Source: a virus. Taken from it: a DNA stretch of 64,000 bases. Of this stretch, positions 1 through 64,000 are shown piece by piece. Where the stretch lies: positions 32,001 through 96,000 of IMG/VR virus record IMGVR_UViG_3300025098_000019; one strand, written 5' to 3'. Within the stretch, counting starts at the first letter, position 1; every line of letters starts with the position of its first letter. Below the pieces are notes generated by a model. That model ran no database searches. It was given only the letters and a program-made list of their open reading frames with translations, and had not been told where the DNA came from. The translations under genes were made by a program, and so were the position numbers.

Positions 1-3000
1 ATTAGCACTAGTTAATGGATCAAATGTCAAGTCGTTGTATCCACGTCCTGAGTTTTGTATTGCTACCCTTCTAACAGTACCGTTTTCTGCAATAACTGGT
101 GTAAGTATTGCTGTTTCAACTTTTGCAGTGCCTAAAAATTGTAAGTCTAATTCAGTATCTACAATTCTGTCATATAAGCGTGATGTTACTAATGGTACGT
201 CTTCTTTTCTAGAAAGTATGCTGAGATCAAAATCATCTACAACAATGTTTTCTTGAAGTACAATATTAGCACGTTCAATTACTTCTTTTAATGCTTCTGC
301 TCTGTTAACAAACCATGACTGGCGCGGTTTAAATAATGTTCCGTACTTTTGTTTCTGAGGAAGTGTCATATCAGGAACTTCTCTGCCCCTGTCGTCATAT
401 CCTACAAGACTGTGTATCCACTTACGTTCAAGGTCTGCTTTTGGTACACTTGTTTCAAGTCCTTCGGATAATATTTGGTATTCAAAATGTATATTTTTTA
501 ATTCGCTGTCTGATGTATAATACCCTATATTAAGAGCAATGTCTTTGTCTGATATAAGAGATTCGCAATTAAATAGTGCAAATTTATTGTTACTTAATAA
601 TGTCACGTAACGATAACCCTGACCACGTGGATCAGCAATTAGTCTTGAAACATCTAATGCTGTCTTTGATCTATTTTCTCTTGTTGGAAGAGTAAATTTA
701 TCTTTAACCCAGAAGTAATACTTTTCGTTAAATGCACTTGTTTCCTTATCATATACTAATTTAACAGAGTATGCATCGTCACCATATTTACTTAGACCAC
801 TTATACCTCGTTCTAAACCAGTTGCCGATGATGATATACTGTCCCATTCGCTTGGAATAAGATCGCTTTCAACCCACTCGTAAATATCAATACTATAGTC
901 TTGAACTAGTGTGTTCCAATTATTAGCCTGTGTTATAGAATCTCCGTGATATGCATCTTTAAATCTTGCTGTGCTTAAATCCCACCATAACTGACCAACA
1001 TACTTGTTTTCCCAATTATTTGTTTCACTAAAGAATTCAGGTAAGTTAGTAGCATTATATCTTGCTAAATCAATATATGACTTCCACGATATTTCTTGAT
1101 CTACTTCACCGAGTATTTTACCTTGTACAGGATCAACAAAATCTAAGTATGTTACTAATTGATTAGTTTTTACATTATACAAAAATGCATGTTTTATCTT
1201 TTTAACATCAACAACATCTACAGGATTCCTAAGAACTGTCCATGCATGTGTGCCTTTTTCCATTACATAATCTAAGAATGATCCAGGATTAGTTGCTTCT
1301 GGTCCAACTGTTGGGTTTGTAGGCAATCCAATATAAACATTGTTTTGATTTAGTAGAAGAGATCTTGCAAATCTAGATCCGCCATCAACATTACTGTTAC
1401 CAACATATTCTAATTGTTCTGCTTGTAACCAATGTCCGTCAATATCTTGATATAATGTAACGCTGCCGCTATTAACGTGATCTGATAAGAAAGATGTAAA
1501 TCCGTCGTCAAACGTTGTTGGAGTTCTTTCATTACTATCTTCATCTAATACATACGAATTTAACGATATTGGATCTTGGTATCTGTCGAAGCGTGTTTCA
1601 ACTTTAATGTTACCGTTGAAACTTGATACACCAATATACTCGTCTGTTATAGACACTGCATATCCAAACTGATCAGCAAGCTCAGTGCCTGGTCCTGATA
1701 TTGTTTGTTTCAACGTAAAGTGAGGTGCAGTGTCAAGTGTATAAATGTATGCTTTACCTGTGTCAAATCCATCTTCATCATTTCCAGGTTCACCAACAAC
1801 TAAAACGTGTCCAGTTGTACTTAAATCAATTGAACTTCCCCAATTAGTATTTGAAGTGGGTGCAACAATTTCTTGATGGAACACATATCTAGTGTCTTGT
1901 AGTCTGTAAATTAAAATCTTATTATCTTCATCAACCGAAGTATCAGTTTCAGCACTAACTGCTATTACTTCACCGTTTTTACTTACTGCTAAGTCTTTAG
2001 TAAAGTCAATAACTGTTTCGCCTAAGTCATCAAATAGTGCGTCTGGGTCACTACCATTACTATACAAAGGATGATCATTTGGAACATGGCTTAGATAATT
2101 TATTCTGTTGTTTAATGGTTGCCACTTGTTACTAGTAGTTGGCGAGCCTGTTGAAAATGTTCTTGCTTGATATAACTGATAGTTGTCAACTACAATTTCA
2201 TTTATTAAGTAACTGGCTGTTACTGACCATGCACCTCTATATCTTTTATCTTTATCAAGTGCATATTCGTATGTTACGCCGTCATCGTCAGTACCATGTT
2301 TTAATAGATATACTTTATCTTTTGAACCTACAAATATTCTATATAATTCATTTGTTTGTGCTATTGCTACTTTTTGTCCAACACGCTGACCAACGCCGCC
2401 TGTTGCACTACCAGGTATTGAATAAGTGTCAACATAAGACCATTGAGAGTCGAATCTTTTATATATTGTGTATACACCTTGATTAGCAATAGAATTAATT
2501 GTTCCAGTATTATTAACTGGTGCGTTGTAAACAATTACCCAATCATTGTTAAGTATTGACGGAATACTAGCTGGTAAATCTCTGCCTTCCTCGGTCAATG
2601 TTTCTTGGTAAATCCAATATTCTTTATTTGCATAAGCAAAAACATCTAAACTTGAAAATTGAGTTAACCCGCCATAACTATTTGGATTAATTGGGAAGTT
2701 TGATCCGCTTGGATGATTAAGTACTACTAGTTTTCCTGTAATAGAGTTAAACGTTGATACATTTTGTATTTCACCCATTCTACGCTGATTTGGTGAACCA
2801 TTTTCTAAAGTATTAAGTACAATAGAATTTCCTGAACTAAAAATTTTGTTTGCGCTTTTATTTTTAATATATACACGAGCTTTGTTTACATCTCTGTTTA
2901 GATAATAAGCAACTTCAGCCGTTGCTCCAGTAAATGCATCTTCAATAATATCACCTGGAATAGGTTCAAAGAAATCTTGGAACTGACCGTCACCGTCTGT

Positions 3001-6000
3001 ATCAACACCAACTGGTTGTCTGTCAATTTGAATAAAATCAATCCAGCCATCCCACATATCTTGTACTTCGTGTGTTTGACTATTAATTTGCTCAATTAAT
3101 CCAGGGTCTTGTAAGCCAACTAAACTAAAATCATATGACGGATTTTGCTTGTCTATATAAAGTCTAACATTAGTACCTACAGTTGTTTGCGCTTCTATTT
3201 CTTTTGGAAGTCTAACAATCCAACGAGTGTCAAAGAAATTTGTAGCACTAGTATTATATTCTATACCAGTATGTGACAATACAGAAATATATGCAAGATA
3301 CTTGTCTGTATTTGTAGGATAAACAGTATCTAAACTATTAATATAATAGTTAGGCTCTCTAGGATCTTCACTAGTAATTAAATCTTGATATACTAGACCA
3401 TATGCTGGTGTTCCAAAATCAGTTAATGCACTAAATTCGTTTGCATTAATATACTCTGCTGTTTGTACTTTCCAAAAACCACCTAAGTGTGATAAAGGTT
3501 TAAAACTAGGTTGTGTATATTGTCCAATTACGTCTTCTCTACCGTTTCTAAGTTCGTCAGTTTCTATTAATACACCATTAGTATCTTTAATGTAAAGTAG
3601 AAGTTTATCTTGTTCGATGAATACTGACGCAACTGTTCCAGCGCCTTCGTTAGTTATAACAGTATCACCTACAGACGGTGGATTATTAAATGCTGTTAGA
3701 TATAACACATAATCAATTTTTTCTAAAATTTCATGTTTGCCGTTGTTTGAAAATCCATTGTCAATAAAGTCTGAATTAGGAATTACATTAACGCCATCGT
3801 TTAAATCATTTAACCCATTTGGCCAAACTTCAATAGCTTCGCCTTCTGCTATTTGTCTATTTAAGTTAGTGTACTTGTTCCATTTTAAAACAATATTATC
3901 TGTAACTTTAGAAGCACGATATTGATCAAACGGTGCTCTAATTAATATATGGTCAACTGTTTTATTTGCAAAATACGGCTGTCCTTGCAATAGTAGCGTA
4001 ATGTCATTAATGTATGATAATCCTGCATTAGTTGCTGCTATTTCAGTAAATGCATAACTGTCAAATGTGCTATACTCTAGTGTTACTTCAGCAGCAGGTA
4101 CATTTCTTACTGCTCTCCAAAAGTTTTCTTGATAAGAAACCATGTCAAGTTGAGAATAGTTAGTATTAGCGTTCCATTCACCTTGGAAAGTTTCGCTTAT
4201 GTTACTTGCGCTTGGTGATCCTACTACTAATAGTTTACCGTCTGGTGATAAAGCAATACTTTCGCCAAATGCTTGACGATCATTCATTGGTGCTACATCA
4301 GTATCAGGCTTTAATATATCTAATAGTTTAAATTCACTTTTATAAGTTGGACGTTGCCAAACTTCAACTACACCATTATTAGATTTTGAATTTGCTATTG
4401 CAACATTTAAGTTTTCGTTAGATGCAGCAATATCGTTACCATAAGAATTATCTATTGACGATTCAGTATCTTGAGTGTAGTATTCGTTAAAGTCTAAGAA
4501 ACTTTCTTTCTTTTGTAAAACAGACCACTGATTGTCAGTACCGTCAATCCATAATTTTTGATTGTGTGATAAATCTTTTTCAATGATTGAATTTGCAGTT
4601 TGTATATTACTAGAACGAACACTTCTTAAACGGGTTAAGTAACCATTGCCTTCTCCAGTTTCAATATCTTGTACAGTTTGTGTTATACCTGTACGTACAT
4701 CGAGCTGGTTGTTACGTACTGCTTTAATTTCATAAAATCCGTCATTACCTCTGCCCAAGTTTCTAACACCAATAATGTCTCCTGGTAAGAAATGTGCAGC
4801 TTTTTTAATTGTTATAGTTGCTAATGGTGTTGCATTTATAAATTCACCATCTGCTTCTTCAGCAAAGCCTTGTATACCAATTACTTTATCACCTGAAACT
4901 ACATGTTGTAATATATCCCAATCTTCGTTTTTGCCAGTTACCCAAATATATTCATCAGAACTAATTCTATTAACATCTGCTGTGAGCATATCTTTAACAT
5001 CTGCTACAGTATATGTAATATCATCTTCGTTAACATATCCAGAATCTATAATTTCCTTATAATAGTCTTTTACTGTTGGAAACGGTTTGTGATTATAGTC
5101 TAATGGTTTTGAATTTACCTGATACGGTAAAATTTTAATTGATAAATCTACATCATTAATCGCTTTTGAATTTACTAGCTCTACAGTTTGTGGTTGAACT
5201 CTAAATTCATTTTCATCAATAATGTATTCAACTTCTTCGTAACTATCAACAGCACCATATTGCCCTACTCTAAGAGCCCATTCTTCGTAAAATTCTAAAC
5301 TATCAGTATCGTCACTACCTAGTGCATCAAACAGTTTTGTTAATGCATTTGGTGTTCCTTTGTCTTGTATAAATCCTTGATAAAATTTGTACTGACTAAC
5401 ATCATCATTAATGATGTTTGAAAGGTATTGTCTTTTTTGGTAACCAATTAAATGTTGTGCATGTTTTTGTTGTTCAACATCAAAGTTGTCGCTATCTAAA
5501 TCATAAAAATCAGCAAACTGTATTGATCTATAATCAAAGTTAGGAAGTAGTCTTGGCGTTGGTCTTTTATCTAGTCTTTCCCAATCTTGTGGTACAAAGT
5601 TTTCAACACCTTTTAGATCTATTTTTGCAACATAATAAAATTCTTTATATTTGACCAAAGCACCTACATCATAATCTTGCCATTGTTCCCACTCAGTTAC
5701 TATTGCTTCGTCGTAAATAAATCCTGGAATATTTAATCCGCCAGTCCATTCGTCACTTCTATATCCAATAACTTTTATTCGCTCTTGTCTATACCCTGCT
5801 GGACGATCAAAAATTACATCATTAAACACAGTTTCGTTGTCTAACAAAATAACATGTTCTATTTGCACTAATGGCAAACGAACTCCGTAAATTCCGTCCT
5901 CTGAGTTTTTAACTTCAAGACCAAATTGGTTTTCAGAATCTCTAGCAATAGAAGTAAAGTTGCGTTCTAATAGTTTTCCATCAGCTTTTACTAAACTATA

Positions 6001-9000
6001 ATTATAAAACTTATCAAAAATATCATCAACAACTGCATATTCTTTATAGAACTTAAATTGTTGTGCGCCAGGTGATAAAGTAAGTACACTACCAGCTGAC
6101 CAGTTTTGTGTAGTCCAGAACATAAGCTCTTTTACACTATATGTCCAATCTTCAATTACACCAGTTTCTTTATTAAAGTAATCAAATACAAACCCTTGGT
6201 CCATTAAATATCTTTCATACCCTAATATAAAGTCTACAAGTTCTTGTACAGTTCTTAAGGTTGTGCCATAAGGGTAGTTTTTTACTACGTTAGTAAAATT
6301 ACGTCTTAATATTGCATCTCTGCCGCCCACTGTTGGCAATGATGATAATTTAGCAAATTTATCTTGGTCAAAGGTTGAGCCACTAACATGACTGCTTATA
6401 CATCTATAATAAAATCCGTCATAACGTACATTAGCTGATTTTACATATTGCTTACTTTCGTTCCAAATAACAAATTCTTCGCTGATGCCGCCAATATTAA
6501 TAACAGGGTCAGTTGACTTAGCACTTGCTTCATAAAAATCAAATGACGCTTTCTGCTTGTCGTAACCTGCTATTGACCAGCCGTTGGGTCTTTTTTCAAC
6601 AATTATACCACTAAGTACAGCAGTATCAATTGGAGCACTTTTATTTAAAATTATCTGATAGTTTTCTTCTGGTACAAAAACATTGCCTTCATTTAAAGGA
6701 GTTCTTGAATCTAATATAAGTTTAAACTTTTCTTTTTCTGTGAAGCCGCCTACTTTAATAGCAAGTTTATTGTCAATCGACGCTATACTCTGTGTATATT
6801 TTTTCCATGTAACATCAATATTTGTTGCTAAGAAGTTGTAAATGTAATTTACTAATCCACTACTTAACACACGGGTGTTATCATTATATGTGTTTGGAAA
6901 TACTAAGTCAGTAGTTCTAATTGGAGTATTACTTTCGGTGTATACCAAATGTCCTACTAAGTTACGCTTAATTCTTGATATGTCATAACCAAGGCCCATT
7001 AGTTTTGCAGGCTGATTTAACATCCATGATGTAATTAATGCAAACGGATATTCTGAACTTTGTCTCCATGCTGTTTCTATTGGGCTGTGATCGCCGAATG
7101 TAAACTGGCTTCTAGTTTTTATTTGTACATAATTTTTAGCATAGTCGCTAGTTAATGGATCAACTAAGTTTCCTTCAGCGTCAACAGGTAAGTGATTTAA
7201 CAACCCAGGACGTACATACTTTGAGTTAACAATAGTTTGTGCATTAGGATCTCTAATTATTCCTTGCTGTAAATCTTCCCACATTACAAAGTTTGAATTA
7301 GTATATGGTGCTGGACCATACACTTCGCTCCACCACTGTGGTTCAATTGTAAGTCCTAACATTTCCCACGGATGTGTATGTGGGCGGTCAGTATCAAATG
7401 CTTCTTTATAAACTCCTCTCCAAAAACCCGGTAATGACTGGTCTTGTGGTGAACTCATTGCTGAGAAGTTAAATGTAAATTTATTTGTTTGTGACCAAAA
7501 ATCTATATTGGAATAATCAAGGCCGCCTGCAATGTCATTCCATTCTACAAAATCAGCTGACATTGCACTATTAATTTGTTGTCTTGTAAATCCTGTATCT
7601 CTATTAGTACCACTAACAAATTCGTTAATATCTAAAATATCTGTATTATACTTTTGTTTAATATTATTAAATATTCTTTTTTCAAAATCTAATATTAAGT
7701 CATCTCTATAATCGCCATATGCAACTACAATGCTGCCGTCGTGTCCTTGAATAACTTCTCTATTAATTGCTGTTGTAGTATCTGTATATTTTTTAGGATG
7801 GTATGCAGGATATAATCCTAACTTAGTTGGCGTAGCAGGAATAAAACATCCGTCAGTAGTTTCGTACTCGTAAAGATCAATTTCGTCACCGTTGTTCAAT
7901 TCAACTTTAATATTAACAAAACCTTCATCAGTAAACACATATTCTTTTTCATGTGTTAATTGTATTCCGTTAACGTACACTAGTACTGCCTTTGCACTCA
8001 ATGCATCTAAATTAAAATATTCTGATAATGCAAAAAACTTACTAGAGCTAGGTAATACTTTATATGATATTCTATTGTCTGCTTTATATGCAAGCATGTC
8101 AGAGAAGTAAAACGGCATACCTTCTGATTTTTCAGAATTTATTTTTTGTAGTACTTTGTCTACATGTACTTTAACAGGACCGTCAAAACCCAAAGTTGAT
8201 GCAGTTTGTATAAACTGTCTTTTAAATTTAGCATATTCATTTTTAGAATATCTAAGAGCTTTAACAATATTTGCATCTTTATCAACGATATGGAATAATG
8301 GTAAGTTAATTGGACCACTGTGCTTTAAAAATCTTCTGCCATATTGATCAATATCTCCGTAGTCTCTTAACGGATGCTGTTCTAAGTCAATTAAATTTTC
8401 TTGTATTGTGTTAACGTGATCAAGAACTTCACCTAACGTAAATTCTTTTGGATTTTCGTTTAACGGATTTCGTTCAAAGTTACTTGCCATTTCATAGTAG
8501 GCATTACCATTTATAATTGCTTCGCTGCTATAGAGTTTAATAACAATATTATCGTCTACATTTAATGTTTTTTCAAATGTTAACTCTCTGTCTTTGTTAA
8601 TGCTATAGTCTGTAGTAATATCATTATTAACAAATACTGCAATGCTTTCATGTATATTTTTAAAAACACTTACATTAAATGATTCATTATCTACGCCTTC
8701 GGCAATATATTGTAATATTGCTGCTTGCTCACTATTTTTATTAGCTTTAGTCCAACCATTTTGGTATGTAAACTCTGTAGGTGAATTAAACTTCTTTAAG
8801 AATCCAGCTTCTAAATTATATGTTAAAATTTCATTATCTAAATTATACTGAACAGTTTCTGTAATTAACGGAAACTCAAAAAGTATATCACCTAAATTTT
8901 CTATATTTTTGTAAGATAACCCAAAGCCTAACTCTTTGTCATTTGCTTCTACTTCGCTAACTTTATAAGAGAATATTTTAGTTCCTCTAAATGTAGAATC

Positions 9001-11076
9001 TGGATATTGAATAACATCTGAAAAACTTGATCCGTCATGGTCAAACAAATCAAATAATGGTTGTTGATTTGTCTGCGTTTTGTCCTGTGCTAAGTGCCAG
9101 TTAGTGCCGTTAAAATAATATATCAACCCAGAATTACTACCGTTTTTAATTAAAACAGTTTCGTCTAACATTGGATTAGTATCTTTTGCTTCAACTAAAC
9201 TAATAATATTATTATTGTCAAACTTAATAAAGTTAACTTCATATATTTTATTATTTGCTCGAACATCAGTATCTGTTGTAACTAGAATACGCATTCCGTT
9301 TGATAACGGTACACCATCAATGCTATAACCTGTGGCGCCTTCAATAGTGCTGAATATATCTGTTGTTACAGTGTCAATTAAATCAACATCATGTTTTGAA
9401 TTAATTCCGTAGCCGAATAACTTTAGTCCTGCTTCAAATTCAATAATAGGTCTAGAAGCTCGCTCGCTCAGGTCAACTACAGGTTGCTGATTATTGTAAA
9501 ACGCACTTTTCTCAATTACGTCTTTGTGAAACCATCTATTATATCTAGTCCAAGCATTTCTATCTAAACTTGCTCTATTAATAATAATATAATCTTTAGT
9601 TCCGGCGTATGCACTTGCATTACCAAAAGGTCTTCTATCAAAAGGTTCAGAATCAAAAGGTACAAATACATCGCCTGTGTATGCTGCTGGTATAACTAAG
9701 TTTCTTTCATCAATAAGTTTAATTGAATCTCCAACACCTTCAACATAATATTCGCTGTTTGCATATTCACTTGGTGTTACATTTCCAAGGAAACTAACTT
9801 TGAGTCCATTAGTAAGCTCTACGCCATTAGCACTTTTATAATAACGCTTTTCAAGTATATCGTTAATATCAATACTTGTATTTTCAACAATATCAAATAC
9901 TTTGATATAACCACTTGTGTTAATATTAGTGCTACTAACATAATATAAATTTTCTGGCGAATTAAACGGAACTGTAAATTCTATAGTTCCTTCTTCGACG
10001 TTTATAGGTAAAATTTCATTGTTATTAACATCGTATGCTTTTATTCCATCAACATATCGATTACTAACATTAGTTGCATTATTATATGTACTTGTTACTT
10101 CAACTCTTACATTTGGTGCACCACCGTCGCCTAGGTCTGCATCAAAGAATGTAATTACTTCTCCTGAAGTAAAGTTTTCGCCACCTTCAATAACGCTTAC
10201 ACTACTAACAACTCCGTCTGCAGAAATAATAACTTCAAACTTTGCAAATTTACCGTTTTCAGTTGAAACATAATCAGTAATTTCGTATGTACCAGGAACT
10301 CTTAAACTATTCTTTGATGTTCTAATATTAGTAGATTTAATTTCACCATTCGAAGGTGTTACTACTACATAATTACCGTCTGAATCTTGAGATAATTTAA
10401 AGTCAGCATCGTTAAATTTTCTATTTGTTGTAAAAGATATTGGATGGCCTTTGCAACGAATTTTAAATCTATATGTCTGTCCTTTATAAAGTGTTAATGT
10501 TGGGTTAGCATCAAACGCAGGAGGATCAAATTTGTATACTGTATTATCATCTTGTACTTCAGTAGTAACAGTATATTCACTTTGTTCAGTGTCATTTCTT
10601 CCAAATACATTTACAGTCTGCGGACCGTTTGGCATCCAGTAGTAATCTCTAAAGTTTACAAACTTATCCCAATCAATATTTGGATTCCAAGCATAAAACT
10701 CTTGTCCTGACAGCAAACTTTGATTTGAAATGTCACCGTTTAAATTTTTAATTTGATTAACATAATCGGAATAGTCACCGTAAAAGTTAACATTATTTAA
10801 ATTGTCGGTAATAACTGTAGATGATTCAAATTGTCTGTTTTGTCGCTGGGTGCTTACATCTTCAATATAAGTATCGCTGGCCCTATAAGCCTTTGCAGTT
10901 GTTCTTCCAACATACCCCGAAACCTTTTCTGCTGTTCCTGGTTGAAATAATTGATCAATTGTACTTGATAATATTTTTTCGTTAGTGTCAGTTCTAAAAT
11001 ACTTAGGTAAAAGGTCTACGCTTTTTCTTTTTGAATTGTCACCTGTTGGTAGAGCTGCGTCTTCTTTATTTGCCAT
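1..11076 (-). CDS. Giant baseplate wedge-like structural protein (>3,690 aa, 3' end beyond the window; positional gp7 analogue)
   Basis: Missing from the ORF track because no stop codon falls inside the window. ATG at 11076 gives MANKEDAALPTGDNSKRKSVDLLPKYFRTDTNEKILSSTIDQL. The same frame was read open at ~4200 (RQAFGESIALSPDGKLLVVGSPSAS), ~1800 (NWGSSIDLSTTGHVLVVGEPGNDEDGFDTGKAYIY) and position 1. It lies directly downstream of the gp6-like gene. Confidence 0.85.
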   Translation of the reverse strand, partial: MANKEDAALPTGDNSKRKSVDLLPKYFRTDTNEKILSSTIDQLFQPGTAEKVSGYVGRTTAKAYRASDTYIEDVSTQRQNRQFESSTVITDNLNNVNFYGDYSDYVNQIKNLNGDISNQSLLSGQEFYAWNPNIDWDKFVNFRDYYWMPNGPQTVNVFGRNDTEQSEYTVTTEVQDDNTVYKFDPPAFDANPTLTLYKGQTYRFKIRCKGHPISFTTNRKFNDADFKLSQDSDGNYVVVTPSNGEIKSTNIRTSKNSLRVPGTYEITDYVSTENGKFAKFEVIISADGVVSSVSVIEGGENFTSGEVITFFDADLGDGGAPNVRVEVTSTYNNATNVSNRYVDGIKAYDVNNNEILPINVEEGTIEFTVPFNSPENLYYVSSTNINTSGYIKVFDIVENTSIDINDILEKRYYKSANGVELTNGLKVSFLGNVTPSEYANSEYYVEGVGDSIKLIDERNLVIPAAYTGDVFVPFDSEPFDRRPFGNASAYAGTKDYIIINRASLDRNAWTRYNRWFHKDVIEKSAFYNNQQPVVDLSERASRPIIEFEAGLKLFGYGINSKHDVDLIDTVTTDIFSTIEGATGYSIDGVPLSNGMRILVTTDTDVRANNKIYEVNFIKFDNNNIISLVEAKDTNPMLDETVLIKNGSNSGLIYYFNGTNWHLAQDKTQTNQQPLFDLFDHDGSSFSDVIQYPDSTFRGTKIFSYKVSEVEANDKELGFGLSYKNIENLGDILFEFPLITETVQYNLDNEILTYNLEAGFLKKFNSPTEFTYQNGWTKANKNSEQAAILQYIAEGVDNESFNVSVFKNIHESIAVFVNNDITTDYSINKDRELTFEKTLNVDDNIVIKLYSSEAIINGNAYYEMASNFERNPLNENPKEFTLGEVLDHVNTIQENLIDLEQHPLRDYGDIDQYGRRFLKHSGPINLPLFHIVDKDANIVKALRYSKNEYAKFKRQFIQTASTLGFDGPVKVHVDKVLQKINSEKSEGMPFYFSDMLAYKADNRISYKVLPSSSKFFALSEYFNLDALSAKAVLVYVNGIQLTHEKEYVFTDEGFVNIKVELNNGDEIDLYEYETTDGCFIPATPTKLGLYPAYHPKKYTDTTTAINREVIQGHDGSIVVAYGDYRDDLILDFEKRIFNNIKQKYNTDILDINEFVSGTNRDTGFTRQQINSAMSADFVEWNDIAGGLDYSNIDFWSQTNKFTFNFSAMSSPQDQSLPGFWRGVYKEAFDTDRPHTHPWEMLGLTIEPQWWSEVYGPAPYTNSNFVMWEDLQQGIIRDPNAQTIVNSKYVRPGLLNHLPVDAEGNLVDPLTSDYAKNYVQIKTRSQFTFGDHSPIETAWRQSSEYPFALITSWMLNQPAKLMGLGYDISRIKRNLVGHLVYTESNTPIRTTDLVFPNTYNDNTRVLSSGLVNYIYNFLATNIDVTWKKYTQSIASIDNKLAIKVGGFTEKEKFKLILDSRTPLNEGNVFVPEENYQIILNKSAPIDTAVLSGIIVEKRPNGWSIAGYDKQKASFDFYEASAKSTDPVINIGGISEEFVIWNESKQYVKSANVRYDGFYYRCISSHVSGSTFDQDKFAKLSSLPTVGGRDAILRRNFTNVVKNYPYGTTLRTVQELVDFILGYERYLMDQGFVFDYFNKETGVIEDWTYSVKELMFWTTQNWSAGSVLTLSPGAQQFKFYKEYAVVDDIFDKFYNYSLVKADGKLLERNFTSIARDSENQFGLEVKNSEDGIYGVRLPLVQIEHVILLDNETVFNDVIFDRPAGYRQERIKVIGYRSDEWTGGLNIPGFIYDEAIVTEWEQWQDYDVGALVKYKEFYYVAKIDLKGVENFVPQDWERLDKRPTPRLLPNFDYRSIQFADFYDLDSDNFDVEQQKHAQHLIGYQKRQYLSNIINDDVSQYKFYQGFIQDKGTPNALTKLFDALGSDDTDSLEFYEEWALRVGQYGAVDSYEEVEYIIDENEFRVQPQTVELVNSKAINDVDLSIKILPYQVNSKPLDYNHKPFPTVKDYYKEIIDSGYVNEDDITYTVADVKDMLTADVNRISSDEYIWVTGKNEDWDILQHVVSGDKVIGIQGFAEEADGEFINATPLATITIKKAAHFLPGDIIGVRNLGRGNDGFYEIKAVRNNQLDVRTGITQTVQDIETGEGNGYLTRLRSVRSSNIQTANSIIEKDLSHNQKLWIDGTDNQWSVLQKKESFLDFNEYYTQDTESSIDNSYGNDIAASNENLNVAIANSKSNNGVVEVWQRPTYKSEFKLLDILKPDTDVAPMNDRQAFGESIALSPDGKLLVVGSPSASNISETFQGEWNANTNYSQLDMVSYQENFWRAVRNVPAAEVTLEYSTFDSYAFTEIAATNAGLSYINDITLLLQGQPYFANKTVDHILIRAPFDQYRASKVTDNIVLKWNKYTNLNRQIAEGEAIEVWPNGLNDLNDGVNVIPNSDFIDNGFSNNGKHEILEKIDYVLYLTAFNNPPSVGDTVITNEGAGTVASVFIEQDKLLLYIKDTNGVLIETDELRNGREDVIGQYTQPSFKPLSHLGGFWKVQTAEYINANEFSALTDFGTPAYGLVYQDLITSEDPREPNYYINSLDTVYPTNTDKYLAYISVLSHTGIEYNTSATNFFDTRWIVRLPKEIEAQTTVGTNVRLYIDKQNPSYDFSLVGLQDPGLIEQINSQTHEVQDMWDGWIDFIQIDRQPVGVDTDGDGQFQDFFEPIPGDIIEDAFTGATAEVAYYLNRDVNKARVYIKNKSANKIFSSGNSIVLNTLENGSPNQRRMGEIQNVSTFNSITGKLVVLNHPSGSNFPINPNSYGGLTQFSSLDVFAYANKEYWIYQETLTEEGRDLPASIPSILNNDWVIVYNAPVNNTGTINSIANQGVYTIYKRFDSQWSYVDTYSIPGSATGGVGQRVGQKVAIAQTNELYRIFVGSKDKVYLLKHGTDDDGVTYEYALDKDKRYRGAWSVTASYLINEIVVDNYQLYQARTFSTGSPTTSNKWQPLNNRINYLSHVPNDHPLYSNGSDPDALFDDLGETVIDFTKDLAVSKNGEVIAVSAETDTSVDEDNKILIYRLQDTRYVFHQEIVAPTSNTNWGSSIDLSTTGHVLVVGEPGNDEDGFDTGKAYIYTLDTAPHFTLKQTISGPGTELADQFGYAVSITDEYIGVSSFNGNIKVETRFDRYQDPISLNSYVLDEDSNERTPTTFDDGFTSFLSDHVNSGSVTLYQDIDGHWLQAEQLEYVGNSNVDGGSRFARSLLLNQNNVYIGLPTNPTVGPEATNPGSFLDYVMEKGTHAWTVLRNPVDVVDVKKIKHAFLYNVKTNQLVTYLDFVDPVQGKILGEVDQEISWKSYIDLARYNATNLPEFFSETNNWENKYVGQLWWDLSTARFKDAYHGDSITQANNWNTLVQDYSIDIYEWVESDLIPSEWDSISSSATGLERGISGLSKYGDDAYSVKLVYDKETSAFNEKYYFWVKDKFTLPTRENRSKTALDVSRLIADPRGQGYRYVTLLSNNKFALFNCESLISDKDIALNIGYYTSDSELKNIHFEYQILSEGLETSVPKADLERKWIHSLVGYDDRGREVPDMTLPQKQKYGTLFKPRQSWFVNRAEALKEVIERANIVLQENIVVDDFDLSILSRKEDVPLVTSRLYDRIVDTELDLQFLGTAKVETAILTPVIAENGTVRRVAIQNSGRGYNDLTFDPLTSAN

Positions 11077-11090
11077 TACTAAATAATTCC

Positions 11091-14000
11091 TTAACTACTC
11101 TGCAAACCAATGTTTTGCGTGTTTGTTGCTGTAACTACAGTGCCGGTTGACGACAAACGACTTGCTGTAACTTCAGTTATAATATCAATCTCTGCAACTG
11201 ATGCAGAATTAATGAAAATTTCATCTGATTCTGAACGTATCTCAAACAAGCTACCAAATGATTGTGTTACTTGTTTTGGAACAATAACAAAAGTTACTAG
11301 GTCCGGTGACAGTCTGTTCATTACATATGTTGCTAGTTCTTGGAAATAAAACGTATCTCCAAAGTCCCAATTTTCTAGCGAAAAGTATTGATTTATTGCT
11401 TCAATAGTACGAGTTTTAAGATCACTGTCATTAATAACTTGATCAGGATTTTTAACTATTTTAAATACTGCTTGTAAATCACTTGTTGCTTCTGAGCCAA
11501 ATAATGGCTTGTATTTTACAGGATGATAAATTACTTCATCACTGATAGATTTTATTTTATTAAGTGACGATCCGTAACTTCTAAATAACTCATCAGGTGA
11601 CGGCGGAAGCGGTGCTGTTGGAAGCTGGCCGTCTAAGTACAATCTATAACTTCTATCATAATTTTTAGTTAACATAAACACATCAATTAAGTTACTAGCA
11701 CTAGGATCAATCCTAGCATTATAGTCTGCAACATGTACATAATGGAATTTTAAATTTGCACGACCATTAAATGCTCTATATCCTGCAACAGGTTCTTTTT
11801 TTGGAATACTAGCATTAACTACTCTAAAAAAGTCGCCTTCTTTAAAATACAATATTGTTCCGTCAGTATAAGAACTTATTGGCTGTTCTAAGTTATTGCT
11901 GTCTATTACTTCAATGTTGTTTGCAGCATAATCGATATATCTATAATCTTCTGTTCCTGCTTCTGTTCTGTATTTTTCTAAAATTACAGTTTGGTCAGTG
12001 CTAACTAATTCTGTAAATATCTGTGGATCGTCAATTACTCCATCTTCGTCTGCATCTTTAAATGTAACTTCAATTTTAGTACTGTCAACGTATCCTTCAG
12101 CATCTCTATATTCTTGCATTACTTCCCATGAATAATCTTGGGTGTATGCTTGTGTTGAATTGGGCTGTGTGTTAATGCTTAAAACTGATATTTTATCTTT
12201 AAGTACTTGTCCAGTTTTTGAATCATAAATTTTATCGCTGCTGTCATAATAGAATCTAATTTCTTCATCGCTTTCAAAAACGTAGCGCAATCCTCTATAA
12301 GTTATAGTATATGTTTCACCGTTAGTTTCAAACAAAATTAACCAACTAGAATCAATATTTGAATTTGTCTTATCACCAGCAAATGAGTTACTAAAGTTAT
12401 TAATTTTATTTAAATTAGTTGCCTTAATAACACGCCATGTTTGTGTGTTAATATCATATCGTAAACCAAAATCATTATACGCAAAAATTTGATCAATCAT
12501 TTCAATCTTAACGTCATCTAATAAACTATTAGCAAGACGTGGTTTAATTTCTACTAAGTTAGATCCTTCTGGAATTTTATCAGCAAGTGCAATTGGTCCT
12601 GTTGTAGTTGACAAATTAGTTGTTAAACCGTTTCCTGCAACTGCAAGAACCTTTGTCCATATGTATTGTTTAACTCCATAATTGCTAGAGTTGTTTACAT
12701 CAATTAATTCATTGTTAGAAGTAAATGCATAGCCTGCTGGCGGTTGGAATTTTACAGAAGTGCCTGCTTCAACATATCGCAATGTATTAGATGTAAACGT
12801 GCCTACATTAAATCCTTGCTGATCAGAATCTTCAAAAAATCCTGTATATGTATTAGTATGATTGCTAACTGACTTCCATTTAACCCCTAAATCTAAAGTT
12901 AAAATCTTAGAAAACTTATCTAAGTAAAAATGCTTTATACGTCTATTATCTAAAATAGGCTCTAGGTTATTAATTATAACGCCTTCGATATCAGTTTGTG
13001 TTTGGAATGTAAAACTTGTTTTGTCTGTTGTATATTCTTTATATATTATGCCATCATTGCCGTATAAATTAGTACTAGAATACTTTCCTGTTGAGTCAAT
13101 CAAATCAAAGTATCTTGATATACCGCTTGATATTCTGTTTACACTCTTAACTTTAATAATGTCTTGACTAACTCCTAATGGAGCAACATTATAATCTTCT
13201 CCAGTAATCATTCTATTCTGTGTATAGTATGTTGCAGGAGCATTTTGCTTAATGCTTAGATTTGATTCACTTGCTGCACTATTAGATACAGAATATTGTA
13301 AAGACATTGTTAATGTAAGTTCTTGTACTTTACCTGTTTTACTCAAATACGGTATGTTTATAGAGATATTTGTTAATGCAGCTGGAGAAATAACCATTCC
13401 TCTATTTTCACTTACTCTATAATAAGTACGGAATGTACCTTTTGGTAAACTTCCAAAAACACCATCTGAAAATATAAGATTAATTCTATCATCAATTCTT
13501 GTTAAAACACTGTAAATGTCTCTGATCTTCTTATTAAGACTGTTGTATATAACGTTGTTGCCTTCAACTGCGTCTACCTTTGTCCAAGAATCCACTTCAT
13601 TATTATTAGAATCTAATTTGTAAAGCCAAACATCTGAGTCGTTAATGTTAGTAGCATCAATTGCTACAGTTTGATTAGGAACAGGTTGTGTAATTGAGAA
13701 CTGACCGTTTTCTAAACGCCCTTGTCTAAAGTGTGCAAAGAAACCGGAGTTAGAACTGCCAGCACCTTGTGCATCATCTCTATATAAAAACGCAAAGTTG
13801 TTTCCAGGAATTGGTGGTTCTTCTTGTATGTTGCCATCGTCTATATCTGTTGACACAATTTCAAAACCAGTACTTTTACCTTCAACTGGCTTTTCAAAAC
13901 TAAACACAGGAACATCTGTGTTAACACCGTTAACTCTATATTGTTCTGTTGCTACTCCGCCTACCATTTCTTTTTTGTTTGGTCGACCAAACACACCGTT

Positions 14001-14498
14001 AACTGGAAGTGCTGTGTTTAATACCTTAACAAACTGTTCATACCAATTAGTATTAGTGCTGTCGTTCCATAATATAGTTTGACCTTGCAAGTTTCTACCA
14101 TTTGAATCAATAACGTCTTCAGTTGTACTAACACTAGTGATTTTTAGTAAGCCGTTTGCTGCTTGATTTCTACGAGGATTATAATTAAGTAAACGTGCTA
14201 AACGGAGAACACTTTCTCTACGCTCTGCAAGTTCTAAAAAGTTTTCTCTAGCATTTAGGTCAATACGGAAAGCAAGGTTTTGACCTAAGAAAGCAATCAA
14301 GTCAATTAGTGCTAGATATTCGCTTGATTCTATATAGTCGTTAAAATCCTCAGGATAATTAGTCCTAAGGTAGTTGATCATTGTTCGACGTAAATTGTCA
14401 AAGTCGTATGATTGAAAATCTGCGTTGCGGAAGGTTTGGTATACACGCTTCCAATCTTCTGCAACTAGTAATCTATTCTGTCTATCTGTCGCTGACAT
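11091..14498 (-). CDS. Baseplate wedge subunit, T4 gp6-like (extended, 1135 aa)
   Basis: N-terminal DFDNLRRTMINYLR...DFNDYIESSEYLALIDLIAF...ENFLELAERRESVLRLARLLNYNP and IKQNAPATYYTQNRMITGEDY match gp6/baseplate-J type motifs. Adjacent to the gp25-like gene. Confidence 0.85.
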   Translation of the reverse strand: MSATDRQNRLLVAEDWKRVYQTFRNADFQSYDFDNLRRTMINYLRTNYPEDFNDYIESSEYLALIDLIAFLGQNLAFRIDLNARENFLELAERRESVLRLARLLNYNPRRNQAANGLLKITSVSTTEDVIDSNGRNLQGQTILWNDSTNTNWYEQFVKVLNTALPVNGVFGRPNKKEMVGGVATEQYRVNGVNTDVPVFSFEKPVEGKSTGFEIVSTDIDDGNIQEEPPIPGNNFAFLYRDDAQGAGSSNSGFFAHFRQGRLENGQFSITQPVPNQTVAIDATNINDSDVWLYKLDSNNNEVDSWTKVDAVEGNNVIYNSLNKKIRDIYSVLTRIDDRINLIFSDGVFGSLPKGTFRTYYRVSENRGMVISPAALTNISINIPYLSKTGKVQELTLTMSLQYSVSNSAASESNLSIKQNAPATYYTQNRMITGEDYNVAPLGVSQDIIKVKSVNRISSGISRYFDLIDSTGKYSSTNLYGNDGIIYKEYTTDKTSFTFQTQTDIEGVIINNLEPILDNRRIKHFYLDKFSKILTLDLGVKWKSVSNHTNTYTGFFEDSDQQGFNVGTFTSNTLRYVEAGTSVKFQPPAGYAFTSNNELIDVNNSSNYGVKQYIWTKVLAVAGNGLTTNLSTTTGPIALADKIPEGSNLVEIKPRLANSLLDDVKIEMIDQIFAYNDFGLRYDINTQTWRVIKATNLNKINNFSNSFAGDKTNSNIDSSWLILFETNGETYTITYRGLRYVFESDEEIRFYYDSSDKIYDSKTGQVLKDKISVLSINTQPNSTQAYTQDYSWEVMQEYRDAEGYVDSTKIEVTFKDADEDGVIDDPQIFTELVSTDQTVILEKYRTEAGTEDYRYIDYAANNIEVIDSNNLEQPISSYTDGTILYFKEGDFFRVVNASIPKKEPVAGYRAFNGRANLKFHYVHVADYNARIDPSASNLIDVFMLTKNYDRSYRLYLDGQLPTAPLPPSPDELFRSYGSSLNKIKSISDEVIYHPVKYKPLFGSEATSDLQAVFKIVKNPDQVINDSDLKTRTIEAINQYFSLENWDFGDTFYFQELATYVMNRLSPDLVTFVIVPKQVTQSFGSLFEIRSESDEIFINSASVAEIDIITEVTASRLSSTGTVVTATNTQNIGLQSS

Positions 14499-14518
14499 GT
14501 GCTTTCCTCGTTATAATG

Positions 14519-14524
14519 TATTTA
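14519..14524 (-). promoter_or_regulatory. Late promoter (ATAAATAC) upstream of gp6
   Basis: Recurrent TAAATA motif, followed by a GAGGA RBS. Confidence 0.65.
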
Positions 14525-14550
14525 TTCAATTTAAAATATGCGTATATAAC

Positions 14551-14997
14551 TTAGGAAAGTAATCCGTTGTCTTGATCAAACTGTAACCGCATAGTTTCAG
14601 CTATACTGTAATTTAAGTAAACTAACACACATTCTATTTGTAAACCGCTTTCGTATTCTTCTACTATTACTTGATCAGCTTGTACTCTTGGATCGTAATT
14701 AATAATATCTTCTACATTTTCAACAATAGCAGCTTTAAGATTCTCAGTTAACGGATCAAATAAAACGTCCCAAATAATTGTTCCAAATTCAGGTTGTTCT
14801 AATTTTTCACCTTGCCGTATGTGAAAATGATTTATTATGTCTTGTTTGATAACTGCAAGATCATATAATTTGTTACCAATATTTTCGTTGCTAACTGAAC
14901 TAATCGATCTGTACGTAGCAGACGATGATGGTTTTTGCTGACTTTGTGGTACATCAACAATTACCCGTTTATATAAGTTTTTTTCTAAAGTGCTCAT
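14551..14997 (-). CDS. Baseplate wedge protein, gp25-like
   Basis: IKQDIINHFHIRQGEKLEQPEFGTIIWDVLFDP...IINYDPRV is the gp25/GPW signature, and the size (148 aa) fits. Confidence 0.9.
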   Translation of the reverse strand: MSTLEKNLYKRVIVDVPQSQQKPSSSATYRSISSVSNENIGNKLYDLAVIKQDIINHFHIRQGEKLEQPEFGTIIWDVLFDPLTENLKAAIVENVEDIINYDPRVQADQVIVEEYESGLQIECVLVYLNYSIAETMRLQFDQDNGLLS

Positions 14998-15001
14998 AAC
15001 G

Positions 15002-15007
15002 TATTTA
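15002..15007 (-). promoter_or_regulatory. Late promoter (ATAAATAC) upstream of gp25
   Basis: TAAATA 4 nt before the ATG. Confidence 0.65.
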
Positions 15008-15009
15008 TG

Positions 15010-17397
15010 TTAAACAATTTGTCCAGTTTGTTTAGCATTCCTTAATGCTGCTACTAATTCTTCAGTAGATATTAATGACTTATTCAGCCCATCGCCTGAG
15101 TAATAACTTTCTCCAGGATTTACAATTCGCTGTGATCCTTGTGTTTTATTAATTACAGGCATACTTGCCCATTCTTGAGCAATACTTTTTGCCATTGCTG
15201 CTTCTGACTTTGTACCTTTAATAAAATCGTTAATTTTTCTTCTACTTAATAATTCCTTGGCTGCTCTATCTTGGGCATCTTGATTAAATAATTCATCTTC
15301 GGATATTGCTACTCCAATAAGGCTTTTAAGTGTCTTTCTAATAAACTGATATCTTCCAACAGCAGAGCTTGCTGAGCCAGCTGCAACACTGTCATCTTGC
15401 CACTGTTGAACTTCTGCTACTGTCATCTGTATAAGCGGCTTAGGTGTTGATATTTTAGATCCACTGTAAATAGTATTATACCCAGAACTTTCTGCATTTC
15501 CGATAACATCTAGTAAGTTTCCAAACGCTCCAACAGCAGAATAGTTTGCTGGAGGGAAGTTGTTTGGACTAGATGTTACTTGTGATGTTCCGCTTCTAGC
15601 TGTAGTTGTTGCAGTACCTGTCGCAGATCCGCCTGTTCCGCTAAAGTTAGCTGTGTTTAGACTTTTTCTAAAAGTATCAACTGCATTTATAAGGGAACCT
15701 GATTGTGTTGAATTGGTATTTAATACATCAGTTTGGATTGGCTTAAATGCCATTGGATTTAAGTTTTCATGATGTGGCCAAGGTTCGTGGCTTGGCATAC
15801 GTTTTACTATTGACGAAACATCAGATGCTACAGTTGTTCCAGGAGTTACTTTTGGAACAGCATGTGTGTTTAACGGTACAACTGGTGTTGCATCCTCTGC
15901 GTCTGTTGATGCTGTAGCAGGAGTAACGTCTCCGCTATTCATATTAATGTTTACACCTTGCTGTTCTATATTCGCCGAGGCTTTAATATTAACGGCGCCT
16001 TCTGATGCAGAAAGATACGTATTTTTACCACTAGCATGTAGATTGGCATCTGTGTTTACATGTAAATCATCCACTGCTTTAATATGTCCTTGTACATCTG
16101 CTAATATGTATAAATTTGCATTTGTATGATGATGAATATCGCCTTCAACTAAAGTTTTTTGGTATCCAGTAACTTTAGTTTCTTGATATCCTGCAACTTC
16201 AGTTTTCATATTTTGTTCAACAAGTATATTAGTATCGTATTTGCTTTCTATTTGTACATTGCCGCTTGTTCCGCCTTCGGCAGATCCGTTAGTTGCTCTT
16301 GCACTTGCACGAATATTAACATTTCGGCCGCCTTCAATATTAACATCTCTATCAGCACTTAAATTAATATCTGCATCGCTATGTATACTAATACTATCTG
16401 ATCCGTAAATATCTATTTTACCATCACTGGTTAATTCTACCCATGCTGTGCCACGAGAATTACCAATATAAACAAAGTCTTCTGTGTTGTGCATTACAAT
16501 TTGATGGCCTGTTCGTGTTCTAAAACGTACTAGCTCATTGTGAAGTAATGTTCTATCGCCGTTTTTTTCGCCGGCTTCAACATTTACATAATCTGGAGGT
16601 CCTTCACTAGCATGTGTTTTTCGTATTAGTGTATTATCTCCGTCATCCATTACAAAACTTGAACCTCCAAGTCTGTTAACAAATACACTTTGCGACCCAG
16701 GTCCAGCTGCTAAACCTCTTAGTGAAAAATCACGTTTATCTACTGGTCCAGGAGTGCTTATTCCAAAAACACTGCTAGGTACTTCTCGCCTAGCACTTGT
16801 CGAAGTTGTTCCTCTATTATCGTCGTTTAAAAGACCTTGGACTTCTAATACTTGTGTAAAATCTTTATTGTATGGTTTTGGAAATTTAGTTGGATCTCTT
16901 GCTTCGCCTTTTTCGATGTACTTGTTATATTCACCAACAGGAAGTTTTTGTCCTTTTATATTATTCGGTGTTCCGTCGGTTGTAATTGTTGTACTGGCTT
17001 TACCGTCAGGCACCATAAAATTCATATGTTTATCTTGTATACAACCTATCCAATAACCTTGTGATACATCGCCTTCAGCAAAAATTACTAATACTCTTGC
17101 GCCTGGATCTGGCGGAACTGCCCAAAACCCATAGCTTTTTTGAGAACTTGCATAACCGTCATTTGGTGTTGTATGGTTAGGATTTGTTACTCCATAAAAT
17201 GGGCTGAGGTATTTTACTATAACACTAGTACCTATTTTATTAGGTATTGAACCTGAGCTGCCTCCTTTGAGTATATCTACTTTTAAACTTCCCATATAAT
17301 GAGGGTCAAGGTTACTAACCACAACTGCTTCATATGGTCCAGGTCCTATTGATTTTTCTAATTTTTCTCTATTAGTTCTTTTACTTTCGCCGGACAT
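15010..17397 (-). CDS. Baseplate hub/central spike, gp5-like, with a C-terminal lysozyme-like domain
   Basis: N-terminal OB-fold-type segment (DPHYMGSLKV...VPPDPGARVLVIFAEGD..GYWIG), RTRTGHQI, ~8-residue beta-helix repeats (KTEVAGYQETKVTGYQKTLVEGD), and a C-terminal muramidase-like domain (IGNAES..Y...SAVGRYQF...QEWASMP). Confidence 0.8.
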   Translation of the reverse strand: MSGESKRTNREKLEKSIGPGPYEAVVVSNLDPHYMGSLKVDILKGGSSGSIPNKIGTSVIVKYLSPFYGVTNPNHTTPNDGYASSQKSYGFWAVPPDPGARVLVIFAEGDVSQGYWIGCIQDKHMNFMVPDGKASTTITTDGTPNNIKGQKLPVGEYNKYIEKGEARDPTKFPKPYNKDFTQVLEVQGLLNDDNRGTTSTSARREVPSSVFGISTPGPVDKRDFSLRGLAAGPGSQSVFVNRLGGSSFVMDDGDNTLIRKTHASEGPPDYVNVEAGEKNGDRTLLHNELVRFRTRTGHQIVMHNTEDFVYIGNSRGTAWVELTSDGKIDIYGSDSISIHSDADINLSADRDVNIEGGRNVNIRASARATNGSAEGGTSGNVQIESKYDTNILVEQNMKTEVAGYQETKVTGYQKTLVEGDIHHHTNANLYILADVQGHIKAVDDLHVNTDANLHASGKNTYLSASEGAVNIKASANIEQQGVNINMNSGDVTPATASTDAEDATPVVPLNTHAVPKVTPGTTVASDVSSIVKRMPSHEPWPHHENLNPMAFKPIQTDVLNTNSTQSGSLINAVDTFRKSLNTANFSGTGGSATGTATTTARSGTSQVTSSPNNFPPANYSAVGAFGNLLDVIGNAESSGYNTIYSGSKISTPKPLIQMTVAEVQQWQDDSVAAGSASSAVGRYQFIRKTLKSLIGVAISEDELFNQDAQDRAAKELLSRRKINDFIKGTKSEAAMAKSIAQEWASMPVINKTQGSQRIVNPGESYYSGDGLNKSLISTEELVAALRNAKQTGQIV

Positions 17398-20300
17398 TAC
17401 TGCGGGCCTCCTGTATTTGGATCTGATTCTTCAGGTGTTGTTGGTAGTGTAGTAGTAGGTTGATATGTTGCATTATAATTTTGATATGCTGCTAATACCT
17501 TGCTTCCAGTGTTATAACTATATAAGTTATCATTCACGTCTGTAGGCAAGTACTGGCGCAATACATCTCCAAATCCGCCTTGTATTTGATTGCTTACTTG
17601 TAGTCGTTGTGTTACTGGCTGTGTCCCTGACACAGTTGGTTGACTTTCAACTGTTTGTTGTGCAGCAGTTTTTACTGTGCCATCTGCATTGTGTGTTTGG
17701 CCATATTTTGCGTTCCATGCTGCCAGTGCTTTACCTTCCAAACCCAAACTAATTCTAGGTGCAACAGGTTGTAATGTTGGAACTTTAGCACTTGTTGATC
17801 CAATCTGTTCACGTCCTCTTGGGTCGTTATCATCTAATTGGGTACTTGCATTATCACTTGTTTGTGCTTGTGGTGGACTTCCATCCTCTGGTAAAGGCGG
17901 TTCTTGATCAGGTGCTTTAGGTATTAATCCGTTGCGCGGCCAGTCTAGCGTTCCTCCTTCAAAAGATGCTGCTGAGAAGTGCATAGCATCAACAGAACTT
18001 TTCCAGTTGCCTCCCCATCCAAGTCCGTGTTTCTTAGCAAGTGCTAACATTTCATTTCCGGTTCCGTCTTCAGGCATGTCTGTAGGTTCGCCGCTCGGAA
18101 GTGGTTGCGGCCTTGGTCTTTTATAAGCATTTTCTGCGGAATTAATATCTATTGCTAGACCACTAGCATGATAACTTGGTTTACTTGACCCGATTGACGT
18201 GCGGTTTACATAGCCGCCTAATGTTCTAATTTCATAACCGTAAAAATCTTCAAGTTCGTCTATAAGAGCTTGAAACTGTTCTCCTACAATTTTTGCAACT
18301 TGTGTTGTTTTTCCAGACTTAGTTGTAATAGTAACAAGTTCTCCATTTTTCTCCGACTGTAAAGGTCTAGCAATTCTTCTTGATGAATTAGGCGCAACTC
18401 TTTCTGTTGGATCTTGACCAATCCTTTCTGCTAAAGGTCTTTCATTAGGGTTTAATGATTTAGATTGTGGATTTTCTACTAATGTCTTAGCTGTACTGAT
18501 ACCTTCGGTACTTTGATTCTTTCTACGAAGTAAGTTTAACTTTTGTGTAAATTTATTACCTGATATACTTGTAGTTAATGTTAAAATTTTATACAATCCG
18601 CTAAAACTATCTACCGGTATAGTGTCTCCTGGAAATTCCATTATTCCTGAATTCATACTATAGTCTATTGGGGTCCTAAAGTTAACTAAAATATCTACTT
18701 CGCTTCTTTGATGATCAATACTACCGTCTGCTGTAATATTAATACTAGGTCCTTGTGCTGCTGTGTAGTTTCCTACACCGCTATCAGGTATATAAAAAGG
18801 GTCTCCCCAAATTTCCAGTTCAGCAGTAATTAAATCTGCGTCACTATTTAAAAGTGTATTATGTAGTTGTCTAGCTAAGTTAGTTGCTGCTGTGGCATTA
18901 AAGTTATTGCTTGTAAATCCAACTTGGTTTACAGCTTGTGTTGTTCCTTCAGGTAACGATCCGCCTGAAGTATCAGGTGTTAACGTAGGTTCAGGTCCTT
19001 CAGCAGTTGATTTGTCTCTACTACCATTTATTTGCGCACTGCTTAGTTGTCCTAAGTCTGCTCTCATAGCTTCAAAGAACGCTGCATTAAATTTAATTTC
19101 AAAACCTAATACGTCAGTGTTCATTCCGCTATAGATATAATTGTATGACTTAGGTGCTTGTTTTGCTAATGCAACATTGCCTTTTGTTGTTTTGTTAGGT
19201 GAACTAAATTGTGATACATTAACATCATACCTAACTACATCATATACAAAGATTCTTGCACTCTTACCTGTAATATTCTCAAAATCCGGATCGTCGATCA
19301 TATACACTTTTGGTTCAACCTTAAACCAAGGTATATTTCCTTCTTCGTTTACTAAATCTAATGCTGATTTTCCGTATGTACTAACTAACACAATTTCTTC
19401 AATAATCTTAGTTATCGGAGTGCCTTGACTAAATTTAAAAGTTCTATTACTGTCACTGATTGTTAATTCAATACCATCTCTTTCATAAAGTTTTTTATCT
19501 TCATTCCAAGTGTATAAGCCTAAACCAAATGGCGAATCGCCGCTTGAATTTGTTCTATCTAACATTGGAGCTGCGCCAATTGGGTTAAGATCACTAACAG
19601 CACTACCTCGTAACACTCCTAATAAACTACTTGAATTTGTATCTAGTCCAATATTTGCAAAATAGTCTGTAATATTTCGTGCTGCGGCATCACTAATATC
19701 TGTACCAAGACGTGAAGCAACAGATTCACGATCAGTAACTGTTGCTGAATTATCGGCTGCTGTTTTTGAATCACCTAACGTAGGATTTCCTGCATCTCTA
19801 GAAGTTGGAAATCTAATAAGATAAAAGTCGCTTGTCGGCATGCCTGCACTTTGTGCAACTTCTTGTAATTTAGCATTCATTGATGTTGTAAGACTTTGCT
19901 CGCCCGCACACAAACATTCAAAAACATTTGAACCTGTAATTTCAATAGTATCCTGTATGTTCATTATTTCGTTCATTAATGCAGATTCGTTCCAAGGTAT
20001 ACAATTAACAGTATATGTTGAGCCGCCTTTTTCAACATCAAACTCTACTGACATTAATTTAAAAGGAATTTTTCTATTTGAATACTTAATAGGTTCTGCT
20101 ATACCGTTATCGTTCCATCCTACGAAATCTAGTTCGAGCAAATAAGGTGCTTGCAGGTAATTTTGAAACCCTCCACTAAATGCTGCTGCTTGTAACGACT
20201 GTAGAAATAATCCCATTGAATACGGTTCTTGCACTTGAAAAGAAAATTGCATAGACTGTGCTACACCTGCTTGTTTAGATGGAGCAATAACTGATTCAAG

Positions 20301-21068
20301 TTCAAAGTTATCAATAAAGTATTCTAAATTTCCAGGTTCAAGTCCTAAAGCATCATACGCTGTTTGTATTCTCTTATCATCAATTCCGCCACCGCCTGAT
20401 CTAAGTATAGTAAAATCGGCTCCGTTTTGTCTATACGAGTCTTGTGGGTTATTAATACTATTTGTCGAAAGTACACCTAGTGTAAAAATACAATTATAAG
20501 AGTGGTATGCTTCTAGCTGATTTTTTAAAACTGCACCAGGTCCTGGAGGATATGTTTCTGCTGTAGATGTTGATCCAATTTGAGAAGTTGATTGTAATGC
20601 AGTCTCGAGTATTGTTTCAAGATCTATTATTGGTGTTGTTAATGATCCTATTTGTCCATAAACATCTTCTAGTGCTGCGGTTGCTGAATTTGCAAGTCCG
20701 GTCAACGATGAAACAGATCCAGGAAGAATATTAGTAACATAATCTTGTATTGCTGATCCAGTAGATGCTCCAAATCCGTTAGCAAACTTGTTTAATGACG
20801 GAGGAAATATATCTTTAAATTCGCCTGTTGGTGCAGCAAATTTAGACATTAATCCTTGAGGACCTTTAGCTATTAATTTTCCTACAGTGTCAACATTAGC
20901 AAATTGATTATCTAGTACCTTTACCTGACTTGAAAAACTAGATGCTGTTGCACTTAACCCATTTTTCAAAGGACTAAAATCAGGAGTCTGAATATTTCCA
21001 AACGATCCATCTGCTGCTTTGGCTAGAGCGGCTGTCTTGTTTTGTATTATCTTACTAGGATCTATCAT
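17397..21068 (-). CDS. Baseplate hub protein (gp27-like position) with an M15-family peptidoglycan peptidase domain
   Basis: Lies between the gp53-like and gp5-like genes. Contains LEIWGDPFY and SGLYKILTLTTSISGNKFTQKLNL, typical of hub C-termini. Near 17960-18340, GGYVNR...SYHASGLAIDIN...GLGWGGNW..DAMHF gives the SxH-x6-D and final His zinc ligands of peptidase M15. Confidence 0.7.
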   Translation of the reverse strand: MIDPSKIIQNKTAALAKAADGSFGNIQTPDFSPLKNGLSATASSFSSQVKVLDNQFANVDTVGKLIAKGPQGLMSKFAAPTGEFKDIFPPSLNKFANGFGASTGSAIQDYVTNILPGSVSSLTGLANSATAALEDVYGQIGSLTTPIIDLETILETALQSTSQIGSTSTAETYPPGPGAVLKNQLEAYHSYNCIFTLGVLSTNSINNPQDSYRQNGADFTILRSGGGGIDDKRIQTAYDALGLEPGNLEYFIDNFELESVIAPSKQAGVAQSMQFSFQVQEPYSMGLFLQSLQAAAFSGGFQNYLQAPYLLELDFVGWNDNGIAEPIKYSNRKIPFKLMSVEFDVEKGGSTYTVNCIPWNESALMNEIMNIQDTIEITGSNVFECLCAGEQSLTTSMNAKLQEVAQSAGMPTSDFYLIRFPTSRDAGNPTLGDSKTAADNSATVTDRESVASRLGTDISDAAARNITDYFANIGLDTNSSSLLGVLRGSAVSDLNPIGAAPMLDRTNSSGDSPFGLGLYTWNEDKKLYERDGIELTISDSNRTFKFSQGTPITKIIEEIVLVSTYGKSALDLVNEEGNIPWFKVEPKVYMIDDPDFENITGKSARIFVYDVVRYDVNVSQFSSPNKTTKGNVALAKQAPKSYNYIYSGMNTDVLGFEIKFNAAFFEAMRADLGQLSSAQINGSRDKSTAEGPEPTLTPDTSGGSLPEGTTQAVNQVGFTSNNFNATAATNLARQLHNTLLNSDADLITAELEIWGDPFYIPDSGVGNYTAAQGPSINITADGSIDHQRSEVDILVNFRTPIDYSMNSGIMEFPGDTIPVDSFSGLYKILTLTTSISGNKFTQKLNLLRRKNQSTEGISTAKTLVENPQSKSLNPNERPLAERIGQDPTERVAPNSSRRIARPLQSEKNGELVTITTKSGKTTQVAKIVGEQFQALIDELEDFYGYEIRTLGGYVNRTSIGSSKPSYHASGLAIDINSAENAYKRPRPQPLPSGEPTDMPEDGTGNEMLALAKKHGLGWGGNWKSSVDAMHFSAASFEGGTLDWPRNGLIPKAPDQEPPLPEDGSPPQAQTSDNASTQLDDNDPRGREQIGSTSAKVPTLQPVAPRISLGLEGKALAAWNAKYGQTHNADGTVKTAAQQTVESQPTVSGTQPVTQRLQVSNQIQGGFGDVLRQYLPTDVNDNLYSYNTGSKVLAAYQNYNATYQPTTTLPTTPEESDPNTGGPQ

Positions 21069-21071
21069 ATA

Positions 21072-21374
21072 TTAAACGCCTAAAACTTTTTTTAATTTAT
21101 CTGGTGAAGGTAGATATATTTCTGTTCCTGCTATAAAATCAAAAACAGGATCTTTTATAGTATTCATATTTCGTTGTGCAAATACCCACCATAATTTAGG
21201 AGTACCATAATAATCGTAAGATAGTAAATCAGGACGATATGTATATTGAGGTTCAATAGTATAAACGCTATCGTCAGCACTTTCTGGAACAGGACGTATT
21301 CTCAAAATATCAAGTGCGCCTTGAGCAGTGTATCCTGTATTATTCCAAGGACTTGTTGTAGTATATGATGCCAT
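21072..21374 (-). CDS. Baseplate wedge protein, gp53-like (LysM-type)
   Basis: YTI...RPDLLSYDYYGTPKLWWVFAQRN...DP..DFIAGTEIYLP motif. Confidence 0.85.
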   Translation of the reverse strand: MASYTTTSPWNNTGYTAQGALDILRIRPVPESADDSVYTIEPQYTYRPDLLSYDYYGTPKLWWVFAQRNMNTIKDPVFDFIAGTEIYLPSPDKLKKVLGV

Positions 21375-22267
21375 TAAATAAACCCTTGTCCGCTATTAAT
21401 ATAATTTCCATTTACAAAACTGTTTAAATTAAATTCTGATACTCGTCTTCGTGAATAAGTAGGTTTCAGCGTTACTGAAATTTGACTCGACGTAGGCACC
21501 CATGTTGTACCAGCATTACTATTTTCGTCTCCTTGAACAACAGGAGTAAGTAAAGGAGTTGCAATGTAATCTACGTCAGCTGGTAAATCAACTGTAAAGT
21601 TTGCTACTACGCAAGGTACTTTGTTAAACACATAATCACCGTATCCGCTTAATTTTACTAGTGGAGGCGGAGCACCTGAGTTATCACCTTGTCCATAAAA
21701 CATTTTAGTAACACTTCTTAAGTAATGTACACATGCAACCCAATACTGGCCTTCTTCAGCAGTTTCAATATTAAATTCGCCTGTAATTACTATATCATCC
21801 GATACACTGTTATCATATATTTGGAATGGATAATTTGTATGTACTGGTTGTAAACTATTATAATTAGCACTATGGCTAACAATAATTGTTGGTGTGTAAG
21901 GAAAACAAAATCCGCCTGTTTTTGTCAAAGGTGCAATAAGTCCTGCACCTGATAGTGATGGCGGAATACTAAGTTTTACCCTCCAATCAGTATCTTTAGT
22001 TGCTTTACTAAATGATGCTGATGCTTCGCTTTTAACTTGGCCAGTATCTGGCTTAGGTAAATTTGCTCCTCTTGACTCTTTTGCAAAACCAAAGGAACTA
22101 AACAATTCGTTTGCAACGTCATTGATTGCAGAGTCAATAGCACCTATGCCCGTTTTTAAGTTATTACCTACAAAATTCTTCACAGATGCTTCTGCTTCAT
22201 TTGCAAAGTTACCAGCTGTATTTTTTATAATATTTCTACCGATGGATTTTGGGTCAAAAAGTGCCAT
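21374..22267 (-). CDS. Baseplate/tail-tube junction protein (gp48/gp54-like tube initiator)
   Basis: Contains FPYTPTI...ANY, HYLRSVTKMFYG...GAPPPLVKLSGYGDYVFNKVPCVVANFTVDLPADVDY and lies upstream of gp53. Start moved to the ATG at 22267 because AGGAGA sits 7 nt upstream of it. Confidence 0.6.
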   Translation of the reverse strand: MALFDPKSIGRNIIKNTAGNFANEAEASVKNFVGNNLKTGIGAIDSAINDVANELFSSFGFAKESRGANLPKPDTGQVKSEASASFSKATKDTDWRVKLSIPPSLSGAGLIAPLTKTGGFCFPYTPTIIVSHSANYNSLQPVHTNYPFQIYDNSVSDDIVITGEFNIETAEEGQYWVACVHYLRSVTKMFYGQGDNSGAPPPLVKLSGYGDYVFNKVPCVVANFTVDLPADVDYIATPLLTPVVQGDENSNAGTTWVPTSSQISVTLKPTYSRRRVSEFNLNSFVNGNYINSGQGFI

Positions 22268-22288
22268 AATCATATCTCCTATTATACT

Positions 22289-22294
22289 TATTTA
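22289..22294 (-). promoter_or_regulatory. Late promoter (TAAATA) for the baseplate operon
   Basis: TAAATA on the minus strand just upstream of the AGGAGA RBS of 21374..22267. The same motif precedes most structural genes. Confidence 0.65.
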
Positions 22295-22295
22295 G

Positions 22296-22324
22296 TTGAC
22301 ATAATTAAGTATGTAGTTTATAAT
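22296..22324 (+). promoter_or_regulatory. Consensus sigma70 promoter
   Basis: TTGACA (22296-22301), 17-nt spacer, TATAAT (22319-22324): a perfect consensus, upstream of the gp55-like gene. Confidence 0.9.
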
Positions 22325-22351
22325 ATGTTTATACTAACTGGAGATATTCAA

Positions 22352-23203
22352 TTGAGAAAACGAAATTACCTAAATAACAAAGATATTCTATCTGAAATAC
22401 ACAAATCAAAGAGCACATACTGTAGCTTTATTGAACCTGAACATGCACAGTTTGACATCATTTTACTAGATGTTGACAAAATAAACATAAGAACTATAGC
22501 CGAAGCAAAGCGAAACAAAGCAAAACGTCTTAGTACTGCGGATTACGAAGCAAGAAGAATGGCTGGAGAAAAAGTTAAGCAAGCAGAATGCGAAGTTGAC
22601 TATAGAAAAATTACTAAAGAAGAGCTAATTTTCCGTGTTATGACGTTTGATCATATCCCAGAAGAGCCAGGAAGAAAAAAGAACCCAAAGACCATTGCTG
22701 ACACAAAAGTAAAGCTAAACTTTCCACCATTCCACCATTACAAGTTTGACGAAGACGGAGTCTTGCAATTAGTAGGAAAAAGTCACTGGGAAGGCGGCAT
22801 GCAAAACGGTGCTTTCAATCATAAACACGGAAAAGCAACAAATACACTTGCTACTATGTGGTTAAAGTTAGTTGACAGATATGCTACCCGAGGCAATGTA
22901 CGTGGTTACACATACAATGACGAAATGAAAGGTCAAGCAATACTCCAGTTAGCACAGATTGGCTTACAGTTTGACGAATCAAAGTCAAACAATCCATTTG
23001 CATATTACACAGCAGCCGTTACTAACAGTTTTGTACGTGTTATTAACATTGAAAAACGTAATCAAAACATTAGAGACGACATTCTTGAGATGAACGATCT
23101 TAATCCTAGTTACACTCGACAACACCAAGGTGAATGGGAAGCTTCTGTTAAAAGAAACGAAGAAGCAGGATTTTCTATACACAAAGACACAAAAACCGGT
23201 TGA
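22352..23203 (+). CDS. Late-transcription sigma factor, T4 gp55-like
   Basis: NYLNNKDIL at the N-terminus and RGYTYNDEMKGQAI...FDESKSNNPFAYYT...NSFVRVINIEK match gp55. It sits upstream of gp47/gp46 as in T4-like phages. Start taken as TTG at 22352 after GGAG, because the track's ATG at 22325 abuts the -10 box. Confidence 0.85.
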   Translation: MRKRNYLNNKDILSEIHKSKSTYCSFIEPEHAQFDIILLDVDKINIRTIAEAKRNKAKRLSTADYEARRMAGEKVKQAECEVDYRKITKEELIFRVMTFDHIPEEPGRKKNPKTIADTKVKLNFPPFHHYKFDEDGVLQLVGKSHWEGGMQNGAFNHKHGKATNTLATMWLKLVDRYATRGNVRGYTYNDEMKGQAILQLAQIGLQFDESKSNNPFAYYTAAVTNSFVRVINIEKRNQNIRDDILEMNDLNPSYTRQHQGEWEASVKRNEEAGFSIHKDTKTG

Positions 23204-23228
23204 CTTTTATAGTATTTGACCTTATAAT
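23200..23228 (+). promoter_or_regulatory. sigma70 promoter
   Basis: TTGACT (23200-23205), 17 nt, TATAAT (23223-23228), upstream of the gp47-like gene. Confidence 0.85.
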
Positions 23229-23256
23229 TAATAAGAGTGAATAGAGGAATCTAAAT

Positions 23257-24276
23257 TTGTTTAAGAAAGCAGCAGTTTTTACTGACATACATTTTGGCCT
23301 AAAAGGCAACAGTCGCATACATAATGATGATTGCGAAGAATTTGTAGATTGGTATATCGAAAAAGCCAAAGAACACGGATGCGAAACAGGAATATTCTGT
23401 GGCGACTGGCACCATAACAGAAACAGCCTTAACCTTACAACTATGGATGCAACTATTCGTAGTTTAGAAAAACTTGGTAAGGCATTTGATAAATTTTATA
23501 TGTTTGTGGGTAATCACGACTTGTACTATAAAGACAAGCGCAATGTTAGTTCAACTATATTTGGAAAACACATTGAAGGTATTACATTTATAGATGAAAT
23601 TTATCAAGAAGATGATGTGGCTCTTGTACCGTGGCTAGTAGGCGACGAGTGGAAGAAGATTGAAAAAATTAAGTCCAAGTATATGTTTGGGCATTTTGAA
23701 TTACCAAGTTTTTATATGAATGCTTTGGTTAGAATGCCTGATCACGGTGACTTACGCCCTCAACACTTTAAACATCAAGAGTACGTGTTTAGTGGACATT
23801 TCCACAAACGTCAAGTACAAGGTAAAATACATTATATCGGAAATGCTTTTCCTCACAACTATGCAGATGTAGGTGATGACGAACGTGGCATGATGATCCT
23901 CGATCGTGAGAATAATAAAGAGCCTGAATACATTAATTGGTGGAACTGTCCTAAGTATAGAACAATTAAACTTTCAAAATTAATTGACGATGCAGATGCT
24001 TTTATTAAACCTAAAATGTATCTAAGAGTTGAACTAGACTTACCTATTAGTTATGAAGAATCTAGTTTCATTAAAGAGACATTTATTAAACAATATAACT
24101 GTCGTGAAATTACACTAATTCCACAAAAACAAATTGAAGAAATTACTACTGATTTAGATATTAGTACGTTTGAATCAGTTGACCAAATTGTAGCAAGTGA
24201 AATAACAGAACTTGATACAGAAAATTACGATAAATCGATGTTACTAGACATCTATCATGGATTAGAGAGTTATTAA
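23257..24276 (+). CDS. Recombination endonuclease subunit, gp47-like (Mre11/SbcD family)
   Basis: Metallophosphoesterase motifs DIHFG, GDWHH, GNHD, GHFE and SGHFH. Confidence 0.93.
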   Translation: MFKKAAVFTDIHFGLKGNSRIHNDDCEEFVDWYIEKAKEHGCETGIFCGDWHHNRNSLNLTTMDATIRSLEKLGKAFDKFYMFVGNHDLYYKDKRNVSSTIFGKHIEGITFIDEIYQEDDVALVPWLVGDEWKKIEKIKSKYMFGHFELPSFYMNALVRMPDHGDLRPQHFKHQEYVFSGHFHKRQVQGKIHYIGNAFPHNYADVGDDERGMMILDRENNKEPEYINWWNCPKYRTIKLSKLIDDADAFIKPKMYLRVELDLPISYEESSFIKETFIKQYNCREITLIPQKQIEEITTDLDISTFESVDQIVASEITELDTENYDKSMLLDIYHGLESY

Positions 24277-26049
24277 ATGATTCGCATTAAAGACCTAACT
24301 GTTAAAAACTTTATGAGTGTGGGTAATCAAACACAGGCTGTAGATTTTAACAAAGACAACTTAACGTTAGTACTTGGTGAAAATTTAGATCAAGGTGGGG
24401 ACGACAGTGGCTCACGTAATGGTACTGGTAAAACTACAATCATTAATGCACTAAGTTATGCATTATACGGTACTGCACTTACTAATATCAAACGAAACAA
24501 CTTGATTAATAAAACTAACAGCAAAGGAATGTTAGTTACACTACACTTTGAAAAGAACAACGTAGACTACAGGATTGAGCGAGGACGCTCTCCTAATATT
24601 TTAAAGTTTTATGTGAACAATCAAGAGCAAGAACAAATTGACGAAAGTCAAGGTGATAGCCGTAAGACACAAGAAGAAATTGATTCCTTGTTAGGAATGT
24701 CGCACACAATGTTTAAAAATATTGTTGCACTAAACACATATTCAGAACCGTTTCTTGCAATGCGTACAAATGATCAACGTGCTATTATTGAACAACTATT
24801 AGGTATTACATTATTGTCTGAAAAGGCAGAAGTACTAAAAGAAGGTACACGTAGAACTAAAGATGCAATTACCGAAGAAACTCTTAAGATTGAAGCAATA
24901 CAAACTGCTAACAGTAAGATCGAAGGCACTATTGACAATCTAAAGAAGAATCAACGTGCATGGGTCGCAAAACAACGATCTGATGTTGAAAAACTTAACA
25001 AAGCTATTGGTGAGTTAGAACAATTAGACATCGATACAGAACTTGAATTGCACGAAAAACTATCAAATTGGACTGAACATAATAATTCTATTTTGGCTCT
25101 TAAAAAGGAATTAAGCACATTAGAGCCGGCACTATTACGTGCTGACAGATCTGTTGAAAAAGCAAAAAAAGATGCCGCTGATTTAGATCAAGGCACATGT
25201 CATTCGTGTGGACAAGATCTTCCTGCTGATAAAAAAGCAGAGATAGAAAAACGCAAACAGTCGGAATTAGAAGATGCTATTTCGTATCAAACAGAGATAC
25301 AAGAAAAGGTTTCTTCTGTTGCTGAAGCACTAACAGAAATTGGTGACATTAACGGCAAACCTACAACATTTTACGATACTGCAAAAGAAGCATATGAACA
25401 TCGAAGCAACGTTGAAAATTTACGCAATGCTTTGATAAGTAAACATGAGGATACAGATCCTTATCAGAGTCAAATTGACGAATTAAACGATAGTGCAATT
25501 CAAGAAGTTAATTGGGAAAGTGTAAATCAATTAACGTCTTACAAAGAGCACCAAGATTTCTTATTGAAACTGCTTACTAACAAGGACAGTTTTATTCGTA
25601 AAAAGATTATTGATCAAAATCTTGCATATCTAAACAACAGGCTTACATACTATCTTGACAAATTAGGCTTACCACATCAAGTACTATTTCAAAATGATCT
25701 AGCTGTTGAAATTACACAGTTAGGACAGGATTTAGATTTTGATAATTTAAGTAGAGGCGAACGTAACAGATTGATTTTAGGACTATCATTTGCATTTAGA
25801 GATGTTTGGGAAAGTTTATATCAAGGTGTTAATTTACTGTTTATTGACGAATTAATTGACAGTGGTATGGATACAGCAGGTGTTGAGAATTCACTAAGTG
25901 TCCTTAAGAAGATGGCTAGGGAACGTGAAAAGAATATCTACTTAATTAGTCACAAAGACGAACTAGTTGGTAGAGTTAATAACGTATTAAAAGTAATAAA
26001 AGAAAACGGTTTCACTAGTTACGAGAACGATGTAGAAGTTGTAGAATGA
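24277..26049 (+). CDS. Recombination ATPase subunit, gp46-like (Rad50/SbcC family)
   Basis: KNFMSVGN, Walker A NGTGKTT, coiled coil with zinc hook CHSCG, signature LSRGE, Walker B LLFIDE, and ISH. Confidence 0.95.
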   Translation: MIRIKDLTVKNFMSVGNQTQAVDFNKDNLTLVLGENLDQGGDDSGSRNGTGKTTIINALSYALYGTALTNIKRNNLINKTNSKGMLVTLHFEKNNVDYRIERGRSPNILKFYVNNQEQEQIDESQGDSRKTQEEIDSLLGMSHTMFKNIVALNTYSEPFLAMRTNDQRAIIEQLLGITLLSEKAEVLKEGTRRTKDAITEETLKIEAIQTANSKIEGTIDNLKKNQRAWVAKQRSDVEKLNKAIGELEQLDIDTELELHEKLSNWTEHNNSILALKKELSTLEPALLRADRSVEKAKKDAADLDQGTCHSCGQDLPADKKAEIEKRKQSELEDAISYQTEIQEKVSSVAEALTEIGDINGKPTTFYDTAKEAYEHRSNVENLRNALISKHEDTDPYQSQIDELNDSAIQEVNWESVNQLTSYKEHQDFLLKLLTNKDSFIRKKIIDQNLAYLNNRLTYYLDKLGLPHQVLFQNDLAVEITQLGQDLDFDNLSRGERNRLILGLSFAFRDVWESLYQGVNLLFIDELIDSGMDTAGVENSLSVLKKMAREREKNIYLISHKDELVGRVNNVLKVIKENGFTSYENDVEVVE

Positions 26050-27029
26050 GTAACGAAAAATTTAATAATGCATGTAATAGAATAGCACAGCCATGTCCGC
26101 CTATATGGATGATGAGACAAGCTGGACGGTATCAAAAAAGTTACATGGAACTAAAAGAAAAATACACGTTTGAACAAATGTGTAAATTGCCGCAACTTGC
26201 TATGCAAACGGCAATGCTACCGATTAACGAGTTTGACTTTGATGCCGCAATATTGTTTAGCGACATACTTTGGCATTTAGAAGGATTAGGATTTCCTGTT
26301 GAATTTGCTCCAGGTCCTAAGTTTACAGAACACTTAACTGAAGAAAACTATTCTAAGTTTACTGATGTTGACTCAGCAATGTTACACCTTGAATTTCAGA
26401 AAAAAGCAATTATTGCTACAAAAGAAAATTTGTCGCAAAAGAAAAGTTTGATTGGCTTTGTAGGTGGTCCTTGGAGTTTACTTAACTATGCGTTAGGAAC
26501 TAATAAAGTTAGTAAAGAGTTTAAAACAATGTATCTTAAAACTGTACTTGTTCCTCTAATAAAAGAAAGTATTAGAGAGCAAAAAAGAGCAGGTGCTGAT
26601 GTTGTAATGATACTCGATAGTGGACTAGACAATGTTAGTAAAAGTTATTACGACACTACATATATAGAATTTCTTAAAGAAATTGCGTTAATTGGTGATG
26701 TAGGTTATTATGTTAGAGGCATACCAGAAGGAAGTCTTTCTAAAATAAAAAAATTAGACTTCGCTGGCATTGGTATTGACAGTTCTCAAGATTTACCTAA
26801 AACATTAAAAACATATTCAAAAGGATTTGTTCAAGGAAACTTTAACGAACAATTTTTATTACTTGAAACAAGATTATTCAAATACGAATTAGATAAGTGG
26901 TTAGACACACTATCAGGTGTAGACACTACAGGATGGATATGCGGATTAGGACACGGTATTACAAAAACTACTCCAACAGATCATATTCATCATTTTGTAA
27001 AAACAGTTAGGAGTCATTTTAGTTCATGA
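26046..27029 (+). CDS. hemE: Uroporphyrinogen decarboxylase (auxiliary metabolic gene)
   Basis: PIWMMRQAGRY, DAAILFSDIL, LIGFVGGPWSLLNY, VQGN and GLGHGI are all URO-D motifs. Confidence 0.93.
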   Translation: MSNEKFNNACNRIAQPCPPIWMMRQAGRYQKSYMELKEKYTFEQMCKLPQLAMQTAMLPINEFDFDAAILFSDILWHLEGLGFPVEFAPGPKFTEHLTEENYSKFTDVDSAMLHLEFQKKAIIATKENLSQKKSLIGFVGGPWSLLNYALGTNKVSKEFKTMYLKTVLVPLIKESIREQKRAGADVVMILDSGLDNVSKSYYDTTYIEFLKEIALIGDVGYYVRGIPEGSLSKIKKLDFAGIGIDSSQDLPKTLKTYSKGFVQGNFNEQFLLLETRLFKYELDKWLDTLSGVDTTGWICGLGHGITKTTPTDHIHHFVKTVRSHFSS

Positions 27030-27766
27030 TTAGAGTCGGTGCAAGAGGAAGTAAATTAGCTCTAGCATATGCTAGGAAAGCATGTGAGCAATTAGATTGC
27101 GAAACTGAAATTATTGAAATTACAACTCCAGGTGACATCGACACCGAAACTCCTATATACGAAATGGGAGGTAAAGGTGTATTTTGTAGTACAATTGAGC
27201 AAGAACTATTAAACGGTAATATTGACGTTGCTGTTCATAGTTTAAAAGATGTTCCTGGCCAAGAAACAGACGGATTAATAATTGCTGCAATGTTGCAACG
27301 AAACAGTCCTCATGATGTTCTTATTGGAAAAGTTAGTTATAATTGCACTATTGGAACTAGCAGTCCTAGACGTACTGCACAATTATTAGATCTTTACAAA
27401 GACTTGAGAATTAATATCAAACCTATTAGAGGAAATATAGATACTAGGTTAGAAAAACTTGACAATGGCGAGTATGATGCTATAATACTAGCAGAAGCTG
27501 GGCTTCAAGCACTTAATATATCAAGACCAACAGTTAAGGTACCAACTATTCCTGCTGTAGGACAAGGTATTATTGCTTTGCAGACTAGACAGGACGACGA
27601 AGAAACAATAAAAATAGTTAAACAGGCAAATCACGATAAAACATTTAAACAGGCAACAATTGAAAGAGCATTTTTAAAAGGCATAGACGGAGACTGTCAT
27701 ACAAAAATAGCAGCTCACGCAACTGGATCAAATCCAATTACACTTAAAGCAATGTATTATGAATGA
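27026..27766 (+). CDS. hemC: Porphobilinogen deaminase / hydroxymethylbilane synthase, C-terminally shortened (auxiliary metabolic gene)
   Basis: GARGSKLAL, GGKGVF, DVAVHSLKDVP, GTSSPRR, IRGNIDTRL, AEAGL, PAVGQG and the cofactor Cys in GDCH. The protein ends at 246 aa. Confidence 0.92.
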   Translation: MIRVGARGSKLALAYARKACEQLDCETEIIEITTPGDIDTETPIYEMGGKGVFCSTIEQELLNGNIDVAVHSLKDVPGQETDGLIIAAMLQRNSPHDVLIGKVSYNCTIGTSSPRRTAQLLDLYKDLRINIKPIRGNIDTRLEKLDNGEYDAIILAEAGLQALNISRPTVKVPTIPAVGQGIIALQTRQDDEETIKIVKQANHDKTFKQATIERAFLKGIDGDCHTKIAAHATGSNPITLKAMYYE

Positions 27767-27971
27767 TGACATACACGACGAATTAGTACAAACGTACTTA
27801 AAATACTTTCGGGCAAATGAAAAATTTGCTAGACGTAATTCTGTTAGACTACATGCCGAGGTGCGAAGACATCTTAGAAATCTAAGAAAATTAGCCAAAA
27901 TAAGAATGGAAGAGATACACATATACCAGGCAGAAAACAAAGTAACCAGAAAAGACATAGATAAAAAATAG
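27759..27971 (+). CDS. Small basic helical protein, possibly nucleic-acid binding (Hc1-like)
   Basis: 70 aa, Arg/Lys-rich and amphipathic (EVRRHLRNLRKLAKIRMEEI). Overlaps the hemC stop. Confidence 0.5.
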   Translation: MNDDIHDELVQTYLKYFRANEKFARRNSVRLHAEVRRHLRNLRKLAKIRMEEIHIYQAENKVTRKDIDKK

Positions 27972-27988
27972 GCACGGTAAGTAAGTTC

Positions 27989-28438
27989 ATGCAGTGGACT
28001 TATGAAGGCAAAATTATAGACAATATACCAGACGAATACGAAGGTTTTGTTTATATCATTACAAACACCACTACAGATCAAAAATACATAGGCAAAAAAC
28101 TAGCAAAGTTTAAAACTACTAAGCCACCACTTAAAGGCAAGAAAAATAAAAGACGCGGTTACAAAGAAAGCGACTGGAGAACATACTACGGTAGTTCTGA
28201 TAGATTAAACGCAGATGTAGCCGAGCTAGGCGAAGACAAGTTTACAAGAGAAATATTATACCTATGTAAAGGTAGGGGCGAAATGTCCTATATAGAGGCA
28301 CGAGAGCAGTTTGACAGGCGAGTACTTGAAACTGATGATTACTATAATGGTATCATTAATGTTAGAGTAGGCGGATCAGACAAACTTAAACAGGCATTGC
28401 TAGAACATCACATCAAGGCAAAACATTCCAACACCTAA
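27989..28438 (+). CDS. Stand-alone GIY-YIG endonuclease (DenA/Seg-like catalytic domain)
   Basis: GFVYIITN...KYIGKK motif, followed by W..YYGSS, F.REIL, a conserved Glu (IEARE) and YYN. Confidence 0.85.
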   Translation: MQWTYEGKIIDNIPDEYEGFVYIITNTTTDQKYIGKKLAKFKTTKPPLKGKKNKRRGYKESDWRTYYGSSDRLNADVAELGEDKFTREILYLCKGRGEMSYIEAREQFDRRVLETDDYYNGIINVRVGGSDKLKQALLEHHIKAKHSNT

Positions 28439-28840
28439 GGTTGGCGGGCCAGATTAGAAATACCGCTGTGGAAAAAGCTCTCGTATAGAAGCACACGTAC
28501 ATATTGATTGACACACCAGAGTGTGGAAGCCACCAAACAAATTGGGCTCACTAGTTGATATAGATTGCATGTTGGCAGTCGAAAAACACAAACACAGTAC
28601 ATAAAAACTCTTTAGCAATAGGAACGAAGCGAGAGGTAGCTGGAAACAGCGATGTCGACGTAGGTTGGGAAAGGTCAGAGCCCATTGTACTTTGTGTATA
28701 AACAATTACCTACTTCCAATGTCTCGGCTGGTGCGACTCACATGAAGCGTATTTTGAGATTAGATGGGACCGTAACAGGTTCCGTCTGACTGAAACAATC
28801 TACATGAAACTTAAACATTATTACTTCGTAATAATGCATT
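28428..28840 (+). ncRNA. Candidate large structured non-coding RNA
   Basis: No credible ORF across ~530 nt of an otherwise gene-dense genome. Many complementary segments, both nested and crossing (listed in the findings), with a GAAA tetraloop and G-U-containing stems. Boundaries are approximate. Confidence 0.6.
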
Positions 28841-28935
28841 CATCTTTATATTCATTTGTATCTATCTGATGTAATTACTTTAAACGAAGTGTTTAGTTTG
28901 AGCGTTAGCGATAACTTGTTTCGTGTAGCGAAACA

Positions 28936-28943
28936 TATAAATA
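28936..28943 (+). promoter_or_regulatory. T4-type late promoter TATAAATA
   Basis: Exact T4 late consensus, upstream of the CDS at 28974. Confidence 0.8.
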
Positions 28944-28973
28944 CAAGTAATAATTTTAAAGGTATACTCACAA

Positions 28974-29741
28974 ATGAAAATAAATGATATATTAAATGAA
29001 TCTGATGTTAAAGCTGATCCAAAGATAGTGGATAAATTTGCTGGCGTAAGTGATAGTCAAAGATCATACTACATATACCAATGGGCAAAAGAAAAAGGCA
29101 TTGACAGCGATGACGCAATGCAACTAGCTGGATATAAGCGTGGTAGTTATATGGGTGCAGGATCTTACATGTGGAACTATGCTCCAAACGAAAGCATTGA
29201 GGAAGCACCTGCAGGTATGTTAAAACAAGTAGGACGTAGACTTGGTGCTAAGGCCGCAGGCGCTATAGGCATGAAAGGCACCGCAGCAAAATTAGGCGGG
29301 GCTGCTGACGCAGGCAAAGCAGCAAATCAGTTAAAAGTTAAACTTCAAGGATACCTTGGTAAAACTGGCGGTAATATAAAGCAATTAGATGCTCAAGAAC
29401 TTTCTGCATTTTTAAAACAACAACAACTTCCAACTAACGCTGTACCTGCAAGTGGTATAATTGCACCAAAAGACGTTGATAAAGTTTTAATGAAAACTAT
29501 TCAAACAAGTAATAAAGCCGCAGGCGCACCTGCTGGCGATGCACCACAACAAGATGCACCACAACAAGCAGCAGGTGGCGGACAGCAACAAGCAGCAGCA
29601 CCACAAGCAAGTGCTCCACAAAAACAAGCAAGTGCTCCGCAACAACAGGCAGCAAGTGCAACAGGAATACCTGCAAATATACAAGCGCAGTTAGATTCGC
29701 TAACACCAACAGAGAAAAAAGTATTGGCAGGAGTTATATAA
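28974..29741 (+). CDS. Hypothetical virion protein, probable internal head protein
   Basis: Late promoter, N-terminus MKINDILNE, and an Ala/Gln/Pro low-complexity tail with short DNA repeats (gatgcaccacaacaa x2). Confidence 0.55.
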   Translation: MKINDILNESDVKADPKIVDKFAGVSDSQRSYYIYQWAKEKGIDSDDAMQLAGYKRGSYMGAGSYMWNYAPNESIEEAPAGMLKQVGRRLGAKAAGAIGMKGTAAKLGGAADAGKAANQLKVKLQGYLGKTGGNIKQLDAQELSAFLKQQQLPTNAVPASGIIAPKDVDKVLMKTIQTSNKAAGAPAGDAPQQDAPQQAAGGGQQQAAAPQASAPQKQASAPQQQAASATGIPANIQAQLDSLTPTEKKVLAGVI

Positions 29742-32020
29742 TGAAATTAACCGAAGTTACATTATACGAAAATAAATCACACAGAATTTTAAAAGAAGGC
29801 TGGCAGGATCTTACTGAATCACAAAAACTTTATCAAGGAAGATTTGAAAAAGAACTTTGGCCATTAGTTGAACAATACACAAAACTAGCAGAAGCAGAAC
29901 TTTCTAGACAACAAGTATTAGATATCTTTAGTGGTGCTGAACAAGTTGCAATGGACAGTGGCGATAATAAAACAATCGCTGGTAAAGTAGGCGCAGGCGC
30001 AGCAGCAGCCGCAAAACTTCCTGTAGATATTGCTAAAAAAGTTGATGCAAAAATTAACGAACTAGGTAAACTAGCACAAAATGCAGGTCCTGTAAAAAAT
30101 GCAGATGCTAAGTTTGCACAACTTAAGAAAGATATTACTGCAAATAACAGTGACAGTAAAATTGTACAAGGTGTACAAAAGATAAGTGATTGGGCAAAAG
30201 CAAATCCTGGTAAAGCAAGTGTAGCTGTTGGTATTTTAACTACTATGGCAGCATTTGCAGGCGGTCCTGCGGGCGGCGCAGCAGCAGGTTTGGTACTACG
30301 TGCATCAAAAGATTTATTACAAGGCGAGGAGCTTTCAGCAGCAGTTGGCAAGTCAATCAAGACTGGTGTTTATGGTGCTCTTGCTGGCATGGCATTTAGT
30401 GAACTTACAGATAATATTGTTGATAACATTTCATCTGCACAAGGCGCAGAGCTTGAAGCAATGGAAGCAAGTTTGAAAGCTGAAAATCTTGCAACAGCAA
30501 AAGCTGACTTATTTGCAGACCTAGGAATGGAAGTTGATGTTCTAGACGGTGCAACTAGAATTGATATGAGTGGAAACTTAAATGGATTCTACTATTCATA
30601 TGACACAGTTATTCCACCAGACATGATGGGTCAATACGAAGCATTAAGTAATGCAGTAAGTAGTGCAGATACATTTAGTCCTGAACACTATGCAGCAGCA
30701 GCCAAGTTCCATGATTTTATGGGCGGATTAGTTGACGCTCCTGAAGCAAAGAATTTAACAGCAGCCTGGGACGCACTAAAAGAAATACCAAAAGAACAGT
30801 TAACTACTGCAAACCTTGATACACTTCTTGCTCAAGCAGAATCTAGTGGTGCAGTATTAACCGCATTAAATGATGCAGGCGGAGCAATAGCTGCGGCTGC
30901 TCAAGGTGCATTACAAACAGTTGACGATACTGCCAAAGATGCACATAAAGCAAAGCCAGTTGATCCAGAAATTAAGCAACAACTTGAACTAGATTTAAAA
31001 GGCGGAAGCAATGCAAAAGCAGAATCAATGTCAATGGAAGAACGCTTTGAATTGTATCTAGCAGAAGCAGATCCTGCACAAGGAGAATTGCCTTTAGATA
31101 ATCCTAATACAATGGGTGCAAAACTAAAGCGTGGAGCAGGAAAACTTGCAGGTAAAGCCGCAGGTGCAGTAAAAGGCGCAGCAAGTTCAGCAGCAGGTGC
31201 AGTAAAACAAGGTGCAAAAGATGTTGGTAATAAAGTTACTGCTAATAAACTTACAAAAACTTGGAAGTCAATGGGAGAACCAACTGACGCAGGAAGTATT
31301 GCTAATATTTTAGCAGATGCAGGTGTAAGTAATGACCAAATTGCACAAATAAGTAAAACTGCTAACGTAAAATTACAACCTACGCCAAAATCAACAGCAG
31401 CAGATCCTAAAGCAGCAGCAAAAGCAACTGCAACTGCAAAAGCAACTGCAAAAGATCCTAAAGCAGCAGCAGCAGAGCCTAAATCAGCAATTTCTAAAGG
31501 TGCTAATAAAGCAACTGCAACAAAGCCAATGAAAAAAGGTACTACAAAAGAAGTAGGCGGCAAAACTTATCGTTGGGAAGGCGCACTTTGGGTAGACACT
31601 GCAACAAATAAACCAGTGAGTGTTGCAAATGCAATGAAAATGGGATTAGGTAATCCTAAATTAGACCCAATTATATCAGCAGCGAAAAAAGATCCTGCAC
31701 TTGCTAAGTTAATTAAACAACAAATTACTTCTAAAGGTGTTAAAGCAGGTACTGCGCAAGCAGCAAAAGCAGCACAACCAGATGCTAAAAATAAAGTAGC
31801 TCCAAAAGCAGCTCCGGCAGCTAGTGTAGCACCAAAAGCAGCACCGACAGCTAATGTAGCACCAAAAGCAGCAGCAACTAAGAAGACAGCCGCAAAAGCA
31901 GCACCAGCAGCTAATGTAGCAACTGCAAAATCAGGTGGTAAACTTAAGAAAGCAGCAGGCGCAGTAAAAAGTGGTTATAAAAATTATAATAAAATGAGTG
32001 CTTTAAATCCAGGTTCTTAA
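29741..32020 (+). CDS. Hypothetical Ala/Lys-rich virion protein, probable internal head or ejection protein
   Basis: Translationally coupled to the previous gene. N-terminus MKLTEVTLYE, a hydrophobic Gly/Ala segment, and C-terminal VAPKAAP repeats. Confidence 0.55.
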   Translation: MKLTEVTLYENKSHRILKEGWQDLTESQKLYQGRFEKELWPLVEQYTKLAEAELSRQQVLDIFSGAEQVAMDSGDNKTIAGKVGAGAAAAAKLPVDIAKKVDAKINELGKLAQNAGPVKNADAKFAQLKKDITANNSDSKIVQGVQKISDWAKANPGKASVAVGILTTMAAFAGGPAGGAAAGLVLRASKDLLQGEELSAAVGKSIKTGVYGALAGMAFSELTDNIVDNISSAQGAELEAMEASLKAENLATAKADLFADLGMEVDVLDGATRIDMSGNLNGFYYSYDTVIPPDMMGQYEALSNAVSSADTFSPEHYAAAAKFHDFMGGLVDAPEAKNLTAAWDALKEIPKEQLTTANLDTLLAQAESSGAVLTALNDAGGAIAAAAQGALQTVDDTAKDAHKAKPVDPEIKQQLELDLKGGSNAKAESMSMEERFELYLAEADPAQGELPLDNPNTMGAKLKRGAGKLAGKAAGAVKGAASSAAGAVKQGAKDVGNKVTANKLTKTWKSMGEPTDAGSIANILADAGVSNDQIAQISKTANVKLQPTPKSTAADPKAAAKATATAKATAKDPKAAAAEPKSAISKGANKATATKPMKKGTTKEVGGKTYRWEGALWVDTATNKPVSVANAMKMGLGNPKLDPIISAAKKDPALAKLIKQQITSKGVKAGTAQAAKAAQPDAKNKVAPKAAPAASVAPKAAPTANVAPKAAATKKTAAKAAPAANVATAKSGGKLKKAAGAVKSGYKNYNKMSALNPGS
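31796..31925 (+). repeat. Coding tandem repeat (gtagcaccaaaagcagca-like; VAPKAAP)
   Basis: Several near-identical ~30-nt units in frame within 29741..32020. Confidence 0.8.
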
Positions 32021-32247
32021 AAGAACGGTAAACCTGACTTTTTAGTAGTTTCCATATTGTCTTTAACAATACCACTTATCATTTCGCGTTCTTCTGAAGA
32101 CAAATAGTGTGCTTCAGTGTAGGATAATCCCCCTCGCATATACCAAACAGTTTGTAGTAAATCATTTTTGATTTGCTTGACTTGATTTTCTAGGACCTTA
32201 ACTTCTTTTAATATTTCGTCAAGGGGTAGGTTTAAGATCCTTATGCG
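32017..32247 (-). CDS. Unannotated 76-codon reading frame, probable -1 frameshift extension of the gp26-like gene (gp51/GT-like)
   Basis: The -1 frame after the heptamer T TTT TTC reads RIRILNLPLDEILKEVKVLENQVKQIKNDLLQTVWYMRGGLSYTEAHYLSSEEREMISGIVKDNMETTKKSGLPFF*. It fills the intergenic gap exactly and has no ATG near its 5' end. Confidence 0.7.
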   Translation of the reverse strand, partial: RIRILNLPLDEILKEVKVLENQVKQIKNDLLQTVWYMRGGLSYTEAHYLSSEEREMISGIVKDNMETTKKSGLPFF

Positions 32248-33098
32248 AAAAAATTTGTTTGATCAAATGCAATTGGTACTTCGTATGATGCAGGAACACC
32301 TTTTGTAATTTCTTCGTCTGTTGCATCAACTATCATTGGTTTAATTTCAAAAGAATCTTTTTGACTTTGTAAATGATTTTGAATATGCTCAAAAGTTGTT
32401 TTATCAGCATTTTCAATAAACTCGCTGATGTGTTCTCTACTTGTAACTACATCGTCGCCTATCTGAATAGATTGTATACTAAACTTTATGCTGTCAACAG
32501 TAAGATCTGTTAGTTTTTTAAAGCTAGACTGAAACTGTGATAGTTTTTCTTCTTCAGTTAAGTCTTGATCATTAACAACTGCAAATATTCTTTGCTCTTC
32601 AAATGTTTTTAAGTTAACTGATGTAAATTCTTTGTATGTTAACGGCTTCATTGTAATAGTTAAATCACCCATTATACAAGTACCATTGTATTGTGCAGAA
32701 ATTAGTCTTTCAAGAATAATTTTTAAGTCTAACTCAAAGTCTTTTTCTTCTTCAGTTATCGGTGTTGTAGTTGTTAGTGTCATCATATCGCCATAAGTTG
32801 CAATTCTAATAGCAACTAGTGCAGCGTCAACATCTAAACTTGGCATATTCCATGCATTTTTAATATTAGGAATACAACTTTGAATAATATCAACAGTTGC
32901 TTGTCCGTTTAATAGTGCATCAGGTGTTTTTATAATCATCTCGTCTTTTGCTGTCATAGCATAGACTGGATATTCGTTGTTTTCTAGCAAATCGATACTA
33001 TTGTTACCATAGTATTGACCTTGAGACGGTAAAGATAGGTAAATCTTTGGTTGTCTGAAGTACTTTTGTAACGGATTAGCCGTTGCGGTATTAGTCAT
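32241..33098 (-). CDS. Baseplate hub assembly chaperone, gp26-like
   Basis: PKIYLSLPSQG, MTAKDEMII, DVDAALVAIRIATYG and a C-terminal NFFA match the gp26 family pattern. AGGAG RBS. Confidence 0.75.
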   Translation of the reverse strand: MTNTATANPLQKYFRQPKIYLSLPSQGQYYGNNSIDLLENNEYPVYAMTAKDEMIIKTPDALLNGQATVDIIQSCIPNIKNAWNMPSLDVDAALVAIRIATYGDMMTLTTTTPITEEEKDFELDLKIILERLISAQYNGTCIMGDLTITMKPLTYKEFTSVNLKTFEEQRIFAVVNDQDLTEEEKLSQFQSSFKKLTDLTVDSIKFSIQSIQIGDDVVTSREHISEFIENADKTTFEHIQNHLQSQKDSFEIKPMIVDATDEEITKGVPASYEVPIAFDQTNFFA

Positions 33099-33111
33099 AT
33101 AATTCTCCTGC

Positions 33112-33160
33112 TAAATACAATGTATAAAGTATATACCATTTTTATTTATATACGTATTTA
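33112..33160. promoter_or_regulatory. Divergent late promoters
   Basis: TAAATA on + at 33112-33117 (towards the tape-measure gene); TATAAATA on - at 33143-33150 and TAAATA on - at 33155-33160 (towards gp26). Confidence 0.65.
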
Positions 33161-33176
33161 ACTAGGACCTAACTAA

Positions 33177-35966
33177 GTGGCAGAAGAAATTGAAATTAGT
33201 AATGTAGGCGGAGCCAATGGTGTTGCAAGTGAAGCAACGCTTAAAGCTCTTGTTGATGCATTAAACAAAAAAGACGGATCTGGCGCCTCTGGCAAGGCAG
33301 CAAAACAGTATAACGACCAATTAAAAAATGGTGCAACAGTAACTAGAGACAATAATAAAGCAACAAAGACTAATACTAAAGCTACTATTAGTGCTTCAGA
33401 AGCTACAAGTAAGTTTGCTTCAAAATTAAGTGGTGCCGCATTAGGCGCAATTGGTGCTATAGCTGGTTCAATAGGTAATCTTGGTAAAGAGTTTATCAAT
33501 GGCGGTAGTCAACTAGGTGATTTTACACAGCACTTACCTTTAGTTGGACAAGCAATATCTCCTTTAGTTGGATTAATTGACGATAGTGTATCAAGCTTCA
33601 GAGCATTGTCAAGTGTTGGTGCTAGTTTTGGTAACAGTATAACTGATATGCGTCTAGCATCTGCTAATGCCGGATTAAGTATGGAAGAATTCTCTGGCTT
33701 AATAGGTAGTAATTCAGAAACACTTCGATTATTAGGTGGAACTGTTTCACAAGGTACTCAAAGATTCCTTCAAATGAATCGTAATCTTAAAGATACTGGT
33801 GATTTTGAAACTCTAAAGAACTTAGGCTTTACAGTTATGGACATCAACGAAGGAATGGTTGATTACATTGACTTACAAGCTAATTTAGGTAGAAACCAAA
33901 AGCGTAGTGCTGCAAGCCTAGCACAAGGTTCATCGCAATACCTACAACAACTAGATGCACTTGCAAAAGTAACAGGTAAATCTAGAAAAGAATTAGCAGC
34001 TACACTGAATAAGCAATCACAAGACGCAGGTTTCAGAGCATTAATGAATCAGTTTGAAGCAGGAAGCGAAAAAGCTGAGAATTTTGCATCAAGCATGGCT
34101 TTGATTGACACACTTCCTGCAGAAGTTGCAACAGGATTAAAAGACTTAGCAGATGGCGTAGCACAAACGCCCGAAGCAGTAGCATTAATAAATGCAGCAG
34201 GCCCAGAAATTGCAGATGCAATGGAAGCTGTTGCTAACGGAGCAGATCCACAAGTTATAATCGATGCACTTGGTAAAGCAGGTGTTGATATGGAAAAATT
34301 TGCAGGACTTGAAGGCAAACAAAGAGCTGCATTCATTCAAAATCTAAGGCAAACAAATCCTACACTAGCAGCAATACTTGATTCTTCTACTCAATTAACT
34401 AAGATAGGTAATGCAGAATTTAAAAAAGCACAAGGCGAACAGAAAAAACGAGACGAGATTACAGCATCACTTACTACATTCGATGATTCCGTTCGCGAAG
34501 TTAGATCAAAACTATCTAAAGCGTTTATTGAGAGTGGCCTCTTTGAAGCTATCTCAGGTCAAACTGGTAATTTAGCTGATGGACTAGCAGCAGCAGTGCC
34601 GCATATTGTAAATTTCTTAAAAGAGTTTACATCTATTGCACAAGGTGAAGGTTTCGGAGCAGCAATTTCTCAAAAAATTATTGATCCAATGAAAGAAGCG
34701 TTACTTAACGGTATTAAAGGACTTTGGACAGACTCAAGTATATTTTCAAAAATGGCTATTGGTATTTTGGGCTTATTTGCAGGAGCAAAAGTTGTTGGCG
34801 CTCTAACAGGCGGCCTAAGTAAATTATTTGGCGTTGGTGGCGGCGGCGGCATGGGCGGTGGCGGAATGCCAGGCAAAGGCAAAGGAGCAGCCGCAGGTAA
34901 AGGTGCAGGAGCGTTTGTTGGAAACGTAGCTGGCGGAGCAATGACAGGTGCTGCTAAAGGACTTAGTGCATTTGCAAGTCCGCAAGTAGCAATTGGTGCA
35001 GGTGTATTAGCAGGAACAATCTTAGTAGTTGGCGGAGCAGTAGCAGGCGCAACATGGATGATGGGCAAAGCACTACCAACATTTGCAGAAGGTTTAACAA
35101 AATTTGAAGAACTAGACGGCGAAAAACTTAAATCAGCTGGTTTAGGTATGGTTGCTATCGGTGGAGGCTTTGCAGCCTTCGGCGTAGGAGGTGTTGCAGC
35201 AGGCATAGGCGGCATTATTGGCAGCATATCCGAAGGGCTGCTAGGAATGTTTGGCGGTGACGATCCATTAACTAAGATAAAAAAGTTTGGTGATGCTGAT
35301 ATTGATGCAGTAAAAGTAAAAGCAAACGCAGAAGCAATGGTTGCATTTGGTGAAGCAATGGGTGCAGCAGGTGTAGGAAATGCAGCAGCAGGAGCAGGCG
35401 GAATTGTAGGAGCATTTGCAAGTTTCTTTGCTGACGATCCAACAGAGCAAGTTAAAGAGTTTGGCAAACTAGATATTAATGCGGACGGTGTTACTAATAA
35501 TGCCAATGCAATGCTAGTGATGTCACAAGGCATCGCTGCAATGGCAAACGCCGGTATATCTTCACTAACAATAGATGATGGGCTAATAGACAACTTTTCT
35601 ACATTATCAAAAATAGGCCCAGGATTAGATACAGCAGGTGATGCAATAGTTAAAATAGCAGGTGTTGCTGACCTAAGTGGAAATGTTGATTTGTTAAATT
35701 CGATTGACAGAAGTGGAATAAGAAACTATAATATAGAATTAGCTAAGATGGTTGATTTGCTTGAAAACATGAATACTGAACTATCAAAAGATAATAAATT
35801 TGGATTTGGCAGCGGAACAAATGCCGGAGACGTGATGCAAACCATGGCTGACAGTGGTCAAGCCACTACTCAGCTAAGTACTACTATGCTTACAACATTG
35901 GAAGAGATAAAAGATATAAACAAAGCAAGTAAGACATTGCTTGGTGAAATAAAGAGAAATATATAA
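33177..35966 (+). CDS. Tape-measure-like protein (gp29-type tail length determinant)
   Basis: 929 aa, helical and Ala/Gly-rich, with hydrophobic Gly-rich segments in the C-terminal half. Divergent from the gp26-like chaperone. GTG start. Confidence 0.65.
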   Translation: MAEEIEISNVGGANGVASEATLKALVDALNKKDGSGASGKAAKQYNDQLKNGATVTRDNNKATKTNTKATISASEATSKFASKLSGAALGAIGAIAGSIGNLGKEFINGGSQLGDFTQHLPLVGQAISPLVGLIDDSVSSFRALSSVGASFGNSITDMRLASANAGLSMEEFSGLIGSNSETLRLLGGTVSQGTQRFLQMNRNLKDTGDFETLKNLGFTVMDINEGMVDYIDLQANLGRNQKRSAASLAQGSSQYLQQLDALAKVTGKSRKELAATLNKQSQDAGFRALMNQFEAGSEKAENFASSMALIDTLPAEVATGLKDLADGVAQTPEAVALINAAGPEIADAMEAVANGADPQVIIDALGKAGVDMEKFAGLEGKQRAAFIQNLRQTNPTLAAILDSSTQLTKIGNAEFKKAQGEQKKRDEITASLTTFDDSVREVRSKLSKAFIESGLFEAISGQTGNLADGLAAAVPHIVNFLKEFTSIAQGEGFGAAISQKIIDPMKEALLNGIKGLWTDSSIFSKMAIGILGLFAGAKVVGALTGGLSKLFGVGGGGGMGGGGMPGKGKGAAAGKGAGAFVGNVAGGAMTGAAKGLSAFASPQVAIGAGVLAGTILVVGGAVAGATWMMGKALPTFAEGLTKFEELDGEKLKSAGLGMVAIGGGFAAFGVGGVAAGIGGIIGSISEGLLGMFGGDDPLTKIKKFGDADIDAVKVKANAEAMVAFGEAMGAAGVGNAAAGAGGIVGAFASFFADDPTEQVKEFGKLDINADGVTNNANAMLVMSQGIAAMANAGISSLTIDDGLIDNFSTLSKIGPGLDTAGDAIVKIAGVADLSGNVDLLNSIDRSGIRNYNIELAKMVDLLENMNTELSKDNKFGFGSGTNAGDVMQTMADSGQATTQLSTTMLTTLEEIKDINKASKTLLGEIKRNI

Positions 35967-35967
35967 A

Positions 35968-37719
35968 ATGAGTTGGAAAAAACACTTTACACCAGTGCCA
36001 CAAGGCACAGCAACAGGCGGATCGTACAGTCCTTTAAGTAATTACAAAGGAAGTATGCCAGGACCTGCTGCAAGAAATTATAATTCACACTTGCCAGATG
36101 TATATGTAGGAAATCCTAATCGTATCGAAAGGTATGGTCAATATAATACAATGGATTCAGATTCTGAAGTAAATGCAGCACTTGATATACTTGCAGAGTT
36201 TTGTACTCAAACTAATGAAGCAAACGGCACTAATTTTAAATTAAATTTTAAACAAAAAGCAACTAACTCAGAAACAACAATTATATCAAAATATCTACAA
36301 CAGTGGTGTAAACTTAATAAGTTTGAAACACGCATGTTTAGATTAATACGTAATTCCTTTAAGTACGGTGATCAAATATTTGTTAGAGATCCAGAAACTA
36401 AAAAGTTATTTCATGTAGACTGTGCAAACCTTACAAAAATTATTGTAAACGAAAGTGAAGGCAAAGTTCCAGAACAGTATGTTGTTAAAGATATGAATTT
36501 AAATTTTAAAGATTTAGTAGCAACTACACCTTATCAAACAAATGGTCAAATAAACAATGGCGGCGCAGGCAGCTATCAAAGTTCAAGCTCAGGCAAAGGA
36601 TATATTTCAGGCGGAGCAGGACAAAATGCAGGAACAAGATTTAGTAGAGAAGAAAATGAAATAGCAATTGATTCAGAACATATTGTTCACCTATCAATGA
36701 GTGAAGGATTAGATAATAATTATCCTTTTGGTAATTCATTACTTGAAACTATTTTTAAAGTTTACAAACAAAAAGAATTGCTTGAAGATGCGATTATTAT
36801 ATATCGTGTTCAAAGAGCTCCAGAAAGAAGAGTCTTTTACGTTGATGTGGGCAACATGCCTTCACACCTTGCTATGCAATTTGTGGAACGTGTTAAAACG
36901 GAAATACATCAGAGACGTATCCCATCGCAGACTGGCGGAGGTCAAAGCGTCATAGACAGCTCATATAATCCGCTTTCAATTAACGAAGACTACTTCTTCC
37001 CACAAACTGCTGAAGGTAGAGGATCTAAAGTAGAAACACTGCCAGGCGGAACTAACCTAGGAGAAATTGATGACCTTAGATATTTTACTAATAAGCTCGT
37101 ACGTGGTTTACGAATCCCTAGCAGCTACTTGCCTACCGGCGCTGAAGATGCTACTTCATCATACAATGATGGACGAGTCGGAACTGCTTATATACAAGAA
37201 TTAAGATTTAATACTTATTGCGAACGCTTGCAAGGCCTGTTAGTTGAAGACTTTGATCAAGAATTTAAACGTTACCTTTTAGAAAAAGGTGTAAACATTG
37301 ATACTTCAATGTTTGATATTCAATTCCAGCCACCACAAAACTTTGCAAGTTACAGACAAAGTGAAATTGATAATGCTCGTGTACCAACTTATACACAAAT
37401 GAGTGCTATACCTTATATTTCAAATAGATTTGCATTAAAACGTTTCTTAGGTATGTCAGATGAAGAGATTGCAGATAACGAAAGATTGTGGAAAGAAGAA
37501 AACGTTGAAAACTTAGAAGTACCACCAGCAGATGCATCAGGAGAGATGCGTAGTGCAGGTATAAGCGGCGCAGGTCTTGAAGCTGACTTGTCAGATGCCG
37601 AAGGCGAAGCTGCACCAGATGAAGCTCCAATTGAAGGAGGAGTAGGTACTCCGCCCGAAACTAATACTGGTGCAACATTAGGCGGCGGAGATGCCGCAGC
37701 AACAGATCAAACGATATAA
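35968..37719 (+). CDS. Portal vertex protein, gp20-like
   Basis: LLEDAIIIYRVQRAPERRVFYVDVGNMP, EDYFFP..EGRGSKVETLPGG.NLGEIDDLRYF..KL..GLRIPSS and ELRF are gp20 hallmarks. Confidence 0.96.
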   Translation: MSWKKHFTPVPQGTATGGSYSPLSNYKGSMPGPAARNYNSHLPDVYVGNPNRIERYGQYNTMDSDSEVNAALDILAEFCTQTNEANGTNFKLNFKQKATNSETTIISKYLQQWCKLNKFETRMFRLIRNSFKYGDQIFVRDPETKKLFHVDCANLTKIIVNESEGKVPEQYVVKDMNLNFKDLVATTPYQTNGQINNGGAGSYQSSSSGKGYISGGAGQNAGTRFSREENEIAIDSEHIVHLSMSEGLDNNYPFGNSLLETIFKVYKQKELLEDAIIIYRVQRAPERRVFYVDVGNMPSHLAMQFVERVKTEIHQRRIPSQTGGGQSVIDSSYNPLSINEDYFFPQTAEGRGSKVETLPGGTNLGEIDDLRYFTNKLVRGLRIPSSYLPTGAEDATSSYNDGRVGTAYIQELRFNTYCERLQGLLVEDFDQEFKRYLLEKGVNIDTSMFDIQFQPPQNFASYRQSEIDNARVPTYTQMSAIPYISNRFALKRFLGMSDEEIADNERLWKEENVENLEVPPADASGEMRSAGISGAGLEADLSDAEGEAAPDEAPIEGGVGTPPETNTGATLGGGDAAATDQTI

Positions 37720-37733
37720 GGATAAATAATTAC

Positions 37734-37979
37734 ATGATACTAAGAGAATTATTTTATTTTGATCCCGAGACTGTTGAAATGGGCCAGAACGATCGTTATG
37801 AGCCACAGCATGACGACTCACCTCTTAAGGCATCAGACACACGAAAGTCTAAACTTACACTAAAACAAATTAACAGAATTAGAAAAGCATCTGATTTGCA
37901 TAAAGAAGAACAAGTAAACGATCTTGATTTTGTGCGTCAAATGTATGGAGTTGCAGCTAACGCTGAAGCCGGCGTCTAA
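37734..37979 (+). CDS. Small hypothetical protein of the head module
   Basis: 81 aa, preceded by TAAATA at 37723-37728. Contains RKSKLTLKQINRIRK...QMYG. Confidence 0.7.
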   Translation: MILRELFYFDPETVEMGQNDRYEPQHDDSPLKASDTRKSKLTLKQINRIRKASDLHKEEQVNDLDFVRQMYGVAANAEAGV

Positions 37980-38578
37980 TGTCTGTAAGCCATACTGCTT
38001 TCGTTTTAGGAAACGGACTCAGTAGACAATCTATTAACCTACATGAATTAAAAAAACACGGAACTGTGTATGGATGTAATGCTATATACAGAGAGTTTAA
38101 GTGTGATCATTTAATTGCTGTTGATACAAAGATGGTTCTAGAAATAGCAAAAACAAACTATCAGAAGTATAATAGTGTATGGACCAACCCAAGTAAACTG
38201 TACAAAAACATACCATCTTTGAATTATTTTGAACCAAGTAAAGGTTGGTCAAGTGGACCTACTGCATTATGGCTTGCAAGTCAAAATGGACACAAACACA
38301 TTTATATTTTAGGTTTTGATTATTCAGGCACAGGTGATCAACACGCTAACTTTAACAACATATATGCTGATACAATAAATTATAAGACGTCACAAGAACC
38401 TGCAACATTTTATGGTAATTGGTTAAGACAAACTGCATCAGTAGTTAAAGAATATAGCATAATTAGATACAGTAGAGTTATAACGTCATATAATATTTGT
38501 CCGTCTGAACTAAATAAATTTAGAAACATTAGTAACATTTCAATTGACGATTTCAAAAAAATCGACAAATTTAAGTAG
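37979..38578 (+). CDS. Maf/MptE-like or GT42 (CstII)-like nucleotide-sugar transferase-fold protein
   Basis: AFVLGNGLS, YGCNA, SSGPTA and GHKHIYILGFD parallel the GNGPS / CN / TSG / GYKEIYLSGID motifs of CstII- and Maf-type enzymes. Confidence 0.55.
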   Translation: MSVSHTAFVLGNGLSRQSINLHELKKHGTVYGCNAIYREFKCDHLIAVDTKMVLEIAKTNYQKYNSVWTNPSKLYKNIPSLNYFEPSKGWSSGPTALWLASQNGHKHIYILGFDYSGTGDQHANFNNIYADTINYKTSQEPATFYGNWLRQTASVVKEYSIIRYSRVITSYNICPSELNKFRNISNISIDDFKKIDKFK

Positions 38579-38704
38579 TATCTTTCCGAAATGGTCCGTT
38601 TTGAGCCTGTTTCTAGGCACTTTTTCTTATATCAAGTAAATAATAATGACAGCCTTACCGTAGACTATTGTAGAACATGGTATATACATTTATAGGAGAA
38701 TAAA

Positions 38705-39655
38705 ATGGCAGATCTAAAGAAATTTGAAGAAATGCTCGAGCGTCTTGTTAATGAAGACAAGGAAGGCGCTGAGGAGCTTTTTCACGAGATTGTAGTAGAA
38801 AAATCACGTGATATTTATGAGTCACTATTAGAAAGTGATTTAGACATCGAAGAAGACACTGATGAAGAAGTTGAAGAAACTACTGACGAAGAAGTAGAAG
38901 AAGCAACTGACGAAGAAGTTGACGAAGATGAAGACAAAGTTGATGAAAACTTTGATCTAGATGAATTTGAAGTTGAAGCTGACCCAATGGACATGGGCGG
39001 CGACGCAGCTGACGACATGATGGCTGACCTAGAAGGTGGCGATGATGACGAAGAAGGTGATGACGAAGACGGCGAAGATGGCGACATGGAAGACCGCGTT
39101 ATGGACCTAGAAGATGCACTTGACGACCTAAAAGCAGAATTTGAAAAAATGATGGACGGTGAAGAAGGTGAAGGCGATGATGAAGAAGCTGGTGATGATG
39201 AAGAGCCAGAAGAAGCATTTGCTTTTGAAGCATCAGACGAGGAAGTTGAAGAAGCTACTGACGAAGAAGTAGAAGAAGCAGCTGACGAAGAAGTCGAAGA
39301 AAAAACTAACAAATCCGCTGGCGAAGAAATGCGCGAGTACGTAGAAAAAGTATCAGCTAAAATGGGTGACAACGGTGCAAACTCAAAGTCATCAGTAGCG
39401 GGTGCAAATGATATGGGTGGAACAGCAAGCAACTTGAATCAAGCTGCATCTGCAAGTGACCCAGAAGCCGGAGCAGGAAGCACAGTTAAAGGTTCATCTT
39501 TAAGTGATACATCTGCAAAGGATATGAATACCAAGAACGTAAATGTTCCTGGTGGTAAGGCATCGAAAGCTGCTAAAACCGAACCTGGCCACGGCGCTGA
39601 GAAAAAGGGCAAGCCAGAGACTGCTGACAACAAAAAATCAACTGTCGGCAAATAA
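38705..39655 (+). CDS. Highly acidic prohead core protein (gp67/gp68-like position)
   Basis: Extreme Asp/Glu content with EEVEEATD repeats. Lies between portal and protease, with TAAATA at 38637-38642 and an AGGAG RBS. Confidence 0.7.
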   Translation: MADLKKFEEMLERLVNEDKEGAEELFHEIVVEKSRDIYESLLESDLDIEEDTDEEVEETTDEEVEEATDEEVDEDEDKVDENFDLDEFEVEADPMDMGGDAADDMMADLEGGDDDEEGDDEDGEDGDMEDRVMDLEDALDDLKAEFEKMMDGEEGEGDDEEAGDDEEPEEAFAFEASDEEVEEATDEEVEEAADEEVEEKTNKSAGEEMREYVEKVSAKMGDNGANSKSSVAGANDMGGTASNLNQAASASDPEAGAGSTVKGSSLSDTSAKDMNTKNVNVPGGKASKAAKTEPGHGAEKKGKPETADNKKSTVGK

Positions 39656-39671
39656 ACTAAAGGACGATTGA

Positions 39672-40295
39672 ATGAGAAACTTACGAGAGCATTTGACATT
39701 CGACCAAGCTCAGATAGTTGTTGAAAACGCAAATGAAGGCAAAGATCTTTACATGAAAGGTATTTGCATACAAGGCGGAGTACGCAACGCAAATCAGCGA
39801 GTGTATCCTGTAAATGAAATTGGCAGGGCTGTCAAAACTCTCAATGATCAGATCGAAGGAGGATATAGTGTTCTCGGCGAAGTTGATCATCCAGAAGGCC
39901 TTAACATTAACCTAGACCGTGTGTCACATATGATTGAATCATGTTGGATGGACGGTGCAAACGGTTACGGAAAGTTGAAAATTTTACCAACTCCAATGGG
40001 ACAACTAGTTAAAACAATGCTGGAAAGCGGAGTTAAACTTGGTGTCTCATCAAGAGGAAGTGGTAATGTATCAGAAGACGGTGGCAACACCGTCTCTGAT
40101 TTCGAAATAATCACTGTGGACGTAGTGGCTCAGCCTAGCGCCCCTGGTGCATATCCAACTCCCATTTATGAGCATATCATGAATGCAAGAGGCGGATACA
40201 AGGCATTTGAATTAGCACAGGCTACAAAACACGATGACAAGGCACAGAAATATTTAAAAGAGAGCTTATTAAACATAATAAGCAGGCTCCGATAA
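39672..40295 (+). CDS. Prohead core protease, gp21-like
   Basis: NANQRVYP, GEVDHP (catalytic His), GVSSRGSG (catalytic Ser) and DVVAQPSAPGA. Confidence 0.95.
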   Translation: MRNLREHLTFDQAQIVVENANEGKDLYMKGICIQGGVRNANQRVYPVNEIGRAVKTLNDQIEGGYSVLGEVDHPEGLNINLDRVSHMIESCWMDGANGYGKLKILPTPMGQLVKTMLESGVKLGVSSRGSGNVSEDGGNTVSDFEIITVDVVAQPSAPGAYPTPIYEHIMNARGGYKAFELAQATKHDDKAQKYLKESLLNIISRLR

Positions 40296-40309
40296 CCGAG
40301 GAGAAAACT

Positions 40310-41404
40310 ATGTTGGACGCATTAAAAGAACTCTTCGAGAGCAGCGCACTTTCAGAAGAAGTAAAAGCAGAACTACAAGAAGCTTGGGAGACGAAAGTTA
40401 CTGACAATCGTCGTCAAGTTACTGCTGAGCTTCGTGAAGAATTTGCTCAGAAATATGAACATGATAAAACTACAATGGTGGAAGCTATTGATAGCATGTT
40501 GTCTGAGAAACTTGCTGAGGAAATTACAGAATTTTCAGAAGATCGCAAACAACTTGCAGAAGCAAAAGCAAAATATGCTATTGCAATGCGTGAGAATGCA
40601 GATTTAATGAAAGGCTTTGTAATGGATCAGCTTCAGAAAGAAATTTCTGAACTACACGAAGATAAGCAAGCGATGGCGGCTAAACACGCACAGCTTGAAG
40701 ACTTTGTAGTTGAAGCTCTTGCTAAAGAAATTGCAGAGTTCCACGAAGATAAAAAAGATTTAGCAGAAACGAAAGTACGTTTAGTTCGTGAAGCTAAAGA
40801 ACACTTTGCTAAAGTTAAAACTAACTTTATCGAAAGAAGTGCTAAAGCAGTATCTGAAACAGTTGATGGCGCATTACGCGGCGAAATTGGTCAACTTAAA
40901 GAAGATATTGAAGAAGCACGAAGAAACGACTTCGGTCGTAAGTTATTTGAAGCATTCGCTAGCGAATATTCAACTAGCTACCTAAACGAAAATAGCGAAA
41001 CTGTGAAGCTAATGAAAGTTGTTGATACTAAAGACAAGCAACTATCAGAAGCCAAACAAGCTGCTGAGAAAGCTATCGCACTTGCAGAAGCACAAGTTGT
41101 GGAAAACAAGAAGATAACAGAATCAGCAAGACGTGAGAAAACAATTAATGGCTTAATTGCTCCTTTAAACAAGGAACAAAAAGATATTATGACAGACTTA
41201 CTGGAAAGTGTACAAACTGATAGACTTAATAAGTCTTTTAACAAGTACTTACCATCAGTTATTGACGGAAATACTCCAGCAAAGCGTAAGGCAGTTTTAG
41301 CAGAGGCAAAAGAAATTACAGGCAACAGAGAAGAAACACAAATGACAACTAAAGCAGACGAATCTAACGTATTAGACTTACGCCGTCTTGCTGGATTAAA
41401 CTAA
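40310..41404 (+). CDS. Prohead core scaffold protein, gp22-like
   Basis: Long acidic coiled coil between the protease and the major capsid gene. Confidence 0.8.
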   Translation: MLDALKELFESSALSEEVKAELQEAWETKVTDNRRQVTAELREEFAQKYEHDKTTMVEAIDSMLSEKLAEEITEFSEDRKQLAEAKAKYAIAMRENADLMKGFVMDQLQKEISELHEDKQAMAAKHAQLEDFVVEALAKEIAEFHEDKKDLAETKVRLVREAKEHFAKVKTNFIERSAKAVSETVDGALRGEIGQLKEDIEEARRNDFGRKLFEAFASEYSTSYLNENSETVKLMKVVDTKDKQLSEAKQAAEKAIALAEAQVVENKKITESARREKTINGLIAPLNKEQKDIMTDLLESVQTDRLNKSFNKYLPSVIDGNTPAKRKAVLAEAKEITGNREETQMTTKADESNVLDLRRLAGLN

Positions 41405-41415
41405 GGAGATAAAAG

Positions 41416-42585
41416 ATGTCAGAACTATTAGAAAGCCGTTGGTCAGACACAAAAACAGCTCTTCTTGAAGGCCTAGAGGGTAACAAGAAGTCTGTAATGG
41501 CTGCCACGCTAGAAAACACACGCAAGTACTTGTCAGAGAGTGCTACAGCAGGTGCAACATCAGCAGGTAACGTAGCTACACTTAACCGTGTAATTTTACC
41601 TGTAATTAGACGTGTTATGCCAACTGTTATTGCAAACGAGCTCGTTGGTGTACAACCAATGACAGGACCAGTTGGTCAAATTCACACACTACGTGTACGT
41701 TACGCTGATGCGTTTAACGGCGCTGCAGGTGGGTCTACAACAGCTGGCGAAGAAGCATTAAGCCCATTCAAGATTGCTGAAGGTTACTCAGGTAACACAA
41801 ATGGTAAAGCAAGTGCAACATCTTCATTAGAAGGTGAAGCAGGCAACCAAATGTCAATTCAGATCTTGAAGCAAACTGTTGAAGCGAAGACACGTAAATT
41901 GTCAGCTCGCTGGACATTTGAAGCAGCTCAAGATTCACAAGCAATGCACGGCATTGATGTTGAAGCTGAAATTATGGCTGCTCTTGCACAAGAAATCACA
42001 GCTGAAATTGACCAAGAAGTATTAGGTTCTTTGGCTTCATTAGCAGGTACTGCTTCTGAAGATTTCGACCAAGCTGCGGTATCAGGTACTGCTACTTTTG
42101 TTGGTGACGAACATGCTGCATTAGCTGTTTTGATCAACAGAGTATCAAACCAAATCGCTCAACGCACACGTAGAGGCGCTGGTAACTGGGCAGTTGTGTC
42201 ACCATACGCATTAACTGTACTACAGTCAGCAACTACTTCAGCGTTTGCACGTACAACAGAAGGCGCTTTTGAAGCACCGACTAACACCAAAATGGTTGGT
42301 ACATTAAACAATGCAATGAAAGTATATGTTAACACATACGCTTCAGATGACAGTGATGTATTAATTGGTTACAAAGGTTCAAGCGAATCAGATGCAGCGG
42401 CATTCTATTGCCCATACATCCCGCTAATGAGCTCAGGTGTTGTACTAGATCCATCAACATTCGAACCAACAGTATCATTTATGACACGTTATGGTTATGT
42501 TGAGCTAAACAACACTGCGTCATCTTTGGGTAACGCAGCTGACTACTTAGGTAAAGTAGCTATCAACAACGTTAGCTTCAAGTAA
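41416..42585 (+). CDS. Major capsid protein, gp23-like (compact, 389 aa)
   Basis: RRVMPTVIANELVGVQPMTGPVGQI, VEAKTRKLSARWTFEAAQD..AMHGIDVEAE, TRRGAGN, FYCPYIPL, DP.TFEP...FMTRYG. Confidence 0.97.
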   Translation: MSELLESRWSDTKTALLEGLEGNKKSVMAATLENTRKYLSESATAGATSAGNVATLNRVILPVIRRVMPTVIANELVGVQPMTGPVGQIHTLRVRYADAFNGAAGGSTTAGEEALSPFKIAEGYSGNTNGKASATSSLEGEAGNQMSIQILKQTVEAKTRKLSARWTFEAAQDSQAMHGIDVEAEIMAALAQEITAEIDQEVLGSLASLAGTASEDFDQAAVSGTATFVGDEHAALAVLINRVSNQIAQRTRRGAGNWAVVSPYALTVLQSATTSAFARTTEGAFEAPTNTKMVGTLNNAMKVYVNTYASDDSDVLIGYKGSSESDAAAFYCPYIPLMSSGVVLDPSTFEPTVSFMTRYGYVELNNTASSLGNAADYLGKVAINNVSFK

Positions 42586-42606
42586 TTACTTAATAGTAAT
42601 AGCATT

Positions 42607-42635
42607 AAAATAGGACCTTCGGGTCCTATTTTTTT
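42607..42635 (+). terminator. Rho-independent terminator after the capsid gene
   Basis: AAAATAGGACC-TTCG-GGTCCTATTTTTTT: a cUUCGg hairpin plus U-tract. Confidence 0.92.
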
Positions 42636-42728
42636 GACTAAATAAAATTAGTTTAGTCCGCTCGAGAGACTCGCATAGGTTCATGCGTTAAAAGAATCGT
42701 ATACTATCTGTTACATAGGAGAAATACG

Positions 42729-42791
42729 ATGACTAAAGAACTAACCTTTATATATCGCGGTGTTAAGTACACTAAAACCGTAAGAGTATAA
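42729..42791 (+). CDS. 20-aa YRG-motif peptide (DUF4278-like)
   Basis: MTKELTFIYRGVKYTKTVRV*, with AGGAGA RBS, its own TAAATA (42639-42644) and its own terminator. Below the ORF-track length cutoff. Confidence 0.7.
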   Translation: MTKELTFIYRGVKYTKTVRV

Positions 42792-42798
42792 TTCACGT

Positions 42799-42818
42799 AG
42801 GACAAGGATGTCCTTTTT
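42799..42818 (+). terminator. Rho-independent terminator after the YRG peptide
   Basis: AGGACA-AGGA-TGTCCT followed by T-tracts. Confidence 0.75.
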
Positions 42819-42934
42819 ACTTTTTTCTTTTTTGATAAATACTTGTGTTATAGAGTTCCTCATATGAGGACTTATGCGGATTCCACCGCGTAGACCCTAG
42901 AACGGCAAATGATTTAAACAAAGGAGATATAATC

Positions 42935-43339
42935 ATGGGAAGACCAATTAATAAAAGATTTTTCGGAGAGCCAACAGCAGATGGCAACGAAATCAAAGTA
43001 CGTTATCGTGCTACAGGACAAGCAGAAGCAAACGGTTGGATTGTAAAGCAATTAGGATCTAAAAAGTTCCGTTGCTACGATGGTACTAACACAATGGATT
43101 GTTACTTAGTTGACAAATCACAAGGCACTTTAGCAGTAGGCGATATGACTATTACAGTTAAAGACGATGGCGGAACAGCTCGTCAAGTTACTAAAATTTC
43201 AGGTCGTATGGTAACACTTGACTCAGGTGACAAAATTGCTTGGAACTTCAGTGATGCTGCCGATGACAATGCAGTTGAAATGGAAGAAGCTGGCACAGAT
43301 GATGCATTCACTGGCGCAGATGATTTCGAAGCTGACTAA
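42935..43339 (+). CDS. Hypothetical virion protein (possible head decoration protein)
   Basis: Monocistronic late unit with TAAATA at 42836-42841, strong AAGGAG RBS and terminator. Lies close after the capsid gene. Confidence 0.6.
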   Translation: MGRPINKRFFGEPTADGNEIKVRYRATGQAEANGWIVKQLGSKKFRCYDGTNTMDCYLVDKSQGTLAVGDMTITVKDDGGTARQVTKISGRMVTLDSGDKIAWNFSDAADDNAVEMEEAGTDDAFTGADDFEAD

Positions 43340-43348
43340 GACTAGAAT

Positions 43349-43377
43349 AGTAGGGGAGAAATCCCCTACTTACTTTT
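43349..43377 (+). terminator. Hairpin terminator
   Basis: AGTAGGGGA-GAAA-TCCCCTACT followed by TACTTTT. Confidence 0.8.
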
Positions 43378-43389
43378 AAGGAATAATAC

Positions 43390-44499
43390 ATGTCAAAAAT
43401 AGTAAGAGTATCAGACGGTAACTATAAAATTGCAGTAGCAGAGGATCACAGAATTACCTTTGATGTCGGATCAGGCGGCAGAGGTGACGGAAACGGTACT
43501 GTGTATATTACTGGTGACTTAATGGTTGAAGGTACAAACACTTCATTAGAAACTGTTAATACTGTAATTGAAGACAACATTATTACTTTAAACAGAGGCG
43601 AAAGTGGATCTGGCGTTACTAGAGATAGCGGTACATCGGGCTTACAAATTGATAGAGGTTTAAAAGTTGATGCTTATTGGGTATTCGACGAAGCAATTAC
43701 ATGGTATGATCCAACAGGAATTACATATCAAGGAACATTTAAAGCAACTGACAATGATGACAGAATATTAGGACTACAAACACCTAATATTACTACAGAC
43801 GGTACAGATTTAAATTTATTAGGCCCTTATTCAACAAGCGGCGGCATAGAAGCTAATCCAGGGTTAATTAAAATTGCTGGTGAAGACGGTGCACCTTATC
43901 TAGCTAAGATGAACCTTACTAAAGATCCAGGCGATCCGTTGTCAGAAGTTGATGGAAACATTATTCCAAACGTATCTTATGTTAATGATTATGTTTTAAC
44001 ATTCTTTAACAATACAGTGCCTAACAGAATTGAATCTGGTATTATTCCAGATGCAATTACTAGCGTAAGAGCTTTTGATAATTCAGAAGATGGCGGAACT
44101 AGTAAAGTAGTGTTAAGTGTTGACGGAAATGCAGTACAAGAAAACTTTGATAATTATGTAGAAATGTATGGATTAATTATCCAAGACACTGACTTAGGTA
44201 CAGAAATAAAAACATCAAGTACGTCAGCACAAGATCTAATACTTGGAGCAATGGGTACAGGTAGTGTTGTTGTAGAAGATAATCTACGTATTAGTAGAAT
44301 CGGACATGAAGGTGATGACAGATTAGAACCAGCAGCACCAGTTGGTGACGAAGGAACAGTAATATATACAGATCACAGCGGCGCTGGTGCATCAGGAATA
44401 TATTTTGTTAATTCTAAAACTGTAACCACAGGTGGCGACGAACAGAGAGACGAATTGATAAGTAGAAATAGAGCACTAGTTTATAGTATGCTCTTTTAA
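43390..44499 (+). CDS. Virion structural protein (fibre or appendage module)
   Basis: Beta-rich and acidic. ITGDLMVEGTNTS...IEDNIITLNRGE..SG...SGLQIDRG is a segment typical of phage fibre proteins. Confidence 0.6.
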   Translation: MSKIVRVSDGNYKIAVAEDHRITFDVGSGGRGDGNGTVYITGDLMVEGTNTSLETVNTVIEDNIITLNRGESGSGVTRDSGTSGLQIDRGLKVDAYWVFDEAITWYDPTGITYQGTFKATDNDDRILGLQTPNITTDGTDLNLLGPYSTSGGIEANPGLIKIAGEDGAPYLAKMNLTKDPGDPLSEVDGNIIPNVSYVNDYVLTFFNNTVPNRIESGIIPDAITSVRAFDNSEDGGTSKVVLSVDGNAVQENFDNYVEMYGLIIQDTDLGTEIKTSSTSAQDLILGAMGTGSVVVEDNLRISRIGHEGDDRLEPAAPVGDEGTVIYTDHSGAGASGIYFVNSKTVTTGGDEQRDELISRNRALVYSMLF

Positions 44500-44509
44500 G
44501 GAAAGATAA

Positions 44510-44899
44510 ATGGCAATAGTAAATGAAGCAATAATAAGTAACGGCACCGGCGGCGCAACAGACTATAGATACACTATGTTAACTGTACCAGCAGGTGAAG
44601 AATGGGCCATAACAAATATTATGGTTTGTAATACATATGATCCAGCAGGTGGCGATGCAGCAACAGCAGATTGCGCATTTGACTTACATTTTGTACCAAG
44701 TGACGGATCGTACAGTGATACTATTACATCTGTAGTTAGAAGATTAAATTTACCTGCAGGCGAAACTTTTACGTTTGATACAGAAAAAGTTGTGCTAGAA
44801 GGCGGCGACAGTGTAGTTGTTAATGGCAGTGCAGATACAACTTCTCCAACAGCAGTTGGTAGATTAGCATGTACAGTAAGTTATATTAAGGTATTGTAA
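44510..44899 (+). CDS. Small beta-sandwich virion protein (paralogue of 59869..60201)
   Basis: AITNIMVCN...LPAGETF...EKVVLEGGD...VSYIKV aligns by eye with the 59869 ORF. Confidence 0.6.
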   Translation: MAIVNEAIISNGTGGATDYRYTMLTVPAGEEWAITNIMVCNTYDPAGGDAATADCAFDLHFVPSDGSYSDTITSVVRRLNLPAGETFTFDTEKVVLEGGDSVVVNGSADTTSPTAVGRLACTVSYIKVL

Positions 44900-45450
44900 T
44901 GAGGTTATTAAAAGCGCAAAATACAAATCTACGTAACATTTACGGTAAGGGTGTTAAGTATGATATTAATAACAGAGTAATTGTAGATAGCGAAAATGTT
45001 ATGCTAGTTCCAAAAGGTACTACAGCAGAACGTCCTGCAGATGCAACTACTGGCGACTTGCGCTACAATACAAGCAACAACGAATTTGAAGCATATCAAG
45101 GCAGCAGTGCAACTTGGAAAAGAATTGCATTTAAAGAACCATCAACAGTGGTCCAGCAACAATTTGGACCAGCTGACGGAGTAGAAACTGTGTTTGGTCC
45201 GTTGAACTCGTCATGGGATAATGACGGTGGCGACTATGAAGATTACACATTGCCAGTGGATGGAAACAATGTTATTGTACTAGTAGAAAATGTTATTCAA
45301 ATACATGGCGCAGGAAATAATTATACAATCGTAACAAATCCAGGTGGATTTGCAGCAGGTACTTATCTACAATTTACTTCACCACCCCCATCAGCGGGCA
45401 CAGGTGGCGCTGACGTTTATATAACAGTGCTACATAACTTCGATAAGTAA
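44899..45450 (+). CDS. Virion structural protein
   Basis: Carries the VPKGTTAERP...GDLRYNT....FEAY module shared with the C-termini of the two giant fibre proteins. Confidence 0.6.
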   Translation: MRLLKAQNTNLRNIYGKGVKYDINNRVIVDSENVMLVPKGTTAERPADATTGDLRYNTSNNEFEAYQGSSATWKRIAFKEPSTVVQQQFGPADGVETVFGPLNSSWDNDGGDYEDYTLPVDGNNVIVLVENVIQIHGAGNNYTIVTNPGGFAAGTYLQFTSPPPSAGTGGADVYITVLHNFDK

Positions 45451-45484
45451 ATTCAATAAATACTTGTGTTAAGGAGACATCTGA

Positions 45485-48400
45485 GTGGCACAAGTAGGTA
45501 GAATATCCGGAGGTTTATTAGATAGCAACCTTCTAAGAGAAGGCGCAACAACCGGAGCAAATCAAAATCTTACATTTAGAAATGTATCATCAGCAAGTGG
45601 TGGTGCAGCAATACTTCACCTTGACGTTATTAATGATAAATTAGGATTTAATAATGATGCTCCTAGTACTGTTTTACATGTAACAGGCACAACAAAAATA
45701 TCTAATTCATTAACTGTCGATACCAATATCGACATTGCAAATCTAAATATTCAAAATAACACTATAGTACCGCTAGGCGGAACAAATAATATTATACTTA
45801 ATTCTGCTGGTGTTATTACATCAACGAATGTGCAAACTGAAGAATTATTTATTGATAATAATTTTATACAGACATCAAATACTAGTGCAAACTTAGAACT
45901 AAGACCGAACGGCAATGGTAGCGTTGAGGTAATTTCTAATGTAAATGTTAGAGGAAATTTACACTCTGAAGGAAATATTACCGCTGAAGGTAATATTGTA
46001 TTTGGTGATTCGAACACCGACACAGTTATACTTAAAGCAGAAGTAAGTAGTAATATTGTTCCTGATCAACACGATACATATGCTCTTGGTAGTACATCAA
46101 AACGCTGGATAGAATTTGAAGGGATATTATTAAACGGGCAAGAAACTACAGCAGACGTTGCACTTATCGGTGGACTAGAAATAAACTCTCGACAAGGCAA
46201 AATATGGTTTGTTGCTAAAAATGGTAGTAATTATAATGTAGGAGATCATCCGCAAGGCCCATTTGAAACTATTGATTATGCTGTAACACAAGCAACTGCC
46301 GGAGATACAATTTATGTATATCCAGGAGAATATGAAGAAAGTTGCCCAATTGAAATTCCACAAGGCGTAACTTTACGAGGACACGATCAAAGAAATACTA
46401 TTGTATATCCAGCAAGCAGTCAAAGCACTACTGATATATTTTTACTCAACGGTGAAACTGGAGTAAGTGATTTAACTATTAAAGATTACTTTTATGACAA
46501 TGCAAACGATATAGGATATGCATTTAGATTTGCAGCAGGCGGCAAAGTAACTAGCCGATCACCGTATATACAAAACGTTACGGTTTCAACTAAAGGTAGC
46601 ACAGTATCCGCAGCAGATCCTTTAGGATTTATTGCAGGTGATGCTGGGCGTGGCATCCTAGCTGATGGCGCAGTATTAGCAGCAGATACAAGAGAAGCAA
46701 GTTTATTATTTCATGCAATTACATTAATTGTTCCTAATGCAGATGCATTAGTAATGACTAATGGTGTAAGGATAGAATGGTTAAACTCCTTTACTTATTT
46801 TGCTAATAGAGGATTTTACGCAACAAATGGTGCAGGCCGAGTTGATGATAATTTACAAACACACTACGGTGCCGAAGTAAGGTCAATCGGAAGCGCAAAC
46901 ATTTACGGCAACTACGGTGCCGAAGTAGATGGCTCAGATACATTAATCTATCTAATTATGCACAACTTTGGTTACATAGGGACAGGTGCTGATAGTTCAA
47001 ATGACGAAACACTAACAATACAAGCAAATGAAGTTGTAGAAGCAAATAGTGGTAGAATACAATATCAATCACAATCACATAATGGTGATTTTAGAATAGG
47101 CGATAACTTCTTAATTGACTTTCAAAAAGGCAGCCAATCTTTTAATATTAATGATCTTCCTGTAGTTGGTGTTGATACTATTAGTGTTACCACTGGCTCG
47201 GACATTACTTTCTTAGATTTACAATATGTACAAACTGGAAATGTTAGATTAATTGACAATAGTTTAGCAAGCATCAGCGGCGACATGAATATCGCTAGTG
47301 CATCAACTTTAATAAATCTTAACGGTGATGTTACTATTGAAGAAGATCTAGATGTTAGTGGAAACTTAACTATAGCAGGAGCATTAATTGCATTTGGTAA
47401 TAATCAATCAATTGATACAATTAGATTTGAATCAGGTATTGACAGTAATTTATATCCTAAAACAACAGACATTTATGACATTGGCAGCAACACACTACAA
47501 TGGGACGATGTTTGGTTAACCCAAGTACTAAATGATGATATTAATATTACTAATAACTTTATTGAGACAACACAAACTAGTAGTGATTTAGAACTTAGAG
47601 CAGACCAAACTGGAACAATAGTTATTAGTGATAATGCTATATTTGAAAATAATTTAACAGCGTCAAGTTTAACTACATTTAATGGCACGTTAGACGTTTC
47701 AAACTTAATTCTTAACAACGGCTTGTCCGGGTTAGGAAATTTAAATGAAAATCAAAAACTAATAATAACTGGCAATCTTACAACCGGCGCAGCAGCGCAA
47801 TTTGAAGAAATATTAATCGACGGCAACTTTATTACAACTACGTCTACAAGTGAAGATTTAGAACTTCGTGCAAATAGCACTGGAAAGATATTAGTACCTG
47901 ATAATGATTTTATAGTTGTAAATGATATTATAGTAACTGAAAACGTACAAGCTGGGGAAATAGAAGCTACAGGATATATCCAGTTTGACGGAGAATATAC
48001 AACAGGTCAATTAAAAATATTTGATGATACTATTACTACAACATCAGGTAATTTAGATCTTGGCGCAACTGGTGATGTTGTAGTTGATTCAAACGGAGTA
48101 CAAATTGATAATAATTTAACAGTTATTGGATTAACTACTGTAAACAATACTGTTGATGTTACCGGCACACTAACGCATATTGGCACTAATAACCAAATCG
48201 GTAATAAAACTATTACAGGAAATCTTTATGTAAGCAATAAAAATACATTTGACCGTAGATTTGAAATTGAAGATATAGTAATTGACGGAAATGTTATTAC
48301 TACATCTGCAACTAGTTCAGATTTAGAATTACGTGCAAACAGCGCAGGAGTTATACGATTTAATAACACATTAGAAGCACTAGGAACTGGTGTTAATGTA

Positions 48401-51400
48401 CAAGATGTTACTGCAAATACATTATTGTCACAAACAACAATTACAACACCAACAATAAGTAATGGCACAATTGTTGTTTCAGGTAATCAAATATCTACAA
48501 GCAATACTGATTTAGTTTTTAGTGTATTAGATCCAAACAAGGCAGTAACCGCTGACATCAATGCTGTTAGAGCATTATCAAGTATTGAAGTAACATCAGG
48601 ACCAACTCAATTCACGACTGCTACTGATATAGTAGGTACATTAATACATACTGGATCACTATCACAGTTTGGTAGTAGTAGTCGCACAGGTGATCATGAT
48701 ATAGTAGGTAATTTAACTATTAGTTCAGCAACAACGATAGACGATATTAAGTTCGCATCGGGTAACATTTTTACAACCGATACTGATTTAATACTTTCTG
48801 CACAAGGTACCGGACAGGTATTAATACCAACTAATGATGCACTAATTGCAGGAACTTTTGACAATCAAGGCATATCGATTGTTAATTCTGCTATTGTTTC
48901 AAATTTAACAACAGCAGAACAATTTATATCAGGAAGAACTACCATTTCTGATAATACTATATTCACTGATTTTGCTTTAGATTTAGCAGCAACCAGTGGA
49001 AAAAAAGTAGTATTTGATTCTAACGCAATATTTGAAAATGATTTAAATGTTATTGGCTTAACAACTCTTAATGCAGTTGATATTACTGGCACACTACTCC
49101 ATAATGATGACAGAATACAAACAGGGCTGTATTCACTTATAGGTGATTTGACAGTAAGCGGCAATTTTGTTGTTCCTAATATAGAATTTGATAATATATT
49201 AATTGACGGAAATAGAATTACAACAACATCTGGAGACTTAGAGTTAGAAGCAGCAGGCTCCGGCAAGGTTGTCTTTAACAAACCCGTAATAATAGATGCA
49301 GATGTTACAGCTAAATCTACAATACAAGGATCGCAAGCAACAGTAGATGTATTTCCTGGAGGCACAATTAATGTAGACGCATTAGCTACTCCTGTTAGTT
49401 TAACCGAAGCAACTGTTTTAATTAATAATAAAATTACAACATCTGTTGGAACTAATGTGTCATTAAGTATTGAAGATTTTGACACTATAATAATAGATGC
49501 AGATGCTACAGAAATTTCACTTAACCTCGATGTTGACGGAACAACTACATTATTAGATACAGAAGTTGGTAGTACATTAACATATATAGGAGACCTAACT
49601 CAAACAGGTAATGTTGATATAACTGGTAATGTTAGTTTTAATGGAACCTTAACAGTTGCTAGCCAAGTACAATTTGAAAATATTTTTATAGACGATAATA
49701 TTATTACAACTACTGAAACAAGTAGTGACTTAGAATTACGTGCTAATGGAACAGCAAAAGTTGTAGTATCTAGTAGTAATTTGTCTATAGACAATGATCT
49801 TACAGTAGACGGATTAACAACAACTGACGGTATTACTAACGGAATAAACATTAGTTCGAATGCATTTGAAACTAACACCGGATTAGAAATTAGAAGTAAC
49901 GGTATTATTCATACCACGCCTGATTTAAATATAGAATTAGCTGCTGGTTTAAATGCAGATGTAATATTTGATTCTGATACAAGTGCTAATGAAGATTTTA
50001 CAATGTTTAGTGGCTCATCGCAGTTACTTAATACTAGAATAGGAACAGTAGTAACAACTAACACTATTCTAACTCATACTGGTGATAGAGAACAAACAGG
50101 ACTCTTTTCTATGCCAAACTTCCTTGGCAACGAGGTAATGAGTGTAACTGGCACAATTGATGTTACAGGTTCTGGAAGATTAGGCAATATTAGAATTGAA
50201 GGTAATACTATACGTCAAACTGCTGTTGCAAACGGAGATCTAGAATTACGTGCAAACGGCACTGGCAACATTTTAGTACCCGAAAATAATGTTCGAATTA
50301 CAAATAATTTAACTGTATCACAACTAACCTCGTCAACTATACAGAATATTAGTCAGGTTAATGTAGACACATTAGAAACTAATTCTCTTAGGATTTATGA
50401 TAATAACATTGATGCATACGGTACTGACAAAGACATTATTTTAGAAACTAATGGCTCGGGTAATGTTGTAATTGATACAAATAATGCAGTATTTGGTCAA
50501 ACATTAACAGCAACTAACTATATATTAGGCGGCGTAAATATTGGTAGTGTTGCAACACCGGCCCAACTTACTCAAACCGGCGACAGAATTGATAATGGAA
50601 CTATTATACTTTTATCATGTGATTTTGATATTACAGGAAGTTTAACAGGAAGTTTAGGACAAGCTAGACTAGATGACATAACAATTTCTACTATAGGAAC
50701 TGCTGAAGGAATATCATCAACTAGCGACCTTATACTTAGAGCTACAAATAATGTTGTATTTGACGGCGACCTGGCATTTAGTCATAATAATATTAATGCT
50801 CAAAACATAACTTCGCAAACTATTATTAATAGTGGTACAATTACTGCAAATGCATTTGAAACTGCCGATATTACTGTTACACAAGATACTATTGGAATTA
50901 GTACTGTTGGATCAGGCTTATACTTCATGCCATCAACAGGCAATATAGTAAGTGTTCCAAGTAATGATGTGTTTATCAATGAAGATTTAGATATTGCTGG
51001 TACCACTACAACTGTACAAGATCTTGAGGTAAACGATGGTACATTAGACCCAAAACAAATTACTCATGTAGGTGATAGAACAGTAGAAGATACATTTGAT
51101 GTCTCAGGCGACTTAATAGTTACAGGAGATATTATTGCAACTGAAGTACAGTTTGAAGAAATTAATGTTAATGATAACACAATAACAACTACGTCATCCA
51201 GCGCCTATTTAGAGTTACAAGCAGCAGGAACTGGAGAAGTACAGTTTAGTGCTAACGCAAAGATAGAAGAAAATTTATATCTAAACGGTGTAAGTGACAT
51301 AGGACAGTTAACAGCACAGTATATACAATCTGACAAGTTTGAAACTGATAACATAGAAATATACGACAATAGAATACAGTCTGTTAATACTGATAGTAAT

Positions 51401-52189
51401 TTAGAATTACGTACAAATGCTCCAACTATCTCTGCGAACATAGAAATAGACGACCTTAGATTTTCAGGTCAATCATATCCACCCGTAATGGACTCTATTA
51501 CTTCTGAATTCAAGTTTAGCCTTGGCTCCGGCAGTCTTGATATATCTAACTTTGATAATGCCGAAATGCCATACGGTACAACAGCACAAAAAACATTAAG
51601 CACATCTGGAGAAATTAGGTTTAATACTGACCTTGGTGTGTTTGAAGGATTTACATCAGCACCAATTGCATTTTCAGGCATTTACTCAGCAGATAGACAA
51701 ACAAATGTAACTGCTGACTCTGCATCAAACGAATTAAGATTAAATGCACAAGGAAATAGAGTAGCTACATTTAGAACTGGTAACGTGTCACTTGCTGGAA
51801 TAATACTTCCTAATATTGATATTAATGACTCTACAATATTAGGTACTGTAACAGATCAAGATATTACATTTAGCAACGGAAGCGGCGTAGTTAATATTGA
51901 AGAATTAACTTTTGAAAATTCTAAAATATTCAACAATACTAATAGTGCATTAACATTTTCAAACACCGGCGGCTTTACAGTACTATCTGCAGACGGATTG
52001 CAACTTCCATCAGGCCCATCAGCTAATAGAACAAGTATAGAAGTAGGCGACACTCGATGGAATACAGATACTGGAATTTTAGAAACATATGACGGAAATT
52101 CTTACATAGCATCAGCAGGATTATCTAATAATATTACCCCTGCAGAGTTTGACGATCTATTGTTTGAATACACGTTAATCTTTGGCTAA
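45485..52189 (+). CDS. Giant repeat-rich fibre-like virion protein A (2234 aa)
   Basis: GTG start with AAGGAG RBS and TAAATA at 45457-45462. Has a pectin-lyase-like beta-helix entry motif (WFVAKNGSN...GPFETIDYAV..ATAGDTIYVYPGEY) and many QFEEI.ID.N.ITTT.TS.DLELRA.GTG repeats. Confidence 0.75.
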   Translation: MAQVGRISGGLLDSNLLREGATTGANQNLTFRNVSSASGGAAILHLDVINDKLGFNNDAPSTVLHVTGTTKISNSLTVDTNIDIANLNIQNNTIVPLGGTNNIILNSAGVITSTNVQTEELFIDNNFIQTSNTSANLELRPNGNGSVEVISNVNVRGNLHSEGNITAEGNIVFGDSNTDTVILKAEVSSNIVPDQHDTYALGSTSKRWIEFEGILLNGQETTADVALIGGLEINSRQGKIWFVAKNGSNYNVGDHPQGPFETIDYAVTQATAGDTIYVYPGEYEESCPIEIPQGVTLRGHDQRNTIVYPASSQSTTDIFLLNGETGVSDLTIKDYFYDNANDIGYAFRFAAGGKVTSRSPYIQNVTVSTKGSTVSAADPLGFIAGDAGRGILADGAVLAADTREASLLFHAITLIVPNADALVMTNGVRIEWLNSFTYFANRGFYATNGAGRVDDNLQTHYGAEVRSIGSANIYGNYGAEVDGSDTLIYLIMHNFGYIGTGADSSNDETLTIQANEVVEANSGRIQYQSQSHNGDFRIGDNFLIDFQKGSQSFNINDLPVVGVDTISVTTGSDITFLDLQYVQTGNVRLIDNSLASISGDMNIASASTLINLNGDVTIEEDLDVSGNLTIAGALIAFGNNQSIDTIRFESGIDSNLYPKTTDIYDIGSNTLQWDDVWLTQVLNDDINITNNFIETTQTSSDLELRADQTGTIVISDNAIFENNLTASSLTTFNGTLDVSNLILNNGLSGLGNLNENQKLIITGNLTTGAAAQFEEILIDGNFITTTSTSEDLELRANSTGKILVPDNDFIVVNDIIVTENVQAGEIEATGYIQFDGEYTTGQLKIFDDTITTTSGNLDLGATGDVVVDSNGVQIDNNLTVIGLTTVNNTVDVTGTLTHIGTNNQIGNKTITGNLYVSNKNTFDRRFEIEDIVIDGNVITTSATSSDLELRANSAGVIRFNNTLEALGTGVNVQDVTANTLLSQTTITTPTISNGTIVVSGNQISTSNTDLVFSVLDPNKAVTADINAVRALSSIEVTSGPTQFTTATDIVGTLIHTGSLSQFGSSSRTGDHDIVGNLTISSATTIDDIKFASGNIFTTDTDLILSAQGTGQVLIPTNDALIAGTFDNQGISIVNSAIVSNLTTAEQFISGRTTISDNTIFTDFALDLAATSGKKVVFDSNAIFENDLNVIGLTTLNAVDITGTLLHNDDRIQTGLYSLIGDLTVSGNFVVPNIEFDNILIDGNRITTTSGDLELEAAGSGKVVFNKPVIIDADVTAKSTIQGSQATVDVFPGGTINVDALATPVSLTEATVLINNKITTSVGTNVSLSIEDFDTIIIDADATEISLNLDVDGTTTLLDTEVGSTLTYIGDLTQTGNVDITGNVSFNGTLTVASQVQFENIFIDDNIITTTETSSDLELRANGTAKVVVSSSNLSIDNDLTVDGLTTTDGITNGINISSNAFETNTGLEIRSNGIIHTTPDLNIELAAGLNADVIFDSDTSANEDFTMFSGSSQLLNTRIGTVVTTNTILTHTGDREQTGLFSMPNFLGNEVMSVTGTIDVTGSGRLGNIRIEGNTIRQTAVANGDLELRANGTGNILVPENNVRITNNLTVSQLTSSTIQNISQVNVDTLETNSLRIYDNNIDAYGTDKDIILETNGSGNVVIDTNNAVFGQTLTATNYILGGVNIGSVATPAQLTQTGDRIDNGTIILLSCDFDITGSLTGSLGQARLDDITISTIGTAEGISSTSDLILRATNNVVFDGDLAFSHNNINAQNITSQTIINSGTITANAFETADITVTQDTIGISTVGSGLYFMPSTGNIVSVPSNDVFINEDLDIAGTTTTVQDLEVNDGTLDPKQITHVGDRTVEDTFDVSGDLIVTGDIIATEVQFEEINVNDNTITTTSSSAYLELQAAGTGEVQFSANAKIEENLYLNGVSDIGQLTAQYIQSDKFETDNIEIYDNRIQSVNTDSNLELRTNAPTISANIEIDDLRFSGQSYPPVMDSITSEFKFSLGSGSLDISNFDNAEMPYGTTAQKTLSTSGEIRFNTDLGVFEGFTSAPIAFSGIYSADRQTNVTADSASNELRLNAQGNRVATFRTGNVSLAGIILPNIDINDSTILGTVTDQDITFSNGSGVVNIEELTFENSKIFNNTNSALTFSNTGGFTVLSADGLQLPSGPSANRTSIEVGDTRWNTDTGILETYDGNSYIASAGLSNNITPAEFDDLLFEYTLIFG

Positions 52190-52213
52190 TAGCCCACTTT
52201 TCCGTAAAACACA

Positions 52214-52219
52214 TAAATA
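52214..52219 (+). promoter_or_regulatory. Late promoter (ATAAATAC) upstream of fibre B
   Basis: Recurrent TAAATA motif, followed by a ~110-nt structured leader. Confidence 0.65.
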
Positions 52220-52334
52220 CTAGTAATGCAAATACGTGAGACCGCGTCTTGCAGGACAAACTGTGGTTAGCCAGCAAAGACCTTAGGGTGAAAAATAGGC
52301 TAGAGGGACAGGATCCCCGTGTTAAGGAGAAGAG

Positions 52335-55300
52335 ATGGCTGTTGGTCGTATATCGGGTCCGCTCTTAAAGTCAAACTTACTTCGATCAGGAGTAAATTTA
52401 GCCTTTGAGAACGACTTACTAGTATTAGATGTCAATAATGACAAAGTAGGTATCAAGCTAGGACTTAACAACGGAGATCAAAACGATCCTATATTACCTC
52501 AACACGAATTAGATGTTAACGGAACATCAAAGACTACTAACCTCATAGTAGACGTACAAGCAGACCTTGCTGATATTACTATATCTGGTAATACTATACA
52601 AAGCTCCAGTGATTTAAATCTTGTAACAATAGGTGCAGATACTGTTGTATATCAAAAACAATTAGATATACAAGATATAAGCATATATGACAATATTATA
52701 AGCACTAATAATGGTAATGTAAATTTAGAATTAAGACCAAACGGAACTGGAATTGTAGATATATTTTCAGAAGTAAACGTTACTGGAAATATTCATGCTA
52801 CAGGCAATATTACAGCAGACGGTAATATTCAACTTGGTAGTACTGACCAAACAACACCAAATGACGATACTGTAACATTTAATGCAGAAATAGCATCAGA
52901 TTTAATACCTGATGCAGATAATACTTACCAACTAGGTACAGCAGCAAAACGTTGGTCAGATATTTACGTTCAAAACTTTGTTGCTACTGAGATTGACACC
53001 GGCGACTTATTTGTTGATGGTATTGATTTATCATTACGTCAAGGTAAAATTATATATGTTGCAACAAATGGTGACGACACTAATACAGGAACACATCCTC
53101 AAGATCCGGTTGCAAGTTTAAAATATGCTATAGAAACAATAGCCAACACTGGCGATTCAATACACATATATCCAGGAACGTATACTGAAACATTTCCGAT
53201 TGAAATTCCAGTAGGAGTAAATATCAAAGGCGAAAGTCTTAGAAGTGTTAAAGTACAACCAACCGTAGCATCACAAGACAAAGATGCGTTTCTTCTTAAT
53301 GGTGAAACAACAATTGAAGACATAACTGTTGCAAATTATTTTTACAATAGTACTAATAATACAGGCTATGCATTTAGATTTGCAAGCAACATTGAAGTAA
53401 CTTCACGTTCACCATACATAAAGAATGTTACTGTTATTACAGAAGGAAGTGTAACTAGCGCAGCAGATCCTAGAGGATTTGATCAAGGAGATGCTGGTAA
53501 AGGTGTTTTTGTAGACGGTAGTGATGCAACAGCAAACAGCAAAGAAGCAAGTATGTTGTTCCACTCAGTGACATTTATTTGTCCGGGTGTTGATGCAGTT
53601 ACAGCAACTAACGGCGCAAGAATTGAATGGCTAAATTCATTTACATACTTTGCTAATCGTTCAATGTATGCATATGATAGTGCAGCAGGTTTAAGAGGCG
53701 ACGGCAAAACAGCAATTAGAGTAGACGATGTAATAGGTTCATTTAGTGCAGGCGAGACAGTTACTTACTACGACATCGATGGCACTACAGTATTAGCATC
53801 AGGAACTATTGAAACAGTTGATGCAGACGGCAAATTTTATATTGACACTAAAAATACAGGTTGGGAACTTCCTTCAGAGCGTGGCGGAAAAACTGTAGCA
53901 GTTAACGGCGATGCTCAATTATCATCATCAATTAGTAAATTTGGTATTGGCAGTTTATTACTAGACGGTACTGGCGATTATATAACAGTTAGTAGTCAAG
54001 ACGATTTTGAATATGGCACTGGTGATTTTACTATTGAGTTTTATGTATATTTTGATGCAGTATCAGGCAACTTATACGATCAAAGAACAACTGCGTCACA
54101 GGCATCGCCTGTAATTTATGTTAATGGTTCGAGTAAAATTGCATATTATGTTAATGGTGCAGAAGTAATTACAGGTACAACTACTCCTGCTACAAGTACT
54201 TGGTATCATGTTGCTGTAACAAGAGAAGGCACAAACACTAAACTGTTTATCAACGGAACACAAGAAGGTAGTACGTGGACTGATAATACAACGTATGTTG
54301 AGACAGGTATAAGAATAGGTGCAGGATTTAATGACACTTCTTTTGTAGATGGTAACTTTGATGAAGTTAGAGTTGTTAAAGGCGAAGCAAAATATACTAC
54401 AAACTTTACTCCTAGTACACTTCCATTTGTAGGTGAAGACGGTACTATTTTATTATTACATTTTGAAGGCTTAGACGGATCAACAGACATTGTTGACGAT
54501 GGAATAAGCGGACAAGATATTAGATTCAGCGGAGGCGCCACAGCAAGTAAAACTACACTAGTTGATCTTTCAGACTTTGGCGCAGAAATACGTTTAATTG
54601 GTTCAGCAAGTGTTTACGGTAATGAAGGACTTGTAGGCGACGGTCCTGGCGTTGTTATGTACGCAATTGGCCATAATGTTGCATATATTGGTAACGGTAA
54701 AGATGTTGACAATGATCCTAACACTGTAATACAAGCAAACGAAATTGTAGAAACAAATGATGCAAAAGTTTATTATTCGACAGTTGACCATAAAGGCGAT
54801 TTTAGAGTAGGCGATTTATTTGTTATTGACCAAGAAAACGGTGCTATACAATTTAGTAATGCATCTTTTAATATTGATACTACTAATGGTATTGAAATTA
54901 CAGATGGAACAAATACTACACTAATTAGAGGTGACAAAATTGAAACCGGTAACTGGCGTCTAAGTGATAATACATTAGAAACCTTATCCGGTGATGCTAA
55001 TATTACAGCAGCAAGTGGTCAAATTAATTTACAAGATAATGTTGATATTACTGGAGACCTAGACGTTGTTGGTAATGTTACTGTTGCAGGTAATATTACA
55101 ATAGGCGATCAAAGCACAGATTCAATTAGTTTTGCTGCTAATATTGATAGCGGAATGTTTCCAACTACATCCGATACTTACGACTTAGGTAGTCCAAGTT
55201 TGCGTTGGAGAGACCTTTGGTCAAATAGATTATATGTCGATGATATAGAAATTAATGACAACTATATTACAACTACTGGCACAAATGCAGATTTAGAACT

Positions 55301-58300
55301 TCGTGCAAACGGCGCTGGAGTTGTACGTGTACCAAGTAACAATGTTATTATTTCAAATGATTTAACTGTAAACGGAAATACAATACTTGATGATGTTACA
55401 ATTAATTCAGACTTCGATGTAACAGGTACTGTTACAATTACCGGAGATACTGATATTACAGGTGATGTAACTATTGGTCAGAATTTAACTGTTTCTGAAA
55501 CTGCACAATTTGAAGAAATATTAATTGATGACAACTTTATTACAACTACTACCACAAGTGCAGACTTAGAACTTCGTGCAGCAGGAACAGGTTCTGTAGT
55601 TATACCAAATAATGATTTAGAAATTACCAACAATTTAAATGTTGGAATTAAACTTACATCGCAAAATATTGATGTAATAGGAAATATACAATCTGCTTCT
55701 ATTAGTTCTAGCGATATTAATATAGTTAATAATACAATAACAACTACTCAAACAAGTAGTAATTTAGTTTTAAGAGCCAGCGGTGCCGGCGAAATACATG
55801 TTGATACAAATGATGTTGTATTTGGTCAAACACTAACAGTAGCAGGCGCAACTGACGTACAAGATTTAACTGTTAACGGAACTATAACACATACTGGTGA
55901 TTATACGCAGACAGGCGATACAAACATTACTGGAAACTTAGATGTTTTTGGAACAGTTACGTTTGATTCAGAAGTACAGTTTGAAGAAATATTAATTAAT
56001 GACAACTTTATTACTACTACATCTACAAGTGCAGATTTAGAGCTACGTGCAGCAGGTACAGGCAGAGTACTGATACCAAATAATCAAGTTGTAATTGAAA
56101 ATGATCTTGATGTTACTAATAATATAACTGCTAATAATATAGATGTAACAGTAGACGTAACATCACCGACATTTAATATTAGTGATGTACGAATAACAGG
56201 TAACGAAATTGCCACAACAATATCAAATGCAGACTTAGATCTTGTTGCTAATGGCGGCGGAGAAATTGTATTTAATAGTAAAGGCATTTTCAGCCAAGGA
56301 CTTACTGTTGCAAGCGGCACTACAAATTTACTTGATACTACTATTGTAGGCAATTTATCTCATGCAGGCCCTGCAACATATACAGGTGATGCACTTACTA
56401 CTGGTGACTATATATTACAGGGTGCATTGACCCTTACAGGCGGTAGTGCTATTATTGATGATATTTTAATTGACACTAACTTTATTACTACTAATATAAC
56501 AAATGCAGATCTAGAACTACGTGCCGACGGCAATGGTATAGTTAGGATAGATGACAACTTAGAAGTTACAAACGACTTAACAGTTAACGGAACTTTGTCT
56601 ACACCAGTGTTAGATGTTACAACAACTATTACATCTGATATCTTTAGCACCGGCGACATTGAAATACAAGATAACGTAATTACTACAACAAATACTAACA
56701 ATGATTTAGAACTACGTGCTAATGCCTTTGCATTTGTTAGGGTAGATCAAAACAATGTAATTATGAACCAAGAATTAGAAGTTGTTGGAGCTACACGATT
56801 ACAAGATACAACTGTAACTGGTAGTTTAACTCATATCGGACAAACTAATCAAACTGGCGATTTTGATCTAACTGGAAACTTAAATGTAACCGGAGATTTA
56901 GATATTTCTGGAGCAGCACAGTTTGAAGAAATATTAATCGACGATAATAAAATTACAACTACATCTACAAATGCAGATTTAGAATTAAGTGCAAGTGGCA
57001 CCGGCAACGTACTGATTAATAATGCAGCAGTATTTGAACAAAATATTGAAATTGAAGCATCTAATACTTTACGAGCTGGAACTATTAACGTTGGTACTGT
57101 GCTTACTCCGTCATTAACTATATCCGACGAAATTGAAATTGCTGGAAATGTTATTAGAGCAGTACAAAGTAATTCCGATCTTGTAATTGATGCTAGTGGA
57201 ACAGGCTCAGTATTAATTCCTAGTAGTAATGTTAGTATTACAAATGACTTAACAGTGTCTGGCTTAACAACTTTAGGTAATACAGTAGTTACTGGAGATA
57301 TAACACATACTGGAAATTACGCACAGACGGGCGATGCAGTCATTAATGGTGATTACACAGTCAATGGATTATTTTCAGTTAATGCAGAAATGCAATTTGA
57401 AAATATTTTAATTAATGATAACTTTATCACTACTACACAAACCAGTAGTGATTTAGAATTACGTGCAGCAGGTACAGGAAAAGTATTAGTTCCTAACAAT
57501 GATGTTTTAATTAACAATAACTTAGAAATTTTAGGAATAACAACAACTGAAGATATTAATAATACTGGCTTAATAACTTCAGGGTCATTTGAAACTTCTG
57601 AAATTAGAATTATCAACAATCTTATTAAAACAATACTACCAGGTGACGATTTAATTATAGAAGCCAACGGTACTGGCACAATTAATGTAGATTCTGATTT
57701 AACTGTTACTAATGATTTTGCAGTTACAGGCGAGACTACATTACAAGAAACAAGTATAACAGGTACATTAACACAACAGGGCGGTACAGTACAAAGTGGT
57801 AATTTTGATCTAACTGGTAACTTGCAAGTTGTTGGTGATTTAACAGCACTTAGCTCAGCACAATTTGAAGAAATATTAATTGATGACAACTTTATTACAA
57901 CTACTAACACAAGTGCAGATTTAGAGCTACGTGCAAATGGACTTGGCGAAGTACTAATACCCCTTAATGATGTTGTTATTACAGATAATTTAACAGTTAA
58001 CGGAGTAATAACTAGCGGATCAATTGTAAATTCAGGACAAATAATTAGTGATTCGTTTGGCACAGGCGACATATTAATTGATGATAATACAATTACAACA
58101 TCTGTTACTAGCAGTAATTTAGAACTACGTGCAAGCGGCACTGGTGAAATAAAAGTTCCTACAAGCAATGTTGAAATTACTAATGACTTAACAGTAATTG
58201 GATTAACAACAACTGCTGACGTAAACGTTACTGGACAAATTACACATATTGGTAATACAATTCAAACAGGTGATTATACGGTAAACGGTGCTGTAGTTCT

Positions 58301-59864
58301 TAACGGACAACTTAATGTTACTGGTCCGTCTACTTTGGACAATATGGTGTTTTCAAATAATGTAATATCCATAGATCCAAATTCAACAAATACTGATTTA
58401 ATTCTTAGACCAAACACAGGCAACGAAGTTATTATTGATCAAAATGATTTATCAGTAACTGGAGATATATTAGCACAAACTTCTACTATAAATTCAAACA
58501 CTATTAACAATACGTTCTCTGTATCAGCATCTACATTTAGTACTGGTACTATATCAATAATAGGAAACTATATTACTTCTAGTGCTGATATTATTTTAGA
58601 AGCAAATCCAGGAGATGCTGTTAGAATAGAAACTGCTGACGTAGAATTTGGTGAAGATCTAACTATTCTTGGAACTACTACTTTAAATGATTTAAATGTT
58701 AACGGAACAATAACACACATTGGTGACTACACACAAACTGGCGACACAACTATTAATGGTAATATTATTGTCGGCGGCAACTTTGATGTTTCGGGTGCAT
58801 TCCAGTTTGAAGAAATATTAATTGATGATAACATTATTACAACTACATCAACAGATGCAAACTTAGAACTAAGTGCGAGCGGCACAGGCGAAGTATTAGT
58901 TCCAAATAATAATGTTAGAATGCTACAAGATTTAACAGTTGATGGAACAATATATGCAAATAGTGTTGTAACATCAAATTCGTTTATTTCTAGTGATACG
59001 TTTAGTACTGGTAATATTTTAATTGAAGATAACTTTATCACTACAACGGATACTAATAGTAATTTAGAATTACGTGCATCGGGTACTGGCTCTATTGATT
59101 TTGGTACTATACAAATTAAAGATAATACAATTTCAACAGTAGCTAATACTGATCTAATTATAGGTTCTGGAGATGCAATAGTACTTGATACAACAGGTAG
59201 TTTAGTACTTCCGTCGGGTACAACCGCACAACAGCCAGCTACTAGTTATGCAGGTAGTTTAAGATTCAATACAGACATAAATGACTTTGAAGGATATGAT
59301 GGCACAAACTGGACTAGCTTGGGAGGAGTGTTTGATACTGACAGAGACACCTATATTACAGCAGAACTAACTCCGGGTGCAAATGATGGTGCTATTAGAT
59401 TTTATACAAATGGATCACTAGCAGCAACTTTAGACAGTACAGGACTTGAAACACCAAGACTTGAAATTGATAATATTTTAATTGAAAATTCTACTATTAG
59501 TTCAGTAAATAATAATACTGATATTAATATTGAAGCACAAGGAACTGGCGGAGTAGTATTAGAAAATTTCCGTATAGCAGAAAATACTATAACTAATACT
59601 GTACCAGGATCAAACACTGAAATTGTACAAACAGGCAACGGGTATCTTAAATTTGGAGATACTGAAGGGTTTGTAATTCCAGTAGGTACAAGTATACAAA
59701 GACCAGGAGCACCAGTAGTTGGTGTTACACGTTTTAACACTACTGACAGTCGTGTTGAAGTATATGACGGACAAAATTGGGTATCAGTTGCTGGTTCAGC
59801 AAGTGGTATATCAAGAGCAGATGCAGAAGATTTAGCACTAGAAATTGTATTAAGTTTAGGATAA
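52335..59864 (+). CDS. Giant repeat-rich fibre-like virion protein B (2509 aa) with a LamG/ConA-like domain
   Basis: Paralogue of 45485..52189 (MAVGRISGPLL vs MAQVGRISGGLL). Extra domain GTGDFTIEFYVY...TWYHVAVTR....LFING...DEVRV at ~53930-54470. Confidence 0.78.
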   Translation: MAVGRISGPLLKSNLLRSGVNLAFENDLLVLDVNNDKVGIKLGLNNGDQNDPILPQHELDVNGTSKTTNLIVDVQADLADITISGNTIQSSSDLNLVTIGADTVVYQKQLDIQDISIYDNIISTNNGNVNLELRPNGTGIVDIFSEVNVTGNIHATGNITADGNIQLGSTDQTTPNDDTVTFNAEIASDLIPDADNTYQLGTAAKRWSDIYVQNFVATEIDTGDLFVDGIDLSLRQGKIIYVATNGDDTNTGTHPQDPVASLKYAIETIANTGDSIHIYPGTYTETFPIEIPVGVNIKGESLRSVKVQPTVASQDKDAFLLNGETTIEDITVANYFYNSTNNTGYAFRFASNIEVTSRSPYIKNVTVITEGSVTSAADPRGFDQGDAGKGVFVDGSDATANSKEASMLFHSVTFICPGVDAVTATNGARIEWLNSFTYFANRSMYAYDSAAGLRGDGKTAIRVDDVIGSFSAGETVTYYDIDGTTVLASGTIETVDADGKFYIDTKNTGWELPSERGGKTVAVNGDAQLSSSISKFGIGSLLLDGTGDYITVSSQDDFEYGTGDFTIEFYVYFDAVSGNLYDQRTTASQASPVIYVNGSSKIAYYVNGAEVITGTTTPATSTWYHVAVTREGTNTKLFINGTQEGSTWTDNTTYVETGIRIGAGFNDTSFVDGNFDEVRVVKGEAKYTTNFTPSTLPFVGEDGTILLLHFEGLDGSTDIVDDGISGQDIRFSGGATASKTTLVDLSDFGAEIRLIGSASVYGNEGLVGDGPGVVMYAIGHNVAYIGNGKDVDNDPNTVIQANEIVETNDAKVYYSTVDHKGDFRVGDLFVIDQENGAIQFSNASFNIDTTNGIEITDGTNTTLIRGDKIETGNWRLSDNTLETLSGDANITAASGQINLQDNVDITGDLDVVGNVTVAGNITIGDQSTDSISFAANIDSGMFPTTSDTYDLGSPSLRWRDLWSNRLYVDDIEINDNYITTTGTNADLELRANGAGVVRVPSNNVIISNDLTVNGNTILDDVTINSDFDVTGTVTITGDTDITGDVTIGQNLTVSETAQFEEILIDDNFITTTTTSADLELRAAGTGSVVIPNNDLEITNNLNVGIKLTSQNIDVIGNIQSASISSSDINIVNNTITTTQTSSNLVLRASGAGEIHVDTNDVVFGQTLTVAGATDVQDLTVNGTITHTGDYTQTGDTNITGNLDVFGTVTFDSEVQFEEILINDNFITTTSTSADLELRAAGTGRVLIPNNQVVIENDLDVTNNITANNIDVTVDVTSPTFNISDVRITGNEIATTISNADLDLVANGGGEIVFNSKGIFSQGLTVASGTTNLLDTTIVGNLSHAGPATYTGDALTTGDYILQGALTLTGGSAIIDDILIDTNFITTNITNADLELRADGNGIVRIDDNLEVTNDLTVNGTLSTPVLDVTTTITSDIFSTGDIEIQDNVITTTNTNNDLELRANAFAFVRVDQNNVIMNQELEVVGATRLQDTTVTGSLTHIGQTNQTGDFDLTGNLNVTGDLDISGAAQFEEILIDDNKITTTSTNADLELSASGTGNVLINNAAVFEQNIEIEASNTLRAGTINVGTVLTPSLTISDEIEIAGNVIRAVQSNSDLVIDASGTGSVLIPSSNVSITNDLTVSGLTTLGNTVVTGDITHTGNYAQTGDAVINGDYTVNGLFSVNAEMQFENILINDNFITTTQTSSDLELRAAGTGKVLVPNNDVLINNNLEILGITTTEDINNTGLITSGSFETSEIRIINNLIKTILPGDDLIIEANGTGTINVDSDLTVTNDFAVTGETTLQETSITGTLTQQGGTVQSGNFDLTGNLQVVGDLTALSSAQFEEILIDDNFITTTNTSADLELRANGLGEVLIPLNDVVITDNLTVNGVITSGSIVNSGQIISDSFGTGDILIDDNTITTSVTSSNLELRASGTGEIKVPTSNVEITNDLTVIGLTTTADVNVTGQITHIGNTIQTGDYTVNGAVVLNGQLNVTGPSTLDNMVFSNNVISIDPNSTNTDLILRPNTGNEVIIDQNDLSVTGDILAQTSTINSNTINNTFSVSASTFSTGTISIIGNYITSSADIILEANPGDAVRIETADVEFGEDLTILGTTTLNDLNVNGTITHIGDYTQTGDTTINGNIIVGGNFDVSGAFQFEEILIDDNIITTTSTDANLELSASGTGEVLVPNNNVRMLQDLTVDGTIYANSVVTSNSFISSDTFSTGNILIEDNFITTTDTNSNLELRASGTGSIDFGTIQIKDNTISTVANTDLIIGSGDAIVLDTTGSLVLPSGTTAQQPATSYAGSLRFNTDINDFEGYDGTNWTSLGGVFDTDRDTYITAELTPGANDGAIRFYTNGSLAATLDSTGLETPRLEIDNILIENSTISSVNNNTDINIEAQGTGGVVLENFRIAENTITNTVPGSNTEIVQTGNGYLKFGDTEGFVIPVGTSIQRPGAPVVGVTRFNTTDSRVEVYDGQNWVSVAGSASGISRADAEDLALEIVLSLG

Positions 59865-59868
59865 AAAA

Positions 59869-60201
59869 ATGGCAACACTATTTAAAAATAAAGTATTAAC
59901 GCAGGTAGGAACAACTCCTGTACAAATTGCGCAGACTGCAAGCAATTCTAGAGCAACAGTAATTGGGCTCAGTCTTACAAATTTATTAGCAGACAAAGCT
60001 GTGTTAGTTAGCGTAATGTTAACAGATGAAACAACCACAACAGGGTATTATCTAAAAGATGTAATGATACCACCAGGCGGAAGTTTACGGGCAGTTAATG
60101 GAGGCGAAAAATTAATTGTAGCTTCTAGTAATGAATTAATGGTAGTATCAAGCGTTGACGACAGCGTAGATGTTTTAATGAGCTTTGTTGAGATTGTATA
60201 A
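59869..60201 (+). CDS. Small beta-sandwich virion protein
   Basis: TVIGLSLTN...IPPGGSL...GEKLIV...MSFVEI; resembles 44510..44899. Confidence 0.6.
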   Translation: MATLFKNKVLTQVGTTPVQIAQTASNSRATVIGLSLTNLLADKAVLVSVMLTDETTTTGYYLKDVMIPPGGSLRAVNGGEKLIVASSNELMVVSSVDDSVDVLMSFVEIV

Positions 60202-60211
60202 GGAGAAATAA

Positions 60212-60571
60212 ATGAGTGGAAATTATTACGTAGGAAACGGACCAAATTTAATCCTTGATCAATACAACGGAGGAAGATATTTTTATGCGTTAAGAATAGA
60301 CGAAAACGAATTTTTGTATTTGACAAAGGTAGATATGGTACTAGATAAAACATCTAGTGTTAATTTAAATGAATCAGGTCCTGATAGTACAAAGGATTTT
60401 GAGAATTTTGAATTTGGAGTAGACTTTTTTGATAAACGTTTACCAAATAAAGAAGACGATCCTGAAATAAAAAATATGCGATATCAACAATATCGCTGGG
60501 ATTCGAAAAACATAGACTATGAAGTTAATGCTGACGGAGAACTCATAGTTAAAATAGATCCGTTAGGATAA
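60212..60571 (+). CDS. Hypothetical protein
   Basis: 119-aa ORF with AAGGAG RBS, within the structural operon. Confidence 0.7.
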   Translation: MSGNYYVGNGPNLILDQYNGGRYFYALRIDENEFLYLTKVDMVLDKTSSVNLNESGPDSTKDFENFEFGVDFFDKRLPNKEDDPEIKNMRYQQYRWDSKNIDYEVNADGELIVKIDPLG

Positions 60572-60627
60572 TAAAATAAAAGATAAATACATGCAAAGCG
60601 CATGTGCTGAATTAAAGGATAAGGAAA

Positions 60628-62004
60628 ATGGCAGAATTTAATCTAGGTAGATTACGATTTGTATGGAAAGGGGAGTGGCAGACCGGCACCGCATACCTAA
60701 GAGATGATGTTGTACGTTACGGCGGAACATCATACGTATGTAAAGCAGGACACACAGGTCAATCAAACTTCTATGCAGATAGAGATCTTGGTAGTTGGGA
60801 GATCATGGCAGGAGGATTCGAATGGGAATCTGAATGGACAGGTGGTACATATTATAAAGTAGGCAACGTAGTACGTTATGGTGTTACTGTTTATTTGTGT
60901 ATTACAGGACACACAGCAGATCCTACAACATTCGAAAACGATGGTGCAAACTGGGAAATTTTAGTTGCAGGTTTAAACTGGAGAGACTCTTGGGGCGCAG
61001 GCATTCAATACCAAGCAAACGAACTTGTAGTACAAAGTGATAGACTTTACATTGCATTACGTGATAATATTGGTGCTGACCCAGACACATCTGCTTTAGA
61101 CTGGAGACGCTTAACAGGTTCTTTAGGACTTCAAGACGGTGACACAATTGGCGTAGATCTTATCCCTGACGCTGACGAAGTTTACGACTTAGGTTCTACA
61201 AATAACAAATGGCGAGACCTTTATCTAAGTGGCAACACAATTTATCTAGGAGATACACAAATTAGTGTTAGCGCAGACGGCAAGATTTCAGCACTTGGCG
61301 GATTTGACTTAGGTGGTACTGAAGAACTTACCAACGGTCAAATAGCTATCACAGGCAATGTAATTGAGACTGTTGAGACAAATGCAGACGTCGATGTACG
61401 CACAAGCGGAACAGGTGCAATTAATTTAGAAGCCGATACAAATGTAACAGGTAACTTAGATGTTACTGGAGACATTACATTAGGCGGAAATATAAGAATT
61501 GGTGATAACGAAGTTGATACTGTTGAAGTACAAGCAGATTTTATATCTAATATTGTTCCAGATGTTGCTGATACTTATGACTTAGGTAGTACAACTAAGC
61601 AGTGGGCAAATGTCTATACAAATAATATTCGTGTTAATAATGCTATTACAACTACTGACGTAGGTACAATTGATGTTTTAAATACTAATGCAACAGTTAT
61701 TAATGCATTTGGTGCAGCATCAACTATTATGATTGGTGACACCGACGGCGAAACAACGTTTAGAACAACTATTGTTGTAAATGGTGACTTAGAGTTAGAC
61801 AATCAACTTATGCCAGAATACGGTGGTACAGGTTTAACTACTATGCCAGCAAATAGTATTGTATACGGCAACGGCACAGGTGTGATGCAGACCACAGGCG
61901 AAAGTGCTCCTGGGTCAAATGCAACAACAAGTTACGGAATTTTAACAACAGATGATAGCAATGTTCCAGTATGGACCGATGTGATCGACGAAGGAACCTT
62001 TTAA
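60628..62004 (+). CDS. Virion fibre-like protein with N-terminal CBM5/12-like repeats
   Basis: Three W..gt.Y..g.vV.y.g..Y.c repeats (WQTGTAYLRDDVVRYGGTSYVC; WTGGTYYKVGNVVRYGVTVYLC; WGAGIQYQANELVV) followed by IPD.D..YDLGS....W modules. TAAATA at 60584-60589. Confidence 0.65.
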   Translation: MAEFNLGRLRFVWKGEWQTGTAYLRDDVVRYGGTSYVCKAGHTGQSNFYADRDLGSWEIMAGGFEWESEWTGGTYYKVGNVVRYGVTVYLCITGHTADPTTFENDGANWEILVAGLNWRDSWGAGIQYQANELVVQSDRLYIALRDNIGADPDTSALDWRRLTGSLGLQDGDTIGVDLIPDADEVYDLGSTNNKWRDLYLSGNTIYLGDTQISVSADGKISALGGFDLGGTEELTNGQIAITGNVIETVETNADVDVRTSGTGAINLEADTNVTGNLDVTGDITLGGNIRIGDNEVDTVEVQADFISNIVPDVADTYDLGSTTKQWANVYTNNIRVNNAITTTDVGTIDVLNTNATVINAFGAASTIMIGDTDGETTFRTTIVVNGDLELDNQLMPEYGGTGLTTMPANSIVYGNGTGVMQTTGESAPGSNATTSYGILTTDDSNVPVWTDVIDEGTF

Positions 62005-62007
62005 GGA

Positions 62008-62013
62008 TAAATA
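62008..62013 (+). promoter_or_regulatory. Late promoter (ATAAATA) upstream of the 62092 gene
   Basis: Recurrent TAAATA motif. Confidence 0.6.
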
Positions 62014-62091
62014 AAAATACAAGCATATATATGCTTAAAGACTAAGGGAAGACAGGTGTTTCAACCCTTTACCTATATAGGAAGAAAATAA

Positions 62092-64000
62092 ATGGCTAGT
62101 AAACTAAAACACATTAGAAGTAGTGTACCGGGAAGAGTACCTACAGACTCACAGATCGAAACAGGTCAAATTGCAATTAACACTGCTGATGGTAAAATTT
62201 TTACCAAAAAGGAAAACGGTGAAATTGTTGCGCTACAGGCGGTTGATCCAGATTTTGCATCGTCAAGTATTTTCCAAGGCGATACTTTATTAAAAGTATT
62301 AGACGCTCAGGATAGTACTAAAGCAAGTATTACTGCAAGTGTAGACGGCGTATCCAAAGTTGTTATTGAAGCAGACGGTACCGAATTTAACGGACCAATT
62401 ACTGTTAATGCAGCAGAAACATTATTCTTTAATGATGCTGATGACAACAAATACGTAGGTATACAAGCACCTGATGATGTTAACTTTAGCTATATTATTA
62501 AACTTCCACCAGAAGATTCAATTGACCCTGCTGTACTAACAACAGACGGACAGGGAAATACATTTTGGGGTAGACCAGATGCGTTTGGCGGAAACAGAGT
62601 TTATGTTTCAGACAAATATGGTAATGACGAAAACGACGGTACTAGCCAACCAGTTAAGTCAATTACGCGAGCAACACAAATTGCAGCAGATTTATCATAT
62701 CGTCCAAAAGTAGATCCGGGTAGAGAATTCTTTAACGCTAAGAAATTATTGCGTGACAACAAGCCATATATTAAAGAAGAAGCAATTGCGTTTATTGAAG
62801 CAAACTTTGTTAACTTTTTTCCAGAGTTTGATCAAACAGACTTTGGCAATGACGTAGTTAAATTAGTTGATGCTGTAACAGAAGATATTGTATTTGCAAC
62901 AAATTATAAATCAACAGTACTAGCATTAGAATTAGCTGAAAAGCAAAAAGCATTTGCAACAGACGGCCAAAAAGCAAAATACATTGATTTTGTAGAATAT
63001 GTTCTTACTAGACTAGAACTTATTGCGCCACTTGATGCAGCAACACTTCCTGCTATTAGAACACTATGGGCATCTATTGTTGAAATTATATGGACTGATC
63101 TTGACGATGCTCAAGCAATGAGCGAAATATACTTTACTCCAAATCCAACTGCAATAACAACACTTACAAATGGTGTTGATCTTCTAAGAAGAAACAAAGA
63201 GTTTATTGCCGAAGAACAAATTGCTTGGATCGAAGCAGAAATACTTGCTGGTAATTCACCTTTTAACAACGGCTTAACATATTCACAAGAAGTATGGAAA
63301 GACTTTTATAATGACTTAATTGATGCAATAGCATATGATTTACAGTATAGTGGTAATACTGCTACAATAGCACAGACTGATTGGCTAGCATCTGGTGATG
63401 ATAATATTACAGGTGTTGAAGCACAATATAGAGAAGCAATTACACATTTAGTAACTTATATTGATGATGTAATCGAAAGCAACACAATATCAGTACCAGC
63501 GCAATCGACAGTAGCACAGGTTACTGACGCAGCAAATGGTAGTAGTGTTGAATCAGCAGCAGCTATTTCATTGTTAACACAATTAAATGAAAGAACATAT
63601 CAAGATCCTGGTAATTACCCTGTTATAATAACTAATCCAGCATACGTTGCTGCTTTTAACTTTGATCCTGGTAATACTGACAGAGGTACAATCCAAGACG
63701 AAACAGCAGCAGTTAGACAAAACTCAATTATCTACTTAGATCAAAAGTATCCTGGTGCATATAAAGAAGCAAAATGTCGTAGAGACACTGGGCTTATTGT
63801 AGATGCAGCATATTGGGATATTTTATTAGGTACTAATTATAATCAAGTTACAGCTGGATTATCGTATACTAGAGGTACAAGTGCGTACTTAGGAAATTAT
63901 CAAAATATTCAAACTGTAGAAAGTTTAAAACATGCTAAAACGTTAGCAACAGTGCTTACAGGTTCTGATGCAGTTGCACAATTCCGTAATGACGAAGCAT
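62092..64000 (+). CDS. Large fibre-like protein (3' end beyond the window) with helical repeats, one carrying KCRRD
   Basis: Missing from the track because there is no stop in the window. MASKLKHIRSSVPGRVPTDSQIETGQIAINTADGKIFTKK resembles T4 gp37-type fibre N-termini. It continues with RVYVSDKYGNDENDG..PVKSITRA and helical repeats; the frame is still open at 63721-64000. Confidence 0.8.
   Translation, partial: MASKLKHIRSSVPGRVPTDSQIETGQIAINTADGKIFTKKENGEIVALQAVDPDFASSSIFQGDTLLKVLDAQDSTKASITASVDGVSKVVIEADGTEFNGPITVNAAETLFFNDADDNKYVGIQAPDDVNFSYIIKLPPEDSIDPAVLTTDGQGNTFWGRPDAFGGNRVYVSDKYGNDENDGTSQPVKSITRATQIAADLSYRPKVDPGREFFNAKKLLRDNKPYIKEEAIAFIEANFVNFFPEFDQTDFGNDVVKLVDAVTEDIVFATNYKSTVLALELAEKQKAFATDGQKAKYIDFVEYVLTRLELIAPLDAATLPAIRTLWASIVEIIWTDLDDAQAMSEIYFTPNPTAITTLTNGVDLLRRNKEFIAEEQIAWIEAEILAGNSPFNNGLTYSQEVWKDFYNDLIDAIAYDLQYSGNTATIAQTDWLASGDDNITGVEAQYREAITHLVTYIDDVIESNTISVPAQSTVAQVTDAANGSSVESAAAISLLTQLNERTYQDPGNYPVIITNPAYVAAFNFDPGNTDRGTIQDETAAVRQNSIIYLDQKYPGAYKEAKCRRDTGLIVDAAYWDILLGTNYNQVTAGLSYTRGTSAYLGNYQNIQTVESLKHAKTLATVLTGSDAVAQFRNDEA

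What the first reader, a model, noticed from the sequence alone, without database searches (positions are those of the whole stretch)
28428..28840. Candidate large, multi-pseudoknotted ncRNA directly downstream of a GIY-YIG nuclease
Seen: this is the only long non-coding stretch in the window, and it is visibly more GC-rich than the AT-rich spacers. It has nested long-range helices: tagattg 28561-67 / caatcta 28796-802; catgt 28568-72 / acatg 28740-44; agtcg 28577-81 / cgact 28734-38; acacaaa..gtaca 28586-601 / tgtactttgtgt 28686-97. Local hairpins are cacac-caga-gtgtg 28512-25, gctg-GAAA-cagc 28639-50, and gatgggacc-gtaaca-ggttccgtc 28763-86 with G-U pairs. Two pairings cross the nested helices: tgggctc 28543-49 / gagccca 28678-84 and gtaggt 28660-65 / acctac 28708-13. 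The GNRA loop and G-U pairs favour a plus-strand RNA. Known: phages carry large ornate RNAs (GOLLD, ROOL) of unclear function. Inference: this is a ~400-nt structured RNA, possibly a new class. I cannot assign it to a family.
Basis: partly seen in the sequence, partly recalled or inferred. Interest (0 to 1): 0.85.

Follow-up and report, generated by a model that had tools for sequence, protein, structure and literature searches.

The report
Twin-box knotted RNA of aquatic phages
The gene-free stretch behind a small nuclease gene of this uncultured T4-like phage encodes a real, roughly 400-base knotted RNA that matches no catalogued family; it carries one 7-letter word twice, the two copies always change together, and its job is unproven.

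Summary
Window 28437-28838 (+ strand) is a conserved structured RNA. More than 140 IMG/VR phage contigs carry it. On 63 non-redundant homologues, 75 proposed pairs are 93% paired, against 35-39% when partners are slid. Thirty-eight pairs show compensatory changes. One pseudoknot (28586-601/28686-97 crossing 28660-65/28708-13) is supported.

These include the second "pseudoknot" (tgggctc/gagccca).

No Rfam family matches, including group I/II introns, GOLLD, ROOL, HEARO, RNase P, tmRNA and Polynucleobacter-1. No cultured phage has the RNA.

The strangest feature is two 7-nt boxes, ACAUGAA at 28740-46 and 28802-08. They are identical to each other in 68 of 69 homologues, although at least 14 different box sequences occur. 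No complementary RNA partner exists in cis.

My best guess (about 0.3) is that box 1 pairs with the template DNA strand of box 2, an R-loop anchor as in ColE1 RNA II. A trans target is about as likely.

The GIY-YIG gene is a neighbour, not an obligate partner. This scan has already noted the same "twin-box RNA" on other genomes.

The parts
28437..28838 (+). Whole twin-box RNA. The 5' limit is where nucleotide conservation begins (it overlaps the TAA stop of the GIY-YIG ORF). The 3' limit is the end of the terminator-like hairpin.
   Evidence: nhmmer and alignment of homologues. Single copy in the 110-kb record.
28443..28467 (+). Helix Ha (28443-47 / 28463-67) with a 15-nt loop
   Evidence: helix 1: 99% paired; GC to AU change at one pair.
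28468..28496 (+). Helix Hb (28468-70 / 28494-96) enclosing hairpin Hc (28477-80 / 28489-92)
   Evidence: helices 2-3: UA<->AU in 12 sequences; all 4 pairs of Hc show double changes.
28501..28561 (+). Helix Hd (28501-07 / 28555-61) enclosing a replaceable subdomain: hairpin 28512-16/28521-25 and hairpin 28528-31/28545-48
   Evidence: helices 4-7. In many relatives the subdomain is swapped for a single hairpin with a GGUAGUA loop.
28563..28580 (+). Hairpin He (28563-67 / 28576-80), 8-nt loop
   Evidence: helix 8: 99% paired; all 5 pairs show double changes.
28586..28697 (+). Long-range helix Hf: 5' strand 28586-92 + 28597-601, 3' strand 28686-90 + 28691-97 (pseudoknot partner 1)
   Evidence: helices 9-10. 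The inner 5 pairs all show double changes (ACACAAA..GUACA <-> ACUGC..ACACA <-> GGCUG..GCUAC).
28608..28635 (+). Hairpin Hg with invariant loop AGGAACGA
   Evidence: helices 11-12; GGAACGA is invariant.
28639..28650 (+). Hairpin Hh, a variable-length arm (12 nt here, up to about 100 nt in relatives)
   Evidence: the base pairs covary (helix 13).
28660..28713 (+). Helix Hi (28660-65 / 28708-13). It crosses Hf, giving the pseudoknot.
   Evidence: helix 15: 99% paired; GUAGGU/ACCUAC <-> GCAGGU/ACCUGU <-> GGAGG/CCUCU.
28666..28684 (+). Hairpin Hm (28666-69 / 28681-84) with invariant 11-nt loop AAAGGUCAGAG, the most conserved piece of the RNA
   Evidence: UGGG/CCCA <-> GGGG/CCCC <-> GGGA/UCCC; the loop is invariant in all members.
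28721..28760 (+). Helix Hj (28721-25 / 28756-60), which closes the loop that displays box 1. 28721-47 is twin module A.
   Evidence: helix 16: 83% paired; CG<->UA at one pair.
28740..28746 (+). Twin box 1 (ACAUGAA)
28763..28786 (+). Hairpin Hk (9 bp, G-U pairs)
   Evidence: helix 17: 99% paired; CG<->UA in 5 sequences.
28802..28808 (+). Twin box 2 (ACAUGAA). 28784-28809 is twin module B.
28816..28836 (+). Terminator-like hairpin (CAUUAUUA / UAAUAAUG, loop CUUCG), 7 nt after box 2
   Evidence: a hairpin follows box 2 in 86% of 101 distinct homologues (mean -7.3 against -3.0 kcal/mol for shuffles). A U-rich tail is present in only about half.
28895..28943 (+). Possibly associated downstream element: hairpin with conserved loop GAGCG-UUA-GCGAU (28895-28916), a second hairpin (28918-34), then a T4-type late-promoter-like TATAAATA (28936-43)
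   Evidence: the GAG[CU]G box is present in 101 of 107 homologues, and a similar box is seen in the non-T4-like members. Single copy in the genome.
27989..28438 (+). Neighbouring 149-aa GIY-YIG protein gene, catalytic domain only. Neighbour, not shown to be a partner.
   Evidence: PF19835 E 2e-35, phrog_447. Upstream in 126 of 140 loci.

Best explanation
SHOWN: window 28437-28838 encodes, on the + strand, a member of an uncatalogued family of roughly 340-430-nt non-coding RNAs of uncultured aquatic phages. The fold has an optional or replaceable 5' domain, a pseudoknotted core with an invariant 11-nt loop (AAAGGUCAGAG), and a 3' domain. In the 3' domain a 7-nt box (ACAUGAA) is shown once in a large loop (28740-46) and again 62 nt downstream (28802-08), just before a terminator-like hairpin. 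The two boxes lie in two roughly 26-nt look-alike modules (GUCU(C)-GRCUG-N5-7-AYYY-box). They stay identical to each other while the box sequence itself drifts freely among phages. INFERRED (mechanism, about 0.3): the boxes behave like the two strands of a helix read through a complement. The only complement that is always present and always co-varies is the antisense strand of the RNA's own gene. I therefore propose that box 1, held out by the folded RNA, pairs with the template DNA strand at box 2. That would nucleate a persistent RNA-DNA hybrid (R-loop) at the 3' end of its own gene. The precedent is the upstream G-run of ColE1 primer RNA II, which captures the template C-run near the origin. 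The hybrid could prime DNA synthesis or mark this locus, with a box sequence private to each phage lineage. The confidence given is for this mechanism. That a real, new structured RNA is present I put at about 0.95.
For: Conservation: the RNA matches at 120-390 bits in loci whose flanking protein is only 37-73% identical, and at least 120 IMG/VR stretches hold the 17-mer core. Structure: 93.1% of cells are paired against 35-39% in slid controls; 38 pairs and 416 cells have double changes; 0 of 500 shuffles reach this. Not coding: lengths mod 3 are 24/23/16 and there is no 3-periodicity. Twin boxes: the top mutual-information partner of most variable box-1 columns is the same position of box 2. 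There are more than 20 matched variant classes, and wholly different boxes in distant members: AUCAUCAAGU (L058), ACAUCAA (L195), GCCAAAU (L199). Boxes are identical in 68 of 69 homologues, against a shuffle mean of 34. No RNA partner in cis: there is no consistently placed exact complement within +-2.5 kb, and none conserved even when G-U is allowed. Box 2 is followed by a hairpin in 86% of homologues and then by a 25% G+C tract. General precedent: ColE1 RNA II is a folded pre-primer that forms an RNA-DNA hybrid near the origin (PMC11012335). The twin G-runs of RNA II and the G-run/template C-run pairing (Masukata and Tomizawa 1990, Cell 62:331) are from my own memory, not checked here.
Against: No experiment or transcript data bear on it. 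The boxes are A/U-rich 7-mers, so they would give a much weaker hybrid than ColE1's G6:C6. The hairpin after box 2 may simply terminate and release the RNA. The cumulative GC-skew minimum of the 110-kb record lies at the gene-orientation switch, 6.4 kb away from the RNA, not at it. A trans partner in the host, or in unsampled parts of phage genomes, would give the same parallel covariation.
Confidence: 0.3

Rival explanations
1. Trans-acting twin-seed RNA. The folded scaffold displays two identical 7-10-nt seeds. These bind two copies, or two sites, of an outside nucleic acid such as a host or phage RNA, or DNA of another genome. The RNA would act as a sponge, a regulator or a bridging guide.
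For: Box length is seed-like and the box sequence is arbitrary. There is no cis partner. Box 1 sits in an unpaired loop and box 2 in a single-stranded tail.
Against: No third copy or complement co-varies anywhere in the DNA held. The GIY-YIG start region, the start of the downstream ORF and the 10-nt complement inside gene 35968-37719, which is just an F-H-V-D codon run, all fail. Each box change would need the outside target to change as well, yet the boxes drift about as freely as ordinary helices of this RNA.
Confidence: 0.3
2. Cis-regulatory leader of the late or packaging genes, for example an RNA that acts on RNA polymerase or binds a dimeric protein through the two look-alike modules. 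It would control read-through of the hairpins that follow.
For: The RNA always lies co-oriented and just upstream of late-type genes. In T4-like members a late-promoter-like TATAAATA and structural genes follow. In L195, terminase large subunit and portal genes follow. Up to three successive hairpins follow the RNA.
Against: A protein that recognises both modules would not let the box drift to unrelated sequences while staying matched. Where TATAAATA is present (23 of 107 homologues have the exact 8-mer, 62 of 107 have ATAAATA), it lies after the hairpins, so those late genes need no read-through.
Confidence: 0.15
3. RNA partner or guide of the adjacent catalytic-domain-only GIY-YIG nuclease, an RNA-guided nuclease analogous to IscB/TnpB with their omega RNAs.
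For: The nuclease gene lies directly upstream in 126 of 140 loci. The protein lacks a DNA-binding domain (149 aa, with the PF19835 domain covering residues 3-123).
Against: The RNA occurs with no GIY-YIG homologue nearby in L058, L067 and L195. The same nuclease family (70.6% identity) sits next to nrdB in cultured phage Melnitz, whose complete genome has no match to the RNA model. The family is also found in hundreds of cyanophages that gave no blastn match to this stretch. The cassette sits in the same place in almost all T4-like loci that hold it, so it is not mobile.
Confidence: 0.07
4. Divergent self-splicing intron (group I-like) carrying a homing endonuclease ORF.
For: GIY-YIG ORFs are typical of phage group I introns. 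The core has a P3/P7-like pseudoknot topology.
Against: No intron model matches, even at E <= 10. The flanking genes are complete, with their own stop and start codons. There is no P8-equivalent between the crossing strands. The RNA ends in a terminator-like hairpin.
Confidence: 0.03

Closest known systems
ColE1 plasmid primer RNA II
   Same: It is a several-hundred-nucleotide folded RNA whose structure is needed for it to stay hybridised to its own template DNA (PMC11012335). From my memory of Masukata and Tomizawa 1990, it carries the same short run twice, and the upstream copy pairs with the template strand of the downstream copy.
   Different: There is no sequence or structural homology. 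The ColE1 boxes are G6 runs about 245 nt apart, whereas here they are A/U-rich 7-mers 62 nt apart. RNA II is controlled by antisense RNA I, and nothing comparable is seen here. Hybrid formation is unproven for this RNA. This is a working analogy only, not membership.
GOLLD and ROOL RNAs (Rfam RF01998, RF03087), large ornate orphan RNAs often carried by phages
   Same: They are large, intricately folded, phage-borne non-coding RNAs with no assigned biochemical function.
   Different: No match to their covariance models. This RNA is smaller. Twin boxes are not known in those families.
HEARO / omega RNAs of IscB and reRNAs of TnpB
   Same: They are structured, pseudoknotted RNAs encoded next to a small nuclease gene, with a short variable segment that specifies a target.
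   Different: No model match. The neighbouring nuclease here is GIY-YIG, not RuvC/HNH. The RNA and the nuclease occur apart. The variable segment is present twice and lies inside the RNA rather than at one end. The locus is not mobile.
Phage group I introns with GIY-YIG homing endonucleases (e.g. T4 td / I-TevI)
   Same: A GIY-YIG ORF lies beside a structured, pseudoknotted RNA in a T4-like phage.
   Different: There is no split host gene, no intron model match and no recognisable group I core. The element is fixed in place within its clade.
Polynucleobacter-1 RNA motif (Rfam RF01718), named as closest by earlier notes of this scan
   Same: It is an orphan motif from fresh-water and estuarine sequence (PMC2864571, table).
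   Different: I could not reproduce the link. RF01718 finds nothing in this 110-kb record at E <= 10. No Rfam family reaches its gathering score in 33 related loci, and none reaches E <= 1 in four of them.

Membership tests
Group I intron | Match to the Rfam group I intron covariance model(s) | tested here: not met
   No hit at gathering score in the window, nor at E <= 10 in 28300-29000.
Group I intron | Interrupts a host gene whose exons join into one reading frame or RNA | tested here: not met
   The upstream ORFs end with their own stops. The downstream ORF has its own start, which lies behind a late-promoter-like TATAAATA.
Group I intron | Conserved P3-P9 core with the G-binding site in P7 and P8 between the crossing strands | tested here: not met
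   The supported fold has one pseudoknot (Hf x Hi). A hairpin lies between the crossing strands on the 5' side and there is no P8.
GOLLD / ROOL / OLE / raiA large ornate RNAs | Match to the family covariance model | tested here: not met
   relatives.
HEARO / omega RNA (IscB, TnpB) | Match to the family model and adjacency to an IscB/TnpB gene inside an IS200/605-type element | tested here: not met
   No model match. The neighbours are sbcCD, hemE/hemC, GIY-YIG and late genes.
tmRNA / RNase P RNA / tRNA-like | Detection by ARAGORN or the Rfam models | tested here: not met
   ARAGORN finds no gene in the window. Rfam finds none.
Polynucleobacter-1 motif (RF01718) | Match to RF01718 | tested here: not met
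   No match in the 110-kb record at E <= 10. None in related loci.
ColE1-type primer RNA (analogy, not membership) | Persistent RNase H-sensitive RNA-DNA hybrid at the downstream box, and DNA synthesis starting there | not testable with these tools
   Only the sequence logic is available: identical boxes and no RNA partner.
Twin-box RNA (family defined in this scan, unpublished) | Pseudoknotted core with invariant AAAGGUCAGAG loop, plus two identical 7-10-nt boxes about 60 nt apart flanking the GGAACC/GGUUCC hairpin | tested here: met
   Model R1 scores the window copy at 168.5 bits.

The most novel reading that the evidence does not exclude
The RNA is a programmable specificity device with two identical guides. 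It works with a protein effector, possibly but not necessarily the GIY-YIG nuclease, to hold or cut two copies of a matching outside nucleic acid. That would be a new kind of RNA-guided system, one that recognises self or kin genomes.
Probability: 0.1. Interest if true: 0.95.

Novelty: categorically new. Interest (0 to 1): 0.8.

Why it matters
Large, conserved, pseudoknotted RNAs are rare, and almost every class studied has turned out to be a ribozyme, a riboswitch or the core of an RNP machine. This one is abundant in marine and freshwater phage contigs. It is absent from Rfam 15 and from 50,697 sequenced phage isolates. It also shows a kind of covariation I know from no catalogued RNA family: two copies of one word kept identical while the word itself drifts. 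That is the signature of a base-pairing specificity element whose partner is hidden. If the partner is the RNA's own template DNA, this would be an R-loop or primer RNA with lineage-private specificity in large lytic phages. If the partner is an outside molecule, it would be a natural twin-guide RNA. Both readings can be tested with compensatory box mutants.

Tried and rejected
- Rfam at gathering and at permissive thresholds, on the window and on 33 related loci: nothing in the RNA. RF01718 specifically: nothing.
- tRNA/tmRNA: none.
- Coding or decayed-gene reading: rejected. The long stop-free runs on the minus strand come from A/T skew. Indels are not multiples of 3.
- A cis RNA partner of the boxes: the exact complement within +-2.5 kb has no consistent position. 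Allowing G-U wobble gives a match only in the subset whose Hf strand happens to read UUUGUGU. Mutual information over -760..+330 gives box 2 as the best partner of most variable box columns and no other consistent partner.
- Boxes as mimics or antisense of a start-codon region: the GIY-YIG start and the downstream ORF start do not track the box. Boxes such as GCCAAAU lack AUG/CAU altogether.
- tRNA anticodon-loop partner: it would need G37 next to a CAU anticodon, which I rejected on general tRNA knowledge.
- The 10-nt complement of box 2 inside gene 35968-37719: a conserved F-H-V-D codon run that does not covary.
- Bacterial or archaeal homes: of 38 exact 17-mer hits in 185,579 species' genomes, only three are real copies, all on T4-like phage contigs binned into MAGs. 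The rest match the 17-mer alone, about as many as chance predicts.
- Cultured phages: no blastn match. Melnitz has no model match.
- GC skew as an origin marker: the minimum is at the gene-orientation switch, not at the RNA.
- Literature: no paper in the held library contains the core words. The IMG/VR csRNA catalogue (PMC10690425) lists only motifs of 29-151 nt, and its supplements are not held, so I cannot tell whether fragments of this RNA are in it.

Full report
WHAT IS THERE. The window is part of a 110-kb IMG/VR record of an uncultured T4-like myophage. Its genes include sbcD/sbcC-like nuclease genes, hemE and hemC auxiliary genes, baseplate genes and several giant ORFs. Between a 149-aa GIY-YIG ORF (27989-28438; PF19835, E 2e-35) and a 255-aa ORF (28974-29741) lies the longest gene-free gap of the window. 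Its first 400 nt have 42-45% G+C and its last 170 nt about 25%.

IS IT MORE THAN CHANCE? Energy alone says little: the MFE z-score is -1.6 on the + strand and +0.6 on the - strand. Comparative data decide the matter. I fetched loci through the downstream protein (22 loci, 37-73% protein identity). The gap matches at 120-390 bits in nearly all that reach it, so it is better conserved than its coding neighbours. Identity to the window falls as low as 57%. Invariant blocks alternate with hairpins whose length and sequence change. Element lengths are spread evenly over the three residues mod 3, and variability has no 3-nt period. It is therefore not coding.

STRUCTURE. I used 63 non-redundant homologues (alignment A1) and scored a fold of 75 pairs in 17 helices. 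Of the cells, 93.1% form standard pairs, against 35-39% when every 3' partner is slid by 1-3 columns. Thirty-eight pairs and 416 cells carry changes on both sides, against 12-23 pairs and 28-89 cells in the slid controls. None of 500 shuffles reaches these values.

The supported elements are as follows:
- Ha: 28443-47/63-67.
- Hb/Hc: 28468-96.
- Hd: 28501-07/55-61, enclosing a replaceable subdomain.
- He: 28563-67/76-80.
- Hf: the long-range helix 28586-601/28686-97.
- Hg: 28608-35, with an invariant GGAACGA loop.
- Hh: the variable arm 28639-50.
- Hi: 28660-65/28708-13, which crosses Hf and so forms a pseudoknot.
- Hm: a 4-bp hairpin 28666-69/81-84. Its stem covaries (UGGG/CCCA, GGGG/CCCC, GGGA/UCCC) and its 11-nt loop AAAGGUCAGAG never varies.
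- Hj: 28721-25/56-60.
- Hk: 28763-71/78-86.

Abundant G-U pairs place the RNA on the + strand. Two of them compete with the strongly covarying hairpin He. tgggctc pairs locally instead.

THE TWIN BOXES. Two short stretches change in parallel rather than in a complementary way: ACAUGAA at 28740-46, in the loop closed by Hj, and ACAUGAA at 28802-08, in the 3' tail. Over a -760..+330 alignment, the best mutual-information partner of most variable box-1 columns is the same position of box 2. More than 20 matched variant classes occur, among them ACAUGAU, ACAUAAU, ACGUGAA, GCAUAAA, GCAUGAA, ACAGGAA, ACAGAAA and GUAUGAA. Distant members carry unrelated boxes that are again identical at both sites: AUCAUCAAGU in L058, ACAUCAA in L195 and GCCAAAU in L199. 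After allowing for two alignment offsets, 68 of 69 homologues have identical boxes; the shuffle mean is 34 and its maximum 42.

The boxes end two roughly 26-nt look-alike modules: GUCUC-GGCUG-GUGCG-ACUC-box and GUCU-GACUG-AAACA-AUCU-box. Box 2 is followed after about 7 nt by a stable hairpin in 86% of homologues.

I looked for the strand that both boxes would pair with and found none:
- No exact complement at a consistent position within +-2.5 kb.
- No conserved complement when G-U is allowed.
- Not the GIY-YIG start region.
- Not the start of the downstream gene.
- Not a 10-nt complement inside gene 35968-37719.
- No further conserved-position copy in the record.

WHAT IT IS NOT. Rfam 15 gives no hit at gathering score or at E <= 10, and none in 33 related loci. 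ARAGORN finds nothing. RF01718 (Polynucleobacter-1), which earlier notes of this scan named as closest, finds nothing in this record at E <= 10. It is not an intron, because the flanking genes are whole and no intron core is present.

RELATION TO THE NUCLEASE. A GIY-YIG homologue lies directly upstream in 126 of 140 loci, in the conserved order sbcC - small ORF - GIY-YIG - RNA. That is vertical synteny, not mobility. The RNA also occurs without the nuclease gene. In L058 and L067 there is no homologue within 6.6 kb upstream and no Pfam hit. In L195 the RNA sits about 1 kb upstream of terminase and portal genes. Conversely, the cultured OM43 phage Melnitz has the nuclease (70.6% identity) next to nrdB, but no match to a covariance model of the RNA core (R1; G000 scores 168.5 bits, Melnitz nothing at E <= 1). 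The same small-nuclease family is found in hundreds of cyanophages. None of 50,697 phage records matches the RNA by blastn. Of 38 exact core-word hits in prokaryote genomes, only three are real copies, and L180, the one I read, lies on a T4-like phage contig binned into a MAG.

HOW IT MOST LIKELY WORKS. Shown: a folded scaffold displays one arbitrary 7-10-nt word twice, and selection keeps the two copies identical. Inferred: such behaviour needs a nucleic-acid partner that changes with them. The boxes drift about as freely as ordinary helices of this RNA, which fits a two-site system better than a three-site one. The only complement guaranteed to track both boxes is the antisense strand of the RNA's own gene. 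I therefore favour pairing of RNA box 1 (and part of module A) with the template DNA strand of box 2 / module B. This would anchor an R-loop at the 3' end of the gene.

The working precedent is ColE1 RNA II, a folded pre-primer that hybridises to its template near the origin (PMC11012335). The detail that an upstream G-run captures the template C-run, so that RNA II carries the run twice, is from my memory of Masukata and Tomizawa 1990. The hairpin and the very A+T-rich tract after box 2 fit an unwinding or priming site. The box would then be a lineage-private specificity. Against this reading, the hybrid would be weak, nothing experimental supports it, and the GC-skew minimum lies 6.4 kb away at the switch of gene orientation. 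I give it about 0.3. An unidentified trans target gets about the same, a cis-regulatory or protein-binding role about 0.15, a nuclease guide about 0.07 and an intron about 0.03.

NOVELTY AND STANDING. I found no paper or catalogue entry for it. The IMG/VR csRNA survey reports only motifs of up to 151 nt, and its files are not held here. This scan has already flagged the same family on at least 29 other genomes as the "twin-box RNA". My analysis reached the twin boxes independently, before reading those notes, and it agrees with them except on the Polynucleobacter-1 link.
- the Hm hairpin and the twin-module view;
- unrelated box sequences in distant members;
- separation of the RNA from the nuclease in both directions;
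- the argument that the hidden partner may be the gene's own template strand.

Noticed in passing
window 28895-28943: There is a conserved two-hairpin element between the RNA and the next gene. The first hairpin has a covarying stem and a conserved loop GAG[CU]G-NNA-[AG]CGA(A/U)A. The second is a stable covarying hairpin. In many relatives a T4-type late-promoter-like TATAAATA follows (23 of 107 have the exact 8-mer, 62 of 107 have ATAAATA). The GAG[CU]G box is present in 101 of 107 homologues, and a similar box follows the RNA in the non-T4-like members L058 and L067. It occurs once in the 110-kb record. It may belong to the same functional unit as the RNA.
   Followed up: partly
window 42857-42937 (+): This matches the Rfam freshwater-2 RNA motif (RF02980) at 52.4 bits against a gathering score of 49.9. 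It lies in the 350-nt gap before ORF 42935-43339.
   Followed up: no
window 26046-27766 (+): The phage carries two haem-pathway genes side by side: uroporphyrinogen decarboxylase (hemE, PF01208, E 8e-63) and a porphobilinogen deaminase (hemC, PF01379, E 5e-64) with only part of the C-terminal domain. Only 8 (hemC) and 1 (hemE) of 140 related loci have them at this place, so this is a recent insertion between sbcC and the small ORF.
   Followed up: partly
window 27976-27983 and related loci: The motif GGTAAGTA sits 5-14 nt before the GIY-YIG start codon in most relatives (..ggcacGGTAAGTAagttcATG). Its role (ribosome binding, promoter, processing) is unknown.
   Followed up: no
window 1-11076 (-), 45485-52189 (+), 52335-59864 (+): These are three giant ORFs: more than 3692 aa (open at the window edge), 2234 aa and 2509 aa. 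That is unusual even for large myophages. I did not examine them.
   Followed up: no
L176, L180 (PBPT01000016.1 335 kb, PBPT01000082.1 153 kb) and L144 (JBDNIA010000124.1): Contigs filed under bacterial MAGs (Neomarinimicrobiota RS350, Crocinitomicaceae) carry the RNA. L180 also carries the full sbcD-sbcC-small ORF-GIY-YIG-RNA gene order, so it is most likely a phage contig binned with a bacterial genome. Alternatively it is a hint to the host.
   Followed up: partly
window about 22000-22330 (genome 54 kb): The cumulative GC-skew minimum of the 110-kb record coincides with the point where gene orientation switches from minus to plus (ORFs 21374-22273 on - and 22325-23203 on +).
   Followed up: no
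window 28621-28629 against 28883-28890; L058: The invariant Hg loop word GGAACGAAG recurs in part (AACGAAGU) in the spacer after the RNA. In L058 a 10-mer GGAACGAAGU occurs both in the Hg loop and downstream of the RNA. This may be a second same-sense repeat between the RNA and its downstream DNA, or it may be chance.
   Followed up: partly
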